Shown here: positions 1-61,310 of the stretch, piece by piece
Layout: every line of letters begins with the position of its first letter
Numbering within the stretch: the first letter of the stretch is position 1
DNA from: a virus
Lineage: Duplodnaviria > Caudoviricetes
Length of the DNA stretch: 61,310 bases
IMG/VR virus record: IMGVR_UViG_3300032360_000004
Location: 1-61,310 of that record
Reading direction: 5' to 3' (one strand)
Notes under the pieces: model-generated
What the model was told of the DNA's origin: nothing
What the model saw: the letters and a program-made list of their open reading frames with translations, nothing else
Databases searched by the model: none
Program-made: the position numbers and the translations under genes

Positions 1-128
1 GCGAGGTGGACCGTAGTGTCATGGACCGGGTGACTAAGGTGTGCCTGGATACTGCCCGTGGTCAAACCATGATGATAGCCCAGCAACTACACGCAGCAGG
101 TACCACCAAGGGGGCTGCCCTGCGAGCT
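1..128. repeat. Terminal redundancy (circular assembly overlap), copy 1
   Basis: 1-128 is identical to 61183-61310 except position 2 (C vs T at 61184, a synonymous AGC/AGT change). The helicase ORF reads through the junction. Confidence 0.97.
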
Positions 129-308
129 ATAGCACTGGCCACTAACACCCCAGAGAATAAGACCCGCGAACTGTTGCGGTTCTTACAACGTATAGACGCA
201 GTAGAATCCTTTAGTACAGGTAAGGGTATCGGGGGCAATAAAGCCCGGTGGAGACTAACCGCTAAACTACAAACCCTATACACCACCGTACTGGGGGAAG
301 GGCAATGA
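1..308 (+). CDS. C-terminal part (probable winged-helix tail) of the MCM-like AAA+ helicase that starts at 60096
   Basis: In frame with 60096..61310 through the terminal overlap. The joined ORF is 464 aa. Confidence 0.85.
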   Translation, partial: EVDRSVMDRVTKVCLDTARGQTMMIAQQLHAAGTTKGAALRAIALATNTPENKTRELLRFLQRIDAVESFSTGKGIGGNKARWRLTAKLQTLYTTVLGEGQ

Positions 309-1201
309 CTATGACAACCCACGACTTAAGGTTGGACAGCCAATTAAACCTGGACCATGTGGAACACGTGGTGTCCATAGTGTCCTCGTCCCGTGCTGGC
401 AGCAGCCTGCTAAAGCACACCATGGCTCTGCACTCAGACCTATCCACATTGGCAGGGGAAGAGGAACCCTATTACAAGCTGGCCCACAACGGTTACCCGT
501 GGCACACCTGTGACGTGTTCCACAGTCTAAACGGATTAGACTACGTTAGGCTGCTTATGGCCAACGAACTGCACAACCACCAACAGCAGCACAACCGGGC
601 CTGGATACAATCACAAACGGTAGAAGAACCACCGTTCGTCCAGCCTAAACAGTGCCGTCTTACCCCCACCCTGTTGTTAAAGACTCCCCAGAACATATAC
701 CGCCGTGGGGTGCTGGAAGAACTATTTCCAGGGCGACGTATTAGTTACATCTACTTAACTCGTGGCTTTGCCCAAGTGGTTAACGGGCTTATAGATGGGT
801 GGTTGAGTGATGACTATAAAGCCCGGAAGACTGAGCAAGGGTGGTGGAAGTTTGATATGCCACCCGGTTGGGCATTCAGTCACCTCTACCAACGGTGCTA
901 CCACCAGTGGCGTATGGCTAACCTGTTTGGCCTTGGCGAGTACGATGATGCTAGCTACCGGTTAAAGTTTGAGGACTTTACACGTGATACTGATAGCGTG
1001 TGCCAACGGCTGTACCGTCTGCTGGGCCTGCCACCGCACTCAGTGCCACCCCTGGAAGACCTGCCCCACATCATGGCTACCAGTGCCCCCAAGCCACACA
1101 GGTGGCAGGGTAGAGCGTACTTGGCCAAACTGCTTGGCAGCCGGGCCGAACCTCTAATGACTAACTTAGGCTATAGCATGGACCAGTCTACATGGACATA
1201 A
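305..1201 (+). CDS. Sulfotransferase-family (PAPS-binding P-loop) protein
   Basis: 5'-PSB-like IVSSSRAGSSLL..H, EEPYY, LLKTPQN, 3'-PB-like YIYLTR, and LKFEDF. Confidence 0.75.
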   Translation: MTMTTHDLRLDSQLNLDHVEHVVSIVSSSRAGSSLLKHTMALHSDLSTLAGEEEPYYKLAHNGYPWHTCDVFHSLNGLDYVRLLMANELHNHQQQHNRAWIQSQTVEEPPFVQPKQCRLTPTLLLKTPQNIYRRGVLEELFPGRRISYIYLTRGFAQVVNGLIDGWLSDDYKARKTEQGWWKFDMPPGWAFSHLYQRCYHQWRMANLFGLGEYDDASYRLKFEDFTRDTDSVCQRLYRLLGLPPHSVPPLEDLPHIMATSAPKPHRWQGRAYLAKLLGSRAEPLMTNLGYSMDQSTWT

Positions 1202-2142
1202 TCGACTTTTGTAAGTTGTCTAAACTGAACATGGACAACTGCGACTTCGACTGTATCTACCCCCTAGTGACTGACCTAGCCAACCAAGGTGGGTGGAGTG
1301 ACAAAGATCGCCTGTGGTACTGCGTGCTGTACATGGTGTTTTACAATGAGTCGGCAGCCCTTACCTACTTCCATCATCCCAGGAGAGGGGCAACCCGGCT
1401 GCCCATAGACACAGCCCGTCGTTGCTTGCGTGGTGGCCGTATAGTACGCCACCTGGAAAGCTGGAAAGCCATTAGCCAAGGGCAGCACGTAGCCGACTAC
1501 CTATGTAACGGCTTTACAGATGACCGGGCAGCCAACTGGCACCAACTGCTGGACAACATACAGCAGGTATATGGAAACGGTAGGTGGGCAGGCTATACCA
1601 CGGCTGACCTGTTGCACAAGGTGTGTGGGTTACCCGTGCAGCCCACTAGCACAGGGTGGCGACAGAGTAGTGGTCCTAAGAATGGCCTGGAAAAGCTACC
1701 ACCCAATAAGCTGGCCCTAGACCAACGTGAGGGACATTGGCTTCGCAGGCTGGCACCCTTGGCACAGAAACACCTACGGCTGGCCTACTGGCCCGAGGGG
1801 TGGGATTACGGTGTGCTGGAGAGCCTGCTGTGTGACTGGGACGGGCTAACTAAGGGTGGCTATTACAGTGGCCGTAACCTGGACCGTATGCTCAACCGCA
1901 TGGGTAAGGTGTTGGATGTGACCGGCACCAGCAGCCCGTTGCTAAAGCAGATCCTAGAGAGTCGTCAGCGGGTGTACCCGGCTAACCAGTTAGGCGAACG
2001 GCATGGTTGGTACGCTATAGATCCCAAACGTAAGAAACACTACCTACAAACGGGGGAAGTATTATGTGGAGCAGAGGACCGCAAATCTATAACAGGTGCC
2101 ACCAGTTTAATGCAGTTCCTGGGCAGGCACTGGTGTGGGTAG
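1192..2142 (+). CDS. Amino acid:DNA transferase (aGPT-Pplase2-like, HhH-fold DNA hypermodification enzyme)
   Basis: DFDCIYP, TARR, GNGRWAGY, SSGPKNGL, ESLLCDW..L.KGGYYSG and GE..GW..I...RK..Y..TG match the aGPT-Pplase2 family pattern. It lies near 5-hmdU genes across the junction. Confidence 0.7.
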   Translation: MDIIDFCKLSKLNMDNCDFDCIYPLVTDLANQGGWSDKDRLWYCVLYMVFYNESAALTYFHHPRRGATRLPIDTARRCLRGGRIVRHLESWKAISQGQHVADYLCNGFTDDRAANWHQLLDNIQQVYGNGRWAGYTTADLLHKVCGLPVQPTSTGWRQSSGPKNGLEKLPPNKLALDQREGHWLRRLAPLAQKHLRLAYWPEGWDYGVLESLLCDWDGLTKGGYYSGRNLDRMLNRMGKVLDVTGTSSPLLKQILESRQRVYPANQLGERHGWYAIDPKRKKHYLQTGEVLCGAEDRKSITGATSLMQFLGRHWCG

Positions 2143-2744
2143 ACGCCCACCCAGATTTCCACAGCAACGCCACCAGCATTAGCGGGTTCATAGGTGGCAA
2201 AGCCCTACACCGTATACGTAAGAAGTACGAGGCCATATACATACTGGGGGCACGCGACATAGAGCCTGGAGAGTTAGACAACATACGGGCCGAGGACCAC
2301 GTACACCTAGTAAGCGACGTGGACTACCTTGGCCTGCTGCCCAGTGGTGGCACTCACGTACATATAGACGGTGACGTGCTGGACCCACTGGTTAACCCAG
2401 ACGTGTCGTACCCGGTACGTTGGGGGTACACGGTGCAGGGCTTGGCTAACGTGCTGCTGCGGCTACCTGTAAGCCAGCTACAGGGCTGGTCGGTTAGTAA
2501 CATGGCCCCCGAGCTATTGGATGACCTGTGTAACCTGCTGCGTGGTCCTACGCTGTGCAGTGCTTGCGATGGCCCGTTCAACCTGGAAACCGAGGGTGGC
2601 CAGTGCGGTACCATCGGCACGTTTATAAACGTGGCCTTCTGCCCTACCTGCTTTGCAGGTATCTATGACATGGTGGACCAAATGAAACCACCCACCCCGT
2701 GCAACAAGTGCGACCGGGTGGGTGGGTGTGCGTCCCAGGGATGA
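2064..2744 (+). CDS. Arginase/agmatinase (ureohydrolase)-like protein with C-terminal Cys-rich zinc-finger extension
   Basis: WVDAHPD, ILGARDIEPGE and HVHIDGDVLDP metal-binding motifs. C-terminus has CxxC...FCPTC...CNKC. The start is uncertain and overlaps the upstream gene. Confidence 0.75.
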   Translation: MWSRGPQIYNRCHQFNAVPGQALVWVDAHPDFHSNATSISGFIGGKALHRIRKKYEAIYILGARDIEPGELDNIRAEDHVHLVSDVDYLGLLPSGGTHVHIDGDVLDPLVNPDVSYPVRWGYTVQGLANVLLRLPVSQLQGWSVSNMAPELLDDLCNLLRGPTLCSACDGPFNLETEGGQCGTIGTFINVAFCPTCFAGIYDMVDQMKPPTPCNKCDRVGGCASQG

Positions 2745-2859
2745 CCCTCACAGGGCTTTACCGCTACTACTGTGGTAGTAGTGGAAAACGCACCCACCCG
2801 TAATACGCCAGTATACTGCTGGTTTACCCGTTTGCAACGGTTGTTTTTATGTCGCCCCC

Positions 2860-2890
2860 TTGCCCTGTACCGGGGTTACCGTGCTACCAT
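2860..2890 (+). promoter_or_regulatory. Candidate sigma70-like promoter upstream of the structured leader RNA and late operon
   Basis: TTGCCC-19 bp-TACCAT with an extended -10 TG, in an intergenic region. Confidence 0.3.
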
Positions 2891-2973
2891 GAGGGTTATG
2901 GGGTTGCAGGGCTTTACAGGCCCGTAGGCAGCCCCGTAGGGTACCCCAGCGTGCCCGTACATCTAACCCCCCG

Positions 2974-3133
2974 GTGCCACCACTGAAAACCCACCTTTCC
3001 TCCATGTTCTCTACGTGCGTTATGCGTTGCTACGGCTACCCGGCTGTCCGCTTGCTCCGGCTAGTAGGTTGTGCTGTGAACTGCGTAGCGTGTTGCATGA
3101 GAACAGTGTGGTTAGTAGGTGGTGGCACTTTTT
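2974..3133 (+). ncRNA. Rod-like structured RNA with GTCCGCTTGCTCCGGC at its apex (anti-RBS element 1)
   Basis: Nested stems GTGCCACCAC(2974-83)/GTGGTGGCAC(3119-28), TGTTCTC(3005-11)/GAGAACA(3099-3105) and GCGTTATGCG/TGCGTAGCGT, followed by a T tract. The many G.U pairs favour the + strand. Confidence 0.6.
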
Positions 3134-3163
3134 ACACCCCCAGTTATGTAGGGACCATCTACC

Positions 3164-3544
3164 ATGGCTAACGAAGCCCGAGTGAGCAGTAACCTGACCC
3201 TAACTAAAGGTAACCTGGACTACGCCAGCCGACCCAGCAGTTTTACCGCTGATGTAGCTACGGCTAACCCCACTGGGCCTACTCCAGGTAGCATACTGGT
3301 AGCAACTGCTGGTACGGACATTGTTCTGACCCAGCTAACCACCCCCGGCTATGTGGTGTTAAAGAACTATGACGATACTAACTTTGTAGAGTACGGTATA
3401 TGGGATGGTGGAACATTTCACGAGCTAGGTGAGGTGCAAGCCGGAGAGCAGTACGTCCTGAGGTTTAGTCGTAACCTGAGTGGCTTCCGGCTTAAAGCCG
3501 ATACGGCTGCGTGTGAATGTAGCGTGGAAGCTTTTGAAGCGTAG
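3164..3544 (+). CDS. Hypothetical beta-rich protein, probably virion-associated
   Basis: 126-aa ORF, first gene of the late operon. Resembles 24862..25365. Confidence 0.7.
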   Translation: MANEARVSSNLTLTKGNLDYASRPSSFTADVATANPTGPTPGSILVATAGTDIVLTQLTTPGYVVLKNYDDTNFVEYGIWDGGTFHELGEVQAGEQYVLRFSRNLSGFRLKADTAACECSVEAFEA

Positions 3545-3583
3545 ATCGTTTTACACTACCTTATAGCCATTGGGATAACTTGG

Positions 3584-4180
3584 ATGGCCAGTACCGGTAT
3601 TAAACCTAGAAAGCGTGGCATTGATCCGGCTAGGCTCAGTGACCAGCAGCTAGTGTTTGTTAATGAACTGGCAGCGGACGGCAACTTCAATGCAAGCGAG
3701 GCAGCCCGTAAGGCAGGCTATAAGCGTCCTGGCACCACAGCGGGTAAACTGCTCAGGCAGCCGAAGATAGCCGCAGCACTGGGCAAGGTGTTATACGACC
3801 GCCTGGAGCGGTGCCGTCTAACTCAGGATGACGTACTGGGCTACCTACAGTCCGCCCTGTTCTTTAACCCACTGCACTACTTCAAGCCTACCGATGATGG
3901 ACATTGGTTGGTGTCTGACCTGGAAAGCCTGCCAGAGGAGGTAGGTATGCTGATAGACACCCTAGAGGTACAGCGGCAGTACGACCGGGACGGTAACCCC
4001 ACTGAGGACATATTTAAGGTGAAGCTGGTTAGTAAGGCCACGGCACTGGGCCTAGCCATGCGGCACGTGGGCGTAGAGAAGCACGAGGTAACGCACACCC
4101 TGGACTGGGACAGTCTAGTGGGCCAAGGCAACACCAAAGCCGTAGACGTTATAGAAGCCCGCATAGCTGAAGGAAACTAG
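3584..4180 (+). CDS. terS: Terminase small subunit
   Basis: LSDQQLVFVNE..DGNFNASEAARKAGY...GKLL..PKI HTH signature, upstream of TerL. Confidence 0.9.
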   Translation: MASTGIKPRKRGIDPARLSDQQLVFVNELAADGNFNASEAARKAGYKRPGTTAGKLLRQPKIAAALGKVLYDRLERCRLTQDDVLGYLQSALFFNPLHYFKPTDDGHWLVSDLESLPEEVGMLIDTLEVQRQYDRDGNPTEDIFKVKLVSKATALGLAMRHVGVEKHEVTHTLDWDSLVGQGNTKAVDVIEARIAEGN

Positions 4181-4402
4181 ATGGTTGCTCCGTACGCTCC
4201 CGTGTGTACTAGCTGTAGTCTGGGCATGACTGAGCAGATAGCCGTTACCACGACAGTGACTATGTACTGGTGCCCATACTGTGGGACGTTGGTGGGGGCA
4301 CGTACTGACAACGTAGCGGAGCCGGTAGGCGTACCCAAGGTGCCACAAATGAGTGCCTACTTTACCCACCAGCCAGGAGGCGAACCCCGTGGCAAGCCTT
4401 AG
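4181..4402 (+). CDS. Small Zn-ribbon hypothetical protein
   Basis: CTSC and WCPYCGT motifs; GAAGGAAA RBS. Confidence 0.55.
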   Translation: MVAPYAPVCTSCSLGMTEQIAVTTTVTMYWCPYCGTLVGARTDNVAEPVGVPKVPQMSAYFTHQPGGEPRGKP

Positions 4403-5930
4403 CCCCGGTCCTGGTGGTGTTATAGACCCAGTGCAGTTCCAGGAGTTGTGCTGGCCAGACATAACCCTATACGACAAGCAACGGGAAATACTATATAGCG
4501 TCCGCGACAATGACGAGACGTTTGTGCCAGCAGGCAATATGTTAGGCAAGGACTTTGTGGCTGCCCTGTGTACGCTGTGGTTCTTTATATCCAGGCACCC
4601 CTGCCGCATCATTACCACCAGTGTAGACGGTACCCAACTGGAGAGCGTGCTGTGGGGGGAGATCCGCAGGTTTATACAGAGCAGCCGCCACCGTCTGCCG
4701 TTGGTGGTCAACCACCTACACCTACGTAAGACCATAGGAGACAGCGTGGACGGGCTTAGCTATGTACTGGGCCGTGTGGCTGCCAAGGGTGAGGGAATGT
4801 TAGGGCACCACGTGGCCCGTGTGGGTGATGGCATACCCCGTACCCTGTTTGTGGCAGACGAGGCCAGCGGTGTGGATAACATCAGCTACGAGCGTGCTGA
4901 CACATGGGCTGACCGAAAACTGGTAATAGGAAACCCATACCCATGTACCAACTTCTTTAAGAAGGGGGTCCAGGCGGGTAACGTGCAGGCACCCAGCAAC
5001 GGCCACCTGTACCGCAACGTAATAAGGATCAGGGCTGAGGACAGTCCTAATGTTCGTCTGGCTACAGCCCAGCAGCAGGCCGGTAACCCGGTAACGGGGG
5101 AGATGCTAATACCCGGTGTTATGGACCATGACACATACACCAAGAGACGCAGCACGTGGGACAGCATACGCCAGTGCATAGGCTTGGATGCAGAGTTTTA
5201 TGAGGGGGCGGAAGTACTGTTGTACCCGCCTGAATGGCTCAACCGTGCCGAAGCCCTAGCTGCCAGCCTGGAAGGCCATACCCGTAGAGCAGCCCTTACC
5301 ATAGGCGTGGACCCAGCCGAGGGCGGGGATAACACCTGCTGGGCCGTGGTAGACGAACTGGGCCTAATAGACCTGATTAGCAAGAAGACACCGGACACCA
5401 CTGTTATAACCGGCGACACCATAGCCCTAATGCAGCAATACGGAGTAACGGCTACTAACGTGCTGCTGGATGCAGGCGGTGGGGGCAAGCAACACGCAGA
5501 CCGTCTACGCAGCCAAGGCTACCCAGTGCGAACCGTGGCGTTTGGTGAGAGTGCTACCCCTGTTCCGGCACGTAGACTAAAGACCATGGGTGAACGTGCC
5601 ATAGACCGGGAAGAGCGGTATGTCTATAAGAACCGGCGAGCTGAAATGTATGGAATACTGAGGGAGCTACTAGACCCAGCCGTGGAACCGGGCTTTGCCC
5701 TTCCTGCCCAATACACAGCCCTACGGCATCAGCTAAGCCCCATACCACTGGTGTACGACGGCGAAGGCCGCCTGGAGCTGCCTCCTAAAACTAAACCCAA
5801 CCCCACCAGCACCAAGGTAACCCTAACCGAGTTAATAGGCCACAGCCCTGACGAAGCCGACGCCCTTGCTCTAGCCGTATACGGTATGAGGAGCAAGGCA
5901 GCCCAAGCTGTAGCCGGTGCCGTGGTGTAG
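4353..5930 (+). CDS. terL: Terminase large subunit
   Basis: LYDKQ, Walker A PAGNMLGKD, Walker B FVADEASG, IGNP, RNase H-like IGVDPAEGGD, and C-terminal SPDEADA. Confidence 0.93.
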   Translation: MPTLPTSQEANPVASLSPGPGGVIDPVQFQELCWPDITLYDKQREILYSVRDNDETFVPAGNMLGKDFVAALCTLWFFISRHPCRIITTSVDGTQLESVLWGEIRRFIQSSRHRLPLVVNHLHLRKTIGDSVDGLSYVLGRVAAKGEGMLGHHVARVGDGIPRTLFVADEASGVDNISYERADTWADRKLVIGNPYPCTNFFKKGVQAGNVQAPSNGHLYRNVIRIRAEDSPNVRLATAQQQAGNPVTGEMLIPGVMDHDTYTKRRSTWDSIRQCIGLDAEFYEGAEVLLYPPEWLNRAEALAASLEGHTRRAALTIGVDPAEGGDNTCWAVVDELGLIDLISKKTPDTTVITGDTIALMQQYGVTATNVLLDAGGGGKQHADRLRSQGYPVRTVAFGESATPVPARRLKTMGERAIDREERYVYKNRRAEMYGILRELLDPAVEPGFALPAQYTALRHQLSPIPLVYDGEGRLELPPKTKPNPTSTKVTLTELIGHSPDEADALALAVYGMRSKAAQAVAGAVV

Positions 5931-5947
5931 CCAAAGGAGCGAATTCT

Positions 5948-6151
5948 GTGGTACAACAAACGACGATCAACCTTAAAAACTTACGGCTGGGATCCTACGG
6001 CAATGAGGGTAACCGGTCCTACACTATGATACTTACCAACACCGGCCATGCCGTGGGTAAGTTCGTGACCGTAGGCCATGGCTACCAGGAGCACGTTCGT
6101 AGGTTAAAGGCTGTAATCAAGAAGGGTGTTAAGAATGACCCAGCACCATGA
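5948..6151 (+). CDS. Hypothetical protein
   Basis: 67-aa ORF with AAGGAG RBS that fills the gap. Confidence 0.45.
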   Translation: MVQQTTINLKNLRLGSYGNEGNRSYTMILTNTGHAVGKFVTVGHGYQEHVRRLKAVIKKGVKNDPAP

Positions 6152-6509
6152 CCCGTACCTGTACCATGCGGTAGTTAAACCCGCAGACGTGTACGACGGG
6201 GATAGCGTAACGGCCCATATAGACTTAGGCTTCGGTGTGTGGCTACGTAGACAAAAGATACGCCTGTGGGGCATCAACACACCAGAACTACGTGGGGCCA
6301 CCCGCCGGAAAGGCCAAGCAGCCCGCGACCACCTGCGTGACCTGTTGCCGGAAGATGGGCACATATTCATACGCAGCCACAAGGACCGTAAAGGTAAGTA
6401 TGGAAGATGGCTAGCCGAGCTAATTATCATCAAGCCCGGTGGGACAGTTACCAACGCGAACAGTAATCTAGTGGCCACCGGTCACGCAGTGGAATACATG
6501 AGGAGATAA
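6126..6509 (+). CDS. Thermonuclease (staphylococcal nuclease-like)
   Basis: VYDGDSV, IDLGF, IRLWGINTPE and KGKYGRWLA. The start may be ATG 6135. Confidence 0.9.
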   Translation: MLRMTQHHDPYLYHAVVKPADVYDGDSVTAHIDLGFGVWLRRQKIRLWGINTPELRGATRRKGQAARDHLRDLLPEDGHIFIRSHKDRKGKYGRWLAELIIIKPGGTVTNANSNLVATGHAVEYMRR

Positions 6510-6512
6510 CCC

Positions 6513-8078
6513 ATGCCAACACCAGCACGCAAAACCGCAGGCCAAGCCGTCCGCAATAGTAACGGCAAATCATTAACCAAGGCCCAGGAGCGGTATGAAG
6601 AACGGGAGCTAATTGGCAATGTGCTAATGAGCCGTCGAGACCTTATCAAGGGTTTTCTAGACCCACGTAAGGACATTGACGATGAGTGCGGTTATAAGAA
6701 GACCAACGAGATAACCGGCGACCACTACCGCCTGTTATATGGCCGCGGGGCTGTAGCTGCCCGTGTGGTAGAGGTCATGCCCCAGGAAAGTTGGCAGGTA
6801 CAACCGAGTATATATGAAACGGAAGACGCAGAAGAAACCACCCCGTTCGAACAGGCATGGCAAGACCTGGACAACAACCTACGGGGCGAGAGCTTTTACC
6901 AGGACGAAGAGGGTAGCCCAGTATGGGAACACCTACTACGGGCTGACGTGCTGAGCGGTGTCGGTTCCTATGGAGTGATACTGCTGGGCCTAGATGATGG
7001 ACGTGACCTGTGGCACCCGGTCAAAGCACGTGAGGGGGCTAAGCTGTTGTTCCTGAGGAGCTTTGACTCAGCACTAGTAGCTATTACCCGGTACGAGGAT
7101 GACATACATAGCCCCCGCTTTGGACAGCCGGTGCAATACAGCATCACCTTTAATGATCCCCGTGATAAGAGCCAGAGCGGGGTGGGCCTGCCCCTTTCCA
7201 CCGTTAAGGTACACTGGACCCGTGTGGTACACCTAGCCGACAACCTCGGCAGTAGTGAGGTGTTTGGCGTGCCTCGTATGCAGCCTGTATATAACCGTCT
7301 GGTTGACCTGCGTAAACTGTATGCAGGCAGTGCGGAAATGTACTGGCGTGGTGCCTTTCCTGGCTTTGCTCTAGAGACTCACCCACAACTGGGTGGCGAC
7401 GTCAGCATAGACAAGAGCGTGCTACGTGACGAGATGGAAAACTATATGAATGGGCTACAACGCTACATGGCCTTAATGGGCATGAGTGCCAAGAGCCTAG
7501 CCCCACAGGTGGTGGACCCAAGCCCACAGATTAATATCCAGCTAGACGCTATCTGCATACGGCTGGGTATACCCAAGCGTATATTCGTGGGTAGTGAACG
7601 GGGGGAACTGGCCAGCAGCCAAGACGCCGGTACCTGGAATGGACGCCTGCGGTACCGTCAGCACAACTACATAACACCACGTATTATCGTGCCATTCTGC
7701 GACCGGCTTATACAGGTAGGCGTGCTACCCAAGCCAGCCGGGTACAGCGTGGTGTGGCCAGACCTGGACAGCCTGACTGACGAAGAACAGGCTAACATTG
7801 CCAGCAAGCGTACCGAGGCTATGGTCAAGTACGTGGCTGGTGACGTGGAAGCCCTGATGACACCTATGGACTACCTGACCCGTATCCTGGGTTTAACATC
7901 TGAAGCCGCCATAGATGTACTAGAAAACACTATGGATGCTATATCAGAGGATGACGAGGAACTGCTTTCTGAGCCTGTGCAATCCCCGCCCTATCAGGAA
8001 GATGCTACATATGGGAAAGCCGAAGAAACTAAAGAAGACGACAAAGAAGAAAAAGAAGAAAAAGAAGATAAGTCCTAG
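6513..8078 (+). CDS. Portal protein (DUF1073-like) with acidic C-terminal tail
   Basis: 521 aa after TerL; AARVVE..PQESW, VHWTRVVH, IPKRIFVGSERGELAS.QD. Confidence 0.85.
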   Translation: MPTPARKTAGQAVRNSNGKSLTKAQERYEERELIGNVLMSRRDLIKGFLDPRKDIDDECGYKKTNEITGDHYRLLYGRGAVAARVVEVMPQESWQVQPSIYETEDAEETTPFEQAWQDLDNNLRGESFYQDEEGSPVWEHLLRADVLSGVGSYGVILLGLDDGRDLWHPVKAREGAKLLFLRSFDSALVAITRYEDDIHSPRFGQPVQYSITFNDPRDKSQSGVGLPLSTVKVHWTRVVHLADNLGSSEVFGVPRMQPVYNRLVDLRKLYAGSAEMYWRGAFPGFALETHPQLGGDVSIDKSVLRDEMENYMNGLQRYMALMGMSAKSLAPQVVDPSPQINIQLDAICIRLGIPKRIFVGSERGELASSQDAGTWNGRLRYRQHNYITPRIIVPFCDRLIQVGVLPKPAGYSVVWPDLDSLTDEEQANIASKRTEAMVKYVAGDVEALMTPMDYLTRILGLTSEAAIDVLENTMDAISEDDEELLSEPVQSPPYQEDATYGKAEETKEDDKEEKEEKEDKS

Positions 8079-8277
8079 TGGCCACCCGCACTATCTGCCC
8101 ACCCCAGAGCAGATAGCTAAGGAGGCTGCTCTAATACGGGCAGAACGTCTAGACGACTCAGCACCCCCTATCCGTATACAGGGCATACCCAACAAACCAC
8201 GTGATCCTAAGCCAACGCACCGGGTGCACATAGGTATCTCCGGGCTAGATTACTAACCCTTCCAGGGCACACAAACT

Positions 8278-11200
8278 ATGCCAGTTACACAGTGCTACCA
8301 TGAGGGTGCCCCCGGCTACCGCTGGGGGCAGCAGGGTACGTGTTACACGGGCTTGGGGGCCAAGGCTAAGGCAATCAAGCAGGGGCGTGCTGCAAGGGCA
8401 CAGGGGGCCACACAGGGGGCTACACACAACGCCAAACAGTCAACACGCAAGAAGGTAGCCAGCCCCTTACGGGCCGACCCTACCCGTACCACCACGCTCC
8501 GCCGTAGGTTTGAGACCGAAATGCGTAAGCGGTTTAACCGGCTAAAGGCGAAGATAAAACACCTATTAGTTGTGGAGGATGTGTTTGGACTACGGCCCAA
8601 AAACCTTAATCCATTAAGTATTGGCAATACGCTGGGGAGCCCCCGCAATGAGGCAACCATGGGGGTGGCTAACATTGGGCCTCCTGCTAACCACGCCGAG
8701 AGCATCTCGGCCTCCCCAGTATATAACCAGCGGTGGCGGTTCCTAACAGACGACGCCAAGGTGGACCAGTTTGGTCAGTGGCTGGGTACTCAATACCCAG
8801 ACATAGTACCAGGAGAACTAGGCAACGTGGACGACGCATGGTTTACAGCCTACACTGAGGAGGGCTACCGCAAGGGGGCAGGCCGGGCGTTTGACGATGT
8901 GCGTAAACCCATGCTAGCTAGCGGCAATGAGGGGAACATGAGTTGGTTCGCTGGCAGCCGGGATGAGTTTCTAAGACAGAGCTTTGCTCGCCCCGTGGCC
9001 ATAGGCAAAGTTAAGCTATTAGCTGGACGGGTGTTCACAGAGTTAAAGGGTGTGACACAGACTATGAGCCAGCAGCTAACCCGTGAGCTAGCGGACGGGC
9101 TGGTACAGGGTATGAGTCCCCGTGAGATATCCCGTCGCATGGCCAACCGGGTGGACAACCTCACCCGTACCCGTGCCAATGTTATAGCCCGGACAGAAAT
9201 AATACGTGCTCACGGTGAAGGCCAACTAGACGCCCTGGAAACCCTAGGCGTTGACAAGGTGGGCGTTATGGCTGAATGGTCAACCACTGGGGATGACCGG
9301 GTGTGCCAACTATGCCTACCCCTGGAAGGCTCGGTCCTGAGTGTTAAAGAAGCCCGTGGCCTGTTACCCCGTCATCCTAACTGCCGCTGTGCCTACGTAC
9401 CTGCCATGCCTGACTGGCTAGAGAAACCACCTCCCACCCAGCTACGTACCAAGGCCAAGGTAGATAAGGCTTTTGAGAAAAGTATAAGAGGGGAGATCCC
9501 CAAGGGGCAACTCCGTAAACGTAGTCTGGCCCAGCAGAAAGCCCGCAGCCGTTGGCCGGGTGCAGATAGGAAAATACGTAAACGTCCTCGTCGTCGGCCA
9601 GTAGATGTACCCCAACCCGGTGCCCGTGCTGGTGTACCTAAGGAGTGGATGGCTGAACTAACTGAAGCAGAGAAGGCTGAGTTTAAATCATTGGTCAAAG
9701 AGCGAGCCAAACTTAACAAGAGCATAAAGAACCTGGAGGGGAAACTTAGCGACGATGCAAGCAATGTCAGGGCTGCCTATAAGCAGCGGCTTGAAGTGGT
9801 GAAGGGGGACATAAAGGCATACCGTACCCTGATGAAAGAACGGACCGAGGCTAAAGGTATAAAGATCGCCAAGCACCAACCCAAGCCCAAGACTAAGAAA
9901 CCGGCAGCCCCCGAGGCCCACCCAGCTAGCCTAGTAGAGCCACCGGCACCTATTAGAAGCGGCGACATCCTAGATGACATTGCTAACAACCAATACCTGG
10001 ACGACATACAGCGGCAGGTTGTTGCCGCAGGGGATGATCCTTGGATTGAAAAGATGACTAGGGTTTTGGATGACAAGGTAGACGAATCCATAAAGGCTTC
10101 GGACAAGTTATATGACGAGATCCTGGAGGCCAAACAGAAATGGATAAACGCCAACCAGGACGGCATCGTAGGCTTCGAACCTATATACGACGTAGACGGC
10201 AGTAGAGTCCATGACTTTTTTGACACACTAGAGGGTCAGCGGTTTAATAAATTGGCTAGGGAACTGAAGGAAGCCACAACAGCCAACAGGCAGGCATTAC
10301 TAGAGCACCTCACAACAGGTAAGAATAAAGACGTGTACAGGATACTAGAAGTGCTGGAGGAAGACCGAGCACATATAACCTATACACGGGCAAAGACCAC
10401 CCATCACGACCCGTTTGCGGGTGGTAAAACGGTCAGCCACAAAAACAAAACGGATAATCTATTTAGAGCTAAAGCCGATGAAGCTAAGGACTGGCTAACC
10501 AGTCTGACCAGGAGACGGCAACAAGGGCTAAGCCCCGCACAGTTAAAAGAGCTTACCGAACAGATAGGCGACACCAAGAAACTCCTACATGATAACGAAA
10601 TGTGGCTGAAAGCAAAAACTAGGGATTTGGATGAGATGCAAACAATCCTTAGTGATTGGAGGAAAGCAGGAAGCCCATTAGACGATACTGGGCACATACC
10701 TATCACTGGGGAGTTTTCTGCTCAGTCAAACCAGTGGACCGACGCGAAACTTAGGATGAGGATAAAAAAGCTAGAGCTTGATCGAGATGTGTACTTCAAG
10801 GAGGTAGGAGAGACCAGACAGAAAATATGGAAACTAGAGGACGCCCAGAAAATTGCACAGACGGGGGGTAAGGTTGTAGAGTTTGACGGCTTCGACATAC
10901 CGTTGCACCGGCTAAAAACAAAGAAGCGGGCCTTCCAACGGAGCAAGCCTCAGACTACTCAGGGTATTTATTGTAGTGACACCAGCGACGTTAGCACGTT
11001 CATCCACGAGTTTATGCACCGCTACGAGGATGAGATACCGGGACTGCTTAAACAAGCTCAGCAGTTTAAGGATATGCGTATAGCCAGGAGCGGCAAGCCG
11101 GTTGTCAACTTTAAAAAGAAATGGCCGGGTTCCAACTATAAGCCTTATGAGGAGGGTAGTCCAGACGATTTTGAAAAAGTGTATAAGGCTATCGGCCGTA

Positions 11201-11370
11201 CTAGTGAATCGGCGAGTAGGTCTGCCCACTATGTGGGTAAGAGCTACGACGACGCCACAGAGATTTTAACCATGGGCATCCAGATGGTATATGAGAACCC
11301 GGTTGAGTTTGCGAGGGCTGACCCGGAGTGGTTTAAGTTTGTTGTGGGTATGTTAAAGGGGACTCTCTAA
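8278..11370 (+). CDS. Head morphogenesis protein (MuF/SPP1 gp7) with long C-terminal extension ending in an HExxH metallopeptidase-like domain
   Basis: RANVIARTE, WSTTGDDRVCQLC and PRHPNCRC MuF core; C-terminal TFIHEFMHRYE...TEILTMG. Confidence 0.85.
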   Translation: MPVTQCYHEGAPGYRWGQQGTCYTGLGAKAKAIKQGRAARAQGATQGATHNAKQSTRKKVASPLRADPTRTTTLRRRFETEMRKRFNRLKAKIKHLLVVEDVFGLRPKNLNPLSIGNTLGSPRNEATMGVANIGPPANHAESISASPVYNQRWRFLTDDAKVDQFGQWLGTQYPDIVPGELGNVDDAWFTAYTEEGYRKGAGRAFDDVRKPMLASGNEGNMSWFAGSRDEFLRQSFARPVAIGKVKLLAGRVFTELKGVTQTMSQQLTRELADGLVQGMSPREISRRMANRVDNLTRTRANVIARTEIIRAHGEGQLDALETLGVDKVGVMAEWSTTGDDRVCQLCLPLEGSVLSVKEARGLLPRHPNCRCAYVPAMPDWLEKPPPTQLRTKAKVDKAFEKSIRGEIPKGQLRKRSLAQQKARSRWPGADRKIRKRPRRRPVDVPQPGARAGVPKEWMAELTEAEKAEFKSLVKERAKLNKSIKNLEGKLSDDASNVRAAYKQRLEVVKGDIKAYRTLMKERTEAKGIKIAKHQPKPKTKKPAAPEAHPASLVEPPAPIRSGDILDDIANNQYLDDIQRQVVAAGDDPWIEKMTRVLDDKVDESIKASDKLYDEILEAKQKWINANQDGIVGFEPIYDVDGSRVHDFFDTLEGQRFNKLARELKEATTANRQALLEHLTTGKNKDVYRILEVLEEDRAHITYTRAKTTHHDPFAGGKTVSHKNKTDNLFRAKADEAKDWLTSLTRRRQQGLSPAQLKELTEQIGDTKKLLHDNEMWLKAKTRDLDEMQTILSDWRKAGSPLDDTGHIPITGEFSAQSNQWTDAKLRMRIKKLELDRDVYFKEVGETRQKIWKLEDAQKIAQTGGKVVEFDGFDIPLHRLKTKKRAFQRSKPQTTQGIYCSDTSDVSTFIHEFMHRYEDEIPGLLKQAQQFKDMRIARSGKPVVNFKKKWPGSNYKPYEEGSPDDFEKVYKAIGRTSESASRSAHYVGKSYDDATEILTMGIQMVYENPVEFARADPEWFKFVVGMLKGTL

Positions 11371-11660
11371 TGGCAGAAGCACAACGTATGGTGGCCATCA
11401 TAAAGGGTATGACCTGTGAGCTTACCCCGGATAGGGGCACGTGGCAGTGTATAGATAAGTACGGTTTGCAGGATCAGTTTACGAGCACCCGACTTAGGGA
11501 TGAATATGAGCTATGGATTAGCCGGGCTGGCCCGGCAATGGGTGAGCCGATGCACTTCGCATTCGTGGAAACCGTTAGGGTTTTCAAAGGCAAGATAACT
11601 ATAAACACACCCGACCCTGAAGTTAGTGAGTACGACATCGACAATACAGTAAAATTCTAA
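11370..11660 (+). CDS. Small protein coupled to MuF, candidate immunity protein
   Basis: TAATG stop/start overlap immediately downstream of MuF-CT. Confidence 0.55.
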   Translation: MAEAQRMVAIIKGMTCELTPDRGTWQCIDKYGLQDQFTSTRLRDEYELWISRAGPAMGEPMHFAFVETVRVFKGKITINTPDPEVSEYDIDNTVKF

Positions 11661-11689
11661 CCCCTTTACCAACCTGGAAGGAACTGAGC

Positions 11690-11860
11690 ATGGACAAGAT
11701 TAAAGCACTGTTGCGTAGCCGTAGGTTTTGGATGGCTGTACTGGGCACCGTGGCTGTAGTAGCCGACGAAGCCTTCAACCTGGACCCATCACAAGTAATG
11801 ACTATCGGGGGCATCATAGTAGCCTGGATAGTGGGCGACGCTCTACGTAAAACGGAATAA
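11690..11860 (+). CDS. Small two-TM membrane protein, holin-like (56 aa, not in ORF track)
   Basis: MDKIKALLRSRRFWMAVLGTVAVV...IGGIIVAWIVGDALRKTE; GGAAGGAA RBS. Confidence 0.7.
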   Translation: MDKIKALLRSRRFWMAVLGTVAVVADEAFNLDPSQVMTIGGIIVAWIVGDALRKTE

Positions 11861-11864
11861 CAGT

Positions 11865-12101
11865 ATGCGTGTGGTTACGGAGATACCCAAGGTCAATGGC
11901 CTACGGGCTACCCAACTAACACTAGAAGCGGAGAGCATAACCGATGAGCGAATACTAGGTGCTCTAACTGCCCTGACCTATTACGGTGGCGTGGGCACAG
12001 TGAACATACCACACAAGGAATGGGGATTTAGTTTTACCCTGGAACCCGGACCTTCCGACCTAACGGAGGAACTGTATGATGAATTCCCGGACGATGACTA
12101 A
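11865..12101 (+). CDS. Hypothetical protein
   Basis: 78-aa ORF tightly packed in the operon. Confidence 0.55.
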   Translation: MRVVTEIPKVNGLRATQLTLEAESITDERILGALTALTYYGGVGTVNIPHKEWGFSFTLEPGPSDLTEELYDEFPDDD

Positions 12102-12339
12102 CGGCTACACCCCCACACAGCAGGCCATGGTGGATGTGCTGGCTGACGGGCAGGCCCATACCCGGCAGGAGCTACACGCCTGCCTACCAGACGAGCTAGG
12201 CCCACTCAGCAACATTAACGCCCACCTGTGCAACGTGCGTAAACACCTACGCCCTATAGGCCAGGACATTGTGTGCGAGCTAGTTAACCGCAGGATCTGC
12301 TACCGCCATGTACGGTTACTGGCCAGTACACACGGGTAA
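12094..12339 (+). CDS. Winged-helix DNA-binding-like protein
   Basis: YTPTQQAMVDVLADGQAHTRQEL...INAHLCNVRKHL, an OmpR-C/wHTH-like pattern. Confidence 0.6.
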   Translation: MTNGYTPTQQAMVDVLADGQAHTRQELHACLPDELGPLSNINAHLCNVRKHLRPIGQDIVCELVNRRICYRHVRLLASTHG

Positions 12340-12409
12340 ATAGTAAGCGTTTATAACTAGGCACATTCCATTGCTAGTCCCGGCCAAAAGAACATACCCT
12401 AGGTAAGAC

Positions 12410-13690
12410 ATGGAACAAGTAACAGTTAACCTGACTGGCAGCACACGTAGAGAGACATTAAACGGACGGGAGCACATTGTTGCCCCACTCAGTTTAATCG
12501 TTCCAGGTGTGCTAAACGGTAGCCGTGGTCCGTTGTACTACCCCCCAGAGGAGGTAGCCAAAGACCCGGCTATATGGAACCACGTGCCTATTGTGGTGTA
12601 CCATCCAATAGTAGACGGGCAGCAGGTAAGTGCTCGCGACCCTGATGTGCTTAATACCCAAGGTATAGGCGTGGTCCTACGGGCTACTATAAGCAACGGC
12701 AAACTAAGGGCCGAAGGCTGGTTTGACGTGGAGCGTACCACCAAGGTGGACCCCCGTATACTGACCGCCCTGGAACAGGGCCAGCAGATTGAACTAAGCA
12801 CGGGCTTGTACACCGACAACACCCCAGCCCCATCAGGGGCAGCCCACAACGGCACAGCATACGACCGTGTAGCTCGCAACTACCGCCCTGACCACCTAGC
12901 TATATTGCCTGACCAGGAGGGGGCGTGCAGCATAGCCGACGGCTGTGGCGTGCTAGTTAATGATGCAGAAACCGAAACAGCCACTACCACCGAAGGAGCC
13001 AATAACATGGCCACAAAGTTGAACGACGAAGCTAAGGCAGCCGTTGTAAATGGCTTAATTGCTAACTGCGACTGCTGGGATGAAAAGGACCGTGAGGTTC
13101 TTAACACCTTTAACGATGGTAAGCTGCAAGCCCTGCAACAGCGGGTCGAGCAGAACCAGCAAACCCAACTGGTAGCTAACGCAGCGACCGCAGGGTTTGA
13201 GGACGAGGCTGGTAACAGTCACACCTATGACTCTGATACAGGTAATTGGAACAGCACCATGGCAGAAGTTGAAACCCCAGAACCGGAAGCCGTTGAAGAA
13301 CAAGAAGAAACGGTCACGGCCACTGAACCGCAGCCTCCCCAGACCACTAACGAATGGCTGGCCACAGCCCCGGTGGAAATCCAGAGTGCTGTACGTAATG
13401 CGATGGAAATTGAAGCCCGTGAAAAAGCACAGGTTATATACCAGATGACGGCGAACGTCTCGGAAGAGGCTAGGCCCGGTTTGGTAGAAGCCTTGCAAGG
13501 TAAGGAACTCGGTGAGTTGCGTACCTTGTCAGCACTGGCTCCAGCAGCCCCAGTCGCTACCCAGGAACCCACTGCTAGCTACGCTGGTGCAGCCGCACCC
13601 GTGGGCAACACGCAGCCTAGCGACTTTGATAAGGATGACCTTCTGCCCTTGCCCACTATTAACTGGGCCAAGGAAAACACTTCTAAGTAG
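12410..13690 (+). CDS. Prohead protease/scaffold (DUF2213-like)
   Basis: IVPGVLNG, YHP, IELSTG, PDHLAIL..EGACS..DGCG; acidic coiled C-terminal scaffold. Confidence 0.85.
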   Translation: MEQVTVNLTGSTRRETLNGREHIVAPLSLIVPGVLNGSRGPLYYPPEEVAKDPAIWNHVPIVVYHPIVDGQQVSARDPDVLNTQGIGVVLRATISNGKLRAEGWFDVERTTKVDPRILTALEQGQQIELSTGLYTDNTPAPSGAAHNGTAYDRVARNYRPDHLAILPDQEGACSIADGCGVLVNDAETETATTTEGANNMATKLNDEAKAAVVNGLIANCDCWDEKDREVLNTFNDGKLQALQQRVEQNQQTQLVANAATAGFEDEAGNSHTYDSDTGNWNSTMAEVETPEPEAVEEQEETVTATEPQPPQTTNEWLATAPVEIQSAVRNAMEIEAREKAQVIYQMTANVSEEARPGLVEALQGKELGELRTLSALAPAAPVATQEPTASYAGAAAPVGNTQPSDFDKDDLLPLPTINWAKENTSK

Positions 13691-13738
13691 TCCAGCGTTA
13701 TAACTAACGCACCTCACTAATCTACGGAGATGATACTC

Positions 13739-14209
13739 ATGGCCAAAGGTAACGAAATTGTTGTTAGTGGTAACCCCAAGGGGGTGTTCCTTGAGGGAAC
13801 TGTTGATGGCACGCCCAAACCGGGTGTCGTCATGCAAATCAACGCAGCCGTTGAACCAGTTGGTGGACGCCACGACTGGACTGAGTATGACACAGCCTCC
13901 TCCGGGGACCAGCGGCTTGTTGCTGTGCTGCTCCCAGACTCCCTACAGGGTAAGGCAGCAGATGCTGCCTATGTAGACGGTGACCGGTGCTTCCTGTACT
14001 GTCCCGTCGCCGGAGAAGAGCTTAATATGCTGGCTGATGATGACGGCACTCCTGCTTTTGCAATCGGTGACGTTCTGATTCTTAAGGACACGGTCGGCAA
14101 AGTGATTGCCACTACCGGCACCCCCGAGAGTGAGCCGTTTATTGTCTTGGAAACTAAGTCAGCTATTTCAGCGGATACACTTATCCACTGTATATACACT
14201 GGCCACTAG
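13739..14209 (+). CDS. Capsid decoration/cement protein
   Basis: Lies between the protease/scaffold and the MCP; small beta-rich protein. Confidence 0.65.
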   Translation: MAKGNEIVVSGNPKGVFLEGTVDGTPKPGVVMQINAAVEPVGGRHDWTEYDTASSGDQRLVAVLLPDSLQGKAADAAYVDGDRCFLYCPVAGEELNMLADDDGTPAFAIGDVLILKDTVGKVIATTGTPESEPFIVLETKSAISADTLIHCIYTGH

Positions 14210-14259
14210 GATCCTTCTAACCCCCTCCCCACACTTATACAACCTACAGGAGTACTACA

Positions 14260-15405
14260 ATGTTCGTCGACTATATCCTTAACGGGCAAGGCCACGGCAA
14301 TGTGGCCGAGCAGCTTGCTGGTACTGGGTTTGATCCCGGTCTGCTGCGTCCCTATATTGACGGTGGTGGTAACAAGTGTGTAACCGTTAATACGGGACGC
14401 ACTGAGTACGACGCCGACAGTGGTCAATACAAACCGCTCTTCGAAAAGAGACTGGTTAGCGAATGTGTTGCCAACGGGGTTAATAGCCCGGTGTTCAATG
14501 CCACCAGCCTGCGAAAGCAGGAATGGCTCCAGCTTGATAACGTGGTGCTGCGTGCAGCCCGCGAACGGCTGCGTGCCTGGAGTGACTTGGCCGGTGCTAA
14601 TAGCTTCGGTGGGTTCAACGGTATGTCCAAGATGATTCTTGAGCATGAAACCATGTCTGATCCCGGCGAAGCCGTGGTTGATATGGACGGGCTGACTGAA
14701 GGGCGTACAGACGCTCCTAGGTTCCAGCTTGAAGGTTTGCCGTTGCCCATCACTCATAGTGACTTCTGGTTTAGTAGCCGACGGTTGGCTGTTAGCCGTA
14801 ACACAGGTACACCGCTTGACACCACCATGGGTGAAGCGGCAGGTCGACGTGTTGCCGAGCAGATCGAGAAGACCTTGATCGGTACCGTCACTGGTGCTAG
14901 CTACGGTGTGGCTGCTGACTATAGCAATGCACCCACGGTGTACGGCTATACCAACCACCCGGACCGTAACACTAAGACCGACCTTACGGTGCCCGACGGC
15001 ACTAACGGGGCCACTACGGTGGACGAGGTGTTGGAGATGATTGAAACCCTGATGGGTGACAAATTCTTTGGTCCGTATATGCTCTACCATAGCACCGACT
15101 GGGATAAGTTCCTGGACGATGACTACCGTACCAATGATGATCGCACCTTGCGTGCACGCCTGCGTGAGATCGAGCAGATTAGCGACGTGCGTCGGCTTGA
15201 TTTCCTTACCAACACCTTCACCCTGTTGCTGGTGCAGATGACCAGCGACGTGGCCCGTGCCGTCAACGGCATGGACATTACCACGGTGCAGTGGGATAGT
15301 GTTGGCGGGATGCGTGTTAACTTCAAGGTTATGGCCATCCAGGTGCCACAGATCCGCAGCGACTTTAGTGGTAACTGCGGTATCATGCACGGCACCACGT
15401 CATAA
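14260..15405 (+). CDS. Major capsid protein (HK97 fold, encapsulin/Linocin-M18-like type)
   Basis: 381 aa; LRKQEWLQLD, PLPITHSDF, YGYTNHPDRN, FKVMAIQVP; strong AGGAG RBS. Confidence 0.85.
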   Translation: MFVDYILNGQGHGNVAEQLAGTGFDPGLLRPYIDGGGNKCVTVNTGRTEYDADSGQYKPLFEKRLVSECVANGVNSPVFNATSLRKQEWLQLDNVVLRAARERLRAWSDLAGANSFGGFNGMSKMILEHETMSDPGEAVVDMDGLTEGRTDAPRFQLEGLPLPITHSDFWFSSRRLAVSRNTGTPLDTTMGEAAGRRVAEQIEKTLIGTVTGASYGVAADYSNAPTVYGYTNHPDRNTKTDLTVPDGTNGATTVDEVLEMIETLMGDKFFGPYMLYHSTDWDKFLDDDYRTNDDRTLRARLREIEQISDVRRLDFLTNTFTLLLVQMTSDVARAVNGMDITTVQWDSVGGMRVNFKVMAIQVPQIRSDFSGNCGIMHGTTS

Positions 15406-15423
15406 CCCCACTAGGGGAAACCC

Positions 15424-15462
15424 GCTACCCGGTAGCCGTAACCTATGCGGTTGCCGGGTAGC
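15424..15462 (+). terminator. Long hairpin downstream of the MCP (terminator or stability element)
   Basis: GCTACCCGGTAGCCGTA-loop-TGCGGTTGCCGGGTAGC, with no clear U tract. Confidence 0.55.
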
Positions 15463-15509
15463 TGGGCCTACCCCGTTTACTACCTAACCACTCAACCAGG
15501 AGCGAGATC

Positions 15510-15896
15510 ATGCCAGCCACCTACCGACTCAAACGGGGCAAGCACCAGCAGACTGTTAGTGGCAGCACTGTGGTGTATAGTGCCCTGGACCCCGCAGGTA
15601 ACCCACGACCCGGCTTCAGCAAGGGCGATGAGTACGTTACCACCGACCGGGACTTGGTGGAACTGTTTGGCCCCCAGAAGTTTGACCGGGTGCCAGACGA
15701 CCAAGTGCCCTCGGCTGTTAGTAGCCCCAAGCAGGCAGAAGCGGCAGCAGTGAACAACCTGGAAGGGCTTGCCACCTTGACTGTTGCCGACCTACGCACC
15801 TTAGCCAACGAGGAAGAAATTGACCTGGACGGGGCTAAGCTAAAGGGCGACATCATATCTGTCTTAGAGGAAGCTGGTATATCCGCCAGCCTCTAA
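15510..15896 (+). CDS. Protein with C-terminal Rho-N/HeH-like domain
   Basis: LATLTVADLRTLANEEEIDLDGAKLKGDIISVL; GGAGCGAG RBS. Confidence 0.7.
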   Translation: MPATYRLKRGKHQQTVSGSTVVYSALDPAGNPRPGFSKGDEYVTTDRDLVELFGPQKFDRVPDDQVPSAVSSPKQAEAAAVNNLEGLATLTVADLRTLANEEEIDLDGAKLKGDIISVLEEAGISASL

Positions 15897-15917
15897 CCCA
15901 TACCGGAGTGTCCAGCT

Positions 15918-16325
15918 ATGGCACGTGCCACCGACGCAGACGTTAGGGCCATCTTAGATGACACCAGTGATATAAGCACCAGCGTACCTATACGTGCTGC
16001 TAACACACTGGTGGACTGGTTAACTAACACCTGTGACAACGCCAGCCTATTAACCACGGCACAGCTTCAAGAAATAGAGACGTGGTTAGCTGCACACTTT
16101 TATGCCCATGCTGATCCCCAGTTCGCCGCTAAGGCTACAGGCGGGGCCAGTGCTACATTCCAGGGCCAGACGGCAATGAACCTGTCCAGCACCCAGTGGG
16201 GCCAAACGGCTATGATGCTGGATGTAACCGGGTGCCTAGCAGCCCGTAGCAAAGGTGGCAACGTGGGCATGGCATGGCTGGGTAAGCCACCCAGCAGCCA
16301 GATAGACTACGACCAACGGGATTAG
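15918..16325 (+). CDS. Head-tail adaptor protein
   Basis: IETWLAAHF, LSSTQWGQTAMMLD; position in the operon. Confidence 0.75.
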   Translation: MARATDADVRAILDDTSDISTSVPIRAANTLVDWLTNTCDNASLLTTAQLQEIETWLAAHFYAHADPQFAAKATGGASATFQGQTAMNLSSTQWGQTAMMLDVTGCLAARSKGGNVGMAWLGKPPSSQIDYDQRD

Positions 16326-16329
16326 TACT

Positions 16330-16695
16330 TTGGCAGTTTTAGAAACCACCGCCCTGCACCAGAAAGCCGTACTATATACGGCTAATGGATTTGACGATTA
16401 CGGCGAACCCAAGGTGGATGCGGCTGTTGAGATAGATGTCCGTTGGGAAATAGGTAAGCACGAGGGCATAAGCCCCACGGGTGCTCCTATAGCTTTGGAC
16501 AGTACCGTAGTGGTAGACCGCGAAATAGCTATAGGCAGTGCAATATGGTTGGGAGCACTGGCAGACTTGCCCAGCCCTGTAACCAACCTTCGCACGGTAA
16601 TTGACTATGCGGAGATCCCAGATATAAAGGGCAGGCAGGTATACCGGACGGTTAGCTTAATGAAGCTGAGCGACGAGATACCCGCCAGTGCATAA
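16330..16695 (+). CDS. Head closure protein
   Basis: DDYGEP..., VRWE; position in the operon. Confidence 0.7.
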   Translation: MAVLETTALHQKAVLYTANGFDDYGEPKVDAAVEIDVRWEIGKHEGISPTGAPIALDSTVVVDREIAIGSAIWLGALADLPSPVTNLRTVIDYAEIPDIKGRQVYRTVSLMKLSDEIPASA

Positions 16696-16700
16696 CTATA

Positions 16701-16952
16701 ATGGAGGAAGAAAGAATACTAGAACTGGTTACGAGTCTGAAAGCACAGGTATCACAGTTACGAAAGCAGGTAGGTAAAATAGAGGAAGCTATGGAAGTCT
16801 ACCAGACAGAAATATCGGGGAACGATCGCAGCATGGGTATTCGTACACGGGTGGCTATTATCTGGCGTACTTATGTGTGGATCCTGTGCAGTGCTAGTGC
16901 CGTTGGTGGCAGTTTCATAACCTGGATGGTCATGCACCACCTACAGCATTAG
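16701..16952 (+). CDS. Coiled-coil plus C-terminal TM protein (holin-like)
   Basis: N-terminal heptads and a hydrophobic C-terminus. Confidence 0.55.
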   Translation: MEEERILELVTSLKAQVSQLRKQVGKIEEAMEVYQTEISGNDRSMGIRTRVAIIWRTYVWILCSASAVGGSFITWMVMHHLQH

Positions 16953-16961
16953 GAGAATACA

Positions 16962-17975
16962 ATGAGACAACCCATTACCTACTCCCTGCTGTACCTGTTG
17001 CTGCTGGTACCTAGCCGACAGGCAATAGCCCAGGAAGTACACCCGGCCAGCGTGCGTATAGCCAGTAACAAGACCACCTGTAGCGGCACACTAATTTCCA
17101 AGGACGTTACCACAGGCATGGTGCAGGGACTCAGTGCAGCCCACTGCTTTAAGAAGGGCAAGTCTCTAACCGTATACTTGCCCAGTGGTAGGACCGCCAC
17201 AGCCAACATTCTTAAACGCTCTGAAGGTGTCGACCTGTTGCTGTTTGCTTTCAAGGTAGACCAAGAACAGTTGTCCCGTATCAAGGTGGCCCCAGTTGCC
17301 AAGGGCCGTACACCGGGTGCCCGGTACTACGCAGTAGGGTTTCCAGGTGGGCAAGCTAAGCCAGCACGGGTTGACTTAAAGCTAGACATCCCAGGAGGCC
17401 CAGAGTCATGGACGTGGTACAACGTAGTGGGTGGGAAGTTTAGTTGGGGCAGCAGCGGGGGTGGTGTCTTTAACACCCATGGCCAACTGGTGGGCACTAT
17501 AGCTCGCACCAATACCGGTGACAGCTTTACCCGGTTGGGTGCTAACAACATAACGGACGTGCGTAAGTTCGCAGGGGTTGCCCCAGCACAGGCAGCCACA
17601 ATACCAGTGGCTGGGCTGCTTGGTGAGCACGGCAGCGGGGCTACGTACCCTGACCGGGTAGCCAGCGAAATGATACGGCAGCTACAGCAGCAGGTAGCTG
17701 ATTTAAGCCGTCTGGTTGCCGATCTACGGGCCGCAAAGCCCCCAGCCATAGTAACTGGCCCCCAAGGCCCAGCAGGCCCACAGGGGGCCACAGGGGCTGC
17801 CACAGCGGGGCTACCGGGTAAGCCGGGGCCAACAGGGGCAGAAGGCCCAGAAGGCAAACCCGGCATTCCAGGTGTCATACGTATAGAGGTGTACCGGCAA
17901 GGACGGCTAAATAAAACCATAGAGGATCTACGCACGGGAAGTACCGTGCGGTTAACTATTTCGGATAAGGAGTGA
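16962..17975 (+). CDS. Signal-peptide trypsin-like serine protease with coiled coil and collagen-like Gly-X-Y repeats
   Basis: Signal peptide ending AIA; triad LSAAHC / VDLLL / GSSGGG; GPQGPAGPQG...GKPGIPG. Confidence 0.85.
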   Translation: MRQPITYSLLYLLLLVPSRQAIAQEVHPASVRIASNKTTCSGTLISKDVTTGMVQGLSAAHCFKKGKSLTVYLPSGRTATANILKRSEGVDLLLFAFKVDQEQLSRIKVAPVAKGRTPGARYYAVGFPGGQAKPARVDLKLDIPGGPESWTWYNVVGGKFSWGSSGGGVFNTHGQLVGTIARTNTGDSFTRLGANNITDVRKFAGVAPAQAATIPVAGLLGEHGSGATYPDRVASEMIRQLQQQVADLSRLVADLRAAKPPAIVTGPQGPAGPQGATGAATAGLPGKPGPTGAEGPEGKPGIPGVIRIEVYRQGRLNKTIEDLRTGSTVRLTISDKE

Positions 17976-17979
17976 GACC

Positions 17980-18213
17980 ATGGCAGACAGTACACACGCA
18001 GGCGAAGGACATTCGGTAAACTTCAATGAAGTTATCGCACGCAGCCAAGCAACAACCCTGGACGGCATGGGTAAGATGTTCGGTTTGGCGACTGACTTGC
18101 AACGGGGCATCTTCGCTAAGAAGATGGATGAGATTGACCCGGTGCAGGCAGCAGCTATTAGGCAGGTGAGCCATCGCGAAGCACCAATTGGTATCGTGGC
18201 ACCATCTGCCTAA
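17980..18213 (+). CDS. Hypothetical protein
   Basis: 77 aa; AAGGAGTGAG RBS. Confidence 0.65.
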   Translation: MADSTHAGEGHSVNFNEVIARSQATTLDGMGKMFGLATDLQRGIFAKKMDEIDPVQAAAIRQVSHREAPIGIVAPSA

Positions 18214-18251
18214 GCAGGCTATTAACACCGAGGCCGTAAGAGGAGCGAGGG

Positions 18252-18500
18252 ATGACTACCACCACACTACGGTCTGAACAACTACATAGTCTGGCCAAAC
18301 GTGTTGAGCAGGGCACACCTATAAACGGTCCTGCCCTGCTCAACGCTATGGCTATAACACAGGTGGCCCATGATGCCGAGTACGCAGAACGCATCGACCA
18401 ACGGTGGCAACAACGTGCCGAACGACTACAGTCGCAACTGGATAAACTTCACAGAGTCGATACTGGAGGATCAGCGGCTGAACCGGGTAGCAGTGTGTAA
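18252..18500 (+). CDS. Hypothetical coiled-coil protein
   Basis: GGAGCGAG RBS at 18242. Confidence 0.6.
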   Translation: MTTTTLRSEQLHSLAKRVEQGTPINGPALLNAMAITQVAHDAEYAERIDQRWQQRAERLQSQLDKLHRVDTGGSAAEPGSSV

Positions 18501-18759
18501 GGCTTTAGATATTCCGGTGGAACCCGTGCGTGACCTAACCGTAACCAACACCAGTAAAGGTATTAGTGGCTGGGCCATGGCTGCTGTGGCTGGGTCCATG
18601 CTGCTGGGTGGACTAGGTGGTGGCATGGGGCTGGTTAGTCTGCTCAACAACATACCGCAACCACCAGCAGCTACTACACCCATTGACCCACAACCTCCAC
18701 AGGTTATATACCGGGATAAGCAGGTAGATGTAGAAGTTATTCCTCCACCAGGAAACTAA
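18370..18759 (+). CDS. Single-TM protein with Pro-rich C-terminus (start uncertain, possibly GTG 18415)
   Basis: TM segment WAMAAVAGSMLLGGLGGGMGLVSLL; overlaps the previous ORF in another frame. Confidence 0.55.
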   Translation: MMPSTQNASTNGGNNVPNDYSRNWINFTESILEDQRLNRVAVCKALDIPVEPVRDLTVTNTSKGISGWAMAAVAGSMLLGGLGGGMGLVSLLNNIPQPPAATTPIDPQPPQVIYRDKQVDVEVIPPPGN

Positions 18760-18765
18760 ACCCCC

Positions 18766-19119
18766 ATGTCTGGGATCTACGGCATTAACAAGCTACGCAG
18801 AAAGCTAAAAGCTATGGAGCTTGCGGCTAAGCAGCGGGATGCTATTGACGTGGTGGTGGGATATACCGCTAAGTATGCCGTGTATGTACATGAGAACACA
18901 GAGTCCCGCCACACCGTGGGCCAAGCCAAGTACCTGGAACAGCCTGCCCGTGAAAAGGCGGACGAGCTTGGCAACATTGTGGCCAAGGCTGCCAAGCGGG
19001 GTTTATCATTGGACAAGGGGTTACTACTTGCTGGATTAAAGCTACAGGCAGCAAGCCAAAAGCTGGTACCAGTAGACACCGGCAACCTTAAGGGTAGTGC
19101 CTTTACGAGGAAGGAATAA
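18766..19119 (+). CDS. HK97 gp10-like neck/tail-completion protein
   Basis: VGYTAKYAVYVHE, GQAKYLEQP, PVDTGNLKGS. Confidence 0.8.
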   Translation: MSGIYGINKLRRKLKAMELAAKQRDAIDVVVGYTAKYAVYVHENTESRHTVGQAKYLEQPAREKADELGNIVAKAAKRGLSLDKGLLLAGLKLQAASQKLVPVDTGNLKGSAFTRKE

Positions 19120-19121
19120 CT

Positions 19122-19568
19122 ATGACGGGCACCCTAACACATTCACCGGCAGACATTGTTCGCAGCCTCCTGGTGGACCTAGGTCATGGCACGGTACCCA
19201 GTGCTGGTAGTACGTGGCCCGTGTTTGTTGGTAACGAACCTAACAGCCCTGACGACGCTATAACCGTGTACGATACCACCAGCCGTATGGACGGGCGTAC
19301 ACAGGTAGACGGGCAACAGCACGAGCACCATGGGGTGCAGATCCGTATACGTAACGGTAACCACGTAGACGGGTACACCAAGGCCCGAGCCATAGCTGTA
19401 GCCCTGGACGAAACGGCTTACCAAAATACTGTCACTATTAGTAGCACAAGCTATACGGTACAGTGTGTGAGTCGTGTGGGTGGGGTGATCGCTTTAGGTA
19501 AAGACACCCCTAACACTAGACGAAACCTATTCACCATCAATGCACTGGTGTCAGTGCATACTGACTAA
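19122..19568 (+). CDS. Tail terminator protein
   Basis: EPNSPDDAITVYDT, GVQIRIR, LGKD..RR..FTIN. Confidence 0.75.
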   Translation: MTGTLTHSPADIVRSLLVDLGHGTVPSAGSTWPVFVGNEPNSPDDAITVYDTTSRMDGRTQVDGQQHEHHGVQIRIRNGNHVDGYTKARAIAVALDETAYQNTVTISSTSYTVQCVSRVGGVIALGKDTPNTRRNLFTINALVSVHTD

Positions 19569-19598
19569 CTAACCACACCACACTAAAGGAGCCACCAC

Positions 19599-20075
19599 AT
19601 GGCTGCACCAACACTGACCGCACGAGTTGCCCCTCTTGGCATCGCACTGGCAGACGGCTATTCGACAAAAATCGCTTTCGCGGCTGACTCAGATATTAGT
19701 TTCTGGGAAAAGTCTGTGTCACCACCTAGCCTGGATGGTGGAGATACCATTGAAGTTAGCACGATGCACAACTCCGTATACCGGACATTTGCTGCCCGTG
19801 CTCTTATTACGTTGGGTGAGAGTAGTATAACCGCAGCCTATGACCCGGATGCGTATGACGAGATCATCGGGATCATCAATGTTAATACCTCAGTCACTGT
19901 CCACTTTCCAGATGGTAGTACGCTGACGTTCTGGGGCTACCTGCGTACCTTTGAACCCGGCGACAATACCGAGGGTGAACAGCCCGAGGCTACCATTACC
20001 ATTCAGCCCACCAACGTCGACCCGTCATCCGGCCACGAACATGGACCGGTTATGGTTGAAGTGGCTGGGACATAA
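19599..20075 (+). CDS. Tail tube protein
   Basis: 158 aa; PSLDGGDTIEVSTM, FPDGSTLTFWGY; position in the operon. Confidence 0.8.
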   Translation: MAAPTLTARVAPLGIALADGYSTKIAFAADSDISFWEKSVSPPSLDGGDTIEVSTMHNSVYRTFAARALITLGESSITAAYDPDAYDEIIGIINVNTSVTVHFPDGSTLTFWGYLRTFEPGDNTEGEQPEATITIQPTNVDPSSGHEHGPVMVEVAGT

Positions 20076-20113
20076 CACTACGGGTAAACCCAAACCTTAG
20101 AGGAGCGAGTACG

Positions 20114-20563
20114 ATGAGTAGTAGCAACACCGGTTTAAACTTTTCCAACATTGAACCTATAGAGCTACCGGTAACGGTTGGCGACCACAAGTACACACTA
20201 CGCGAAGCCAGTGGCGGGGCAGCCTGCCGCTATCGTAACGCACTTATAGAGTGTACTAAGCTGGGACCCGAGGGTAAGCCTACGCACCTTAAAGGCATAG
20301 CCAGCATCGAACCGCTGCTGGTTAGCCTGTGCCTGTTTGACATTAAGAACAAACGTGTACCCGTGCAGGTAATCGAGGGTTGGCCTGCACGGGTGCAGAA
20401 GGCACTGTTTAACAAAGCCCAGGAAATTAGTGAGTTAAACGAAGATGATGCGGAAGAAACTGTTGAACAGCTTGAACAAAAACTACAGGCAGCCCGTGCT
20501 AAGGACGATGACCAGTCAGCGGCAAAAAACGAGCCCAGCGGTATACCGGCTGGTTCCGACTAG
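20114..20563 (+). CDS. Tail assembly chaperone (gpG-like)
   Basis: Between the tube and tape measure genes, with a slippery site near its 3' end. Confidence 0.8.
   Translation: MSSSNTGLNFSNIEPIELPVTVGDHKYTLREASGGAACRYRNALIECTKLGPEGKPTHLKGIASIEPLLVSLCLFDIKNKRVPVQVIEGWPARVQKALFNKAQEISELNEDDAEETVEQLEQKLQAARAKDDDQSAAKNEPSGIPAGSD
20524..20530 (+). other. Programmed -1 ribosomal frameshift site A AAA AAC
   Basis: The -1 frame continues ...RAQRYTGWFRLASHLGMPLQQC... into the 20578..20874 frame. Confidence 0.85.
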
Positions 20564-20874
20564 CCAGTCACCTAGGTATGCCGCTACAGCAGTGTATAGA
20601 TGCCCACACCCACAGGCAGTTCCTTACCTGGATGGCATGGCTAGATCATCGGGACACTACGCCAGAACCAACCCAATACTATCTGATGCAGATAGCAGCC
20701 GAGGTACGTCGTGTGCTGGCCAAGAACCCAAACAGCATAAAGCTGGACGACTTCGAACTACAGTTTGGCACAGCTACCCCGCAGATAGCCGACCCCGAAT
20801 TGGATCTTAAACAATCTAAGCACCGGTGGAATACGTTGCTAGGAATAGGATCAAACGATGGCAGCAGAGACTGA
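20530..20874 (+). CDS. Frameshift extension of the tail chaperone (gpT-like)
   Basis: WFRLASHLGM...QFLTWMAW pattern typical of gpT segments. Confidence 0.75.
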   Translation, partial: RAQRYTGWFRLASHLGMPLQQCIDAHTHRQFLTWMAWLDHRDTTPEPTQYYLMQIAAEVRRVLAKNPNSIKLDDFELQFGTATPQIADPELDLKQSKHRWNTLLGIGSNDGSRD

Positions 20875-23800
20875 AGTCGAAAGGCTAGTAGTACGCCTAA
20901 CAGGCGACAGCACTAGCTACCAGCGTATGCTCCGCACGGCAGGAGCAGCTACTAAGCAGGCCACAGCCCAGTTCGCTATGGCGGGTAGGTCTGTGACTGC
21001 TCTGGGTGTGAAGTTGAAGGCACTCGGGGTTAAGATGGCGATGGTAGGGAAGGGCATGAGGAGCATGGGTACCAAGATGGCCGGTGCCCTTACCCTACCT
21101 ATAGCAGTCGTTGCCGGGGCAGGGGTATATGCCTTCGCCAAGTTTGACAAGGCTATGACTGAGTCCACCGCTATAATGAAGGTGACAGCAGAGCAGGCCG
21201 AGAGGATGAGGAAAACCGCCCTGTCCTTAAGCACCGCAGGGGGTGGTACACAGGGGGCAACAGAACTAGCTGAGTCCTATTACTTCTTAGCCTCGGCAGG
21301 TAAGAATGCTGAACAGTCCATGGCTCTGCTGCCAGCGGTTGCCCAGTTTGCTACGGCTGGTGCTTTTGATATGGCTAAGGCCACTGACCTGTTAACCGAT
21401 GCCCAGAGTGCATTAGGTTTGAGCAGTAAGGACGCAGCCAAGGATACGGAAAACCTGACTAGGGTTAGTGATGCACTGGTTAAGTCTGGCACACTAGCCA
21501 ACGCCAGCGTACAGCAGTTTGCAGAAGCCCTAACAGCGGATGCAGCAACTGCGTCCCTGAGCCTAGGACAGAGCCTGGAGAGCACCTTAGCCATACTGGC
21601 CCTGTACGCTGACAAGGGTAAGAAGGCAGCCGAAGCCGGTAACCTGTATGGCCGTGCTACTAGGCTGCTAACCAAGGCTTCCCGTGCTAATGCTGACCAG
21701 TTTAAAAAGCACAACGTCAAGGTTATAGATGCAGCTACCGGGGAATACCGCGACTTCATAGATATCCTGGATGATATGAATGTGGCGTTTAAGGGGATGA
21801 CTGGCCCCCAGCGGGCTGCTGCCCTGGAGCAGATGGGCTTCGCCGCATTGGCCCAGAAATCCATACTGCCCCTGCTAGATTCCACCACGGCACTTAAAGG
21901 TTATAAGAAGGAACTGGAGGGGGCAGGAGGTCAAACCGCTAAGACCGCTACCAAGCAGATGAAGTCCTTTTCCAACCAGCTAAAGGTGTTAAAGAACAGG
22001 CTGGTAAACGTGGGTATTGAGATCGGTAAAGTACTGGCACCCATGATAGAGAAATTAAGCGGTTGGATTTCGAGTGCGGTAAAGTGGTGGAACACTCTTA
22101 ACGCTTCCACTAAAAAGACCATCATTGTAGTAGCCTTGGTGGTAGCGGCTCTTGGTCCGATACTAATAATTGGTGGAATGCTGGTCAGTGCCATCGGTGC
22201 TATTGTCAGTGCCATAGGTAGCGTGATTGCCTTCCTTGGACCGTGGGGTGTGGCAATAGTTGCCCTGATAGGAACCATAGGTGGACTCACTCTTAGCTGG
22301 GATGATGTACTGGGGGCTGTTAAGGGCTTTGTCATGGGAGCTATTGGGTTTGTCATTCACTTTAGAGAGAACATGGGAATACTGTGGAAATGGCTAAAGG
22401 ATAACTGGGGTAAGATATTGCTATGGATGTTCGAGGCTTGGGTGCAGGTCAATCTAAATATGGCCTATAACTTGGGCGTGGGAATCAAGACTCTGGTCCG
22501 GCTGTATGTAGCTTTCCAGGGTTGGCTGTCTGGTATGTTCGAGCGTGCGTTTTCTAAGGAGTTTCTTAAGTGGGTTTTCATAGGCCTCGCGAAAGTGGGC
22601 CAAGCACTTCTCGACTTTGCTGAAGCTGCATGGGAAACTCTAAAGGGTATATTTACTGGGGCAGCCCCCACTATGGGGGACTTTATGGACCAGTTAAAAG
22701 ATGACTTCGATAAAGGTGCGGAGAATATAAACTTCATAGAGACGGCTGGCGATATTATCTCGGAAGAGGCCAAGAACCTTAAAGGTCCTCTAGAAGGTAT
22801 GTGGTCAGACCTGGAAGGTCCTCAGTTCAACCTGGAAACTGGGTTTAATAAAGCTGAGACCAAGAAGGTTGCCAAAGACGTTGCCGAAGATGCTGCCAAA
22901 GCCGTAGAAAAAGCCGTAGATAAGAAAGTTGATAAGGAAATAAAAGCCAACGTCCACTATAGTGTGAGCGGCATAGGGGCAGTGGAAGCAGGTACCGCTG
23001 AAGCCATGGCACGGGTTAGGGAATTCATGTCTCTAAAACCGGATGCCAACCTAGACAAGAAAGCTTCCCTAGAAGCCGCGATAAAAGCCCAAGAAGCACG
23101 CAAAGCACAGGTGCGAGCAGGTGGTGCTGATCCGGGAGCCAAACAGTCGAAGACTATACTAGAGCAGGTCACAGAACCGGGTGGTGTGTTTGGCCCACGC
23201 ATGGGACACGGCAAATGGGATAGTATCCCGGGGAACCCACCCACTGGCATAGCCGCAGAAGCCGCAGCCGCAGCCGCAGCAGCTAGCTCCACTGGCGTAG
23301 GGGAAGCCCATAGGATGTATGGTCCCGCAGCAGGTGCTAAGCGGAAGGCAGAACAGCAAGATGTATACAATAACGATCCGGCCAACATGGTCGGGAAAAT
23401 GATAGACAAAGTAAAAGCAAATCTGCCATTCGCTAGAGCAAAGTTTCCGGGAGAAGATGGTGGCCAGGATGCACCCGTCAATGCGGTTGCTGAGTATCAA
23501 AAGAAGATGGCGGAAATTGAAGCAAAGACGCCATCCGGTATAGGTGCAAAGCTAATGGCGGATGCCGGAACCGCGATGAAAAGTATAGAGGGAGCCGGGG
23601 TTGCGGGACACAAGTTTACTCCTGAACAGTTAGCTGCCCAGAAGACGGTTAGGGGAGGACTACAAGGGGGTGACGGTGCTGGGTTCCTAGGACTAAGCCC
23701 CCAGGAATTCGCAAGAATAGACGCCGAGAATAAGGCAGCCGAAGCAAGTAAAAGGGCAAGAGCCGCTAACCCGTGGTTGGATAAGAGGGTTAAATCCTCA

Positions 23801-23953
23801 GAGTCTGTAATACAGGGAGTCACACCTAAGTCACAAGCACCGAAGCCTGATATGAACCTAGTTAATATATCGTCAGGAATAGATAAGTTGGTGGAGCTTG
23901 CTGAGGAACAGAATAAACTGGAGCCAGTGACCATATCAGGAGCGGGGTTATAA
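20858..23953 (+). CDS. Tape measure protein (TP901-like)
   Basis: 1031 aa, Ala-rich; YFLASAG, QFATAG.FD, TM segments, W-periodic repeats. Confidence 0.93.
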   Translation: MAAETEVERLVVRLTGDSTSYQRMLRTAGAATKQATAQFAMAGRSVTALGVKLKALGVKMAMVGKGMRSMGTKMAGALTLPIAVVAGAGVYAFAKFDKAMTESTAIMKVTAEQAERMRKTALSLSTAGGGTQGATELAESYYFLASAGKNAEQSMALLPAVAQFATAGAFDMAKATDLLTDAQSALGLSSKDAAKDTENLTRVSDALVKSGTLANASVQQFAEALTADAATASLSLGQSLESTLAILALYADKGKKAAEAGNLYGRATRLLTKASRANADQFKKHNVKVIDAATGEYRDFIDILDDMNVAFKGMTGPQRAAALEQMGFAALAQKSILPLLDSTTALKGYKKELEGAGGQTAKTATKQMKSFSNQLKVLKNRLVNVGIEIGKVLAPMIEKLSGWISSAVKWWNTLNASTKKTIIVVALVVAALGPILIIGGMLVSAIGAIVSAIGSVIAFLGPWGVAIVALIGTIGGLTLSWDDVLGAVKGFVMGAIGFVIHFRENMGILWKWLKDNWGKILLWMFEAWVQVNLNMAYNLGVGIKTLVRLYVAFQGWLSGMFERAFSKEFLKWVFIGLAKVGQALLDFAEAAWETLKGIFTGAAPTMGDFMDQLKDDFDKGAENINFIETAGDIISEEAKNLKGPLEGMWSDLEGPQFNLETGFNKAETKKVAKDVAEDAAKAVEKAVDKKVDKEIKANVHYSVSGIGAVEAGTAEAMARVREFMSLKPDANLDKKASLEAAIKAQEARKAQVRAGGADPGAKQSKTILEQVTEPGGVFGPRMGHGKWDSIPGNPPTGIAAEAAAAAAAASSTGVGEAHRMYGPAAGAKRKAEQQDVYNNDPANMVGKMIDKVKANLPFARAKFPGEDGGQDAPVNAVAEYQKKMAEIEAKTPSGIGAKLMADAGTAMKSIEGAGVAGHKFTPEQLAAQKTVRGGLQGGDGAGFLGLSPQEFARIDAENKAAEASKRARAANPWLDKRVKSSESVIQGVTPKSQAPKPDMNLVNISSGIDKLVELAEEQNKLEPVTISGAGL

Positions 23954-23954
23954 T

Positions 23955-24848
23955 ATGGTTGCCACCGTAATGACGGGCCAACGTACCTGGAACCTACGTA
24001 GAGACGATGAGGGGCATCGTGAGTACACCATAGTACACCAAGTGCGTGCCGATGCGTTGGATGGCCCAGCGATTATAATGCAGGCCGGAGGTTTACCGTC
24101 TGTGGGTTCTACCTGGAACTTTGATAACGACGCAGACCCGTGGGCGTTTTGCTACCCCACCATGTCTATAAGCCCAAGGACAAGCAATGAACCCAACACA
24201 CTATGGACGGTGGAGCAGAAGTTTAGCACCAAGCCCCTGAACCGGTGCCAGGACGACAGCATAGATAACCCCCTGGATGAGCCGGACCGCATCAGTGGAG
24301 GCTTTACTAAGCTAACCAAGGAAGCAGATAAGGACCGCCACGGTGATCCTATAAAGAGTAGCAGCCATGAGCAGGTACGAGGTAGTGCCGTACAGCGTGA
24401 CGACAACCGGCCTAACGTAAAGATAGAACGCAACATACCTGCACTACCTTTAGGTACCTTCAGTGAAATGGTGGACACGGTAAACGACGCACCCCTGTGG
24501 GGTGTGAGTGCCCGGTGTATAAAGCTGAGCAACGTAAGCTGGAGCCGTCAACTGTACGGCACCTGTAGTTTTTACTACACCGTGGGTTACGAATTCGATG
24601 TTAACTTTGACACTTTTGATAAGTCACTAATTGACGAAGGAACCATGGTCCTGGACAAGGGGGGTAACAAGGATGACCCGCAGGACTTCATTGTCTATAA
24701 AGATCGCAACGGGGAAAATAGCCGTGTTATCCTAAACGGTAACGGGGCAGCCTGGGACGGTACTGGCACTGATGGTCCCGGCACTATAGAGGTGCAATTC
24801 TATGACGAAAGCAACTTCCTGCTGCTCGGGGTTCCCTCCAGCCTCTAA
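23955..24848 (+). CDS. Tail-tip/distal tail-like protein
   Basis: Immediately after the tape measure gene; beta-rich, 297 aa. Confidence 0.55.
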   Translation: MVATVMTGQRTWNLRRDDEGHREYTIVHQVRADALDGPAIIMQAGGLPSVGSTWNFDNDADPWAFCYPTMSISPRTSNEPNTLWTVEQKFSTKPLNRCQDDSIDNPLDEPDRISGGFTKLTKEADKDRHGDPIKSSSHEQVRGSAVQRDDNRPNVKIERNIPALPLGTFSEMVDTVNDAPLWGVSARCIKLSNVSWSRQLYGTCSFYYTVGYEFDVNFDTFDKSLIDEGTMVLDKGGNKDDPQDFIVYKDRNGENSRVILNGNGAAWDGTGTDGPGTIEVQFYDESNFLLLGVPSSL

Positions 24849-24861
24849 CCTACACCGCTCC

Positions 24862-25365
24862 ATGCCTAATACCCAACACCAACTACATCTACCCATGACG
24901 GTAGACCTTGTACCACCAGAGGAGCGTGGCGTAAAAGATGCTACCCAGTGGTCTGAGGGGCAGGATAGATTAGTGGCCAACGCCACCGTGTACCACCAGC
25001 ACCACGGGGATCAGCCTACTAGTTCCGCCTGTAAGTTTAGCACCGTACTAGACACAGTGGAGCAGCCGTTCACACGACGGGTAAATATAGGTACCGAACC
25101 CGTACCGTTGGAAACTGGTTGGGTGGTGCAGGCTGGGTACGTGCTAATAGAAAACCGCACAGGCCAGCACCCCGAGGTAAACCCCACCCAGGAAGAACGT
25201 GAGACCATAGCCAGTACTGTAGTACGGGTGGCCGTTGGCTCAGACCGGGGGTGGCTCATACACCCTAACCGGTTTATGCTGGCCGAAGTAGAGGATGCCA
25301 GCCTAGTGACCCTCCAGTGTTTACAGGGTACAGCGTTAGTCTATCTAAGTGTGTTTTCCAGGTAG
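24862..25365 (+). CDS. Hypothetical virion protein, similar to 3164..3544
   Basis: AGYVLIENRT vs PGYVVLKNYD, with similar C-terminal strands. Confidence 0.55.
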   Translation: MPNTQHQLHLPMTVDLVPPEERGVKDATQWSEGQDRLVANATVYHQHHGDQPTSSACKFSTVLDTVEQPFTRRVNIGTEPVPLETGWVVQAGYVLIENRTGQHPEVNPTQEERETIASTVVRVAVGSDRGWLIHPNRFMLAEVEDASLVTLQCLQGTALVYLSVFSR

Positions 25366-25374
25366 CCCTTACCC

Positions 25375-27564
25375 ATGGCAGATGCCTACTACCTATCGCC
25401 GGAAGATAAGGCCAAGCTGGAAGTCCTGCTTGCTAAGACCGCTAAACAGCAGGTAAACCCCGGTGGTGCATCTGATGGTCGCAGGCCGCACAGCCAACCA
25501 CCGGAGGTGTATCTGTGCCGGGTGCCGTGTCGTGATAGTATTCCGGCCATGACGGGTGACCAGCCCGGCTATGCAGAGTGCTGTATATTCAAGCTGGAAC
25601 TAAAAACTGACAAGGACGACGACGACCACCTGATCGTCCCTATTAAACACCCAGACGGCACCCACCGAAGGGAGGTGATCTACAATATATATAGTATCGC
25701 TGTACCGGACGATCGTTACTGGCGTATACAGCGTACTAAAGACGGGCGGTGGATAGCAGAGAAACCCGAAGAGGCATTCACCACCCCCGCTCCCGTCACC
25801 ACCACCACCACTGTAGATCCTTCAGCACCCACCACTACTACTCTGCTTCCTGGTCCTTCAGCTAGCCCCTGTTCAGGTACGTGTAAGTGGGTGTGGGATG
25901 ATACTGCTGGTATCTGGAACATAGACACCAATAATTGTGCCGCTGCTCCTACAACTACCAGTACGGGTATACCTACTTCCAGTACTACCGTGGGTCCTAC
26001 TACAACTGCCGGTCCCACCACTACCACCACCTGTGTATGCCCCACCACTACCACTACCTGGAGCCCCACTACTTTACCCCCCACCACCACCCTCGGTCCT
26101 ACTACCACCGGTCCTACCACTACTCAGGCACCTTGTGAATGTAACTATCCAAACTACTGTGGAACCACCGACGGAGAATGTAATGTAACCAGTTGCGTGC
26201 AGGGTAATCCTCAACCACCCCCCTGTATGGCAACTACCCCCGGTCCAACCACCACCACCTGTGACTGTAGCACCAGCACAACATTAGCCGGGGGGCCGAC
26301 ACTTCCACCGGGTAGCACCCTACCTCCTGGTGGTAGTTGTGCTGGCGGATGTGAGTGGGTATTTACCGGCCACTACGGTGGTGGCGGTACCGGGTGGCGG
26401 TTGGTCTCTAATAACTGCGACAGCAGTTGTCCCTGTGGTGTTCCTCCAGTTGGTGGTGACTTCTGCGATACACACAGTGCACCATGTATAACTCAGGGAA
26501 CGCCTGGAACGTGTTCCCCGACCTGCTCTAATACGTGTACCTTCTGGTGGGTGCCCCTTCTAAACAGGTGGGTATGGGTTGATGATAATTGTACCTGGAC
26601 TTGTCTCTACGGTTGGGGTTACTGCTCCTGTCCTTATCCAACTCATAACGGTGGTGCTGACTGTGCCCCTATTACCGTTAACTGTGTAATGCCCACCCCG
26701 CCTACCGTACCACCGGGGACGGGGGGTCCCTGTGGGCACTGCTACACGTCAACCACAAGCACATCCGTTCCAACTACTACCACTCCTGGCCCGTGTGCTT
26801 GGTGTAAGTTTCAGTGGGACACAGTCTCTTCCATATGGACAGTGGCAATAGATAAATGTGGTCCACAATGTAGTTGTATTCAACCGGGATACAGTGGTAC
26901 GGATTCTTGTGAAACAGCGGTCGTAACCTGTGCGACGACCACTACCACCATTGCTCCTAGTACCACTACCACTGCTGACCCCTGCTCAGGTTCAGCCACT
27001 TGGATATGGTGCGAGAACAAATCTAAATACTACCTGTCGTCGATGACCTGTGCAGGTACCGGTGATGCCGGGGCGTGTGGGTCTGCTGCGGCACCCGTTA
27101 TAGGGGACCACCCAAGCAACAACGGTAACTGTATTAGTGGAGCATCCACACACTGTGTTTCCGGGGGAATTATAACTACTGAGCCTCCATGTTCCGGTGA
27201 TTGCACTACCCTGCCCCCAACTACTACCACCCTAGCCCCAACCACCGCAGCACCTACTACAACGGCAGCACCAACGGCAGCACCAACTACAACTACAGCA
27301 GCACCTACAACAACAGCCGCACCGCCCACAACTACAACAGGCGAACCCGATTGCAGTTTGTTTACCAACTGTGTCTATGACTGGGGCTTTAACCCCATGA
27401 CCTTCCAGTACGAATACGGCCCACCGTATGTACCTTCTAACAGTTGTTATAATGAAGTAGGCTGCTGTTGTCCTCCGTTGGAGGGAACAACTGTATACGA
27501 AGGTCCGACAGCTATCAGAGCCTGTGCCTCTGGTGTTTCTGACACTAACGGTGAGTGTATGTAA
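25375..27564 (+). CDS. Mucin-like Thr/Pro-rich and Cys/Trp-repeat tail protein (candidate receptor-binding fibre)
   Basis: Many PTTT(T) runs separate about 6 C-x2-4-C-x-(W/F/Y)-x-W...C..CxC..P...C modules; last structural gene. Confidence 0.75.
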   Translation: MADAYYLSPEDKAKLEVLLAKTAKQQVNPGGASDGRRPHSQPPEVYLCRVPCRDSIPAMTGDQPGYAECCIFKLELKTDKDDDDHLIVPIKHPDGTHRREVIYNIYSIAVPDDRYWRIQRTKDGRWIAEKPEEAFTTPAPVTTTTTVDPSAPTTTTLLPGPSASPCSGTCKWVWDDTAGIWNIDTNNCAAAPTTTSTGIPTSSTTVGPTTTAGPTTTTTCVCPTTTTTWSPTTLPPTTTLGPTTTGPTTTQAPCECNYPNYCGTTDGECNVTSCVQGNPQPPPCMATTPGPTTTTCDCSTSTTLAGGPTLPPGSTLPPGGSCAGGCEWVFTGHYGGGGTGWRLVSNNCDSSCPCGVPPVGGDFCDTHSAPCITQGTPGTCSPTCSNTCTFWWVPLLNRWVWVDDNCTWTCLYGWGYCSCPYPTHNGGADCAPITVNCVMPTPPTVPPGTGGPCGHCYTSTTSTSVPTTTTPGPCAWCKFQWDTVSSIWTVAIDKCGPQCSCIQPGYSGTDSCETAVVTCATTTTTIAPSTTTTADPCSGSATWIWCENKSKYYLSSMTCAGTGDAGACGSAAAPVIGDHPSNNGNCISGASTHCVSGGIITTEPPCSGDCTTLPPTTTTLAPTTAAPTTTAAPTAAPTTTTAAPTTTAAPPTTTTGEPDCSLFTNCVYDWGFNPMTFQYEYGPPYVPSNSCYNEVGCCCPPLEGTTVYEGPTAIRACASGVSDTNGECM

Positions 27565-27627
27565 TAGACGTAGGTCCAACACATTAATACTGCACGCGAA
27601 TTAGGTCTCATACCAGGAGCGAGAAAG

Positions 27628-29526
27628 ATGCCTAAACTAACCATTGGGATGGCCCACTTTGATGACTTTGACGGGGTGTACTTTACACTCCAATCTTTAA
27701 GGCTCTACCACACAGAGTTAATGTCCGAAGTGGAAGTGGTTGTTGTAGACAACAACCCACAGTCGGTTTTAGGCCAAGCTGTAAAAAACTTCATCCAGAG
27801 CCAGTCTCAGGGTACAGGCGGGGGCGTAAAGTACGTAGAGCAGGCCTCCCCCACTGGCACCAGCCCAGCCAGGAATACTATATTTCAGGTTGCCACTGGG
27901 GACTACGTGCTAGTGATGGACTGCCATGTACTCATAGCTCCAGGGGGTTTGGAATACCTGCTGGACTACTACTCTAAACATCCAGATACTTCTGACCTAT
28001 TAACCGGTCCCCTTCTCTATGACAGTATGACCCAGATTAGTACCCACTTCGATGATGAGTGGCGGTCGGAGATGTGGGGGACATGGGGAACCGCCTGGAA
28101 GTGCGGGTGTGGAGACGACGGGGTTGTCTTTTCTCTTAAACCCAGTGGAGAACAAAACCCAGTCACTAAGCCAAGGCTGGTGTCTCCTGGTTACATACCT
28201 ATAGAGTCTTGCGGTACCTGTAAGAAAAAGCTCCCCATACTTGGCTGGGCTGGGCACGAAGAGGCATATTCCAGGGAAGGGTTTAATATGCTGGGTATGG
28301 GCAAGGATGACAAGCCCTTTGAGATACCAGCACAAGGCCTCGGCCTGTTTAGTTGTCGCCGAGATGCGTGGTTGGGGTTCAACCCAGATGCACGGGGGTT
28401 CGGTGGAGAAGAACTATACATACACGGTAAGTATAGGGAAGCCGGGCATAAGGCACTGTGCCTGCCCCCATTGAAGTGGCTCCACAGATTTGGAAGACCC
28501 AGCGGGGTTAAATACCCGCTCACCCGGTGGAACAAAATCCGCAACTACGTGTTAGAGTTTACCGAGATGGGGTGGCCTCTTGATCCTATCCACGAACACT
28601 TCGTGGCTTCTGGGCTAATGCAGGAAGACCACTGGGAACTATTAGTTAGTGACCCAGTTAAAGCCATGGATCCTAATGAGGGAGAAGGGTGTGGCACCTG
28701 TGGTGCAGGGGACACCGGGAACCACGGTTCTATAAAGACCATCGAAGATGCGTACCTTTATGTGAAGGGTATTCCTAGGGATCTGGATCAACACCTGCCC
28801 AAGCTAAAGGAACTCGCTGAACAGGTTGACCACGTGACGGAGTTTAGCAACCGACGCGAGAGTGTAATAGCCCTACTGGCTGGGCTACCTAAAACCCTTG
28901 TTAGCTATAACACAGAACGGGATTCCCTAATCAGGCAGGTAGAGGGACTGGAAAATACGTCTGTGGATTTTACAGTGACTAGCAAAACCAGCGGAGAAGT
29001 ATCTTCTATAGAGGAAACCGACTTACTGTTTTTAGATATGGAGCACACGTTCGACGCATTACTGGTAGAACTATTAAAGTTCGGATCTTCGACCACAAGA
29101 AGATATATAGTAATGCACGACACGCAGATACACGGGAGCATAGGTAGTGACGGTGGACAGGGACTGCTTGATGCCGTGGCGGTATTCCTTGCAGAATTCC
29201 CAGAGTGGTCTGTGATTTACCACACAGCAGAACAGTACGGACTAACCGTACTGGGTAAGCTAAAGAAGGATAAGCCCAAGCTGCCCAGTAAACTAAAGAT
29301 GGCTACCAACCTTGCCAAAGCTATAAGCACGCACGTAGTCACCGGGGGTGAGACTACCAACGCGAAGGACTACAAGGCCCGGCTACAAGCGTGTAACTTG
29401 TGCGACCAACGGGTGGACAGCCAGTGTGCTGCCTGTGGTTGCTTTGTAGATAAGAAGGCATCACTCCAAAGCCAAAACTGTCCTCTTGCCCGGTGGCCTA
29501 AACTAACCACCCCGGTGAAGCCGTGA
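27628..29526 (+). CDS. GT2 glycosyltransferase fused to a methyltransferase-like domain and a C-terminal Cys-rich domain
   Basis: LTIGMAHFDD, VVVDN, VMDCH, GFGGEE; DLLFLDMEH...YIVMHDT; RLQACNLC..C.ACGC...CPLARW. Confidence 0.8.
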   Translation: MPKLTIGMAHFDDFDGVYFTLQSLRLYHTELMSEVEVVVVDNNPQSVLGQAVKNFIQSQSQGTGGGVKYVEQASPTGTSPARNTIFQVATGDYVLVMDCHVLIAPGGLEYLLDYYSKHPDTSDLLTGPLLYDSMTQISTHFDDEWRSEMWGTWGTAWKCGCGDDGVVFSLKPSGEQNPVTKPRLVSPGYIPIESCGTCKKKLPILGWAGHEEAYSREGFNMLGMGKDDKPFEIPAQGLGLFSCRRDAWLGFNPDARGFGGEELYIHGKYREAGHKALCLPPLKWLHRFGRPSGVKYPLTRWNKIRNYVLEFTEMGWPLDPIHEHFVASGLMQEDHWELLVSDPVKAMDPNEGEGCGTCGAGDTGNHGSIKTIEDAYLYVKGIPRDLDQHLPKLKELAEQVDHVTEFSNRRESVIALLAGLPKTLVSYNTERDSLIRQVEGLENTSVDFTVTSKTSGEVSSIEETDLLFLDMEHTFDALLVELLKFGSSTTRRYIVMHDTQIHGSIGSDGGQGLLDAVAVFLAEFPEWSVIYHTAEQYGLTVLGKLKKDKPKLPSKLKMATNLAKAISTHVVTGGETTNAKDYKARLQACNLCDQRVDSQCAACGCFVDKKASLQSQNCPLARWPKLTTPVKP

Positions 29527-30236
29527 GGATATTTATTATTAACTACAACCGGCTGACCAGCACCCGCAATATGGTGGAGTACCTATTAACGCTACCTGAT
29601 GCCGACCCGGTTATCATAGACAACGCCAGCACCTATCCTCCCCTGTTACACTGGTATAACCACGCCTGCCCGGTGGAAGTAGAGTTAGGAACTGAGGATT
29701 TTGGACCACGTGTACTGTGGGCAAATCGTAGCCGCCTAATACCCCCCGGTAAGGTGTACGCTGTAACTGACAGCGACCTGGACCTCAGTGGTTGCCCGGT
29801 TGACCTGTTGCAGCACCTGACCAGTGGGCTGGATCAATACCCTGAGATACGCAAGGTGGGTGTATCTTTAGCCCTGGAAGACATACCTGATGACAACCCA
29901 CTACAAGAGTTTACACGCAACCGCGAGGCACGGTACTGGGAAGACGAACGGGATGACAAGTTTTATGACGCTGACGTGGCCACTACTTTTGCCGTCTACC
30001 GCTCACACGATGGGCAGCCTCCAGCCCACTATGGTCCAGCCTTACGCAGCAAAGCACCGTACCAAGCCCGGCACCTACCGTGGTACCTAACCCCGGACAC
30101 TATGACAGATGAAGATAGGTACTACCTGGACCGCATAAACCCAGCCTGGACGGGTATTGTTTTTAGCCGCCATCTACAAAATCACTTGGATACTTTGGGA
30201 CCGGCTAACTATAAGGAGGACGTGGCATATGACTAA
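29523..30236 (+). CDS. GT2-like glycosyltransferase
   Basis: IFIINYNR, IIDNASTYPPL, VTDSDLD, ARHLPWY. Confidence 0.8.
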   Translation: MRIFIINYNRLTSTRNMVEYLLTLPDADPVIIDNASTYPPLLHWYNHACPVEVELGTEDFGPRVLWANRSRLIPPGKVYAVTDSDLDLSGCPVDLLQHLTSGLDQYPEIRKVGVSLALEDIPDDNPLQEFTRNREARYWEDERDDKFYDADVATTFAVYRSHDGQPPAHYGPALRSKAPYQARHLPWYLTPDTMTDEDRYYLDRINPAWTGIVFSRHLQNHLDTLGPANYKEDVAYD

Positions 30237-30999
30237 CCAACTACCCCGCTTGGCTTGCCTGTGCCCCACGTATAAACGTCCCAACTGCTTAGCTAATGCA
30301 GCCGCCTGCTATGTGCAGCAGACCTACCCCGCACACCTAAGTAGGTTGTTTGTGCTGGACGACGCAAGCCAGCACGCGGACAGTCCGGTGTCTGATGACG
30401 GTATAAGGTGCATAGTGCAGAGCAGTCGGTATACCACCCTGCCAGCCAAGTTTGCAGCACTGATAGACATAGCCACAGCCGAATGGAATCCAGATGCGTT
30501 TGTCATCTGGGAAGATGATGACGTGTTCCTACCTTGGCACTTACAGAGTATCTCCGACGCTATTATGTCAGGGGGAGAATACCTGACCAGCCGCACCGTA
30601 CATAGCACTTACGAGCAGCCCATGGGTGGGACTGTACTAGAAGGTGCAGATGGTAGGTTCCACAGTTCCTGGGCATTTACGGTAGACCTTCTTAAACGTA
30701 TTGGAGGCTACCCCAACACAGCACGCCTGGACTTTGACCAGCAACTAGGCTCGGCTCTTAAAGCCGAAGCCGGTACAGCCCACCACTACAGCTACCCACG
30801 GGGACCACAGCCCAGCTACGTGTACCGCTGGGGTAACGGTATATACCACGGTAGTCAGCGGGGCGAGGAAGGTTTTCAATCTCTATGGGATGAACTGTCC
30901 CAGCTACCTGCCCCGTATGTAGGTGCCTTGGTGCCGAAGATGGATAGAGAAACCACCCTAATACATAAGGTGCTGCAATGCGATGGGCTTACGGTGTAA
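30229..30999 (+). CDS. GT2 glycosyltransferase
   Basis: CLCPTYKRP, QTYP, VLDD, WEDDDVFLPWHL. Confidence 0.85.
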   Translation: MTNQLPRLACLCPTYKRPNCLANAAACYVQQTYPAHLSRLFVLDDASQHADSPVSDDGIRCIVQSSRYTTLPAKFAALIDIATAEWNPDAFVIWEDDDVFLPWHLQSISDAIMSGGEYLTSRTVHSTYEQPMGGTVLEGADGRFHSSWAFTVDLLKRIGGYPNTARLDFDQQLGSALKAEAGTAHHYSYPRGPQPSYVYRWGNGIYHGSQRGEEGFQSLWDELSQLPAPYVGALVPKMDRETTLIHKVLQCDGLTV

Positions 31000-31715
31000 C
31001 CACGGTACCCCAGCGGTTCGACAATCTATTACCACGCACCTTAGAATCGTTGGCTGCTGGTGGCTTTGATAAGCCAAGGTTGTTTGTGGACGGTGTACAG
31101 AACGCTAGCCAGTATGACTATCTGGGCCTGGAAGTGACCACCCACTACCCCACCATACGGACCTACGGTAATTGGCTGTTGGCCCTATGGGAACTGTACA
31201 TACGCAACCCAGCGGCTGAGCGGTACGCAATATTCCAGGATGACATAATTACCTACCGCAATTTACGACGGTACCTGGAACAGACTACTTACACCCACGG
31301 TTCCCATGAACTGTACTACAACCTCTACACCTACCCGGTAAACCAAAGCCCTCCACCCAGTGAGGAGTATACCGGGTGGCACGCCAGTAACCAGATGGGT
31401 CGTGGTGCACTGGCCTTGGTGTTTAACCGTCCGGCAATTAGTACCCTGCTGGAACAGTCCCATATAATTTCCCACCCGCAGAATGCCCAACGTGGCTGGC
31501 GTAGTGTGGACGGCACAGTGGTGACAGCCTTTAAAGCTATCCAGTGGCTAGAGTACGTACACGCCCCCACCTTGGTGCAGCACACAGGTACCGACCTCAG
31601 TAGTATGAAGAACCGTGGATACCGTGAGCTACCTGAAACCTTTAAGGGTGAAGCCTACGACGCCCTTCAACTGCTACCCACCACTGAGTCAATAGAAGCA
31701 CAGCCATGCCCATGA
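30978..31715 (+). CDS. GT-A fold glycosyltransferase-like protein
   Basis: GVTTVPQR, IFQDD, GALAL, PTLVQHTG..SS. Confidence 0.7.
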   Translation: MRWAYGVTTVPQRFDNLLPRTLESLAAGGFDKPRLFVDGVQNASQYDYLGLEVTTHYPTIRTYGNWLLALWELYIRNPAAERYAIFQDDIITYRNLRRYLEQTTYTHGSHELYYNLYTYPVNQSPPPSEEYTGWHASNQMGRGALALVFNRPAISTLLEQSHIISHPQNAQRGWRSVDGTVVTAFKAIQWLEYVHAPTLVQHTGTDLSSMKNRGYRELPETFKGEAYDALQLLPTTESIEAQPCP

Positions 31716-32038
31716 AAACCATAACCCTGGACAGCCCAAAGGACTTCCTAACCTACAGAGAAGGGTCAGGAAATACTGTGGAAATATTTGACATACAGGT
31801 GGGCACCAAGCGGGGCCGAGGGCGTGGTCGCAAACTTGTAGATACGCTGTTGAAGAAACTGGCACACCCCCCGATCCATGGCCGTCCACTACCTATCCCT
31901 ATGGTGTTTGCTATTACCCGGCATAACAACCGGATTGCTCGGGAGTTTTATACAGCAGTCGGGTTTAGGTTTGTTGGTTTCTTACACCACTTTTACGGGG
32001 TAGGTAATGACGCAGTTATGTATGGAATAGACGCATGA
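31706..32038 (+). CDS. GNAT acetyltransferase
   Basis: KRGRGRGRKLV and N..AREFYTAVGF motifs. Confidence 0.85.
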   Translation: MPMKTITLDSPKDFLTYREGSGNTVEIFDIQVGTKRGRGRGRKLVDTLLKKLAHPPIHGRPLPIPMVFAITRHNNRIAREFYTAVGFRFVGFLHHFYGVGNDAVMYGIDA

Positions 32039-33030
32039 AAGTAGGCACACTGGCATACGCCACTAGCCAAGGGCTGGGCATACTGGCCAAGTCATTTATC
32101 GACAACGGGGTGGTAACCGACATCCTGGTGGTAGAGCACTACAACCGTCCAGCTAATGACTGGTATCCTGATGCACCGGTCACCCCCATGGCCCCGCTTA
32201 ACATGGACCTAGCTAGGGACTTTGTTAAGAGCATGGACGCGATGCTGTTTTTTGAAACCCCATTTAGTTGGGATCTAATACCTTACTGCCGCGACAACGG
32301 TGTACGTACCGTACTCATGCCCATGTACGAATGTATGCCCCGCACCCTGCCCTACTGCCCCGACAGCTACATATGTCCTAGCCTGTTGGACCTACGCCAC
32401 TATCCTCTAAACAGCACCTTTATACCTGTGCCGGTCCAGGTACCTTGGCAGCAACGGCACAAGGCCCGCACCTACGTACACAATGGTGGACACCTTGGGC
32501 TACGTGGGCGTAATGGTACCCTGGAACTACTACAGGCTATGAAGTATGTACAGAGTCCACTACGGCTGCTGGTGCGTGGGCAGTGCGGTAGTTTCCCAGG
32601 ATTAGTAAGTCAGGTACCAGAAATAGCGAGCGACGAACGGGTTAGCATTATAAGGGGCACCCTGCCGTACGATGAACTGTGGAACACCGGGGACGTGTTT
32701 GTTTTCCCCGAGAAGTTTAATGGTCTCAGCCTAGCCTTACAGGAAGCCCGTGCTGCCGGGATGCTGGTGATGGGCACACACCGGTACCCAATGACAACAT
32801 GGCTACCTAACGAAGCCCTGATACCTGTACTTGGCACACACCGGGCTTGTGTCAGTGGACGGTGTATAGAGTTTGACGAGGCAGTGATAGACCCAGAAGA
32901 CATAGCCGCCACAATGGACAAGTGGTACGACCAGGATATATCCAGCCAGTCACTAGCTGGTAAGCACTGGGCCGAGGATATGAGTTGGGAAAGCCTTGGT
33001 CCTCAGTACCTGGAATACATAATAGGTTAG
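32035..33030 (+). CDS. GT4-like (GT-B) glycosyltransferase
   Basis: GDVFVFPEKFNGLSLALQEARAAGMLV; C-terminal SWE. Confidence 0.85.
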   Translation: MKVGTLAYATSQGLGILAKSFIDNGVVTDILVVEHYNRPANDWYPDAPVTPMAPLNMDLARDFVKSMDAMLFFETPFSWDLIPYCRDNGVRTVLMPMYECMPRTLPYCPDSYICPSLLDLRHYPLNSTFIPVPVQVPWQQRHKARTYVHNGGHLGLRGRNGTLELLQAMKYVQSPLRLLVRGQCGSFPGLVSQVPEIASDERVSIIRGTLPYDELWNTGDVFVFPEKFNGLSLALQEARAAGMLVMGTHRYPMTTWLPNEALIPVLGTHRACVSGRCIEFDEAVIDPEDIAATMDKWYDQDISSQSLAGKHWAEDMSWESLGPQYLEYIIG

Positions 33031-33038
33031 CCTACACC

Positions 33039-33929
33039 ATGCACATACTATACGTGGCTAAACACCGGGGCGGTGGTAACGATGACGAGGGAGCAATTAC
33101 CTATGGACTGCGGGAACTGGGCCACACCGTCACAACCATAGACGAAAACCGTGGTCACCAAGCTAGTGCCCACATCGGGGGAGCAGACATATGCCTGTTC
33201 CATAAATGGCAGGATCTTAATACCATCAGGAAGATAACTATTCCCAAAGTGTTCTGGTACTTTGACCTAGTGACCTATGACGATATTAAACTGGATGTAC
33301 GTAACGGCCAACGTGTGCAGTGGATGGAAGCGGTAACCCCACTAGTAGACCTAGGATTCTGCACCGACGGGGATTGGGTATCTCATGACACCAGTGGTAA
33401 ACTCCACCACCTGACCCAAGGGGCTGACGTTAGAACGGCCCTTCCAGGTAACCCACTACCAGCCGGACCGCCTATAGCTCTGACCGGTATACGGACTGGT
33501 GGTGGTACAGGACGCGAGAGCCATGTGGACGAACTGGTATCAACCTACGGTAGTAGTTTCCACCATGTAATTAGTGGGGTGCATGGCAGCCAATTGGCTG
33601 ACGTTATAGCCCGGTCCCGGATAATGATCGCCCCGGACTCACCAACCACAGACCTTTACTGGAGTAACCGTGTGTACCTTACGCTGGGTTATGGTGGGTT
33701 CATGTTGCATCCCTATTGCCACAACCTAACCCGTCACTACACCGACGGTGTCCATCTTGTGTACTACCACACCCGGCAAGACCTAAACGAAAAAGTAGAG
33801 CACTACCTCCACCACCCCGATGTCTGCCACCGTATAGCCGCAGCCGGGTACGCCCATACCTTAGCCCACCACACGTACACACGCCGATGCCGTGCACTGG
33901 TGAAAACTGCGGAGGACCATCTGTTATGA
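33039..33929 (+). CDS. CgeB-like GT-B glycosyltransferase
   Basis: YWSNRVYLTLGYGGF, IAAAGY...HHTYTRR. Confidence 0.8.
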   Translation: MHILYVAKHRGGGNDDEGAITYGLRELGHTVTTIDENRGHQASAHIGGADICLFHKWQDLNTIRKITIPKVFWYFDLVTYDDIKLDVRNGQRVQWMEAVTPLVDLGFCTDGDWVSHDTSGKLHHLTQGADVRTALPGNPLPAGPPIALTGIRTGGGTGRESHVDELVSTYGSSFHHVISGVHGSQLADVIARSRIMIAPDSPTTDLYWSNRVYLTLGYGGFMLHPYCHNLTRHYTDGVHLVYYHTRQDLNEKVEHYLHHPDVCHRIAAAGYAHTLAHHTYTRRCRALVKTAEDHLL

Positions 33930-34480
33930 CAATCTCTACTCCTATGCCCCAGGACATATTAAACCCTGCTTTTTGGCAGGAGCAGTTGCACGGTGCCGAG
34001 CACCTACACCACGCTGTGTTCCACTGCCCACCAGAAAAGTGGCAACGCATAGAACAGCGACACCGGGAAATACTGGCTGAACATATACAACCCGCCGACA
34101 GTGTTCTGGATGGGGGGTGTGCATGGGGCAGAATGATAGACCTGCTACCGCCGTCCTGGCAGGGCACCTATACGGGTGTTGACCTGTCCCCAGACTTTAT
34201 AGACATGGCCAAGGCTAACTACACCCCGGTGGATGAGGCTCATAACGTACCCCTGTTCTACGTGGATGATCTACGTAACGACTTGCACTACCTGACACAC
34301 CATATACCCCAGTCTAAATATGACTGGGCCATAGTGGTAAGTATGAGGCGAATGATAATCCGCAACTTGGGGGATGAAGGATGGGACCTCATACAGCACC
34401 AACTGTTTAATGTGGCTAAGCGGATACTGATGCTGGAATATAAAGAAGACGACGTTGGACAGGTTCTGGTTTATTGTTGA
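33926..34480 (+). CDS. Class I SAM-dependent methyltransferase
   Basis: SVLDGGCAWG, YTGVDLSPDFI. Confidence 0.85.
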   Translation: MTISTPMPQDILNPAFWQEQLHGAEHLHHAVFHCPPEKWQRIEQRHREILAEHIQPADSVLDGGCAWGRMIDLLPPSWQGTYTGVDLSPDFIDMAKANYTPVDEAHNVPLFYVDDLRNDLHYLTHHIPQSKYDWAIVVSMRRMIIRNLGDEGWDLIQHQLFNVAKRILMLEYKEDDVGQVLVYC

Positions 34481-34499
34481 CCCAAGGAGAGCGAGAAAG

Positions 34500-35474
34500 A
34501 TGGAAGCCAGGAGCATACTAAAATCCAATGCCTGTGTTATTGGTGGTGCTGGGTTTTTGGGTAGCCACCTAGTTAACCGGCTGGTGGAAGACTACGGCTG
34601 CACCGTGCTGGTGTTGGACAACCTGATAAGTGGCCTACCCAAGCACGTACACCCGGCTGCTAAGTTTGTATGGCATGACATACGCGATGAGGAATCTACC
34701 ACCACCCGGCTCCTGGTAGACCACGACATACAGTTTGTATTCAACTACGCAGCAGAGCCGTACATACCTGAGTGCTGGGAACGACCACTGCACTTCTTTG
34801 ACATTAACGCTGTGGCTGTGCTGCGGGTACTTAATGCCTGCCAGCAGGCTGGGGTGGAAGGGCTGCTACAGGTTAGCAGTGCAGAAATATATGGAGATAT
34901 GAAGGGTAAGATTAAGGAGACCGACCCCGTGCAGGCTCACAGCACCTACGGGGTAAGCAAGCTAGCAGCCGACGGGCTAGTCCAGGTGAGGTGGCGTGAG
35001 GCCAGTGTTCCGGCTATTGCCATGCGTCAGTTTAACTGTGTGGGTGAGCGGGAAACCCATGAGTACGTTATCCCAGAGATTATAAGCCAACTGGCTGCCC
35101 AACAGGGCCGGGATAACGCACTGGTGCAACTGGGCAACAACAGCACTAGGGATTTCCAGTATGCGGGGGATGCCGTAGCCATGGCCATAGAACTACTGGA
35201 GCACGGTCAGTATGGCGACGTATACAACATGGGCAGCGAAGAGGCCATAACCATCTACGACCTAGCCGTTCTGATAGGTGACCTGATGGGCTTTGGCAGC
35301 ACCTCTATAAATACGGATGCAGAGCGTGTACGCCCTTGGGAAATATGGCACTTACAAAGCGACAACACCAAGCTGTATGGTGTTATCAGGCAACGCCCAC
35401 GGGTTCCCCTAAAGCTGGCTCTACAACGGACCATTGACTACTACCACGCCAACAACAACCGCTGGGATTTCTAG
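34500..35474 (+). CDS. NAD-dependent nucleotide-sugar epimerase/dehydratase
   Basis: IGGAGFLGSHL, SSAEIYG, YGVSK, RQFN, RDFQY. Confidence 0.93.
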   Translation: MEARSILKSNACVIGGAGFLGSHLVNRLVEDYGCTVLVLDNLISGLPKHVHPAAKFVWHDIRDEESTTTRLLVDHDIQFVFNYAAEPYIPECWERPLHFFDINAVAVLRVLNACQQAGVEGLLQVSSAEIYGDMKGKIKETDPVQAHSTYGVSKLAADGLVQVRWREASVPAIAMRQFNCVGERETHEYVIPEIISQLAAQQGRDNALVQLGNNSTRDFQYAGDAVAMAIELLEHGQYGDVYNMGSEEAITIYDLAVLIGDLMGFGSTSINTDAERVRPWEIWHLQSDNTKLYGVIRQRPRVPLKLALQRTIDYYHANNNRWDF

Positions 35475-35476
35475 CC

Positions 35477-36508
35477 GTGCAACCGTACCAAGACCTGGAG
35501 CACAAGTACGGCCAGTGGATAGGCAACCCCAACACGGTGGCCTGTGCTACCGGTACGGCTGCCCTGCACTTAGCCCTGGAAGCCTTATGTCTGCCACCGG
35601 GCAGCGAGGTGTTAGTGCCCGAGTTTACCATGGTGGCCTGTGCCCGTGCGGTAACCATGGCCGGGCTGGTGCCTGTGTTTGTAGACTGCGATCCCACCAA
35701 TCTACTGGTAAGCCCCAAAGCCTACAGCCAACATATAGGACCACGCACCAGAGCCATAATGGTGGTCCACATATATGGCCGACAGTGTGACATGGTAGGC
35801 GTGTCCACATTAGCAGCACAGCACAACCTAGCCGTGGTAGAAGACCTAGCCGAAGCCCACGGCATAGCACCCCACCCGGCCAGCACCGCAGCCTGCTGGA
35901 GTTTCTACCGGAACAAAATTATAGCCGGTGAGGAAGGTGGTATGGTGGCCTTTAAGCAACAGGCCCACGCCACCAAGGCACGCCAACTACGGAGCCTGGG
36001 ATTCACCCCCGACCATGACTTCAAACACATACCACGGGGCGTTAATGCCCGACTGAGCAATTGCCACGCCACGCTAATACTAGGAAGCCTAGCCACCGTG
36101 GAAGACAACCTGACCAAGCGAACACAGGTGTGTAACTGGTACGACCAGCTAGTGCCCCCGGCCTACCACCAGCCACCCCGTGCAGTGTGCTGGGTGTACG
36201 ACATATGCCTACCATCGGAAACTAACACCTCGCTCCTGGTCAGCAAGTTAAACACGGCAGGGGTGGCAGCCCGTCTAGGGTTTAAGCCCATGAGTGAGCA
36301 ACCAGAATACGCAGCCCCGGTGCAGCACCTAGCCGCTTACCGGGCCAGCAGGCAGGTGGTGTACCTACCAGTACAGCCACGCCTGGAACAGCCACAAGTA
36401 CGGAAGACCGTACAGGCGTTACTGTCAGCCATTCAGTCCCAGTCCCCGCCCTGCGGCATGGGTCCGCTCGCTCCGGCACGTGCCTGTGGGGTGGGGCTGG
36501 GGCGTTAG
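35477..36508 (+). CDS. DegT/DnrJ/EryC1/StrS PLP aminotransferase
   Basis: TGTAALHLAL, VHIYG, VVEDLAEAHG, SFYRNKIIAGEEGG. Confidence 0.93.
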   Translation: MQPYQDLEHKYGQWIGNPNTVACATGTAALHLALEALCLPPGSEVLVPEFTMVACARAVTMAGLVPVFVDCDPTNLLVSPKAYSQHIGPRTRAIMVVHIYGRQCDMVGVSTLAAQHNLAVVEDLAEAHGIAPHPASTAACWSFYRNKIIAGEEGGMVAFKQQAHATKARQLRSLGFTPDHDFKHIPRGVNARLSNCHATLILGSLATVEDNLTKRTQVCNWYDQLVPPAYHQPPRAVCWVYDICLPSETNTSLLVSKLNTAGVAARLGFKPMSEQPEYAAPVQHLAAYRASRQVVYLPVQPRLEQPQVRKTVQALLSAIQSQSPPCGMGPLAPARACGVGLGR

Positions 36509-36513
36509 CTGAA
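36432..36513 (+). ncRNA. Long hairpin with apical GTCCGCTCGCTCCGGC (anti-RBS element 2) at the 3' end of the late operon
   Basis: TCCCAGTCCCCGCCCTGCGGCATG pairs, with G.U pairs and bulges, with CGTGCCTGTGGGGTGGGGCTGGGG. The loop matches 3046-3061 at 15/16 positions. Confidence 0.55.
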
Positions 36514-36786
36514 CAGGTGCAGGGTAAGTGCTGCATTTACGGCCCAAGGCTCACAGGGGGGCTGTGTGGCCCTGTGCAGCACCGTGTGTACCCCCATGGC
36601 CCGTAAAGGCTGCCATATGGCTCTGTACGGGCCTGTAATCAGTTGGGCATGGGTTTTAGCCTTACCAGTACCCAAGGCCCGTACAGGGGCACACAGGGCC
36701 GTTAAATGGCTGCACGAAAAAACCCCCCAGCAGCACCCAACTTTATGGGTACCACCGGGGGGGTGGAAGCAGCAGGGGTAAGGGGG

Positions 36787-37035
36787 CTAAGCCCCGGTTT
36801 CAGTGAAGGACAACCACAGGCCAACCGCATCAGCCAACCAGTACAGGGTGTCCAGGCGGGGGCTAGGTATCTGCCCCTGCTTATATTTGTCAATGGTAGC
36901 CAATGACACACCACTACGCCTGGAAAGCTCTGCTGTGTTCCAGCCCAAGCTGTCGGCAGCTATAAAGATGCCACCCAGCAGTTCGTCACGCTGGTCCAGA
37001 TAGTCACGGTCATCGGTACGGGTAACAGCACTCAT
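36787..37035 (-). CDS. XRE-family HTH protein
   Basis: ELSRRSGVSLATIDKYKQG...PRLDTLYWLADAVG. Confidence 0.8.
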   Translation of the reverse strand: MSAVTRTDDRDYLDQRDELLGGIFIAADSLGWNTAELSRRSGVSLATIDKYKQGQIPSPRLDTLYWLADAVGLWLSFTETGA

Positions 37036-37052
37036 GCAGTGCACACTCCTTA

Positions 37053-37145
37053 TTATTCAAGCCAGCCCAGCCAGTCCGCCAGTGCGGACATACCAGCCAT
37101 GGCAGTTAGTAAACAGGCAAACTCCATCAGTCCTAGTGTTGGCAT
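37053..37145 (-). CDS. 30-aa hydrophobic peptide
   Basis: MPTLGLMEFACLLTAMAGMSALADWLGWLE with AAGGAAGGAA RBS. Confidence 0.45.
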   Translation of the reverse strand: MPTLGLMEFACLLTAMAGMSALADWLGWLE

Positions 37146-37183
37146 ACTAATAGTTCCTTCCTTGGTAATAGGTATGCACGATG

Positions 37184-39013
37184 CTAGCTAACATACACCA
37201 GCACCTTAGCAGCACGAGTGATAGCCACGTAACGCAGGTTCATTTCCTGGTCACGTTGCCATGCACTCTTAGCCATGGGGTGTGGGATACCCGCACCTTC
37301 CGGCTCCAGCAAAAACACCCGGTCGGCTTCTAACCCCTTGGCCTTATGTACACTGCTCAGCATGATGCCGGGAGTGTTTCGGTCGTTAGTAAATATCTGC
37401 TCGATCTTACTAATGACGTCCGCAATACTCTGGGCTTCCTCAGTGAAGCACAGCAGGCAATCGTGCCGGTCTTGCAAAGCAATGAGCCGGGCCGAACTGG
37501 GATTACGCTTAGCGTTTTCCTTTCGTTCTTCTGCGTGCAGCCAGTCAGTCAACCGGCCCACTAGGTTAGGTACGTCAGATGCCTTAAGCCTATTGACGGT
37601 GCTAATGAGACCTTGACCAATGTCCCGTCCCTGGATGTTAGCCTGCACCCCGTCTTTAATAAACCTAAAGCACTCACTGACCAGCGGAGCATTAACACGG
37701 CACAGTACCATGTCGCCACCTGTGGCTATGGTGCGGTAATTACCATCACCCTTATACGCAGCCCGTAGCACGGTGCCAGGACCGTTGTCGGGGTGGGCTT
37801 CAAAGTCTGGTACCAACGCACGGGCCTCTTCCACTATGGCCTTGCCACAACGGCGGGTCACTGTCAGTGGCAAACTAGTGCAGCCCCGGTTAGTCTCGCT
37901 AAGGATCTCTTCCAGGCGGGGTATGCTGTCACTGTCCGCACCGGCAAACCCGTAAATAGCCTGCTTGGGATCACCACACAGTACCAGCCTACTGCCTACC
38001 TTCAGGGCAAGCTGCTGCTGGCAGCGGTTCAGGTCCTGGGCTTCATCAACCAGCAGCAGATCGTACTGGGTGACGGGCAGGTCCAAGGCCACGGGTAGCC
38101 ATATCATGTCGTCGAAGTCTATGCACCCGTCACGGGTCACATCCTTACAACGGTCAAGCACTCGGGGCACAAGGTCAAACACTTCAGCCTCGCTACCATT
38201 AAGCTCCACGTCATAGTGGGCTGCCAGTTGTTGCAACTCATCCTGCATAGTAGTTAGCAGGTTGGTCTGAGTAGCACCCAGTCCCACGAGGTTCATCTTG
38301 CACAGGCTAACCAGCTTGGCAGTGGCCCGGACCATGGACCGTTTCTTCTCATCCCGTCGCAGGGCACGGCTATCCTGGCCCAGCAACTCAGCCACAATAT
38401 CCTGCACCCGGTACTGGTTAACCTTCACCCGGCCACAGGCTTTACCTACAGCCTTAAAGCCCATGCTGTGCATTGTCATAGCTTCACAGCCTGCGGGTAC
38501 CCGCTGCTGCAACTCTGTGGCGATGGACTTATTAAAGGCGACGAAGCAGATGGTGCGGACCTTACCTGCACTCAACTGCATAGCGTCCCACACGGCTGCC
38601 TGCTGGGGGCTGGGGGTTAGGGGGCTGGTGCCACCCTGTACCAGCTTTAACCCTTCCACCAGTGTGGTGGTCTTGCCAGTACCAGCCCGTGCAATAACAA
38701 CCAAGTGCGGTGCCGTGCACCGTATCAACGGCCTGTCCCCACGTAGGACATTGGCCAACCCAATACTGGGCTCCTGGTGTGGCGGGATACCACCAAGCCC
38801 TGTGCCGTCGTTGGCACAGGCGTCGGTGCTGTTGAGGCAGACAAACCTAGCAGCACTACGAAACGTATGTTCCAACCCGGTTACAGGCTCAGTGACAGTG
38901 TACCGGGTACGACCCCGGCTGTTCTGTGTAATAGCGTCCACACGTACGGACGTCTGCTCGCCACCCACTGTGGCCACATATAGTCTTCCCTGTTCAATCT
39001 GTGATTTCCTCAT
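37184..39013 (-). CDS. UvrD/Rep-like SF1 helicase
   Basis: ARAGTGKT, VDEAQD, GDPKQAIYGFAGA, SSVHKAKGLE, YVAITRA. Confidence 0.93.
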   Translation of the reverse strand: MRKSQIEQGRLYVATVGGEQTSVRVDAITQNSRGRTRYTVTEPVTGLEHTFRSAARFVCLNSTDACANDGTGLGGIPPHQEPSIGLANVLRGDRPLIRCTAPHLVVIARAGTGKTTTLVEGLKLVQGGTSPLTPSPQQAAVWDAMQLSAGKVRTICFVAFNKSIATELQQRVPAGCEAMTMHSMGFKAVGKACGRVKVNQYRVQDIVAELLGQDSRALRRDEKKRSMVRATAKLVSLCKMNLVGLGATQTNLLTTMQDELQQLAAHYDVELNGSEAEVFDLVPRVLDRCKDVTRDGCIDFDDMIWLPVALDLPVTQYDLLLVDEAQDLNRCQQQLALKVGSRLVLCGDPKQAIYGFAGADSDSIPRLEEILSETNRGCTSLPLTVTRRCGKAIVEEARALVPDFEAHPDNGPGTVLRAAYKGDGNYRTIATGGDMVLCRVNAPLVSECFRFIKDGVQANIQGRDIGQGLISTVNRLKASDVPNLVGRLTDWLHAEERKENAKRNPSSARLIALQDRHDCLLCFTEEAQSIADVISKIEQIFTNDRNTPGIMLSSVHKAKGLEADRVFLLEPEGAGIPHPMAKSAWQRDQEMNLRYVAITRAAKVLVYVS

Positions 39014-39243
39014 CGTGCTTGCTCCTTAGTGTTGGGCCTCTTACGGCCACGGGGATAGCCCTTGGGCTGTGGTGTGTCGCGGTATAGTTCCGCGTCATGT
39101 AGTGCAATGGTGTAGCGGTAGCCGTGCTGGTTATTACGAGTAGGTACCCGTCGTGCCCGCAACCGGCCCACACGTATAAGGGTGCGGACCTGTTGCGGAC
39201 TACAGCCTATAACCTTGGCTGCCTGAGCAGGGGTTAATACCAT
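39010..39243 (-). CDS. Excisionase-type HTH protein
   Basis: LTPAQAAKVIGCSPQQVRTLIRVGRLRA. Confidence 0.8.
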   Translation of the reverse strand: MVLTPAQAAKVIGCSPQQVRTLIRVGRLRARRVPTRNNQHGYRYTIALHDAELYRDTPQPKGYPRGRKRPNTKEQAR

Positions 39244-39250
39244 GGCGTCC

Positions 39251-40792
39251 TCACTTCTTGTAGCAGGAAAGTAGTTCAGGTAGGTGGCCCAACAACAGGC
39301 CAGCCATGTCAGTCAGCTTGTTGGCGTAGTTCTCGTCATGGTCCAGGTAGCCCATGCCATGCACCAACTCATGTACAGCGGTTATAGCCAACTGGTGCAG
39401 GTCACCCCTTGCCCGGTTGGGACTGTAGTTATAACGGCGAGTATACTTGCCGTCCGCAATGTTAACCGGGTTGAGGTAGTACACCTTGCCGTGCTTCTCA
39501 GTACATTCGTACTGAGCCAGCACGTCGTCATCGCTGAATATAAAGCCCACTGTAAACTGGTCATCCCAGCCGTACACCTCATGCAGCTTGACCAGCAGCT
39601 TGGTCCAGATGGTCATGATGCGGTAGGCATACTTGCAGAAGTCCGGGCTATCCGGCCTGTACTGCTTTTTAACCTTGTAGCCAGTTTCATTCTTAATGAC
39701 GAAGGCACTGGCCAACACGTACACACCGGCATCCACCATCTGCTGGTGTTGCTCGGGGGTTGGCTGGCTGCCGTCCAGGTTAAACTTTATCTGGCCGTAG
39801 TGCTGCTCCACCACTGGCCGGTTATCATACTGGCCAGTGTCGCCACTGGTAACTACGTCACCAAGACTAGGACCACCCTCTTCCGCAGGGCGTGCCGTCA
39901 CGGTCTTAGCTGCCGTGGTCTTGGCTGCGTGCTTGGCTGCCTGTGCAGCGAAGCCAGTGCAGGCCACCTTATCGCCCTCGTACCGCAGGTACTCTATGGG
40001 CTTAGGCTTCAGTGCCTTACGCTTGTTGGTAATCAGGTCAGTTAGAAACTCATCCAACTGGGCCTGTTGCTGCCAACGCAAGCCGTCCCGGTTGGACATC
40101 AGCACGTCGCTGCTAATACCTTCCAGTTCTACCACCACACACCCGTCGTACTTGGTGGTCTGCGTGAACATGGGCGTACCACCAATCCTCACAACCAGTA
40201 ACCGGCTGGCCTGCTTGTTGGTGTACACCCGGCCGAAGGGCAGGTCGCGACGGTAATAGCCCCGTCGCATACCGCCATCCACTTGCTCACCGTTCACAGT
40301 AAACGTGCACCGCACGTTACTAAGACTGATGAACCGCTTAGCCTGTTGTAACAGGTCAGCACCGCATTCCTCAGGTATGGTGATGGTGCTGGTAGTGCCT
40401 TCCAGGCGTGGGGCATTGCGTCGCAACTTGTAGTTAGCCCCGGTACCACTGACTTCCAGCCTACCTGTGTGAATCTTGAAGGCTTCCCAGCAGAAGTACA
40501 GCAGTTCCTTGGCTTTGCCAAAGCCACCCACGCTACCGTCGGCAAAGTCTTTACCACTGGCACCCAGTGCCAGCAGCTTGCCAACCAGAGTATCCTCGGT
40601 CATAGGGCTACCGTTGTTGGCCACTATAACCGTGGTGCAGCCACCACCGGCTTCCCTGATGGTAACGTCCACCTGTTTGCTGCCGCAGTCTATACTGTTC
40701 TGGAAAAACTCACGCAGCAACGCCCACTGCCAGTTACGGTAGTCATTACGGGCCTTGCTAAAAAACTCAGGACTAATAGTTATCTGGGACAT
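39251..40792 (-). CDS. GHKL (HSP90/MutL-like) ATPase with C-terminal HExxH domain
   Basis: LLREFFQNSID, NNGSPM, SGK, GGFGKA; C-terminal AVHELVH...H. Confidence 0.8.
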   Translation of the reverse strand: MSQITISPEFFSKARNDYRNWQWALLREFFQNSIDCGSKQVDVTIREAGGGCTTVIVANNGSPMTEDTLVGKLLALGASGKDFADGSVGGFGKAKELLYFCWEAFKIHTGRLEVSGTGANYKLRRNAPRLEGTTSTITIPEECGADLLQQAKRFISLSNVRCTFTVNGEQVDGGMRRGYYRRDLPFGRVYTNKQASRLLVVRIGGTPMFTQTTKYDGCVVVELEGISSDVLMSNRDGLRWQQQAQLDEFLTDLITNKRKALKPKPIEYLRYEGDKVACTGFAAQAAKHAAKTTAAKTVTARPAEEGGPSLGDVVTSGDTGQYDNRPVVEQHYGQIKFNLDGSQPTPEQHQQMVDAGVYVLASAFVIKNETGYKVKKQYRPDSPDFCKYAYRIMTIWTKLLVKLHEVYGWDDQFTVGFIFSDDDVLAQYECTEKHGKVYYLNPVNIADGKYTRRYNYSPNRARGDLHQLAITAVHELVHGMGYLDHDENYANKLTDMAGLLLGHLPELLSCYKK

Positions 40793-40907
40793 GGTGTGCT
40801 TGCTCCTAATTGTGGCACATAGTTATATGCCGGGCCAATCATTATAACCGCTAACCGCCACACACCACAACCACCCCCCGGTGGGGTGGTGTGGTATGTG
40901 TAAGAGG

Positions 40908-41105
40908 CTAGGCGTCGTTCATCTTAGCCATCTGCCTCAGTACCCTAGCCCGGTCGCTACGGGTGAGGTCACGCAACGGGTACAACGCAGCAAGGGCGTA
41001 GGTACGTACATCGTGTACCGTCATGCCCCGCTTCCGGGGTAACCGTATGCCTAACCGTTTACGCTGCTCCGGGGTTAGGTCTTCCACACTAATAGTTCCT
41101 GCCAT
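40908..41105 (-). CDS. Small basic early protein
   Basis: GGAGCAAGC RBS. Confidence 0.65.
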   Translation of the reverse strand: MAGTISVEDLTPEQRKRLGIRLPRKRGMTVHDVRTYALAALYPLRDLTRSDRARVLRQMAKMNDA

Positions 41106-41145
41106 ACGCTTGCTCCTAGTTGTGGGCCAGTGGCCCGGTTAGTTC

Positions 41146-41367
41146 TCATGCAACCCGTACCACTTTGGTAACTTTGAATCTTTTCATACACTCGTACCAG
41201 TCTGGGCTTTGTGGTTCCACGGCATCATCTACTAGGCCAAGCCCCATGAGCTTTGCCACATCCCCCGCATGGGCCGGACCGTTGGCTTCAACCTTAAACG
41301 TGTGGACCTGTTCCGAAAACGCCCACAGGTTGTTAGACGTTTCAACGACTCTAACTCTGAACAACAT
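41146..41367 (-). CDS. Hypothetical early protein
   Basis: CTGAAGGAAC RBS. Confidence 0.6.
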   Translation of the reverse strand: MLFRVRVVETSNNLWAFSEQVHTFKVEANGPAHAGDVAKLMGLGLVDDAVEPQSPDWYECMKRFKVTKVVRVA

Positions 41368-41369
41368 AG

Positions 41370-41591
41370 TTATGTTCCTTCAGTAATTGTTTGGACCCAG
41401 TGGATTGCGACCTCTCGGGTTCTTTCTGGTTGCACTGTGACCCATCCTAAACCCTTCACCTGCTTCACTGACCTGAGCTTAGCCCGTCCCCTTGGCCACA
41501 AGCCGTAGACCTGATACGTGCTTCCAGGCAGGTCGGAGCCGGTCAGTCTCACAATGTCACCTTCTTTAACGGTCATCTTCTCAGCCTCCAA
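41370..41591 (-). CDS. Hypothetical early protein (SH3/KOW-like; start possibly ATG 41576)
   Basis: VKEGDIVRL pattern. Confidence 0.5.
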   Translation of the reverse strand: MEAEKMTVKEGDIVRLTGSDLPGSTYQVYGLWPRGRAKLRSVKQVKGLGWVTVQPERTREVAIHWVQTITEGT

Positions 41592-41600
41592 AGGGGGGTG

Positions 41601-41828
41601 TTAGTTGCTGTAGTGGGGTGTCCGCTTGTAGCAGGGCTGGTCGCGGCTGTTCTTCAAGCACTGCACGGCCTCCTGCATGGTCAGCAAACCGTTGCCAACT
41701 GCCTTACGTAGTTCAATGGCCAGGAGCCGCACTAGCTCCCGTCTAGTCAGGTTGGCAGGTACAGGGTCAGGGGTGCCGTGGTTACTGTCACAGTAGTGCT
41801 CGGCACCTTCCCATCCGGGTTGACTCAT
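41601..41828 (-). CDS. Hypothetical early protein
   Basis: CTGAAGGAAC RBS. Confidence 0.6.
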   Translation of the reverse strand: MSQPGWEGAEHYCDSNHGTPDPVPANLTRRELVRLLAIELRKAVGNGLLTMQEAVQCLKNSRDQPCYKRTPHYSN

Positions 41829-41857
41829 AATAGTGTTCCTTCAGTTAGTGGGTGTGG

Positions 41858-42157
41858 TTAGTTAGTTGACAACTCAGCAACCAGTCCGGAAATACTCTTG
41901 TCCACATAGTCAGGGTGGTAGCCCTGTACTACGTGCTGCCCGTCAACGAACCCCCAATGGGGGCGACGGTGTGTTGCCATGATAAACAGCATGGGGAGGG
42001 GGCCACTCTCCAGCGTGCCTAACTCAGCACTGTAGCCCAACTGCCGCAGTCCTATAAACTGCTTGACTGCTTTGGCCCGTGTGGTGGGCCGGGCAGTACG
42101 TTTCTTAGTTGGTGTCCGCTTCAGTCGCCAACTAACAATCCAATTACGTTCAGCCAT
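41858..42157 (-). CDS. Hypothetical early protein
   Basis: AAGGAGTAA RBS. Confidence 0.6.
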   Translation of the reverse strand: MAERNWIVSWRLKRTPTKKRTARPTTRAKAVKQFIGLRQLGYSAELGTLESGPLPMLFIMATHRRPHWGFVDGQHVVQGYHPDYVDKSISGLVAELSTN

Positions 42158-42260
42158 GTGGTTACTCCTTACTAGTTATGGGGCACCTACCCCACGGGTC
42201 AGTTTGTATGTGGTACGGTGGTGGGTGGCGGGGTGGGCATAGGCACCACAACACCACTTA

Positions 42261-42728
42261 TTATTGTTGGCGTCGGTAATGCCCCTCTCCCAGTTCACCC
42301 CGGTCAGGTACAACGTGCCAGCGTCCGCCCTTCTTAGTCAGCGTGCCAACGTACTCTCCTGGGAAGCAATCGCCGTCAGACCACACGCCATCTGTCACGT
42401 TGCGGTACACGGGGCTGCCTTCCTCAAAGCCGTACAGCACGGCCCACACTTCAACGGGTGTAATGCCATGCACTGTTCGCGTCTGCGACCCCCACCCAGT
42501 GGGGCGGCTACCGGGGTAGTGGGCCTTGGTGTACTGGTCGCAGCCGTGGTTAATCTGCTGCTCACGTTGAGCTTCCAGGCGGTTGCTATGCGTGGTGAAG
42601 CACTTGTGAGCAAAGCTACACAGGTTGACCGTTACGGTTCCAGTGTCCCCTCTAGTGTTGGAAATCAACATAGAGTCCAGCACTAGGTTACGGGTGGCAG
42701 CCTTCAGGGTGTAAATGTAAATGCCCAT
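42261..42728 (-). CDS. Hypothetical early protein
   Basis: CTGAAGGAAA RBS. Confidence 0.65.
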   Translation of the reverse strand: MGIYIYTLKAATRNLVLDSMLISNTRGDTGTVTVNLCSFAHKCFTTHSNRLEAQREQQINHGCDQYTKAHYPGSRPTGWGSQTRTVHGITPVEVWAVLYGFEEGSPVYRNVTDGVWSDGDCFPGEYVGTLTKKGGRWHVVPDRGELGEGHYRRQQ

Positions 42729-42777
42729 GGTTTGTTTCCTTCAGTTGATGGTAGTGAATGGTGAGTAGTGAGGTGTA

Positions 42778-43152
42778 CTAGCAGTCCGAACCAATCGTGG
42801 GGCAGCAGTGAGCAGAGTTGCACCGGTACTTAGGAGTGATGGTCCCAGCGTTGTAGGGAGTCATCGGGTTGCCGCACTCACCACATGAGGGTCGGCGGGT
42901 TTTCTTGGGGGCCGGTAGTGGCAAAGCACAAATCCCATCTGAGTCAATGACATTGTAAGCGGCTTGGAGCAGGCTGACCTGTGCAGCCCTTTCCTCTTTG
43001 GTCTGGACCCACTCTTGCACTGGGTACAGGTCAGCACTGGTGAGGTAGTGGATCTTACACAGGGCGTCCAGGTCTTTGTTGTTGATGGCAGTGGCGAGGG
43101 CGTTGTTGAAGTCAGTCGCGTTTGTGATGAAATCCATGTCGAAGTCGAACAT
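42778..43152 (-). CDS. Hypothetical protein with C-terminal Zn ribbon
   Basis: GGAGCAAGC RBS before MFDFDMDF; CGECG...YRCNSAHC. Confidence 0.65.
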   Translation of the reverse strand: MFDFDMDFITNATDFNNALATAINNKDLDALCKIHYLTSADLYPVQEWVQTKEERAAQVSLLQAAYNVIDSDGICALPLPAPKKTRRPSCGECGNPMTPYNAGTITPKYRCNSAHCCPTIGSDC

Positions 43153-43227
43153 GTGCTTGCTCCCGGTTATGGTTGGTAGTGGTTGGTGTGGTCTAGTAGT
43201 AGTATCGGTCGCCGTGCTCAACAGACT

Positions 43228-43446
43228 TTAGTTAGATTTCCTTCCGAGGGTTTTGATGAAGGTTCGAACAGCGTGTACTTGGTCAGTTGTCCCATCAAGG
43301 GCTTCTCTGTTTTCCCACAGCCCTTTGACTGTCAGGGCACCAACAGCACCGTTGTACAAGATGCTGTTCGTGTTCAAGATCATTGCGGTCTGCTCACTGG
43401 TGAATGAAACTTGTCCGGTCGCCGTGTTAGTGAATCGCGTAGCCAT
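43228..43446 (-). CDS. Hypothetical protein, first gene of the early transcript
   Basis: GGGAGTAGGC RBS. Confidence 0.65.
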   Translation of the reverse strand: MATRFTNTATGQVSFTSEQTAMILNTNSILYNGAVGALTVKGLWENREALDGTTDQVHAVRTFIKTLGRKSN

Positions 43447-43859
43447 GATTGCCTACTCCCGTTTCGAGGTAACTTTTCAAGACAGAGTACCAATCCCTGC
43501 CGACGGGTTTGACAACAAGCAGGCAGGGTAACCAACCGGGTAGCGAACCCAGTAGGTTGCGGTGGCCCCCAGTGCGGTGCGGCTACTGGTAGTAGCCTGC
43601 ACCCCGCATACGCCAGCGGTGGGGTAGGGCAGTAGGGCCAACCTGCCCCGCCTGCTTGTTGCCCGGCAAGGTTGCTGGGTGCTTGGCCCCATTTGAGCCG
43701 GGGGTGTTGTACCCGACCCCACCGGGTTGCCCCGGTGCCTTGCCGCTTGAGTTGTCAAAGAGCTTGCGAGGCCCGTGCCCCACAGAGACAGTTATAGGCG
43801 GGGCCAACTATTAGCACAACCCCCAGACCCGCAAAAAAGCCTTTAGGGGCAAAAAAACA

Positions 43860-43900
43860 GGGTCCGGAATACCGCTTGTTTTACGGGGTATTCCGGACCC
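43860..43900. repeat. Perfect 14-bp inverted repeat in a non-coding region
   Basis: GGGTCCGGAATACC-13 nt-GGTATTCCGGACCC. Confidence 0.8.
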
Positions 43901-43940
43901 TTGGGGGTTCCCCCACCAAATTGGTGGGATTTCTGGGGGG

Positions 43941-45416
43941 CTACTCAGGCCGTAGGCAGTCCAGCGGTACGTCATAGGTGTTACCGGTTTCATTGTCCTC
44001 CACTTGGGCAACGGTGCCTGCCGGGCCTTGGTACGTGTCCTGCAGAATGCCCTTCCACGGTTTGGTGTTAGGGTCATCTACCAACACCCGGACTCCTGCC
44101 AACTCACCTTCCCACGTCCACGTCCCTGGGATCGGGTCTTTGGCCTTAGACGGCTTGGCCTTTTTCTTACCCCGGCCACCCGCCTTCTTGGCTTCAGCCT
44201 TTGCCCGTTCGGCTGCTGCACGGGTGGCAATCTCTTCCAGGCTGGGGTCGTTGGCTGCTGCCACTTCAGCCGGGTCGCCTAGGTCAATGCCACCCACGTC
44301 AGCCGTCTCGGCCAACGTGCGAAACCCGTCTGGGTCTGTGTGGTAGTCCAGCACTAGGTGTTTGGCAGTAACAGCCTTACCTGTGGCGTACTGGTTCCAA
44401 GCCTTGGCCAGCAGCCCGGTACGCTCAGGTACGCTACCACCACCGTCGTCCACCATGTGGGCTAGTGCTACCCGCACTGCCTTTAGTTGGTTGTCACTAC
44501 CAGCCAACCACACCAGGAAATCACAGGCATCCTCCCACTGGGCAAAGTCCAGCAGGTCTTCGCTGGGGTTACTGGCTGCCCGGTACTCAGCCGGGTCGGT
44601 ACCGCTGCTGCCCATCAGGTACAACATACCAGCCATATAACCAAGGCTCAGGTAGCGAGACAGTTGCTTGTCCCCCCCGTCCTCTTGGTACACGTGCTGC
44701 ACACAGTCCAGCAGCTTGGGGTGACGGGCAATAAAGTCCAGGGCTTCAGCATGGGTCCGCCGTGGGGCATGAGCACTAAGCCCCATACCAGTACGGCTCC
44801 ATAACAGCCGCACCGCATAGTCAGTAATGCGGGCCACCTTGCGTCGTGCCACGCTGGGCATATTGGCAAAGTGGTTGCTGCGGTAGATGACGTCGGCCAA
44901 GCTGCGAGGCTTACACGTGTCCATGGTATTAATCACGTGGTCCTCCTCACTGATGCCATACACCACCAGCTTTACCATGGTGGGTTGCTGGGTATGGCCG
45001 GGCCAGTCTTCTGGGGCTTCTTGCCATGCCTCCGCTGCCAGTATGAAACTGATAAGCGTATGCTGGCCATTCAGCACCAACCCGGTGGAGCCAATAATGA
45101 CCGGCTCCCCGTTCATCTGCCACCGTTGTCGCAGGTGTTCCTGCTTCAGCATTTGCACCACGCCACCATACAGGGGTCGGTTGGTGACATTGTTGTAGCA
45201 CCGGATCTTAGTGCCGTGGTGGTTTCGCAGCAGGTAGTCACTGCCATAGGGGGCGTCCTCAGTTTCCTCTTCCCAACCTAGCAAGTCCTTAGCTTGGTCT
45301 ACGGTCAGGGGTTTGCTGTCATCACACAGGGACAAGGTTACTTCCGGGTACAGCACCGTACGACCATTAGTATCCGTCGCGGTGGTGCTGGTTTTCTTCT
45401 TGGGTGCTTTAGGCAT
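43941..45416 (-). CDS. ParB/DndB-like (DGQHR-type) protein with Lys-rich linker
   Basis: NRPL...WQMNGEPVII...GLVLNGQHTL, DTCKPRSLAD. Confidence 0.65.
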   Translation of the reverse strand: MPKAPKKKTSTTATDTNGRTVLYPEVTLSLCDDSKPLTVDQAKDLLGWEEETEDAPYGSDYLLRNHHGTKIRCYNNVTNRPLYGGVVQMLKQEHLRQRWQMNGEPVIIGSTGLVLNGQHTLISFILAAEAWQEAPEDWPGHTQQPTMVKLVVYGISEEDHVINTMDTCKPRSLADVIYRSNHFANMPSVARRKVARITDYAVRLLWSRTGMGLSAHAPRRTHAEALDFIARHPKLLDCVQHVYQEDGGDKQLSRYLSLGYMAGMLYLMGSSGTDPAEYRAASNPSEDLLDFAQWEDACDFLVWLAGSDNQLKAVRVALAHMVDDGGGSVPERTGLLAKAWNQYATGKAVTAKHLVLDYHTDPDGFRTLAETADVGGIDLGDPAEVAAANDPSLEEIATRAAAERAKAEAKKAGGRGKKKAKPSKAKDPIPGTWTWEGELAGVRVLVDDPNTKPWKGILQDTYQGPAGTVAQVEDNETGNTYDVPLDCLRPE

Positions 45417-45678
45417 TGGTTTGGTCTTTCTTGTTGGGGTGTGTGCTTGCAATAGGGGTTCCCACCTGGACAGGTCTAGGTACGTAGATCCTTAAGGGTG
45501 GGACAGGTGCCTGTGGTTCTTCAGCCGATAACTGCTTCTCCTCTTTAACTGGTTTAGGGTTTCTTACTTCCACCTTAGCGATGCCTTCACTGGCAAGAGC
45601 GTGGACAATCCAATCTTCTTGTGGCGGTTCCAGGCTGGCTATATCTATGCCTGCTGGAACACGTACGACCTTTACCAT
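45409..45678 (-). CDS. Hypothetical protein
   Basis: GGAGCAAGC RBS before MVKVVR. Confidence 0.55.
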   Translation of the reverse strand: MVKVVRVPAGIDIASLEPPQEDWIVHALASEGIAKVEVRNPKPVKEEKQLSAEEPQAPVPPLRIYVPRPVQVGTPIASTHPNKKDQTNA

Positions 45679-45884
45679 CTGCTTGCTCCCATCCATGTGG
45701 TTACCTGCTGTTAGGGGCAGGGTAGCCCTACGGCCAATTGACCGGGGGGCTGTTATACACAGCAATTGCTGCCGGGTGCAACCCCAGTTTACCCAGCGGG
45801 TAAAAACTGCACCCCCCTGTACAGCTTGGGCCAGTAGTTTAGTATAAACAGTATGCCACGGGTGGCAGCCAGGAGCACAACACA

Positions 45885-46088
45885 ATGGACAACCCAGTAC
45901 GACATCCATGGGATAAGTGGTTTAAGAGCGAAGGCTTTACCCTCCTACGGGGTAAGCAGTACCAGTGTATGCCGCACAGCATGGCCCAACAGATACGCAA
46001 CGCAGCACACCGTAAGCAGCACCGGGTGAGCATAAAGATCGCTGGGGATAAACTAGTAGTGACCAACCTAGGACCAATCAATGACTGA
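45885..46088 (+). CDS. Small DNA-binding-like protein, first gene of the replication operon
   Basis: AGGAGCAC RBS; HPWDKWF pattern. Confidence 0.6.
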   Translation: MDNPVRHPWDKWFKSEGFTLLRGKQYQCMPHSMAQQIRNAAHRKQHRVSIKIAGDKLVVTNLGPIND

Positions 46089-46551
46089 CATCCGCCCCAC
46101 CTATATAGGTATAGATCCAGGACAGAGCGGTGGCCTGATACTGCTGGATGGCGTGATGGTAAAGGCCACGCCCATGCCTGCAACCGAGCGGGATATATGG
46201 GACTGGTTTGACCACCAAGACATTGGCACTGCACCACAGGCAATTATCGAGAAGGTACACAGTATGCCCCGGCAGGGCGTGGTGAGTAGCTTTAAGTTTG
46301 GACTGGGGTACGGTGGTCTCCGCATGGCACTAATAGCCGCCTGCATTCCATTTGATGAAGTCACCCCCCAAGTGTGGCAACGGGCACTAGGTATCCCCAG
46401 CCGCCTGAAGACTGAAACCCCCACCAAGTGGAAGAACCGGCTAAAGGCCAAGGCACAGCAACTATACCCACGCCTGGAGGTAACCCTTAAGACAGCGGAC
46501 GCACTACTTATAGCCACCTACTGCCAGCGTAAGCACACAGGCACCCTGTAG
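46081..46551 (+). CDS. RuvC-like Holliday junction resolvase
   Basis: IGIDPGQSGG, IIEKVH, SSFKFG, TPQVWQ, ADALLIA. Confidence 0.88.
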   Translation: MTDIRPTYIGIDPGQSGGLILLDGVMVKATPMPATERDIWDWFDHQDIGTAPQAIIEKVHSMPRQGVVSSFKFGLGYGGLRMALIAACIPFDEVTPQVWQRALGIPSRLKTETPTKWKNRLKAKAQQLYPRLEVTLKTADALLIATYCQRKHTGTL

Positions 46552-46584
46552 GTGGTAAGCTATTACTAAGGAGCAAGCACACCA

Positions 46585-47142
46585 ATGGCCACACGTTACC
46601 AAGCACACCGTAAGAAATGGATAGACTGTACGGCTTGCCCTTTGCACCAAGGACGAACACAGGTGGTGCTAGCCCGTGGCCACCTACCTGCCGACATACT
46701 GTTTGTGGGTGAGGCTCCTGGTGCTAGTGAAGATGTACTAGGGCGTCCGTTTGTTGGGCCTGCTGGGCACCTGTTAGACAGCATAGTGGACCAAGCCTTG
46801 GACGCAGTACCCGGTATAGGTGTAGCTTTCACCAACCTAGTAGCCTGCATTCCTAAGACTGGGGCAACAACTGCTAAGATTGGCGAACCGCCTGCACAGG
46901 CTATACAGGCGTGCAATCCTAGGCTGCTGGAACTCATTGACCTATGCCACCCCCAGTTAATAGTGGGCGTGGGGGTACTGGCTACCAAGCACCTGGAAGC
47001 ACTAGACTCCTCTATGGTCATGGTTATTAGTATTGTCCACCCGGCTGCCATATTGCGTATGGACATCAGTCAACGGGGGCTAGCAATACAACGGGCCACC
47101 ATAGCTTTGGAAGACGCAGCCACAGAACTAGTCCCATTTTAA
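46585..47142 (+). CDS. Uracil-DNA glycosylase family 4 (Fe-S)
   Basis: CTACPL, FVGEAPG.SED..GRPFVGPAG, TNLVACIP, HPAA. Confidence 0.92.
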   Translation: MATRYQAHRKKWIDCTACPLHQGRTQVVLARGHLPADILFVGEAPGASEDVLGRPFVGPAGHLLDSIVDQALDAVPGIGVAFTNLVACIPKTGATTAKIGEPPAQAIQACNPRLLELIDLCHPQLIVGVGVLATKHLEALDSSMVMVISIVHPAAILRMDISQRGLAIQRATIALEDAATELVPF

Positions 47143-47158
47143 GGAGCAAGCAACAGCC

Positions 47159-48202
47159 ATGGCTATTACACCCATCTGGCAAGGCCCGGAAAAAGACGGT
47201 ATCACCCAGTCGCTGCTTGGTAGGTTTCTGTCCTGCCGTGAACGGTTTCGGCTATTAGTAGTGCACGGGTTAAAACCTGTGGACACTTTTAGGCACGCCC
47301 TGGAATACGGTCAAATGTGGCACGCCTGCGAGGAAGCCCACGCAGACGGTGCCGACTGGGCTGAAGCCCTGCAAGAATACTGCCAACCACTGGCCCGGCA
47401 ATATCCCACCCAGCAAGAGCAGGTACAGCACTGGTACCGGGTATGTAAAACGCAGTTCCCTATATACGTAAAGTATTGGGCCAAGCACCCCGATGTTAAA
47501 AACCGGGAACCACTAGTACAGGAGCAGACGTTTAACATTCCCTATGAGTTACCCAGTGGGCGTACCGTGCGGCTGCGGGGTAAGTGGGACAGCGTGGATG
47601 TCATTGGCAAAGGCAGCCGGGCCAAAGTGTACCTACAGGAAAACAAGACTAAGGGTGATGTAGACGAGGAACAACTCAAACAGCAACTACAGTTTGACCT
47701 ACAGACCATGCTGTACCTAACAGCCATGCACATGGCAGGCGACCCCACACAGGCGTGGCCCCACAGCATTGCCGGGGTACGGTACAATGTAGTACGCAGG
47801 CCACTAAGTGGTGGCAGGCACAGCATACGGCAGCACAAGCCCACCAAGAGCAAGCCCCAAGGCGAAAGCCAGGATGAGTATTACAATCGGTTAGGTGGGC
47901 TTATAGCCAGTGACCAGGACTTTTTCTTTATGCGATGGAAGGCAGTGGTAACTGATGCAGACGTGGAAACATTTAAACAGCAGTTCCTTAACCCAGTGCT
48001 AGAACAACTCTGTCAGTGGTGGGACCACATTACCACCAACCTGGAAGACCCATTCCAACCCAGCAACACTACCCACTACCGTTACCCGTTTGGAGTATAT
48101 AACCCGGTAGGTGTGGGCCGAGCCAGTGAACTGGATGAGTACCTGTCCACAGGCAGTACACTGGGCCTGCAAGAAACCGACACTGTATTTCCGGAACTGT
48201 AA
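47159..48202 (+). CDS. PD-(D/E)xK RecB/Cas4-like exonuclease
   Basis: LRGKWD...LQENKT, Q...Y motif; paired with the Sak4-like gene. Confidence 0.8.
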   Translation: MAITPIWQGPEKDGITQSLLGRFLSCRERFRLLVVHGLKPVDTFRHALEYGQMWHACEEAHADGADWAEALQEYCQPLARQYPTQQEQVQHWYRVCKTQFPIYVKYWAKHPDVKNREPLVQEQTFNIPYELPSGRTVRLRGKWDSVDVIGKGSRAKVYLQENKTKGDVDEEQLKQQLQFDLQTMLYLTAMHMAGDPTQAWPHSIAGVRYNVVRRPLSGGRHSIRQHKPTKSKPQGESQDEYYNRLGGLIASDQDFFFMRWKAVVTDADVETFKQQFLNPVLEQLCQWWDHITTNLEDPFQPSNTTHYRYPFGVYNPVGVGRASELDEYLSTGSTLGLQETDTVFPEL

Positions 48203-48217
48203 GAGGAGCAAGCACTA

Positions 48218-49072
48218 ATGCCCAACGTAACGAAGCAAACAACCAAGCCCCGTAAGCGTAAGAAGGGTGGCAAGGTAGTTGACCGCATCCAACCTATAGG
48301 CTTTGACAAGAAGGACGGTATAAAGATTAACCTGTACGGACGCAGTGGCACGGGTAAGACCACCCTGTGGGCTACCTTCCCCAAGCCAATACTGGCCGTG
48401 GTATGCAGTGGGGGTAGCCAGCCCGGTGAACTACGCAGCATTAATACCCCGGCCTACCGCAAGACAATTAATCAGGTGGTGATTGAAAGCAGTGAGGAAA
48501 TTAAAGAACTGGTGGAGTACCAGAAGGAAACTAATAAGTATGCCACCATAGTGCTGGACCACGCCACCGGTCTACAGGACTACGTGCTGCGTGAGGTACT
48601 AGGTATAGACCAAGCCCCGGCCCAACTAAGCTGGGGCGTTGCTAGCCAGCAGCAGTACGGGCAGGTAGCTCTACAGATGAAGGAGCGGCTACGTAGCCTG
48701 CTGGACCTAGACTGTAACGTAGTTATAGTGGCCCAGGAGCGGGAGTTTAATACTGACAGCGAGGGTGACCTGCTAATGCCGTTCGTTGGTAGTGCCCTGA
48801 CACCCAGTGTGACGGGGTGGTTAAACCCAGCCTGTGACTATATCTGCCAAACCTTTATCCGACAGGTTTCTGAGCAGGTAACTATTAAGGTAGGCAACAA
48901 GGAAGTTAAGAAAAGCCGTAAGGGTGCCGGGGTGGAGTACTGCCTGCGTACAGCCCCCGACCCTGTGTTCATCACTAAGTTTCGGCTCCCCAAAGGGGTG
49001 GACCTACCAGATGTAATAGTGGACCCAGACTTTGACAACATCAACCAACTCATCACAGGGCAAGGAGGCTAA
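48218..49072 (+). CDS. Sak4-like AAA recombinase/annealing ATPase
   Basis: LYGRSGTGKTT, TIVLD, VIVAQE. Confidence 0.8.
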   Translation: MPNVTKQTTKPRKRKKGGKVVDRIQPIGFDKKDGIKINLYGRSGTGKTTLWATFPKPILAVVCSGGSQPGELRSINTPAYRKTINQVVIESSEEIKELVEYQKETNKYATIVLDHATGLQDYVLREVLGIDQAPAQLSWGVASQQQYGQVALQMKERLRSLLDLDCNVVIVAQEREFNTDSEGDLLMPFVGSALTPSVTGWLNPACDYICQTFIRQVSEQVTIKVGNKEVKKSRKGAGVEYCLRTAPDPVFITKFRLPKGVDLPDVIVDPDFDNINQLITGQGG

Positions 49073-49073
49073 C

Positions 49074-49286
49074 ATGGATGTCGAAGTCAGAACAGGTAAC
49101 CTAGTTATCACTCGGAAAACTAATGAGAGTTTTATCATTGGGGATGATATAAAGGTTACCATTCTGGATGTAGGTGTAGACAAGGTACGTGTAGGGATTG
49201 AAGCCCCCAAGACAATTAGCATACATCGCCAAGAAGTCTACAACGCTATACAGAGTGGAAGGGGGGAACAGGCAAACACCATCTAG
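49074..49286 (+). CDS. csrA: Carbon storage regulator CsrA/RsmA homologue
   Basis: LVITRKTNESFIIGDDIKVTILDV..DKVRVGIEAPKTISIHRQEVY, with the RNA-binding HR retained. Confidence 0.95.
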   Translation: MDVEVRTGNLVITRKTNESFIIGDDIKVTILDVGVDKVRVGIEAPKTISIHRQEVYNAIQSGRGEQANTI

Positions 49287-49342
49287 TTTAGAGACCATCT
49301 ATTTTAGTACACACCTAAGAACTAAGAGCGAGAAGGATCACC

Positions 49343-50350
49343 ATGCCAAAGAAAACCGGAAGCGGTGGATTTTCCAACAAGCTGGGTAAAGCGGGTCGGA
49401 AAGCGTTTAATACCCACAAGAGCGACGACACTAATATGGGAGGTGGTGCTGAACTGCCGCCCGGCATTGAAGGAGGTATAGCTCAACTGGTGGAGTGCAA
49501 GTTTGACCAGTATAAGCGTGGCCCTAATCAGGGGGAATATTTCTTCTACGCTGCTGCGGTAGTTGTGCAGCCTACTGAGCATGGAGGTATCGGTATTGAG
49601 GGGCTGCGTACCAGTATCATGGAACCGCTGTGTGACACCCCCCAACGCAGCCGACCCGACATGGATGCCCACCTGGACTGGGTGTTAAATGAACTGCGTA
49701 AGCTGGGTGTGGCCACAGACGATATCGACTTTGATGATATTGAAGACGTGGCAGCAGCTATTAAAGCCGAGGGACCTTATATGAGGTTCCGCACGTGGCA
49801 GGGTGAACCCACCGAGCAGTGGCCCAACCCACGGGTTAACCACCAGTGGGGTGGTGCCTGCACATATACCCCGGATGATGACGGGGATGCTGTGGTGGAC
49901 AACACTGATGATGACGATGAAGATGATGAAGATGACACCCCGGCACCAGTGGAAGACACTACTGATAGTTCTGACCTGGACGCACTGGCTGCTGCTTCAG
50001 ATGAAGGTGACGAGGAGGCCCAATCTAAACTGGCCGACGCAGCCTTTGAAGCCGGTGTGGATGAGGAAGATGTTAGTAATGCTGAGAACTGGGTAGCCGT
50101 AGCTGAACTGGTTAAAGCAGTTGACCAGGACGAGACTGATGATGACGACGATGATGATGACGATGACGAGGCTACCGATTGGCAGCCAGAGAAGGGGGAA
50201 GTGTATAGCTATAAGCCCCCCAAGGCACGCAAGACGGTGGACTGCGAAGTGACTGCTGTGTTTAGTGGCAAGGAAACGTGCAACCTTAAAAACCTTGACG
50301 ATGGCAAGGTCTATAAGGCTGTGTCCTGGGATAAGCTGGAGCAGGAATAG
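49343..50350 (+). CDS. Putative ssDNA-binding protein with long acidic C-terminal region
   Basis: Follows the exonuclease and Sak4 genes; OB-like N-terminal half; poly-Asp/Glu tracts. Confidence 0.55.
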   Translation: MPKKTGSGGFSNKLGKAGRKAFNTHKSDDTNMGGGAELPPGIEGGIAQLVECKFDQYKRGPNQGEYFFYAAAVVVQPTEHGGIGIEGLRTSIMEPLCDTPQRSRPDMDAHLDWVLNELRKLGVATDDIDFDDIEDVAAAIKAEGPYMRFRTWQGEPTEQWPNPRVNHQWGGACTYTPDDDGDAVVDNTDDDDEDDEDDTPAPVEDTTDSSDLDALAAASDEGDEEAQSKLADAAFEAGVDEEDVSNAENWVAVAELVKAVDQDETDDDDDDDDDDEATDWQPEKGEVYSYKPPKARKTVDCEVTAVFSGKETCNLKNLDDGKVYKAVSWDKLEQE

Positions 50351-50369
50351 TTTCCAGGCTGCTAGAATT

Positions 50370-50421
50370 CCCAAGGATGGGTTATGGGTGTGTGCTTGCT
50401 CCCTTGGGCCACGGATGGCCC
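50370..50421 (+). ncRNA. Small RNA element: two GGA-loop hairpins flanking the anti-RBS GGGTGTGTGCTTGCTCCCTT (anti-RBS element 3)
   Basis: CCCA-AGGA-TGGG (50370-81) and GGGCCA-CGGA-TGGCCC (50406-21); alternative stem CCCAAGG/CCTTGGG. Confidence 0.6.
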
Positions 50422-50428
50422 TTTATAT

Positions 50429-50502
50429 ACCCCTGTAGCTCAGTCGGTTAGAGCAGGGTGCTCATAACGCTTTGGTCGCAGGTTCGAATCCTGCCGGGGG
50501 TA
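50429..50502 (+). tRNA. tRNA with CAT anticodon, most likely tRNA-Ile2 (lysidine, reads AUA); CCA not encoded
   Basis: Cloverleaf ACCCCTG/CGGGGGT, GCTC/GAGC, loop CTCATAA, GCAGG-TTCGAAT-CCTGC. C4/C5 acceptor pairs and the overall sequence resemble Ile2 tRNAs. Confidence 0.9.
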
Positions 50503-50538
50503 CTAGGGTCAATAGAGTGGAAAGGATACCCACCATCG

Positions 50539-51102
50539 GTGATAAACAAAAAACTAGGGAAGCTGTTAAAGACAGCCAGAGCAACTAAACCCCAGTGGAA
50601 ACTATTACCGTCCGTACTGTTGTGCCCCAATATACCCAAGCCCCTGCACGGTGTAGCACCCCGTGTAATACTAGGTAGTAAGTGGTGGGACGTTACCCGT
50701 AGGGCAGCCTACGCCAGCACCGGGTACCACTGCCAAGCCTGTGGGGTGCATAAGTACCACGCCCGTCTACACCAGTGGTTAGAAGCCCATGAGGAGTACG
50801 ATACCGACTACCTGTTAGGTCGCATGACTTACATACGCTCTGTGCCCCTGTGCCACTACTGCCACGCCTATATACACAGTGGCCGACTGCAAGCCCTGCG
50901 GGACAAAGGTCAGATTAAACCCCAACTACACGACGAGATACTAAGCCACGGTGACCGGGTACTAAGGCAGGCAGGGCTAACCAAGCCACCAACACACAAC
51001 GGTCCTATGGCCGACTGGAGCGACTGGCGACTGGTGCTGAATGACAAACTATATCCACCAAAGTTTAAGACAGTAGAGGAGTGGGAAAAGGAGTTCGCAT
51101 GA
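50539..51102 (+). CDS. HNH-like endonuclease (start uncertain)
   Basis: CQACG, LEAHE, LCHYCHAYIH. Confidence 0.75.
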   Translation: MINKKLGKLLKTARATKPQWKLLPSVLLCPNIPKPLHGVAPRVILGSKWWDVTRRAAYASTGYHCQACGVHKYHARLHQWLEAHEEYDTDYLLGRMTYIRSVPLCHYCHAYIHSGRLQALRDKGQIKPQLHDEILSHGDRVLRQAGLTKPPTHNGPMADWSDWRLVLNDKLYPPKFKTVEEWEKEFA

Positions 51103-53099
51103 TTATAAGCCTAGACACAGAAACTACTGGACTGGATCTACGGCATGGCAGCAGGCCATTCCTGGTGACCATGTACAACAGCGACGACGTTACCACGTGG
51201 TGGGAGTGGGACGTAGACCCACTAACCCGGCAGCCTGTTGTACCCCCCGGTGACCTGGAAGAGGTACAGCAAACTATAGACAGTGCCGAGTTTATAGTTT
51301 TGCAGAACGCTAAGTTCGATGTAGCTGCCCTACAGTCTGTTTACCACGGCACCCTGGAATGGGATTGGTCCAAGGTCTATGACACCCTGTTGGCTGGCCA
51401 CCTGTTAGCAAGCAACCACCCCCACGACCTGACCACTATGGCCCTGATGTACTTGGGTGTAGATATAAAGTCCCAGGACAACACCGTGCAACAAGCCTGC
51501 AACGAGGCCCGTCGTATAGCACGCAGCAGGTACCCAGATTGGTTAATAGCCCGTAGTGACGACCCGACCATGCCCAGTGCTAAGGGTTCCCTAGCTAAGA
51601 GCGATATGTGGTTACCTCGTGCTGTGGCCAAGGTAGAACACTACCCCACTAACCACCTGTGGCATACGGTGTGTGCCCGATACGCCAATGTTGATAGTGA
51701 GGTCACCCTCCACCTGTTTAACCGCCAACGGCAGCTATTAGAGGAGCGGGGCTTGTGGGATATATACCTGACCCGCCTACGGGTGCTACCTATTGCATAT
51801 GACATGGAGAGCCGAGGCATAACTATATGCCGAAGCCGCCTGGAACAACTACAACAGGAGTACACAGAGGAGAGTGGCCAAGCTGGCCGGGTGTGTGTCA
51901 ACATTGCTACTAGTTTTGGTGCGGACCTACGCCTACCTAAAGGGGGTAATAACAACAGCCTGCTTAGTACCGTGTTTGGCAGTATGGGACTGGAGCCTGT
52001 TAAACGGTCTAAGAAAACTGGTGCTCCCAGCCTGGACAAGCAAACTATAGAACACTACGAAGCTACCCTGCCCCCACGAAGTAGGGAACTAACATTCGTA
52101 CAGGCACTAAGACGCAAACGCAAACGCGACACAGCCCTGCAATACATGGAAGGCTATATAAGGTTCTGGCTGCCCTTAGACAGTGACCAGGACACCGGGT
52201 GGTACCGCTTGCACCCCAGCCTAAACCCAACAGGTACGGACACCCTGCGGTGGAGCAGTAGTAACCCCAACGAGCAGAACATCAGCAAGCAGGAAGGGTT
52301 TAACCTGCGGCACTGCTTTGGCCCAGCACCGGGCCGTGAGTGGTGGAGCCTGGATGCTAAGAATATAGAACTGCGTATACCCGCCTATGAGGCTGGGGAG
52401 ACCGAGATGGTAGACCTGTTCGAACGTAGTGACGAACCGCCCTACTACGGCAGCTACCATATGTTAATATTCGACACCCTGCATCCAGACAAGTTTGCCC
52501 AGTACGGTATGGAATGTAAACAGCGGTACGGCAGCACGTGGTACCAGTGGACCAAGAATGGAAACTTCGCTGTGCAGTACGGGGCAGTGGAAGCCAGCGG
52601 TACCGCTGACCGGGCCTATCATATACCGGGTGCCCAGCACCGCATACAGGAACGATTCTCTAAGGTGGCTGCTCTTAATACTAAGATGATAGAGTTCGCC
52701 ACCCAGCACGGTTACGTAGAGACCATGCCAGACCTGACCGTAGATCCCACCCGTGGCTACCCGCTGCTATGTACACTGAGCCAGTGGGGTGAAGTGCTGC
52801 CCACTGTGCCCCTGAACTACCACGTACAGGGAACAGCTATGTGGTGGATGATGAAGGCCATGTTGAGGTGCCAGGAGTACCTGGACACGTTACCCGGCTG
52901 CTACATGGTTATGCAGATACACGACGAACTGGTGTTTGACTTTCCACAAGGCAAGGGGCTACAGCCGTGGCGTACTAATATGCCCCGCATCCGCAGGATT
53001 AAAAGCCTGATGGAAGAGAGTGGTAAGGACCTAGGAATACCCACACCCGTCAGTTTAGAATATCACCCCACCACCTGGAGCGAGGGTATGGTCCTATGA
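51099..53099 (+). CDS. polA: Family A DNA polymerase with 3'-5' exonuclease
   Basis: SLDTETTG, QNAKFD, YANVD; SSSNPNEQNI, LDAKNIELRI, KNGNFAVQYG, QIHDELV. Confidence 0.95.
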   Translation: MIISLDTETTGLDLRHGSRPFLVTMYNSDDVTTWWEWDVDPLTRQPVVPPGDLEEVQQTIDSAEFIVLQNAKFDVAALQSVYHGTLEWDWSKVYDTLLAGHLLASNHPHDLTTMALMYLGVDIKSQDNTVQQACNEARRIARSRYPDWLIARSDDPTMPSAKGSLAKSDMWLPRAVAKVEHYPTNHLWHTVCARYANVDSEVTLHLFNRQRQLLEERGLWDIYLTRLRVLPIAYDMESRGITICRSRLEQLQQEYTEESGQAGRVCVNIATSFGADLRLPKGGNNNSLLSTVFGSMGLEPVKRSKKTGAPSLDKQTIEHYEATLPPRSRELTFVQALRRKRKRDTALQYMEGYIRFWLPLDSDQDTGWYRLHPSLNPTGTDTLRWSSSNPNEQNISKQEGFNLRHCFGPAPGREWWSLDAKNIELRIPAYEAGETEMVDLFERSDEPPYYGSYHMLIFDTLHPDKFAQYGMECKQRYGSTWYQWTKNGNFAVQYGAVEASGTADRAYHIPGAQHRIQERFSKVAALNTKMIEFATQHGYVETMPDLTVDPTRGYPLLCTLSQWGEVLPTVPLNYHVQGTAMWWMMKAMLRCQEYLDTLPGCYMVMQIHDELVFDFPQGKGLQPWRTNMPRIRRIKSLMEESGKDLGIPTPVSLEYHPTTWSEGMVL

Positions 53100-54001
53100 A
53101 GATTGAACAGGTGGCCAAGCTGTCACCACAGGCACGGCTATTATACTGGATACGTGAGCGGCACCAGATTTACCTACGTCGTAAAGCTGGCAAGCCTACA
53201 CCGTGGACCGATGACCAGATACTACAAACAGCCTTCTTTACAAATCCCTACCGTGAGCACGACCGTACTACTATCTGGCTCAGGGAAAACTTTAGGGATG
53301 AGCATAGAAAGCAACCCAGTGTAGTAACTGGGACCATTATATATAGGTGGTTCAATCGCATAGAGACGGGGCAAGTGTTGCTACAACATGGCCTGTTGAC
53401 TAGGTGGAAGCCCCGGCTTGCCATGAGAGTGCTGGGGGAGTTGGCCAAGCCCTTCACCAGTGCCTACATCATTAGCACCCGGTCAGCCCCCAAGGGTACC
53501 AGTAAGCTGGAAGCCGTCTGTAACTATATAGACCAAGTGTGGAACCACAGGACAAGACTGCCAGCCAGGATAGAGACCTGCGGCACCATGCAGCAGACTG
53601 TGGACATACTTAAACAGTATGAAGGGCTAGGACCGTTCATGTCTTACGAGATAGCCTGCGACCTGAGATACACCCGCTACTTACAGGATGCCCCAGACGT
53701 TACTACATACACACAGGTAGGACCGGGTGCTCGCAGGGGCTTATACCGTCTCCAGGGATTACAACCCAAGAAGCGGCTCAACCGTAACACCGGGGGCACT
53801 GGCTGGTACGGGGCCAGTCAGCCAACCCTGGAAGACGAAATAGGAACTGTGCAACAAGTCATGCAGCTTATTAATGGGGGAACTAAGATCCGAGTCCCCG
53901 TGTTTGAAATGAGGGAGGTGGAACATAGTCTGTGCGAGTGGGATAAGTATGAACGGGTGTTACAGGGAGAACGACCCAAACGTAAATACATGGGAGCCTA
54001 G
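53096..54001 (+). CDS. 5-hmdU DNA kinase-like (aGPT-Pplase1), paralogue 1
   Basis: WIRERHQIY..R..G..PWTDDQIL...FTNPYREHDRTT, YRWFN, GLGPFMSYEI.CD, EHSLCEWDKY.R. Confidence 0.85.
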   Translation: MKIEQVAKLSPQARLLYWIRERHQIYLRRKAGKPTPWTDDQILQTAFFTNPYREHDRTTIWLRENFRDEHRKQPSVVTGTIIYRWFNRIETGQVLLQHGLLTRWKPRLAMRVLGELAKPFTSAYIISTRSAPKGTSKLEAVCNYIDQVWNHRTRLPARIETCGTMQQTVDILKQYEGLGPFMSYEIACDLRYTRYLQDAPDVTTYTQVGPGARRGLYRLQGLQPKKRLNRNTGGTGWYGASQPTLEDEIGTVQQVMQLINGGTKIRVPVFEMREVEHSLCEWDKYERVLQGERPKRKYMGA

Positions 54002-54003
54002 TT

Positions 54004-54903
54004 ATGTTGAGTGAGCAAGTGGCCAAGCTAACATCCAGGGACAGGTTTATTTATTGGATACGTGAACGGCACCAGATATATAGGAAACGCAGGGCAGGCC
54101 AGATTGCACCGTGGACAAATGACCCGGTGCTGCGACAATACTTCTTTACCAACCCGTACCGGGAGAACGACAAGGTAACCCAGTGGTTCAGGCAGCACCT
54201 GCGGGAACCCCTGCGGGATGATCCCCGTGTGCTGTTTGCCACCGTGGCCTTTAGGTGGTTTAACCTGCCTAGTACGGGCTGTGCGTTGATGCACTACCCC
54301 AGTGAGGGTAAATGGCCGGGTTTACTGGGCAAGTGGCGTACAGGGGCAGCCACGGCCCTTCTAGGGGGCTTGAAAGAACAGGGTAAGGTGTTTACCGGGG
54401 CATTCAACATATCCGCCAGCGGCAGTACCAAGCCCAAGGTCAACCGGGTGTGTGAGGACTACATAGAACCCGTGTGGAGGGACCGTGCCAACCTGCTGCA
54501 CCGGGTAGAGGGTTGTACCACCCTGCAGGATGCCCACGCCCTGCTAAGGCAATACACCGGGCTGGGTGGTAGTGGCTTTATGGCCTACGAAATCATATGC
54601 GACCTGCGGTATACCTACCTGCTGGAAGACGCCACTGACATATGCACCTGGACCAACCCCGGTCCGGGCTGCCACCGTGGGCTGGCCCGCCTGGAAGGGC
54701 AAAGCCTACAGGGGGCACGACGGGTGAAGGTGGATGAACCACTAATAAAGATGCGGGACTTGCTGGCGTACACCCGTAGACGGCTACCGTCGATGCAGTT
54801 TGAAATGCGGGAGATAGAGCACAGCCTATGTGAGTACGATAAGTATGAGCGAGCACGGCTTAGCGAAGGACACCTTAAAAGAAAGTACCACCCCTCCTCA
54901 TGA
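54004..54903 (+). CDS. 5-hmdU DNA kinase-like (aGPT-Pplase1), paralogue 2
   Basis: Same motif set: PWTNDPVL, FTNPYRENDKVT, FRWFN, FMAYEIICD, GPG, EHSLCEYDKY.R. Confidence 0.85.
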   Translation: MLSEQVAKLTSRDRFIYWIRERHQIYRKRRAGQIAPWTNDPVLRQYFFTNPYRENDKVTQWFRQHLREPLRDDPRVLFATVAFRWFNLPSTGCALMHYPSEGKWPGLLGKWRTGAATALLGGLKEQGKVFTGAFNISASGSTKPKVNRVCEDYIEPVWRDRANLLHRVEGCTTLQDAHALLRQYTGLGGSGFMAYEIICDLRYTYLLEDATDICTWTNPGPGCHRGLARLEGQSLQGARRVKVDEPLIKMRDLLAYTRRRLPSMQFEMREIEHSLCEYDKYERARLSEGHLKRKYHPSS

Positions 54904-55445
54904 CTGTGATTGATATACGTGGCACCCATGGCAGTGGTAAGAGTTGGTGTATGCACCAGCTACTAGACCAGTACGAACACCAACCCATAACTGAGGAAGG
55001 CAAGCACATAGGATACACACTGCCTGACCTGGAAGCAGCCTTGGTAGGTAAGTACGCCACAGTGACCGGGGGTTGTGACGGGGTGGGAACAGCCGATGAG
55101 GTGGTCCGCCGGGTCAGGCTGTTCGCCAGCCAGTACAGGTACGTATTACTAGAGGGGATATTAGTGTCCCACTCATTCAAGCGGTACCACGAGCTAGCCC
55201 TGGAAGTGGGTGACTACCGGTGGTTGTTTATGTCTACACCACTGCGGAACTGCATAGCCCGTGTGCGTGCCAGGAGAAGAGCACGTGGCAACCTGAAACC
55301 ACTAAGCCCACACAACGTAATTAAGGACCACGTCAGCGTGTGGACCAACATACAACGCAAGGCTCGGGACGCAGGCCACCGGGTGGTGGTGGTGCCGTGG
55401 CGTGACCCGCTGCCCACTGTGCTGCACGAACTGGGAGTATCCTAG
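54900..55445 (+). CDS. P-loop nucleotide kinase associated with thymidine hypermodification loci
   Basis: IRGTHGSGKS, GKY...GGCD, LLEG, TPL..CIARV..RR. Confidence 0.8.
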   Translation: MTVIDIRGTHGSGKSWCMHQLLDQYEHQPITEEGKHIGYTLPDLEAALVGKYATVTGGCDGVGTADEVVRRVRLFASQYRYVLLEGILVSHSFKRYHELALEVGDYRWLFMSTPLRNCIARVRARRRARGNLKPLSPHNVIKDHVSVWTNIQRKARDAGHRVVVVPWRDPLPTVLHELGVS

Positions 55446-55467
55446 TCATGACCACCGGGCAGGTACC

Positions 55468-55504
55468 AAAGAAAAACCCCCACCCCCCAAAGGGGGCAGG
55501 GGTT
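55468..55504 (-). terminator. Rho-independent terminator for the histone-like gene
   Basis: GC-rich hairpin followed by TTTTTCTTT on the - strand. Confidence 0.65.
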
Positions 55505-55525
55505 ACAACAGCCGGGCCAGTGGCC

Positions 55526-56332
55526 CTAGCTAAACTTCAACATCTTTGCCAAGCCGGGGGCCGTCAGTTTGGGACCCTTGGCCGCAACCTTGCTGGCCTT
55601 CTTGGGTGCCTTCTTGGCCTTGGCCTTGGCCTTGGCCTTGGGGGCAGCCTTGGGGGCAGCCTTCAGGGTCTTGGTGCCCTTGGCCGTGACGGCGAAGCAG
55701 AACCGTGCTCGGCCGTGGTTGTCCTGGGCCTCATGGCTCTTGATGAGTCCCTGACCTTCCAGGCTGTTGGGGTAGCTGGCACCCTTGCTACTGTTGGCAG
55801 CCATCATGCGGGTCAGCCCCTTCAAGATGCCCGTGGCAACCCGGACGTCATTGTAGGACACGTTGCCCTTGGCCTTGGCCACTGCGGTCAGGATTCTAAC
55901 CTGACTGCCCGTGAGTCCAGCAACCTTGGGGCCAGTGGCCTTGCGGGTCTTGCGGCTGGCCTTGGGGCTGGCCTTCTTGGTGTTCTTCTTGGCAGTCTTC
56001 TTGGCAGTCTTCATAGCTTGCTCCTTGCCACTCTTGGTGGCTTTGGAAACTTGACGGGAGGTACGCTGCCCCGACTTCAGCAACAGAGTGCAGGGCACAG
56101 CCTGCACATTGAGGAAACCTTGATTTGTACGGGTGGCAACCTGCTTGGCAGCCAACTCAGGAGAACCGGCCCAACCCAGCACACCGTCTCCGGGCAGGTT
56201 GTAATGTCTGGTCTCGCCGGTTGCAGGGTGGTGGATCCCAGTGGCCGTAATGCAGTGGGTGTAGGTGCGGGCCGTGGTGCGGGTGTGGATGGTGCCGTCT
56301 TGGGCGGTTATGGTGTAGGTTTTCTTGGACAT
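55526..56332 (-). CDS. Histone H1-like Lys/Ala-rich protein with central winged-helix; second in-frame start at 56014
   Basis: KTAKKTAKK and KAAPKAAPKAKAKAK repeats flank LTGSQVRIL...SLEGQGLI...FAVTAKG. A GGAGCAAGC RBS precedes both 56332 and 56014. Confidence 0.75.
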   Translation of the reverse strand: MSKKTYTITAQDGTIHTRTTARTYTHCITATGIHHPATGETRHYNLPGDGVLGWAGSPELAAKQVATRTNQGFLNVQAVPCTLLLKSGQRTSRQVSKATKSGKEQAMKTAKKTAKKNTKKASPKASRKTRKATGPKVAGLTGSQVRILTAVAKAKGNVSYNDVRVATGILKGLTRMMAANSSKGASYPNSLEGQGLIKSHEAQDNHGRARFCFAVTAKGTKTLKAAPKAAPKAKAKAKAKKAPKKASKVAAKGPKLTAPGLAKMLKFS

Positions 56333-56377
56333 GGTTGCTTGCTCCGTTTGCGTGGGCCGTGTGAATGTCATAAACGA

Positions 56378-56406
56378 ACTATCCCAGTTATCGGCAAACA
56401 GCACAA
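56378..56406 (-). promoter_or_regulatory. Candidate sigma70-like promoter for the histone-like gene
   Basis: TTGTGC-17 bp-GATAGT with a TG extension. Confidence 0.4.
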
Positions 56407-56461
56407 GCCCCCTGCACCTGTTTTGGCAAGTTTGTTATAAATAGCAAGCAAACCCCTCGTT

Positions 56462-56923
56462 TTGGAGTCCCAAATGCCCCCAGAAACTTTGCCCCCAAGC
56501 CAAGAAAAGCCGCCAATCGTGTACCTTGCGGTGCCCTACAGCCATGCGGATCCGCTGGTGATGGAGGCCCGTTACCGGGCTGTCACCCACGCAGCCGGGC
56601 GATTGCTGGCACAGGGACGGCACGTGTTCAGCCCCATCACCCACACCCACCCCATAAAGGTAGCTGCCGGTCAGGTTGACCTGTGGGACTCCTGGGCAGC
56701 GTACGACACTGCCGTCATGACCAACCTGTGTAGCAGCATGGTGGTACTATGCCTAAAGGGGTGGCGTACCAGTACCGGGGTGCGTGCTGAAAGACAACTG
56801 GCTCGATCCCTGGGACTGCCTATCAGCTACCTGCTGCCCCAGCATTGTGGCCTCCGCCCCAGATACCCGTACCAAGACTGGCAGCCGATGATCCCCGATA
56901 TCCCAACCCGTCCCAACGCCTAA
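56462..56923 (+). CDS. Nucleoside 2-deoxyribosyltransferase-like (DUF1937-type) protein
   Basis: VYLAVPYSH, VFSPITHTHP, GWRTSTGVRAE. Confidence 0.8.
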   Translation: MESQMPPETLPPSQEKPPIVYLAVPYSHADPLVMEARYRAVTHAAGRLLAQGRHVFSPITHTHPIKVAAGQVDLWDSWAAYDTAVMTNLCSSMVVLCLKGWRTSTGVRAERQLARSLGLPISYLLPQHCGLRPRYPYQDWQPMIPDIPTRPNA

Positions 56924-56956
56924 AACCAGTATCCCAACCGTCCCAGCCCGTCCCAA
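56892..56956. repeat. Helically phased TCCC(A) repeats
   Basis: TCCC starts at 56892, 56901, 56911, 56932, 56941 and 56951. Confidence 0.6.
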
Positions 56957-56964
56957 GGTATTCC

Positions 56965-58098
56965 ATGCACTACCAGTACCGTAATGTAAATGATGCGTTT
57001 GTTGGGCTTGTCCAGGCTATTCACACTGGGGAACTGCCCACGGTGGTGACACCCAGCCGGGCCGGTGAAGTCATGATGGTACCCCACCCGGTGCTGGTCA
57101 GTTACACCCACCCACTGGAGCGGGTGCTGCTGCACACAGGCCGGGACGCTAACCCGTTCTTCCACCTCTTTGAAAGTCTGTGGATGTTGGCCGGGTGCAA
57201 CACCGTGGCTCCACTGCTGTACTACAACAGCCGCATAGCAGCCATTGCCAGCGATGACGGCAAGACGTTTAACGGTGCCTACGGTTACCGCTGGCGACAC
57301 CCCGTGGACCAGCTAGCCGTTATCATTGAACACCTACGGGCCACGCCTGGAAGCCGTCGTGCCGTATTGCAAATGTGGAACACGCAGGATGACCTACTGC
57401 GGGTGGATGATACTAAAGACGTGTGCTGCAACACGCACGTGTACTTTAGCGTGGAACAGGGCACGTGTCCTGACTGCAACGGCACTGGCTATAACAGTGT
57501 GTGGAGCTTGGGCACCCAAGGACCAGAGCCTTGCACACGGTGCAACGGCTTACCCCACGACCAACCCACCTACCTGAACATGACCGTATGCAATAGGAGC
57601 AACGATCTGCTGTGGGGTTTGCTGGGTGCCAACGTGGTCCACTTCAGTGTGCTGCAAGAATACGTAGCCCTGAGCCTGGGATTACAGGTTGGCACCTACT
57701 ACCAGTTTACTAACAACCTGCACGTGTACACCGAAAGGTGGACCCCGGAAAAGTGGTCTGCCTTTGAGCGGTCCAAAGGGCAGGCACCTTACGCACTTCC
57801 ACAGGCCAAGCGTGTACCGTTGGTAGAGCAGCCGGACAGGTTCAATGCAGAGTGTAAGCAGTTTGTGGACGGGCCACTCATACCGCCAACCCTTGTAGGA
57901 GAGGGGCGGTTTAACTGGAAGGAGCCGTTCTTACAACACGTGGCTGCTCCCATGTGTTGGGCCTACCGTCTATACAAGCAACGGGAATACGCCCTAGCTT
58001 TAAGAACTGTGGACGAGGTGTGGGACCGTGACTGGCGGACTGCCGCTACCAACTGGATACAAAAACGGCAGGCCCGGTATCTGGATAAGTCATCATAA
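56965..58098 (+). CDS. Thymidylate synthase homologue, probable dUMP hydroxymethyltransferase, with DnaJ-type Zn-finger insertion
   Basis: RDANPFFH..ESLWMLAG, GAYG.RW, SRRAVLQMW, KDVCCN, NRSND..WG..GAN, NNLHVY; insert CPDCNGTG...CTRCNG. Confidence 0.85.
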   Translation: MHYQYRNVNDAFVGLVQAIHTGELPTVVTPSRAGEVMMVPHPVLVSYTHPLERVLLHTGRDANPFFHLFESLWMLAGCNTVAPLLYYNSRIAAIASDDGKTFNGAYGYRWRHPVDQLAVIIEHLRATPGSRRAVLQMWNTQDDLLRVDDTKDVCCNTHVYFSVEQGTCPDCNGTGYNSVWSLGTQGPEPCTRCNGLPHDQPTYLNMTVCNRSNDLLWGLLGANVVHFSVLQEYVALSLGLQVGTYYQFTNNLHVYTERWTPEKWSAFERSKGQAPYALPQAKRVPLVEQPDRFNAECKQFVDGPLIPPTLVGEGRFNWKEPFLQHVAAPMCWAYRLYKQREYALALRTVDEVWDRDWRTAATNWIQKRQARYLDKSS

Positions 58099-58652
58099 TG
58101 ATTTTACCTACAGCAGTACGCAGCAAACGCAATTTCGTAGAGCGGTACCAGCGGGGTGAGTTCGGAAACCGCAGCCCTACCTGGAATGACCTAACGGAAT
58201 GCCTAGCTAGCGGGTACACGGGATTGGTACATATCCGTAACCGGGTACGTGGTGGGGCTACATGGTATGACGTGCCTCACGGGGGGCTACAAGATGCGTG
58301 GAAGCACGCTGTTGATAAGTGCGGCAAGATCCACCTATACATAAGTGCAATGGCCCCAACGGACCGCACCGTGCTCCAGGGAGAAGTACAGCAGGGCTAC
58401 CACGGGCTGGATCTATATTACACCACCGTAGCTCAACCCATGCGGCAGGCACTAGCCACCAGCAGCAGGCAGGTACGTGGTATAATGGCTAGTTGGCTAC
58501 TGCGGTACCACCTGTGTCCTAATAGCCATGACTGGCTGTTGTACCTGCTGGACGCCTACCCCAATCACGTGGTGGAGTTTAGTGCGTACGAAAGACCATG
58601 GGGAACAGTACCGGGGCACAACACAGTCTTCTGGGAAGTCCGTCAATACTAA
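58098..58652 (+). CDS. Conserved-looking hypothetical protein in the modification cluster (possible degenerate ATP-grasp)
   Basis: TAATG-coupled to the TS gene; GEFGN, QGEV, VVEFS, FWEVR. Confidence 0.55.
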   Translation: MILPTAVRSKRNFVERYQRGEFGNRSPTWNDLTECLASGYTGLVHIRNRVRGGATWYDVPHGGLQDAWKHAVDKCGKIHLYISAMAPTDRTVLQGEVQQGYHGLDLYYTTVAQPMRQALATSSRQVRGIMASWLLRYHLCPNSHDWLLYLLDAYPNHVVEFSAYERPWGTVPGHNTVFWEVRQY

Positions 58653-58669
58653 TAGAGGGAGCAAGCACT

Positions 58670-59167
58670 ATGGACCCAACACAATACCAACAACTGGCAG
58701 CACGCACTGAGTGTGACCAGGAAGCAGCCCGACAACGTGTAGCAACCGACAATATGTTACGCACCACCCGGCTGCTGCACGCCTGCTTAGGATTGTCTGG
58801 AGAGGTAGGTGAGTTGTCTGCTGCTGCCGAACGCTGGGTGTACTACGGGCACGACCTGGATGCAGGTAATGTAAAGGAGGAGGTAGGTGATTGCCTGTGG
58901 TACCTAGCCCTAGCCTGTAACGCCCTAGGCTTGGACATGGCACAGGTGATGGAAGCTAACATAGCTAAGCTGCGTCAGCGGTACCCTTCTAAGTATAGTG
59001 ACGACCAAGCCCTGGAAGTTAACCGTGACCGGGCAGCAGAACGCAGCATAGTGGAAGGTGTCCCCGACAGTGACCAAAACCCCATGGTACAAAATGGCCA
59101 AGGCTGGGCCGAGCCACCTTGGGGATTTAATGCCCACCGATTAGATAACGATAACTGTGATGCTTAG
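58670..59167 (+). CDS. MazG-like NTP pyrophosphohydrolase
   Basis: YQQLAART, GLSGEVGE, EEVGDCLWY, NIAKLRQRYP. Confidence 0.9.
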   Translation: MDPTQYQQLAARTECDQEAARQRVATDNMLRTTRLLHACLGLSGEVGELSAAAERWVYYGHDLDAGNVKEEVGDCLWYLALACNALGLDMAQVMEANIAKLRQRYPSKYSDDQALEVNRDRAAERSIVEGVPDSDQNPMVQNGQGWAEPPWGFNAHRLDNDNCDA

Positions 59168-59203
59168 TTTTATATACACCTATAGGGAAGGAGACCTGTA
59201 CTT

Positions 59204-60103
59204 GTGCCTGTTAAAGATGATAAACCCCCCGAGAAGCTCAGACCGTTTATATTCCACGGGGTGGACCTGTCCTGGTCTTCAGGAGATAACAACGCCATGG
59301 CAGACTGTCCCCTATGTGGCCGGGAGGGCCGGTTCGGGGTGAAGATAGAGACCGGCGAATATAACTGTTTCAAGTGTGGGGAGACTGGTAACGCGACTGT
59401 GTTTCTGCGTTGGTTGTGGGACACCAGCACACAGGCAACCACTACGGAGCAGTACCGGCAGTTAGCTACTGACCGGGGTTTGTTAATGCCTGACTGCCTG
59501 ATCCACTGGGGCATCTGTGTGAGTGCTATTACAGGGGACTGGCTGGTACCCGGTTACAACTCCAAGGGTAACCTGTGCCAGCTATACAGGTACCTGCACA
59601 CGGCCAAGGGGGCACGCCTGCTGCCCACGCCCACCATGGGGCACCAGCTACACGGTGGGAACCTATATAACGGGAAGAAGCCGCTGGTGTATATATGTGA
59701 GGGACCTTGGGACGCCATAGCCCTGTGGGAAATGCTGAGCATGGCCCGGTATAAGGAGGAGGATGAACGGCTGGCTCCAACGGCTAACATCAGCAACAGC
59801 CTGCTGGCACAGGCTAACGTGGTAGCGGTGCCGGGCTGCACTACTTTCGCCAAGGCATGGCTACCCCTGTTTGCTGGCAAGGTGGTGGTGTTGATGTATG
59901 ACAACGACCACCCCCGCACTCATCCGTCCACTGGTAAGACTGTAGCCCCGGCAGGCTATGCTGCCATGCAACGGGTAACCCGGTTGCTAATGTCAGCCCA
60001 TAAGCCACCCCAGGAAATTAACTATCTATGTTGGGGTGAGGATGGAGGCTACGACCCCAACCTACCCAGCGGTACAGACGTAAGGGATATGCTAGATGCC
60101 TAG
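59204..60103 (+). CDS. DNA primase (Zn-finger plus TOPRIM)
   Basis: CPLCG...YNCFKCG, ICEGPWDA, MYDND, DVRD. Confidence 0.88.
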   Translation: MPVKDDKPPEKLRPFIFHGVDLSWSSGDNNAMADCPLCGREGRFGVKIETGEYNCFKCGETGNATVFLRWLWDTSTQATTTEQYRQLATDRGLLMPDCLIHWGICVSAITGDWLVPGYNSKGNLCQLYRYLHTAKGARLLPTPTMGHQLHGGNLYNGKKPLVYICEGPWDAIALWEMLSMARYKEEDERLAPTANISNSLLAQANVVAVPGCTTFAKAWLPLFAGKVVVLMYDNDHPRTHPSTGKTVAPAGYAAMQRVTRLLMSAHKPPQEINYLCWGEDGGYDPNLPSGTDVRDMLDA

Positions 60104-61310
60104 ACCACCAATAACCAACGACACAACCACTAACGTCATAGACCGTATACGCAACCTGGAAGCCCTGTTGGATCTGACTAAGGGGGTGCCCAAATCCTGG
60201 AAGACGGCTAAGGCCAGCAGCAACGGGCAAGCTACTGACGACGATGATACTTCAGTGGACCTAACCGGGGGTGACATGGACTCCCTGCCCTGCACCAGCT
60301 ATAAGGTGCTAATTAATGCGTGGCGTAGGGCACTGCGTTGGACTGATGGACTGGACCGTGCTCTAAGTGTTATGCTGGCCAGCATCACCAGCACGAAAAG
60401 TGTTGGCGACCAGCTATGGATAAAGATCATAGGTCCAGCCGCTTGTGGTAAGAGCACCCTGTGTGAAGCTGTTAGCGTCAATAAGGATTACGTGTTGGCC
60501 AAGAGCACCATCCGGGGCTTTCATAGTGGGTGGCGGGAAACCGGTGAGGACAGTGAGGATAATAGCCTAGTGGCCATGGTGGCAGGCAAGACGTTAGTAA
60601 CTAAGGACGGGGACACGCTGCTGCAAAGCCCCAACCTAAGCCAGATACTAGCCGAGGCCCGTGACCTGTACGACAGCACCAGCCGTACCCATTACCGTAA
60701 CACTATGAGCAAGGACTATAGCGGTATCCGCATGACGTGGCTGCTATGCGGCACCAGTAGTCTACGCAGCATAGACGAGAGTGAACTGGGTGAGCGGTTC
60801 TTGGACTGCGTAATCATGGACGGCATAGATGATGACCTGGAAGACGAGGTGCTGTGGCGGGTGGCTAACCGGGCTGACCGTAACCTAGCTATAGAGGCGG
60901 ACGGTGGGCCTGAAACTCACTACGAGCCTGAACTGGCTACAGCTATGAGGTTAACCGGGGGATATGTAACCTACCTGAGGACCAACGCTAAGACCCTACT
61001 GGGTACCATTACCAGTCCCACGTGGGTACTAAGACGGTGTACCCAGCTTGGTAAGTTTGTGGCTTTCATGCGAGCACGCCCCAGCCTCCGCCAGGAGGAG
61101 ACGGCCGAGCGTGAGTTCGCCGCCCGGTTAGTGAGCCAACATATACGGCTGGCCAAGTGCCTAGCTGCTGTGATGAACCGTAGTGAGGTGGACCGTAGTG
61201 TCATGGACCGGGTGACTAAGGTGTGCCTGGATACTGCCCGTGGTCAAACCATGATGATAGCCCAGCAACTACACGCAGCAGGTACCACCAAGGGGGCTGC
61301 CCTGCGAGCT
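60096..61310 (+). CDS. MCM-like AAA+ ATPase/helicase (continues to 308 via the junction; not in ORF track)
   Basis: Open frame MPRPPIT...; Walker A GPAACGKS, degenerate Walker B LVTKD, Arg-finger-like LGERF, RLVSQHIRLAKCLA. Confidence 0.75.
   Translation, partial: MPRPPITNDTTTNVIDRIRNLEALLDLTKGVPKSWKTAKASSNGQATDDDDTSVDLTGGDMDSLPCTSYKVLINAWRRALRWTDGLDRALSVMLASITSTKSVGDQLWIKIIGPAACGKSTLCEAVSVNKDYVLAKSTIRGFHSGWRETGEDSEDNSLVAMVAGKTLVTKDGDTLLQSPNLSQILAEARDLYDSTSRTHYRNTMSKDYSGIRMTWLLCGTSSLRSIDESELGERFLDCVIMDGIDDDLEDEVLWRVANRADRNLAIEADGGPETHYEPELATAMRLTGGYVTYLRTNAKTLLGTITSPTWVLRRCTQLGKFVAFMRARPSLRQEETAEREFAARLVSQHIRLAKCLAAVMNRSEVDRSVMDRVTKVCLDTARGQTMMIAQQLHAAGTTKGAALRA
61183..61310. repeat. Terminal redundancy, copy 2
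   Basis: Matches 1-128 with one mismatch. Confidence 0.97.

Follow-up and report, generated by a model that had tools for sequence, protein, structure and literature searches.

The late operon of an uncultured marine phage ends in a long, imperfect RNA hairpin whose apical loop is the complement of a motif that stands at the ribosome-binding sites (RBSs) of four late genes, and the leader of the same operon carries a sister hairpin whose loop is the complement of the variant found ahead of early genes. We regard pairing between loop and RBS as the best single explanation of the 3′ hairpin, with a probability of roughly 40%, because it would explain the shared apex of the two hairpins, the complementarity to both motif variants and the constraint on the sister apex.

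The phage is represented by an IMG/VR virus entry of 61,310 bp, classed as linear and with a CheckV completeness of 87%; this whole stretch of DNA was analysed and is called the window below. Judged from gene content, the gene order follows a siphovirus-like layout, and the labels 'late' and 'early' are likewise assigned from gene content. Near-identical DNA occurs in several marine metagenome runs, no RNA run being among those listed. Four metagenome DNA runs yielded near-identical, low-depth contig pieces with 2 differences, the hairpin part being uninformative. We found no close isolated phage, the best helicase identity being ~35%, and a search of the phage genome collection at the DNA level gave 0 matches to the record. 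The gene blocks relevant here are the following.

~3164 to 36508, + strand: late/structural block with small and large terminase, portal, head proteins, tape measure and tail genes
3164–3544: ORF adjoining the leader hairpin, no match in a PHROG search
ATG 27628, + strand: first gene of the glycosylation cassette
End of the late block, + strand: glycosylation cassette with GT2, GT1-like, methyltransferase, NAD-epimerase/dehydratase and DegT aminotransferase genes
35477–36508, + strand: DegT/DnrJ/EryC1-type aminotransferase ORF, last gene of the late block, stop TAG at 36506–36508
From the HTH gene (37035–36787) and the UvrD-type helicase gene (39013–37184) on to ~45909, − strand: convergent block
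From ~45885, + strand: second + strand block, replication
50429–50502: tRNA, the sole gathering-level match of Rfam 15 in the 61-kb record

The 3′ hairpin in the tail of the DegT ORF

The hairpin stands at the end of the last + strand gene, ahead of the convergent − strand block, and thus is a GC-rich stem-loop that closes a transcription unit, here an operon of 33 kb. Its parts and the neighbouring terminator are located as follows.

36436–36503, + strand: imperfect RNA hairpin, 28 pairs long, at the 3′ terminus of the late operon, fold −50.2 kcal/mol
36462–36477, + strand: 16-mer apex of the 3′ hairpin, GTCCGCTCGCTCCGGC
36467–36473, + strand: 7-nt apical loop CUCGCUC with clamp CCG/CGG; together with C36474 the complement of GGAGCGAG
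36723–36762, − strand: canonical intrinsic terminator ending the convergent block, a 17-pair stem followed by T6

The + strand fold has a z-score of −3.72, and none of 200 shuffled sequences folded equally well, whereas the − strand of the same positions reached −35.9 kcal/mol (z −1.75), which is 14 kcal/mol weaker. When the record was scanned in sliding windows of 80 nt (step 8, both strands; mean −20.7, sd 6.2), 36436–36503 gave the most stable fold of all. Every base of the loop CUCGCUC is predicted to be unpaired, with a probability of at least 0.94. A further strong stem without a U-tract lies 3′ of the putative capsid gene, at ~15414–15470, and for this reason we think that the late operon uses such stems. 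As an intrinsic terminator the 3′ hairpin was rejected, since it lacks the U-tract, the stem being followed by GCGUUAGCUGAACAGG, and since the terminator scan omits it. Nor does it belong to a catalogued RNA family: Rfam 15 returned no family at either of the two hairpins, and permissive scans of 36380–36800 and 2745–3170 gave only E-values of at least 0.58, with scores well short of the threshold.

The hairpin occupies a part of the DegT ORF that lies beyond the conserved domain. The ORF matches Pfam PF01041 with an E-value of 4.7e-66, residues 5–315 aligning to profile positions 27–359 of 360, and the remaining codons 316–343 (36422–36505), a tail of ~20–28 residues, contain the hairpin. The tail is missing in 16 other aligned DegT homologues, and cellular homologues align only up to residues 303–319. 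The initial annotation had described the hairpin as overlapping a non-conserved-looking tail and had proposed to align homologues in order to see whether these residues are dispensable. The end of the Pfam match at residue 315 of 343 bears out the first point, and the 16 tail-less proteins speak for the second: the tail is lineage-specific and looks dispensable.

Relatives were collected by protein-anchored scans of IMG/VR and of metagenomes, which provided one close relative for each end of the operon, namely L064 for the 3′ end and G001 (also L015/L095/L096) for the leader. L064, a metagenome contig and the sole close relative of the 3′ hairpin, aligns to 35030–39552 with 87.8% identity. Within the hairpin 8 of 68 positions are changed (88.2% identity), in surroundings of 85–91%, and all 29 pairs of the consensus fold are kept. 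Four pairs with a change on one side stay paired through C-G/U-G and G-U/G-C switches, and one pair is changed on both sides, from C-G to U-A. Three of the four one-sided changes would give A-C mismatches in the − strand RNA. At the protein level, the tail differs from L064 by 7 non-synonymous and 3 synonymous codon changes, as compared to 15 and 33, respectively, in the body of the ORF. Because 29 of 29 pairs are kept while the protein changes in the tail are mostly non-synonymous, selection appears to act on the + strand RNA; on this comparison, the 3′ hairpin is a selected + strand RNA structure that the DegT ORF reads through incidentally. A shuffle control on the pair count (258/500) is uninformative with an alignment of two sequences.

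The loop itself adds less to the argument. The initial annotation had made its case dependent on conservation of the loop in relatives, and L064 keeps the loop within an identical 17-nt core. This weighs little, because the whole region is 85–91% identical, and the identity of the core is not significant (p ~0.1). The closing pair C-G has become U-G in L064. Further searches brought no additional relative of the hairpin: genome contigs contained only homologues of at most 43% identity, an apex pattern scan returned 21 stretches, of which 1 was related (L015) and 20 were chance-like, two longer apex patterns added only an unrelated coding match (L134), and a covariance model of the 3′ hairpin had no match among 29 helicase-family loci.

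Two loops and two variants of a start-associated motif

The second hairpin lies in the leader of the late operon, just 3′ of a canonical terminator.

2828–2840, + strand: canonical terminator with T-run, from the terminator scan
3015–3093, + strand: sister hairpin in the late-operon leader, with its apex at 3046–3061 and its loop CUUGCUC at 3051–3057
3046–3061, + strand: 16-mer apex of the leader hairpin, GTCCGCTTGCTCCGGC

The two apices are equal at 15 of 16 bases and differ by a single T/C exchange, just as first reported, and no other copy with up to 3 mismatches exists on either strand of the record. The stems are unrelated, again in agreement with the initial annotation: the covariance model of the 3′ hairpin aligns just the apex of the 5′ one (E 0.26–2.3). 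Direct 15/16 pairs are common in the record, amounting to 84 as compared to 22–40 in five composition-matched random sequences, and a 15/16 pair that contains the 8-mer complementary to the motif arose in 22 of 3000 random genomes. As the 15/16 match alone is within chance, the case rests on context: each copy of the 16-mer falls exactly on the apical loop of a hairpin kept in relatives. For the leader hairpin, where conservation is judged against one close relative, G001, all 32 pairs of the consensus fold stay intact, although 6 are changed on one side and 4 on both. Its apex lies in an invariant run of 33 nt (3039–3071), and the flanks of this run are identical to G001 at only 58.8% (50/85) and 67.6% (46/68) of positions. 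Such an invariant island in diverged flanks points to a sequence-specific constraint on the leader apex. Two more anti-motifs on the sense strand are of a different kind, the one at 50394–50402 lying outside any loop in the minimum-energy fold and resembling a relic RBS cassette, and the one at 36229–36236 being coding sequence without structure.

The sequence complementary to the loops is the 8-mer GGAGCRAG, of which the record holds 22 copies. Fifteen of these are followed after 2–8 nt by an ATG that opens an ORF of 65–632 aa, and the motif is kept at orthologous starts in G001 and L064, so that it, like the start-associated sequence of Cluster K mycobacteriophages discussed below, marks the starts of a subset of genes. 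Its copies at starts, and their distances where recorded, are these.

15499–15506, + strand: GGAGCGAG, 3 nt ahead of ATG 15510
18242–18249, + strand: GGAGCGAG, 2 nt ahead of ATG 18252
20102–20109, + strand: GGAGCGAG, 4 nt ahead of ATG 20114
27616–27623, + strand: GGAGCGAG, 4 nt ahead of ATG 27628
53077: fifth copy of GGAGCGAG, doubtful, with an 11-nt spacer
39018–39025, − strand: GGAGCAAG, 4 nt ahead of the helicase ATG 39013
Starts 40792, 41105, 43152 and 45678, − strand: GGAGCAAG
Starts 46585, 47159, 48218 and 58670, + strand: GGAGCAAG
Starts 56332 and 56014, − strand: GGAGCAAG, in a region with unsettled coding strand

Copies away from starts number 6, with ~3 expected in random sequence, and the presence of the 8-mer by itself therefore means little. 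The two reverse copies, at 3058 (−) and 36474 (−), belong to no conserved ORF and thus stand off gene starts in opposite orientation, as is also described for the Cluster K sequence. The CRAG extension presumably has no partner in the 16S rRNA, whose anti-Shine-Dalgarno (anti-SD) CCUCC is near-universal. Among more distant relatives, G003 and G006 (helicase ~50–60% identical) carry GGAGCAAGC two to four nt ahead of the ATG of a few genes, and since such relatives use it at starts, the motif predates this lineage. An anti-motif hairpin was sought in the distant relatives G002–G006 and found in none of them; an exact 13-mer in G005 was rejected as an analogue, as it lies in sense orientation inside an ORF.

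The two variants of the motif are divided between the gene blocks. The G variant precedes 4 late starts and the A variant 9 clear non-late starts (Fisher p ~0.0014, computed by hand), and in G001 the G variant stands at 3 orthologous late starts and the A variant at 5 leftward early starts. The initial annotation had spoken of a late-gene RBS class and of two seeds that address two RBS classes. Both proposals hold in part: four late starts do carry the G variant, and the loops exactly complement variants that are split between late and early genes, but the G motif is found on just 4 of ~35 late genes, and L064 has the G variant ahead of an HTH gene on the early side as well.

The predicted pairing energies follow the same division. 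The C loop of the 3′ hairpin is predicted to form a duplex of −15.5 kcal/mol with GGAGCGAG, perfect over 8 nt, and of −11.6 kcal/mol with GGAGCAAG, in keeping with the original description of a loop that is perfectly matched to the late motif and mismatched to the other. The U loop of the leader, predicted to be unpaired and the exact complement of GGAGCAAG, reaches −15.8 kcal/mol with this variant and −13.4 kcal/mol with GGAGCGAG by means of a G-U pair. The suggested chemistry of a broad and a narrow seed thus agrees with the predictions, in which the U loop tolerates both variants and the C loop discriminates. An exposed loop complementary to an RBS is a feature that the hairpin shares with the c4 and RNAIII type of regulator.

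From what the analysis shows, namely the structure and strand of the hairpin, its conservation, its complementarity, the predicted accessibility of its loop and the split of the motif classes by gene block, we infer RNA stability, pairing and repression in the following form. The long, G-U-rich stem would most likely provide a nuclease-resistant or processing-defined 3′ end of the late mRNA or of a fragment. The loop CUCGCUC would pair with GGAGCGAG at the RBSs of the late genes starting at 15510, 18252, 20114 and 27628, either in trans or as a long-range contact inside the same polycistronic RNA, and would compete with 30S binding, such that translation of the four late genes is damped. The leader loop CUUGCUC would act likewise on the GGAGCAAG sites of early genes, and accumulating late RNA could, via this loop, shut down early translation. 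Because a sigma-70-like promoter was sought in 35800–37400 and not found, any small RNA would have to be cut from the late transcript. One argument against pairing is that ribosomes on the DegT tail must melt the hairpin. The 3′ hairpin carries no U-tail or other known chaperone-binding feature.

A more far-reaching version of the pairing model, which we hold to be improbable as a whole, treats the motif as a one-letter RBS address, GGAGCAAG for early genes and GGAGCGAG for the late set, that the leader loop and the 3′ loop of the late transcript would read. This RNA would then serve as a timer: the leader U loop, tolerating both classes through G-U pairing, would silence early translation, and the 3′ C loop, being specific for the G class, would tune the four late genes. 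The same logic would apply to the start-associated sequence of Cluster K phages.

Other readings of the hairpin

The evidence for structure could also be read more simply. A plain 3′-end hairpin might serve as an exonuclease barrier, as an RNase III-type processing site or as a factor-dependent pause, with the likeness of the loops due to chance or to descent without function. Its place where the last late gene ends, opposite the convergent block, agrees with such a role, and so do the rank of the fold as the strongest in the record and the similar stem without U-tract at ~15414–15470. Moreover, L064 keeps the structure while its loop is no better conserved than the surroundings, and 15/16 matches are common in the record. 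What makes us consider this reading somewhat unlikely is the match in its context: just 22 of 3000 random genomes produced a 15/16 pair with this particular 8-mer, the two copies fall exactly on apical loops of kept hairpins, and the 33-nt invariant island at the sister apex argues for a sequence-specific constraint. In addition, the hairpin is without the U-tract that the nearby canonical terminators carry. In general terms, it shares with rho-independent terminators and 3′ stabilisers that a GC-rich hairpin is placed at an operon end, and it differs from the canonical terminators nearby in its far longer stem of 28 pairs and in the absence of a U-tract.

The shared apex could also be read by a protein. 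A phage or host RNA-binding protein may recognise GUCCGCUYGCUCCGGC in the leader and in the 3′ hairpin alike; it might act in antitermination, in processing or as a translational operator protein, and the RBS complementarity would then be incidental. A comparable case is the N protein of phage lambda, whose boxB targets at nutL and nutR are hairpins with a single base difference in the loop. In our phage, the identity between the apices covers not only the 8 nt that RBS pairing requires but also the closing stem (GUCCG...CGGC), the 33-nt invariant 5′ block exceeds the requirement of a seed, and the leader copy lies just past a terminator, the typical position of an antitermination site. We nevertheless judge the protein reading unlikely. 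No candidate RNA-binding protein was found, the ORF at 3164–3544 being without a PHROG match, and it would be a rare coincidence for a protein site to fit both variants of the RBS 8-mer by chance (22/3000). Antitermination has no obvious use at the 3′ end of an operon that faces a convergent block, and the closing C-G pair is U-G in L064.

Very unlikely is a feature of the DNA or of the minus strand, in which the 8-mer would serve as a site in double-stranded DNA, usable in either orientation, comparable to the stoperators of Cluster A mycobacteriophages, or the RBS of an 8-codon ORF at 36459: GGAGCGAG on the − strand does have an ATG 7 nt downstream, inside the spacing range of real starts, but the substitutions keep G-U pairs that are found only in the + strand RNA, the − strand fold is weaker by 14 kcal/mol, and the tight ATG spacing of 2–8 nt at 15 sites points to translation. 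The mini-ORF starting at 36459 was itself rejected, as it has 8 codons only and its ATG is lost in L064.

Known RNA regulators and the Cluster K parallel

Several RNA regulators share features with the proposed pairing of loop and RBS. The c4 antisense RNA of phages P1 and P7 is a structured RNA whose exposed loops pair with the RBS region on the same transcript; it lies upstream of one target, and processing releases it as a defined small RNA. The 3′ hairpin resembles c4 in being a structured phage RNA with a loop predicted to complement an RBS region, and differs from it in its location at a 3′ end, inside a coding tail, and in complementing a motif of several genes. Staphylococcus aureus RNAIII and other small RNAs with C-rich loops use these loops to pair with the universal SD core. 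The 3′ hairpin likewise has an apical C/U-rich loop that complements a ribosome-binding site, and one motif would address several targets, yet it would be the non-SD extension CRAG that provides the discrimination, in an RNA of viral origin. Enterobacterial 3′UTR-derived sRNAs, finally, are cut from the 3′ end of an mRNA, end in a U-tailed intrinsic terminator and carry a single-stranded seed 5′ of it. The hairpin is comparable as a candidate regulator that comes from, or is common to, an mRNA 3′ end, whereas it is without a U-tract, bears its seed in the apical loop and is contained within an ORF. An Hfq-type sRNA of this class was rejected accordingly, since the U-tract is absent and the apical loop, not a single-stranded stretch upstream, holds the complementary bases.

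The closest parallel to the motif comes from Cluster K mycobacteriophages, for which Pope et al. (2011, PMC3203893) describe a 13-nt start-associated sequence (SAS), GGGATAGGAGCCC, located 3–7 nt ahead of the starts of non-structural genes. In their account of the SAS the partner is left open, as host or phage and 'either RNA or protein', and K1 phages are described as having one copy in opposite orientation away from gene starts (PMC3203893). The role of the SAS is still termed undefined in articles of 2024 (PMC11373665) and 2025 (PMC12699233). Late expression of the phages Adephagia and ZoeJ reportedly starts near the right genome end (PMC11373665).

We located the reverse copy in phage Anaya and analysed its surroundings. 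[quoted passage not shown] In the transcribed + strand it makes up the 10-nt apical loop, CCUCCUAUCC, of a hairpin. A segment of 66 nt folds with −26.7 kcal/mol (z −2.78), and one of 146 nt has a z-score of −4.43. The hairpin lies just 3′ of a stem and U-run that follow gp96 and read like a terminator. The region is present in 145 Cluster K records, and an alignment of nine phages keeps the hairpin with two compensatory pairs. Of the nine loops, five are anti-motif, two are related and C/U-rich and two are different; the four phages without an exact anti-motif loop count against the parallel.

SAS and GGAGCRAG are both short, asymmetric, GGAG-containing motifs with extra conserved bases that presumably lack a 16S partner; each stands a few nt ahead of the ATG in only some of the genes and is kept among relatives. 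As in Anaya, where the reverse SAS copy occupies the loop of a conserved hairpin, both reverse copies of the marine phage lie in such loops. The order of elements also matches, in that a terminator is followed by a leader hairpin with an anti-early-motif loop and then by the structural genes. The sequences themselves differ, and the hosts are soil actinobacteria in one case and marine in the other. Unlike Cluster K, moreover, the marine phage divides two variants of its motif between late and early genes, and both the leader and the 3′ end of its late operon bear an anti-motif hairpin. The parallel raises the prior for the pairing model; it bears on the 5′ sister hairpin and not on the 3′ hairpin.

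Should the loops not pair, the 3′ element would still represent an RNA hairpin captured in the 3′ end of a coding sequence, in which the structure more than the protein is the object of selection. If the loops do pair, the ends of a phage late mRNA would act as sequence-addressed translational regulators, allowing an RNA-only timing of gene expression without a dedicated sRNA gene, and would provide a first candidate partner for start-associated motifs. As the Cluster K system is cultivable and RNA-seq data exist for it, the pairing idea is directly testable there. If true, the timer logic would explain the SAS of Cluster K phages, which has been unexplained since 2011.

Gene cassette and structured spacer at the 3′ end of the late operon

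The last part of the structural operon is a cassette of sugar-modification genes, and the operon holds a further stem 3′ of its putative major capsid gene (14260-15405). The elements are as follows:
15414-15470: perfect stem of ~20 bp without a U-tract
27628-36508: nine-gene sugar-modification cassette
36531-36725: structured spacer of 195 nt, folding on both strands, between the end of the late operon and the - strand terminator

The cassette encodes a GT2 glycosyltransferase, which also gave weak methyltransferase-like and DUF6171 matches, together with GT1-like enzymes, a methyltransferase, a 4,6-dehydratase/epimerase and a DegT aminotransferase. Because these genes close the structural operon, glycosylation of the virion is suggested. 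The stem at 15414-15470 directly precedes the GGAGCGAG site from which gene 15510 starts and is likely an intra-operon stabiliser or attenuator.

Folding of the spacer was strong on both strands, with -84.5 (z -1.65) for the + strand and -88.7 (z -2.91) for the - strand. Compared with L064, the only close relative at the 3′ hairpin, 59/59 consensus pairs are retained, among them the long-range helix GGCCCUGUG/CACAGGGCC, and two changes are compensatory. The spacer may represent a 3′ UTR with extensive structure, or else a non-coding RNA in its own right. Of note, the 22 nt at 36509-36530, directly past the DegT stop codon, are missing from L064; they contain a small hairpin (GCAGGGUAAGUGCUGC).

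A reverse-oriented SAS copy in Cluster K

A parallel was found in the Cluster K1 phage Anaya, where a hairpin has the sole reverse-oriented copy of the start-associated sequence (SAS) as its apical loop (CCUCCUAUCC):
L100 39845-39910: reverse-SAS hairpin of Mycobacterium phage Anaya (JF704106, about 59844-59909 of the record)

The hairpin resides within the gp96-gp97 gap, directly downstream of a terminator-like stem with a U-run. Its region was found in 145 Cluster K records, and an alignment of nine phages revealed covariation. The parts of the SAS literature consulted make no mention of a reverse copy serving as a hairpin loop.

Start-motif copies, the leader junction and the age of the extended motif

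A third sense-strand complement of GGAGCAAGCAC occurs in the window:
50394-50402: copy with ORF 49343-50350 on one side and the tRNA at 50429-50502 on the other

The sequence around it matches the RBS cassette of early genes. As the - strand lacks a start codon after it, the copy looks like the relic of a gene start. In the minimum-energy fold, it is not placed in a loop.

At 55448-56440, a 330-aa + strand ORF and a - strand ORF overlap, leaving the coding strand ambiguous; neither translation had a PHROG match. The - strand ORF carries two perfect GGAGCAAG-ATG starts in the same frame (56332 and 56014), and in G001, a relative at the 5′ leader end, a homologue of 56088-56346 is placed among leftward early genes.

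A mosaic junction is seen when window 2745-3163 is set against G001 1-2500. Left of the conserved leader, the window carries three + strand ORFs (305-2744) and then a canonical terminator (2828-2840). In G001, by contrast, this side is occupied by early genes that run leftward and have their homologues at window 42749-43139 and 56088-56346.

In two distant relatives whose helicase is about 50-60% identical, G003 (L113 248, 744 and 1067) and G006 (L115-L118), GGAGCAAGC stands 2-4 nt before the ATG of several genes. Judged from these start sites, the extended ribosome-site motif predates the window's lineage.

What the first reader, a model, noticed from the sequence alone, without database searches (positions are those of the whole stretch)
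50370..50421. Bistable sRNA-like element: anti-RBS seed bracketed by two CsrA-type GGA hairpins, in the tRNA leader downstream of phage csrA
Seen: CCCA-AGGA-TGGG and GGGCCA-CGGA-TGGCCC hairpins flank GGGTGTGTGCTTGCTCCCTT. This seed is complementary over 13 nt to GGAGCAAGCACAC leaders (the UDG gene at 46570 and the GHKL gene at 40792) and over 14 nt to GCAAGCACACACCC upstream of the ParB-like gene. A mutually exclusive 7-bp stem, CCCAAGG(50370-76)/CCTTGGG(50402-08), would disrupt both GGA hairpins and partly hide the anti-SD. Established: CsrA/RsmA dimers bind two A(N)GGA hairpin loops, and RNase P cleavage at a tRNA 5' end would create a 3' end for this leader. Inference: CsrA acts as a conformational switch or matchmaker that presents the seed, rather than being simply sponged.
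Basis: partly seen in the sequence, partly recalled or inferred. Interest (0 to 1): 0.88.

Follow-up and report, generated by a model that had tools for sequence, protein, structure and literature searches.

The report
Phage anti-RBS RNA beside CsrA sites
A short non-coding stretch just before a phage tRNA gene carries the exact mirror image of the ribosome-binding signal shared by at least eleven of the phage's early genes, flanked by two hairpins that look like CsrA binding sites, so it may be a small RNA that switches those genes off together.

Summary
Both GGA-loop hairpins, the 13-nt complementarity and the alternative 7-bp stem are at the stated coordinates.

GGAGCAAGC is the phage's shared ribosome-binding leader. 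11 of 14 copies lie 1-7 nt before an ATG, all between 39 and 59 kb. The element holds the only intergenic antisense copy with the full 13 nt.

The antisense core recurs at the same place in 2 of 52 distinct relatives (L002, L117; chance about 4e-5). Both also use GGAGCAAGC as a leader, and the three phages are scattered on an AAA_24 tree. Silent sites between the window and L002 are saturated at 32-36% identity, yet core plus hairpin 2 is 23 of 29 identical, with one compensatory stem change.

The CsrA SELEX core CANGGATG is enriched at this position in the family: 8 hits against 0.71 expected.

Not supported: bistability. The alternative stem has pair probability 0.018 and is absent from the L002 fold. 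GGA hairpins do not track csrA presence. Hairpin 2 also scores as a terminator.

No expression data exist. Best reading: a tRNA-leader/3'UTR anti-RBS RNA with probable CsrA sites, confidence 0.45.

The parts
49074..49286 (+). phage csrA gene; CATGGATG overlaps its start codon
   Evidence: Pfam CsrA PF02599, E 3.7e-22. PHROG 9500 CsrA-like regulator, E 3.5e-19. CATGGATG at 49073-49080.
49343..50350 (+). 335-aa gene with an acidic C-terminal half and no known family; the element is its 3' UTR
   Evidence: ORF. No Pfam or PHROG family. Syntenic homologues in relatives.
50370..50381 (+). hairpin 1, CCCA-AGGA-TGGG; carries CAAGGATG, the core of the CsrA SELEX consensus
   Evidence: Sequence. Pair probability 0.74. 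L002 has GTACATGGATGG at the same relative place. Consensus taken from passages of PMC7652899.
50387..50406 (+). anti-TIR seed; the exact 13-nt complement of GGAGCAAGCACAC lies at 50390-50402
   Evidence: Exact 10-nt core in L002 and L117 at the homologous place. 17 nt shared with L117 apart from one 1-nt indel (read by eye).
50406..50421 (+). hairpin 2, GGGCCA-CGGA-TGGCCC; terminator-like and shaped like a CsrA site
   Evidence: Pair probability 0.97. Terminator-like hit. Present in 3 distinct genomes. C-G to T-A compensatory change in L002.
50422..50428 (+). 7-nt T/A-rich spacer between hairpin 2 and tRNA position 1; predicted 3' tail after RNase P cleavage
   Evidence: Sequence. The cleavage itself is inferred.
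50429..50503 (+). tRNA-Met (anticodon CAT)
   Evidence: ARAGORN. Rfam RF00005, 65.8 bits.
46570..46582 (+). TIR motif GGAGCAAGCACAC before the UDG gene (ATG at 46585); an exact 13-nt target
   Evidence: UDG PF03167.
40794..40806 (-). TIR motif before gene 39251-40792; an exact 13-nt target
47143..47152 (+). TIR motif before the PD-(D/E)XK nuclease gene (ATG at 47159)
48205..48217 (+). TIR motif before the AAA_24 ATPase gene (ATG at 48218)
39013..39025 (-). TIR motif before the UvrD-like helicase gene (ATG at 39013)
41108..41116 (-). TIR motif GGAGCAAGC, then 2 nt, then ATG
43151..43163 (-). TIR motif, then ATG
45677..45689 (-). TIR motif, then ATG; CATGGATG directly upstream at 45690-45697
56016..56024 (-). 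TIR motif before an in-frame internal ATG of minus-strand ORF 55526-56404
56333..56345 (-). TIR motif before ATG 56332 of minus-strand ORF 55526-56404
58658..58670 (+). TIR motif, then ATG
45438..45451 (-). GCAAGCACACACCC in the leader of minus-strand ORF 43941-45452; 14 nt complementary to the seed, with no GGAG

Best explanation
The 78 nt between the acidic gene's stop (50350) and tRNA-Met (50429) form a conserved non-coding RNA module. It is both the 3' UTR of the acidic gene and the 5' leader of the tRNA.

Its selected core (50390-50402) is an 'anti-TIR': the exact complement of GGAGCAAGCACAC. That sequence is the Shine-Dalgarno-plus-spacer leader shared by at least 11 early or replication genes.

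Proposed mechanism, all inferred:
1. The module is transcribed with csrA, the acidic gene, the tRNA, the HNH gene and polA.
2. Its 3' end is set either by RNase P cutting at the tRNA 5' end or by termination at hairpin 2. Hairpin 2 then protects that end.
3. The core, which lies between two hairpins and is about half unpaired, pairs with the shared leaders and blocks 30S binding.
4. This gives coordinated down-regulation of that gene class.

The two CANGGATG sites, 38 nt apart, are probable binding sites for a CsrA dimer, from the phage or the host. CsrA could stabilise, titrate or assist the RNA. That part is the least secure.
For: The motif is a translation-initiation region. 11 of 14 GGAGCAAGC copies lie 1-7 nt before an ATG, on the gene's strand, all within 39-59 kb. 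Five of these genes are confirmed by Pfam. The 10-mer with up to 1 mismatch gives 17 matches against 4.48 expected (0 of 100 shuffles).

The antisense copy is conserved.
- The exact 10-nt core occurs in 2 of 52 distinct relatives at the homologous position, against an expectation of 0.0095 (P about 4e-5).
- Window against L002: 4-fold sites are 32-36% identical, but core to hairpin 2 is 23 of 29 identical (P 1.3e-6, window chosen after the fact).
- One compensatory pair is seen in hairpin 2.

The core co-occurs with its target.
- L002's contig has GGAGCAAGC before an ATG 3 times, plus GGAGCGAGC and GAGCAAGCA variants.
- L117 has the motif before its acidic gene.
- Among the 50 relatives without the core, only 2 exact leader copies were seen (L027, L030).
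- Position 11 agrees in each phage. In the window it is C in the seed complement and in 6 of 11 leaders. In L002 it is A in the seed complement and in 3 of 5 leaders that keep GAGCRAGC.

The three bearers are dispersed on an AAA_24 tree: 3 changes, and well-supported branches force at least 2 (quick tree).

Seed-to-leader duplexes are -22.6 to -30.0 kcal/mol for 6 motif leaders, against -13.9 +/- 3.6 (minimum -24.2) for 55 others.

On the minus strand no start codon follows at leader spacing in the window, L002 or L117.

CANGGATG gives 8 hits in 6 of 53 regions against 0.71 expected.
Against: - There is no expression or end-mapping evidence of any kind.
- Only three genomes carry the core, and only part of L117's contig (4.2 kb) is held.
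- The leader is not unusually stable (z 0.79), and the core is only about 50% unpaired in each of the three folds.
- In L117 the core sits inside an 11-12-bp hairpin, with no CANGGATG hairpins beside it.
- 50 of 52 relatives lack the core, although most have csrA.
- A(N)GGA-loop hairpins do not track csrA presence: 11 of 41 against 3 of 12.
- Hairpin 2 is adequately explained as a terminator or end-protecting hairpin, and similar hairpins without GGA follow the acidic gene in many relatives.
- The region is a hotspot for insertion of tRNA and HNH genes, so recombination scars are plausible.
- The conservation windows and the CANGGATG motif were chosen after seeing the data.
- L033 and L114 are sister lineages, and hairpin 2 in the window, L002 and L003 is homologous, so the counts are not independent.
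Confidence: 0.45

Rival explanations
1. This is an ordinary 3' end. Hairpin 2 is the intrinsic terminator or end-protecting hairpin of the csrA-acidic gene transcript, placed just before a tRNA. The antisense leader copy is a non-functional scar of recombination at a short repeated leader, in a hotspot for tRNA and HNH gene insertion. The GGA loops are incidental.
For: - Hairpin 2 is a terminator-like hit in 45-52 kb.
- Terminator-like hairpins follow the acidic gene in many relatives, some directly abutting a tRNA, as in L015.
- The region between the acidic gene and polA varies in content and holds an HNH endonuclease gene.
- GGA-loop hairpins are common: 150 on the + strand.
- The fold is not exceptional.
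Against: - A neutral scar should not survive saturation of silent sites: 32-36% identity there against 23 of 29 in the element.
- It should not recur as 17 shared nt in the distant L117.
- It should not be found only in genomes that use the leader.
- polA lies downstream with no obvious promoter, and the tRNA starts 7 nt after the hairpin, so full termination is unlikely.
Confidence: 0.25
2. This is a CsrA-only element. The two CANGGATG sites bind a CsrA dimer, from the phage or the host. They act as a small decoy, or allow CsrA to modulate read-through or stability at hairpin 2 and so expression of the tRNA, HNH and polA genes. The antisense leader copy plays no pairing role.
For: - The sites match the SELEX core, with GGA in the loops.
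- They are 38 nt apart.
- Both sites are kept in L002, and hairpin 2 with an AGGA loop is kept in L003.
- CANGGATG is enriched: 8 hits against 0.71 expected.
- Further CANGGATG copies sit over the csrA start codon and just 5' of one leader.
Against: - It does not explain the conservation of the 10-17-nt core, which is the best-conserved part and is present in L117 without CANGGATG sites.
- A(N)GGA-loop hairpins show no association with csrA presence.
- Two sites are far fewer than in known sponges.
- A 6-bp G+C-rich stem may be too stable for good binding (remark on stable stems in PMC7652899).
Confidence: 0.15
3. The RNA is bistable: the 7-bp stem 50370-76/50402-08 competes with both GGA hairpins, and CsrA binding flips the RNA to expose the seed.
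For: The complementarity exists. The constrained ensemble is only 1.9 kcal/mol above the two-hairpin state.
Against: - The alternative pairs have probability 0.018, against 0.97 and 0.74 for the hairpins.
- The default state is already the 'presented' one, so no switch is needed.
- The MFE fold of L002 has no equivalent long-range stem, and L117 has a different architecture.
Confidence: 0.05
4. The copy works on the minus strand or as DNA. It would be a real leader for a small minus-strand ORF, or a protein-binding DNA site that is independent of orientation.
For: The minus strand reads a perfect leader. A 125-aa TTG ORF (49997-50374) lies downstream of it.
Against: - No ATG, GTG or TTG follows at leader spacing in any of the three genomes. 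The TTG is 25 nt after GGAG.
- The ORF is antisense to an acidic repeat and looks spurious.
- In 11 of 11 leader copies the motif lies on the gene's own strand, 1-7 nt from the ATG. That points to an RNA-level signal.
Confidence: 0.05

Closest known systems
c4 antisense RNA of phages P1 and P7
   Same: It is a phage antisense RNA, co-transcribed with its targets, that covers a ribosome-binding site. Its precursor is an RNase P substrate. (Only the title of Hartmann et al. 1995 was seen, in the reference list of PMC4919922. The mechanism is recalled.)
   Different: c4 has one target operon. Here the target would be a leader shared by at least 11 genes on both strands. c4 is not a tRNA leader and has no CsrA-type sites. 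There is no sequence or Rfam relation.
McaS, a base-pairing sRNA that also binds CsrA
   Same: It combines a base-pairing region with exposed GGA motifs that bind CsrA. (Passage and reference in PMC7652899. See also the listing for PMC10729762.)
   Different: McaS is a chromosomal, stand-alone, Hfq-dependent sRNA. This element is phage-borne, is part of a 3' UTR and tRNA leader, and would target the phage's own genes.
CsrB/CsrC/RsmX/Y/Z sponge RNAs
   Same: They carry GGA in short hairpin loops, with the CA-GGA-UG context.
   Different: Sponges carry many sites (13-22 for CsrB or CsrC, per the abstract of PMC6546359). Only two are seen here. No Rfam match appears even at E up to 5. A conserved antisense core has no counterpart in sponges.
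CsrA-promoted SR1-ahrC pairing in Bacillus subtilis
   Same: CsrA acts as a chaperone that promotes sRNA-mRNA complex formation (abstracts of PMC6546359 and PMC8501984). This is the precedent for the 'matchmaker' idea.
   Different: That is a host system with a single target and a different RNA architecture. Nothing comparable was tested here.
tRNA-spacer-derived regulatory RNAs (3'ETS-leuZ type) and 3'UTR-derived sRNAs
   Same: A regulatory RNA is released as a by-product of tRNA or mRNA processing (recalled; not checked in a paper here).
   Different: Those act as sponges for sRNAs or come from host operons. Here it would be a 5' leader acting on mRNA leaders of a phage.
T4 RegA and RegB (functional analogy only)
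   Same: They are phage factors that shut down a class of early genes through their translation-initiation regions (recalled).
   Different: They are proteins. Here the proposed effector is an RNA.

Membership tests
CsrA-binding sites (SELEX consensus RUACARGGAUGU) | GGA in the loop of a short hairpin, with ACA upstream and GU downstream | tested here: inconclusive
   Hairpin 1 matches 8 of 12 positions (CAAGGAUG contiguous, CCA instead of ACA). Hairpin 2 matches 7 of 12. L002 site 1 (GUACAUGGAUGG) matches 10 of 12. Counted by eye against the consensus quoted. GGA is unpaired at 0.88-1.00. Binding itself is not testable here.
CsrA-binding sites | two sites spaced so that one dimer can bridge them | tested here: met
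   GGA at 50375 and at 50413 are 38 nt apart. The permissive range is recalled, not checked.
CsrB/Rsm sponge RNAs | many GGA sites; match to an Rfam Csr/Rsm model | tested here: not met
   Two sites only. No Csr or Rsm family at the gathering threshold or at E up to 5.
trans-acting antisense sRNA that blocks an RBS | contiguous complementarity covering the SD or start region of the targets | tested here: met
   13 nt are exact to 2 leaders, and 10 nt to 8 more copies of GGAGCAAGCA. Duplex energies are -22.6 to -30.0 kcal/mol, against -13.9 on average for controls.
trans-acting antisense sRNA that blocks an RBS | seed conserved and covarying with its targets | tested here: met
   The core is exact in L002 and L117, and both use the leader. 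Position 11 agrees between seed and majority leader in the window and in L002. The sample is small: three genomes.
trans-acting antisense sRNA that blocks an RBS | a discrete, stable transcript with defined ends | not testable with these tools
   No RNA run holds the region. Contigs laid do not cover it.
intrinsic terminator | G+C-rich stem-loop followed by a U tract | tested here: met
   6-bp stem with 5 G-C pairs, then TTTATATA, which has 5 T in 8. The tract is weak and interrupted. L002 has no T tract.
bistable RNA switch | two mutually exclusive folds of similar energy, both conserved | tested here: not met
   The energy gap is 1.9 kcal/mol and the alternative pairs have probability 0.018. 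There is no equivalent stem in the L002 or L117 folds.

The most novel reading that the evidence does not exclude
The phage marks a temporal class of at least 11 early or replication genes with one leader 'zip code', GGAGCAAGCAC. It also encodes, in the leader of its own tRNA, a single anti-leader RNA. RNase P releases this RNA, and the neighbouring phage CsrA binds its two flanking GGA sites and presents it. Together the RNA and protein would form a phage-wide translational timer that shuts the class off as the middle operon is expressed.
Probability: 0.15. Interest if true: 0.85.

Novelty: new variant of a known kind. Interest (0 to 1): 0.62.

Why it matters
csrA genes are known in phage genomes: 30 of 2517 in the survey of PMC7366521 (passages seen). 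In the passages and listings I saw, no role and no RNA partner is described for them.

Here a csrA-bearing family of marine phages offers a concrete, testable partner: a 60-80-nt RNA with two CsrA-type sites and an antisense core aimed at a shared ribosome-binding leader.

If it works as proposed, it would show three things:
- one small RNA controlling a whole temporal gene class through a common leader;
- a tRNA 5' leader used as a regulator;
- a function for phage CsrA.

If it does not, the conserved inverted leader copy still needs an explanation.

Tried and rejected
Searches for more evidence that gave little or nothing:
- DNA search of the phage collection with 49000-51200 found only tRNA matches.
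- A protein-pattern search with the acidic gene alone found no relatives. The polymerase and an AAA_24 alignment did find them.
- Seed-plus-hairpin-2 pattern in viral contigs found only L002's contig.
- Seed-plus-tRNA-start pattern in viral contigs found nothing.
- Host search: an exact 39-nt tRNA stretch had no match in genome contigs. AAA_24 relatives in genomes were only 3 distant hits at 29-34% identity. The host remains unknown.
- L117's full record is not held.

Expression:
- No RNA holder is listed for 47000-53000.
- Laying four runs on 49900-50700 gave no cover over 50116-50412 and only tRNA-like fragments. It is uninformative about variants and ends.

Ideas tested and dropped:
- An 8-mer screen for each relative's own anti-leader sequences was too noisy. 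L003's TTCTTCTT matched only one leader.
- TTTCCAGGCTGCTAG is not a repeated motif beyond chance-level near matches.
- A sigma-70 promoter reading of the seed and TATATA was rejected by eye, because the spacing is wrong and the start would fall inside the tRNA.
- Pairing between the leader and the tRNA acceptor or D stem is seen in a weak tRNA-Sec alignment for L002 (22.9 bits). It is not shared by the window or L003, so I dropped it.

Other points:
- My early note that L004 and L005 lack csrA was wrong for L004. An HMM finds csrA in L029, which is the same contig.
- My notebook says 15 copies of GGAGCAAGC. One search lists 14.
- The careful tree did not finish, so only the quick tree was used.
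- Supplementary files of papers were not opened. Table S7 of PMC7366521 (csrA-positive phages) might bear on relatives.

Full report
WHAT IS THERE

The window is a 61,310-base virus record, estimated 87% complete. It is held by marine metagenome runs. Genes around the finding run on the + strand in this order:
- UDG (46585-47142)
- PD-(D/E)XK nuclease (47159-48202)
- AAA_24 ATPase (48218-49072)
- csrA (49074-49286)
- a 335-aa gene with an acidic tail and no family (49343-50350)
- the 78-nt element
- tRNA-Met(CAT) (50429-50503)
- an HNH endonuclease gene (about 50539-51102)
- family-A DNA polymerase (51081-53099)

THE 'LEADERS' ARE ONE SHARED TRANSLATION-INITIATION MOTIF

GGAGCAAGC occurs 14 times in the window. 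Eleven copies lie on the coding strand, 1-7 nt before an ATG. All eleven fall between 39 and 59 kb, in the replication or early region, on both strands. Five of those genes are confirmed by Pfam.

The 10-mer with up to one mismatch gives 17 matches against 4.48 expected, and 0 of 100 shuffles reach that. Structural genes tend to use a related GGAGCGAG leader instead.

Three copies are not leaders: 10940 (+), 3058 (-) and 50402 (-).

CONSERVATION

Using the polymerase and an AAA_24 alignment as probes I collected about 180 loci. The gene order UDG, nuclease, AAA_24, (csrA), acidic gene, variable region, (HNH), polA is conserved. csrA is present in most relatives.

The stretch after the acidic gene is very diverse. 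It usually holds a terminator-like hairpin. It often holds a tRNA or a tRNA-like gene.

Among 52 distinct relatives, the exact 10-nt core TGCTTGCTCC occurs in this stretch in two, L002 and L117. The expectation is 0.0095, so P is about 4e-5.

Between the window and L002, 4-fold degenerate sites in three flanking genes are 32-36% identical, which is saturated. From the core to the end of hairpin 2, 23 of 29 positions are identical (window chosen after the fact). The one difference between the paired stem positions of hairpin 2 is compensatory: C-G becomes T-A.

The window and L117 share GGGTGT(A)GTGCTTGCTCC, which is 17 nt with a single 1-nt indel. They also share the start of a homologous tRNA.

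Hairpin 2 itself (GGGYCANGGATGRCCC) is found in three distinct genomes: the window, L002 and L003.

CO-OCCURRENCE WITH THE TARGET

L002's 14-kb contig uses GGAGCAAGC before an ATG three times, plus close variants. L117 uses it before its acidic gene, within the 4.2 kb that is held. In the roughly 50 relatives without the core I saw only two exact leader copies, in L027 and L030.

Position 11 of the motif agrees between the seed complement and the majority of leaders in each phage:
- window: C, in 6 of 11 leaders
- L002: A, in 3 of 5 leaders

On a quick AAA_24 tree the three bearers are dispersed. Three changes are needed, and well-supported branches force at least two. The backbone is weak, only one marker was used, and the careful search did not finish.

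Duplexes between the 24-nt seed segment and six motif leaders are -22.6 to -30.0 kcal/mol. For 55 other leaders of an approximate gene set the mean is -13.9 +/- 3.6 kcal/mol.

STRUCTURE

The two-hairpin conformer dominates. Hairpin 2 has pair probability 0.97 and hairpin 1 has 0.74. The GGA bases are unpaired at 0.88-1.00.

It has no counterpart in the L002 or L117 folds. The RNA is therefore not meaningfully bistable.

The whole leader is not more stable than shuffles. The core is about half unpaired in all three genomes.

Hairpin 2 followed by TTTATATA scores as terminator-like. It ends 7 nt before tRNA position 1. RNase P cleavage would leave a hairpin-protected 3' end; this is an inference from established knowledge.

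CsrA

Both hairpins carry CANGGATG, the core of the SELEX consensus RUACARGGAUGU, with GGA in the loop (passages of PMC7652899).

In the window as a whole this 8-mer is not enriched: 9 matches against 7.5 expected. Two copies sit here, 38 nt apart. One overlaps the csrA start codon. One lies just 5' of a leader.

Across the family, the 150 nt after the acidic gene hold 8 copies in 6 of 53 regions, against 0.71 expected from the rest of the same loci. The motif was chosen after the fact, and some of these lineages are related.

Against a dedicated partnership with phage CsrA:
- A(N)GGA-loop hairpins are enriched over shuffles (19 against 8.7 +/- 2.7), but structured regions would show that anyway.
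- They are equally frequent in csrA-positive (11 of 41) and csrA-negative (3 of 12) loci.
- L117 keeps the core without CANGGATG sites.

No Rfam family matches the element, even at E up to 5.

VERDICT

The best-supported part is the conserved anti-leader core. The CsrA sites are plausible but secondary. The switch is not supported.

I read the element as a 3'UTR and tRNA-leader RNA that pairs with the shared leader of an early gene class (confidence 0.45). Rivals:
- terminator plus recombination scar (0.25)
- CsrA-only element (0.15)
- bistable switch (0.05)
- minus-strand or DNA-level function (0.05)

Nothing is known about expression.

The closest known systems are the RNase P-processed c4 antisense RNA of P1 and P7, the dual-function sRNA McaS, and CsrA-assisted SR1-ahrC pairing (the c4 mechanism is recalled). 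Phage csrA genes are already on record (PMC7366521). In the listings and passages I saw, no phage RNA of this kind is described. That is not a full literature search.

Noticed in passing
L003:2510-2610 and 2687-2826; L117:about 2684-2822; also L054, L109 and L126 after the acidic gene: These relatives carry tRNA-like genes with 34-76-nt (or longer) insertions in the anticodon region. ARAGORN misses them. Rfam tRNA scores are 26.4 and 41.9 bits in L003. The insertions are too short for classical group I introns.
   Followed up: partly
L009/L010/L018:3340-3411: A tRNA with anticodon CTA (amber-reading; ARAGORN labels it 'Pyl') lies after the acidic gene in one lineage. This suggests possible stop-codon reassignment or suppression in that phage.
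   Followed up: no
L002:4646-4716: A degenerate tRNA-like element (T arm plus acceptor, no normal D arm) follows hairpin 2. Its best Rfam hit is mascRNA-menRNA at 27.7 bits, below threshold. A weak tRNA-Sec alignment uses the seed's GCTCCG as the acceptor strand and hairpin 2 as the D arm.
   Followed up: partly
window 55526-56404 (-): A 292-aa minus-strand ORF lies inside the + strand block and overlaps + strand ORF 55448-56440. It has two in-frame ATGs (56332, 56014), each preceded by the GGAGCAAGC leader, which suggests long and short isoforms. No Pfam or PHROG family was found for it.
   Followed up: partly
window 15499, 18242, 20102, 27616, 34489, 53077, 49326: A second leader class, GGAGCGAG (or GAGCGAGA), lies before ATGs, mainly of structural genes. 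The phage therefore seems to have two related leader classes that differ between early and late modules.
   Followed up: partly
window 49060-49080: The csrA initiation region, CAAGGAGGCTAACATGGATG, holds several GGA motifs, including CATGGATG over the start codon. This could allow autoregulation.
   Followed up: no
window 50517-50537: A third GGA-loop hairpin, GTGG-AAAGGATAC-CCAC, lies just after the tRNA and about 2 nt before the GTG (50539) of the HNH gene. Its loop resembles the D loop of L003's tRNA-like gene, so it may be a tRNA remnant.
   Followed up: no
window 2745-3163: This is a 420-nt non-coding region ahead of the structural module. It contains another + strand GCTTGCTCC (3050-3058), a 9-nt antisense leader copy. 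A single 9-mer is within chance expectation.
   Followed up: no
L020 (L002's contig): position 150 (-) in the orientation used: One leader in L002 is directly preceded by ACAAGGATGG, a near-consensus CsrA site. The window's leader at 45689 is likewise preceded by CATGGATG.
   Followed up: no
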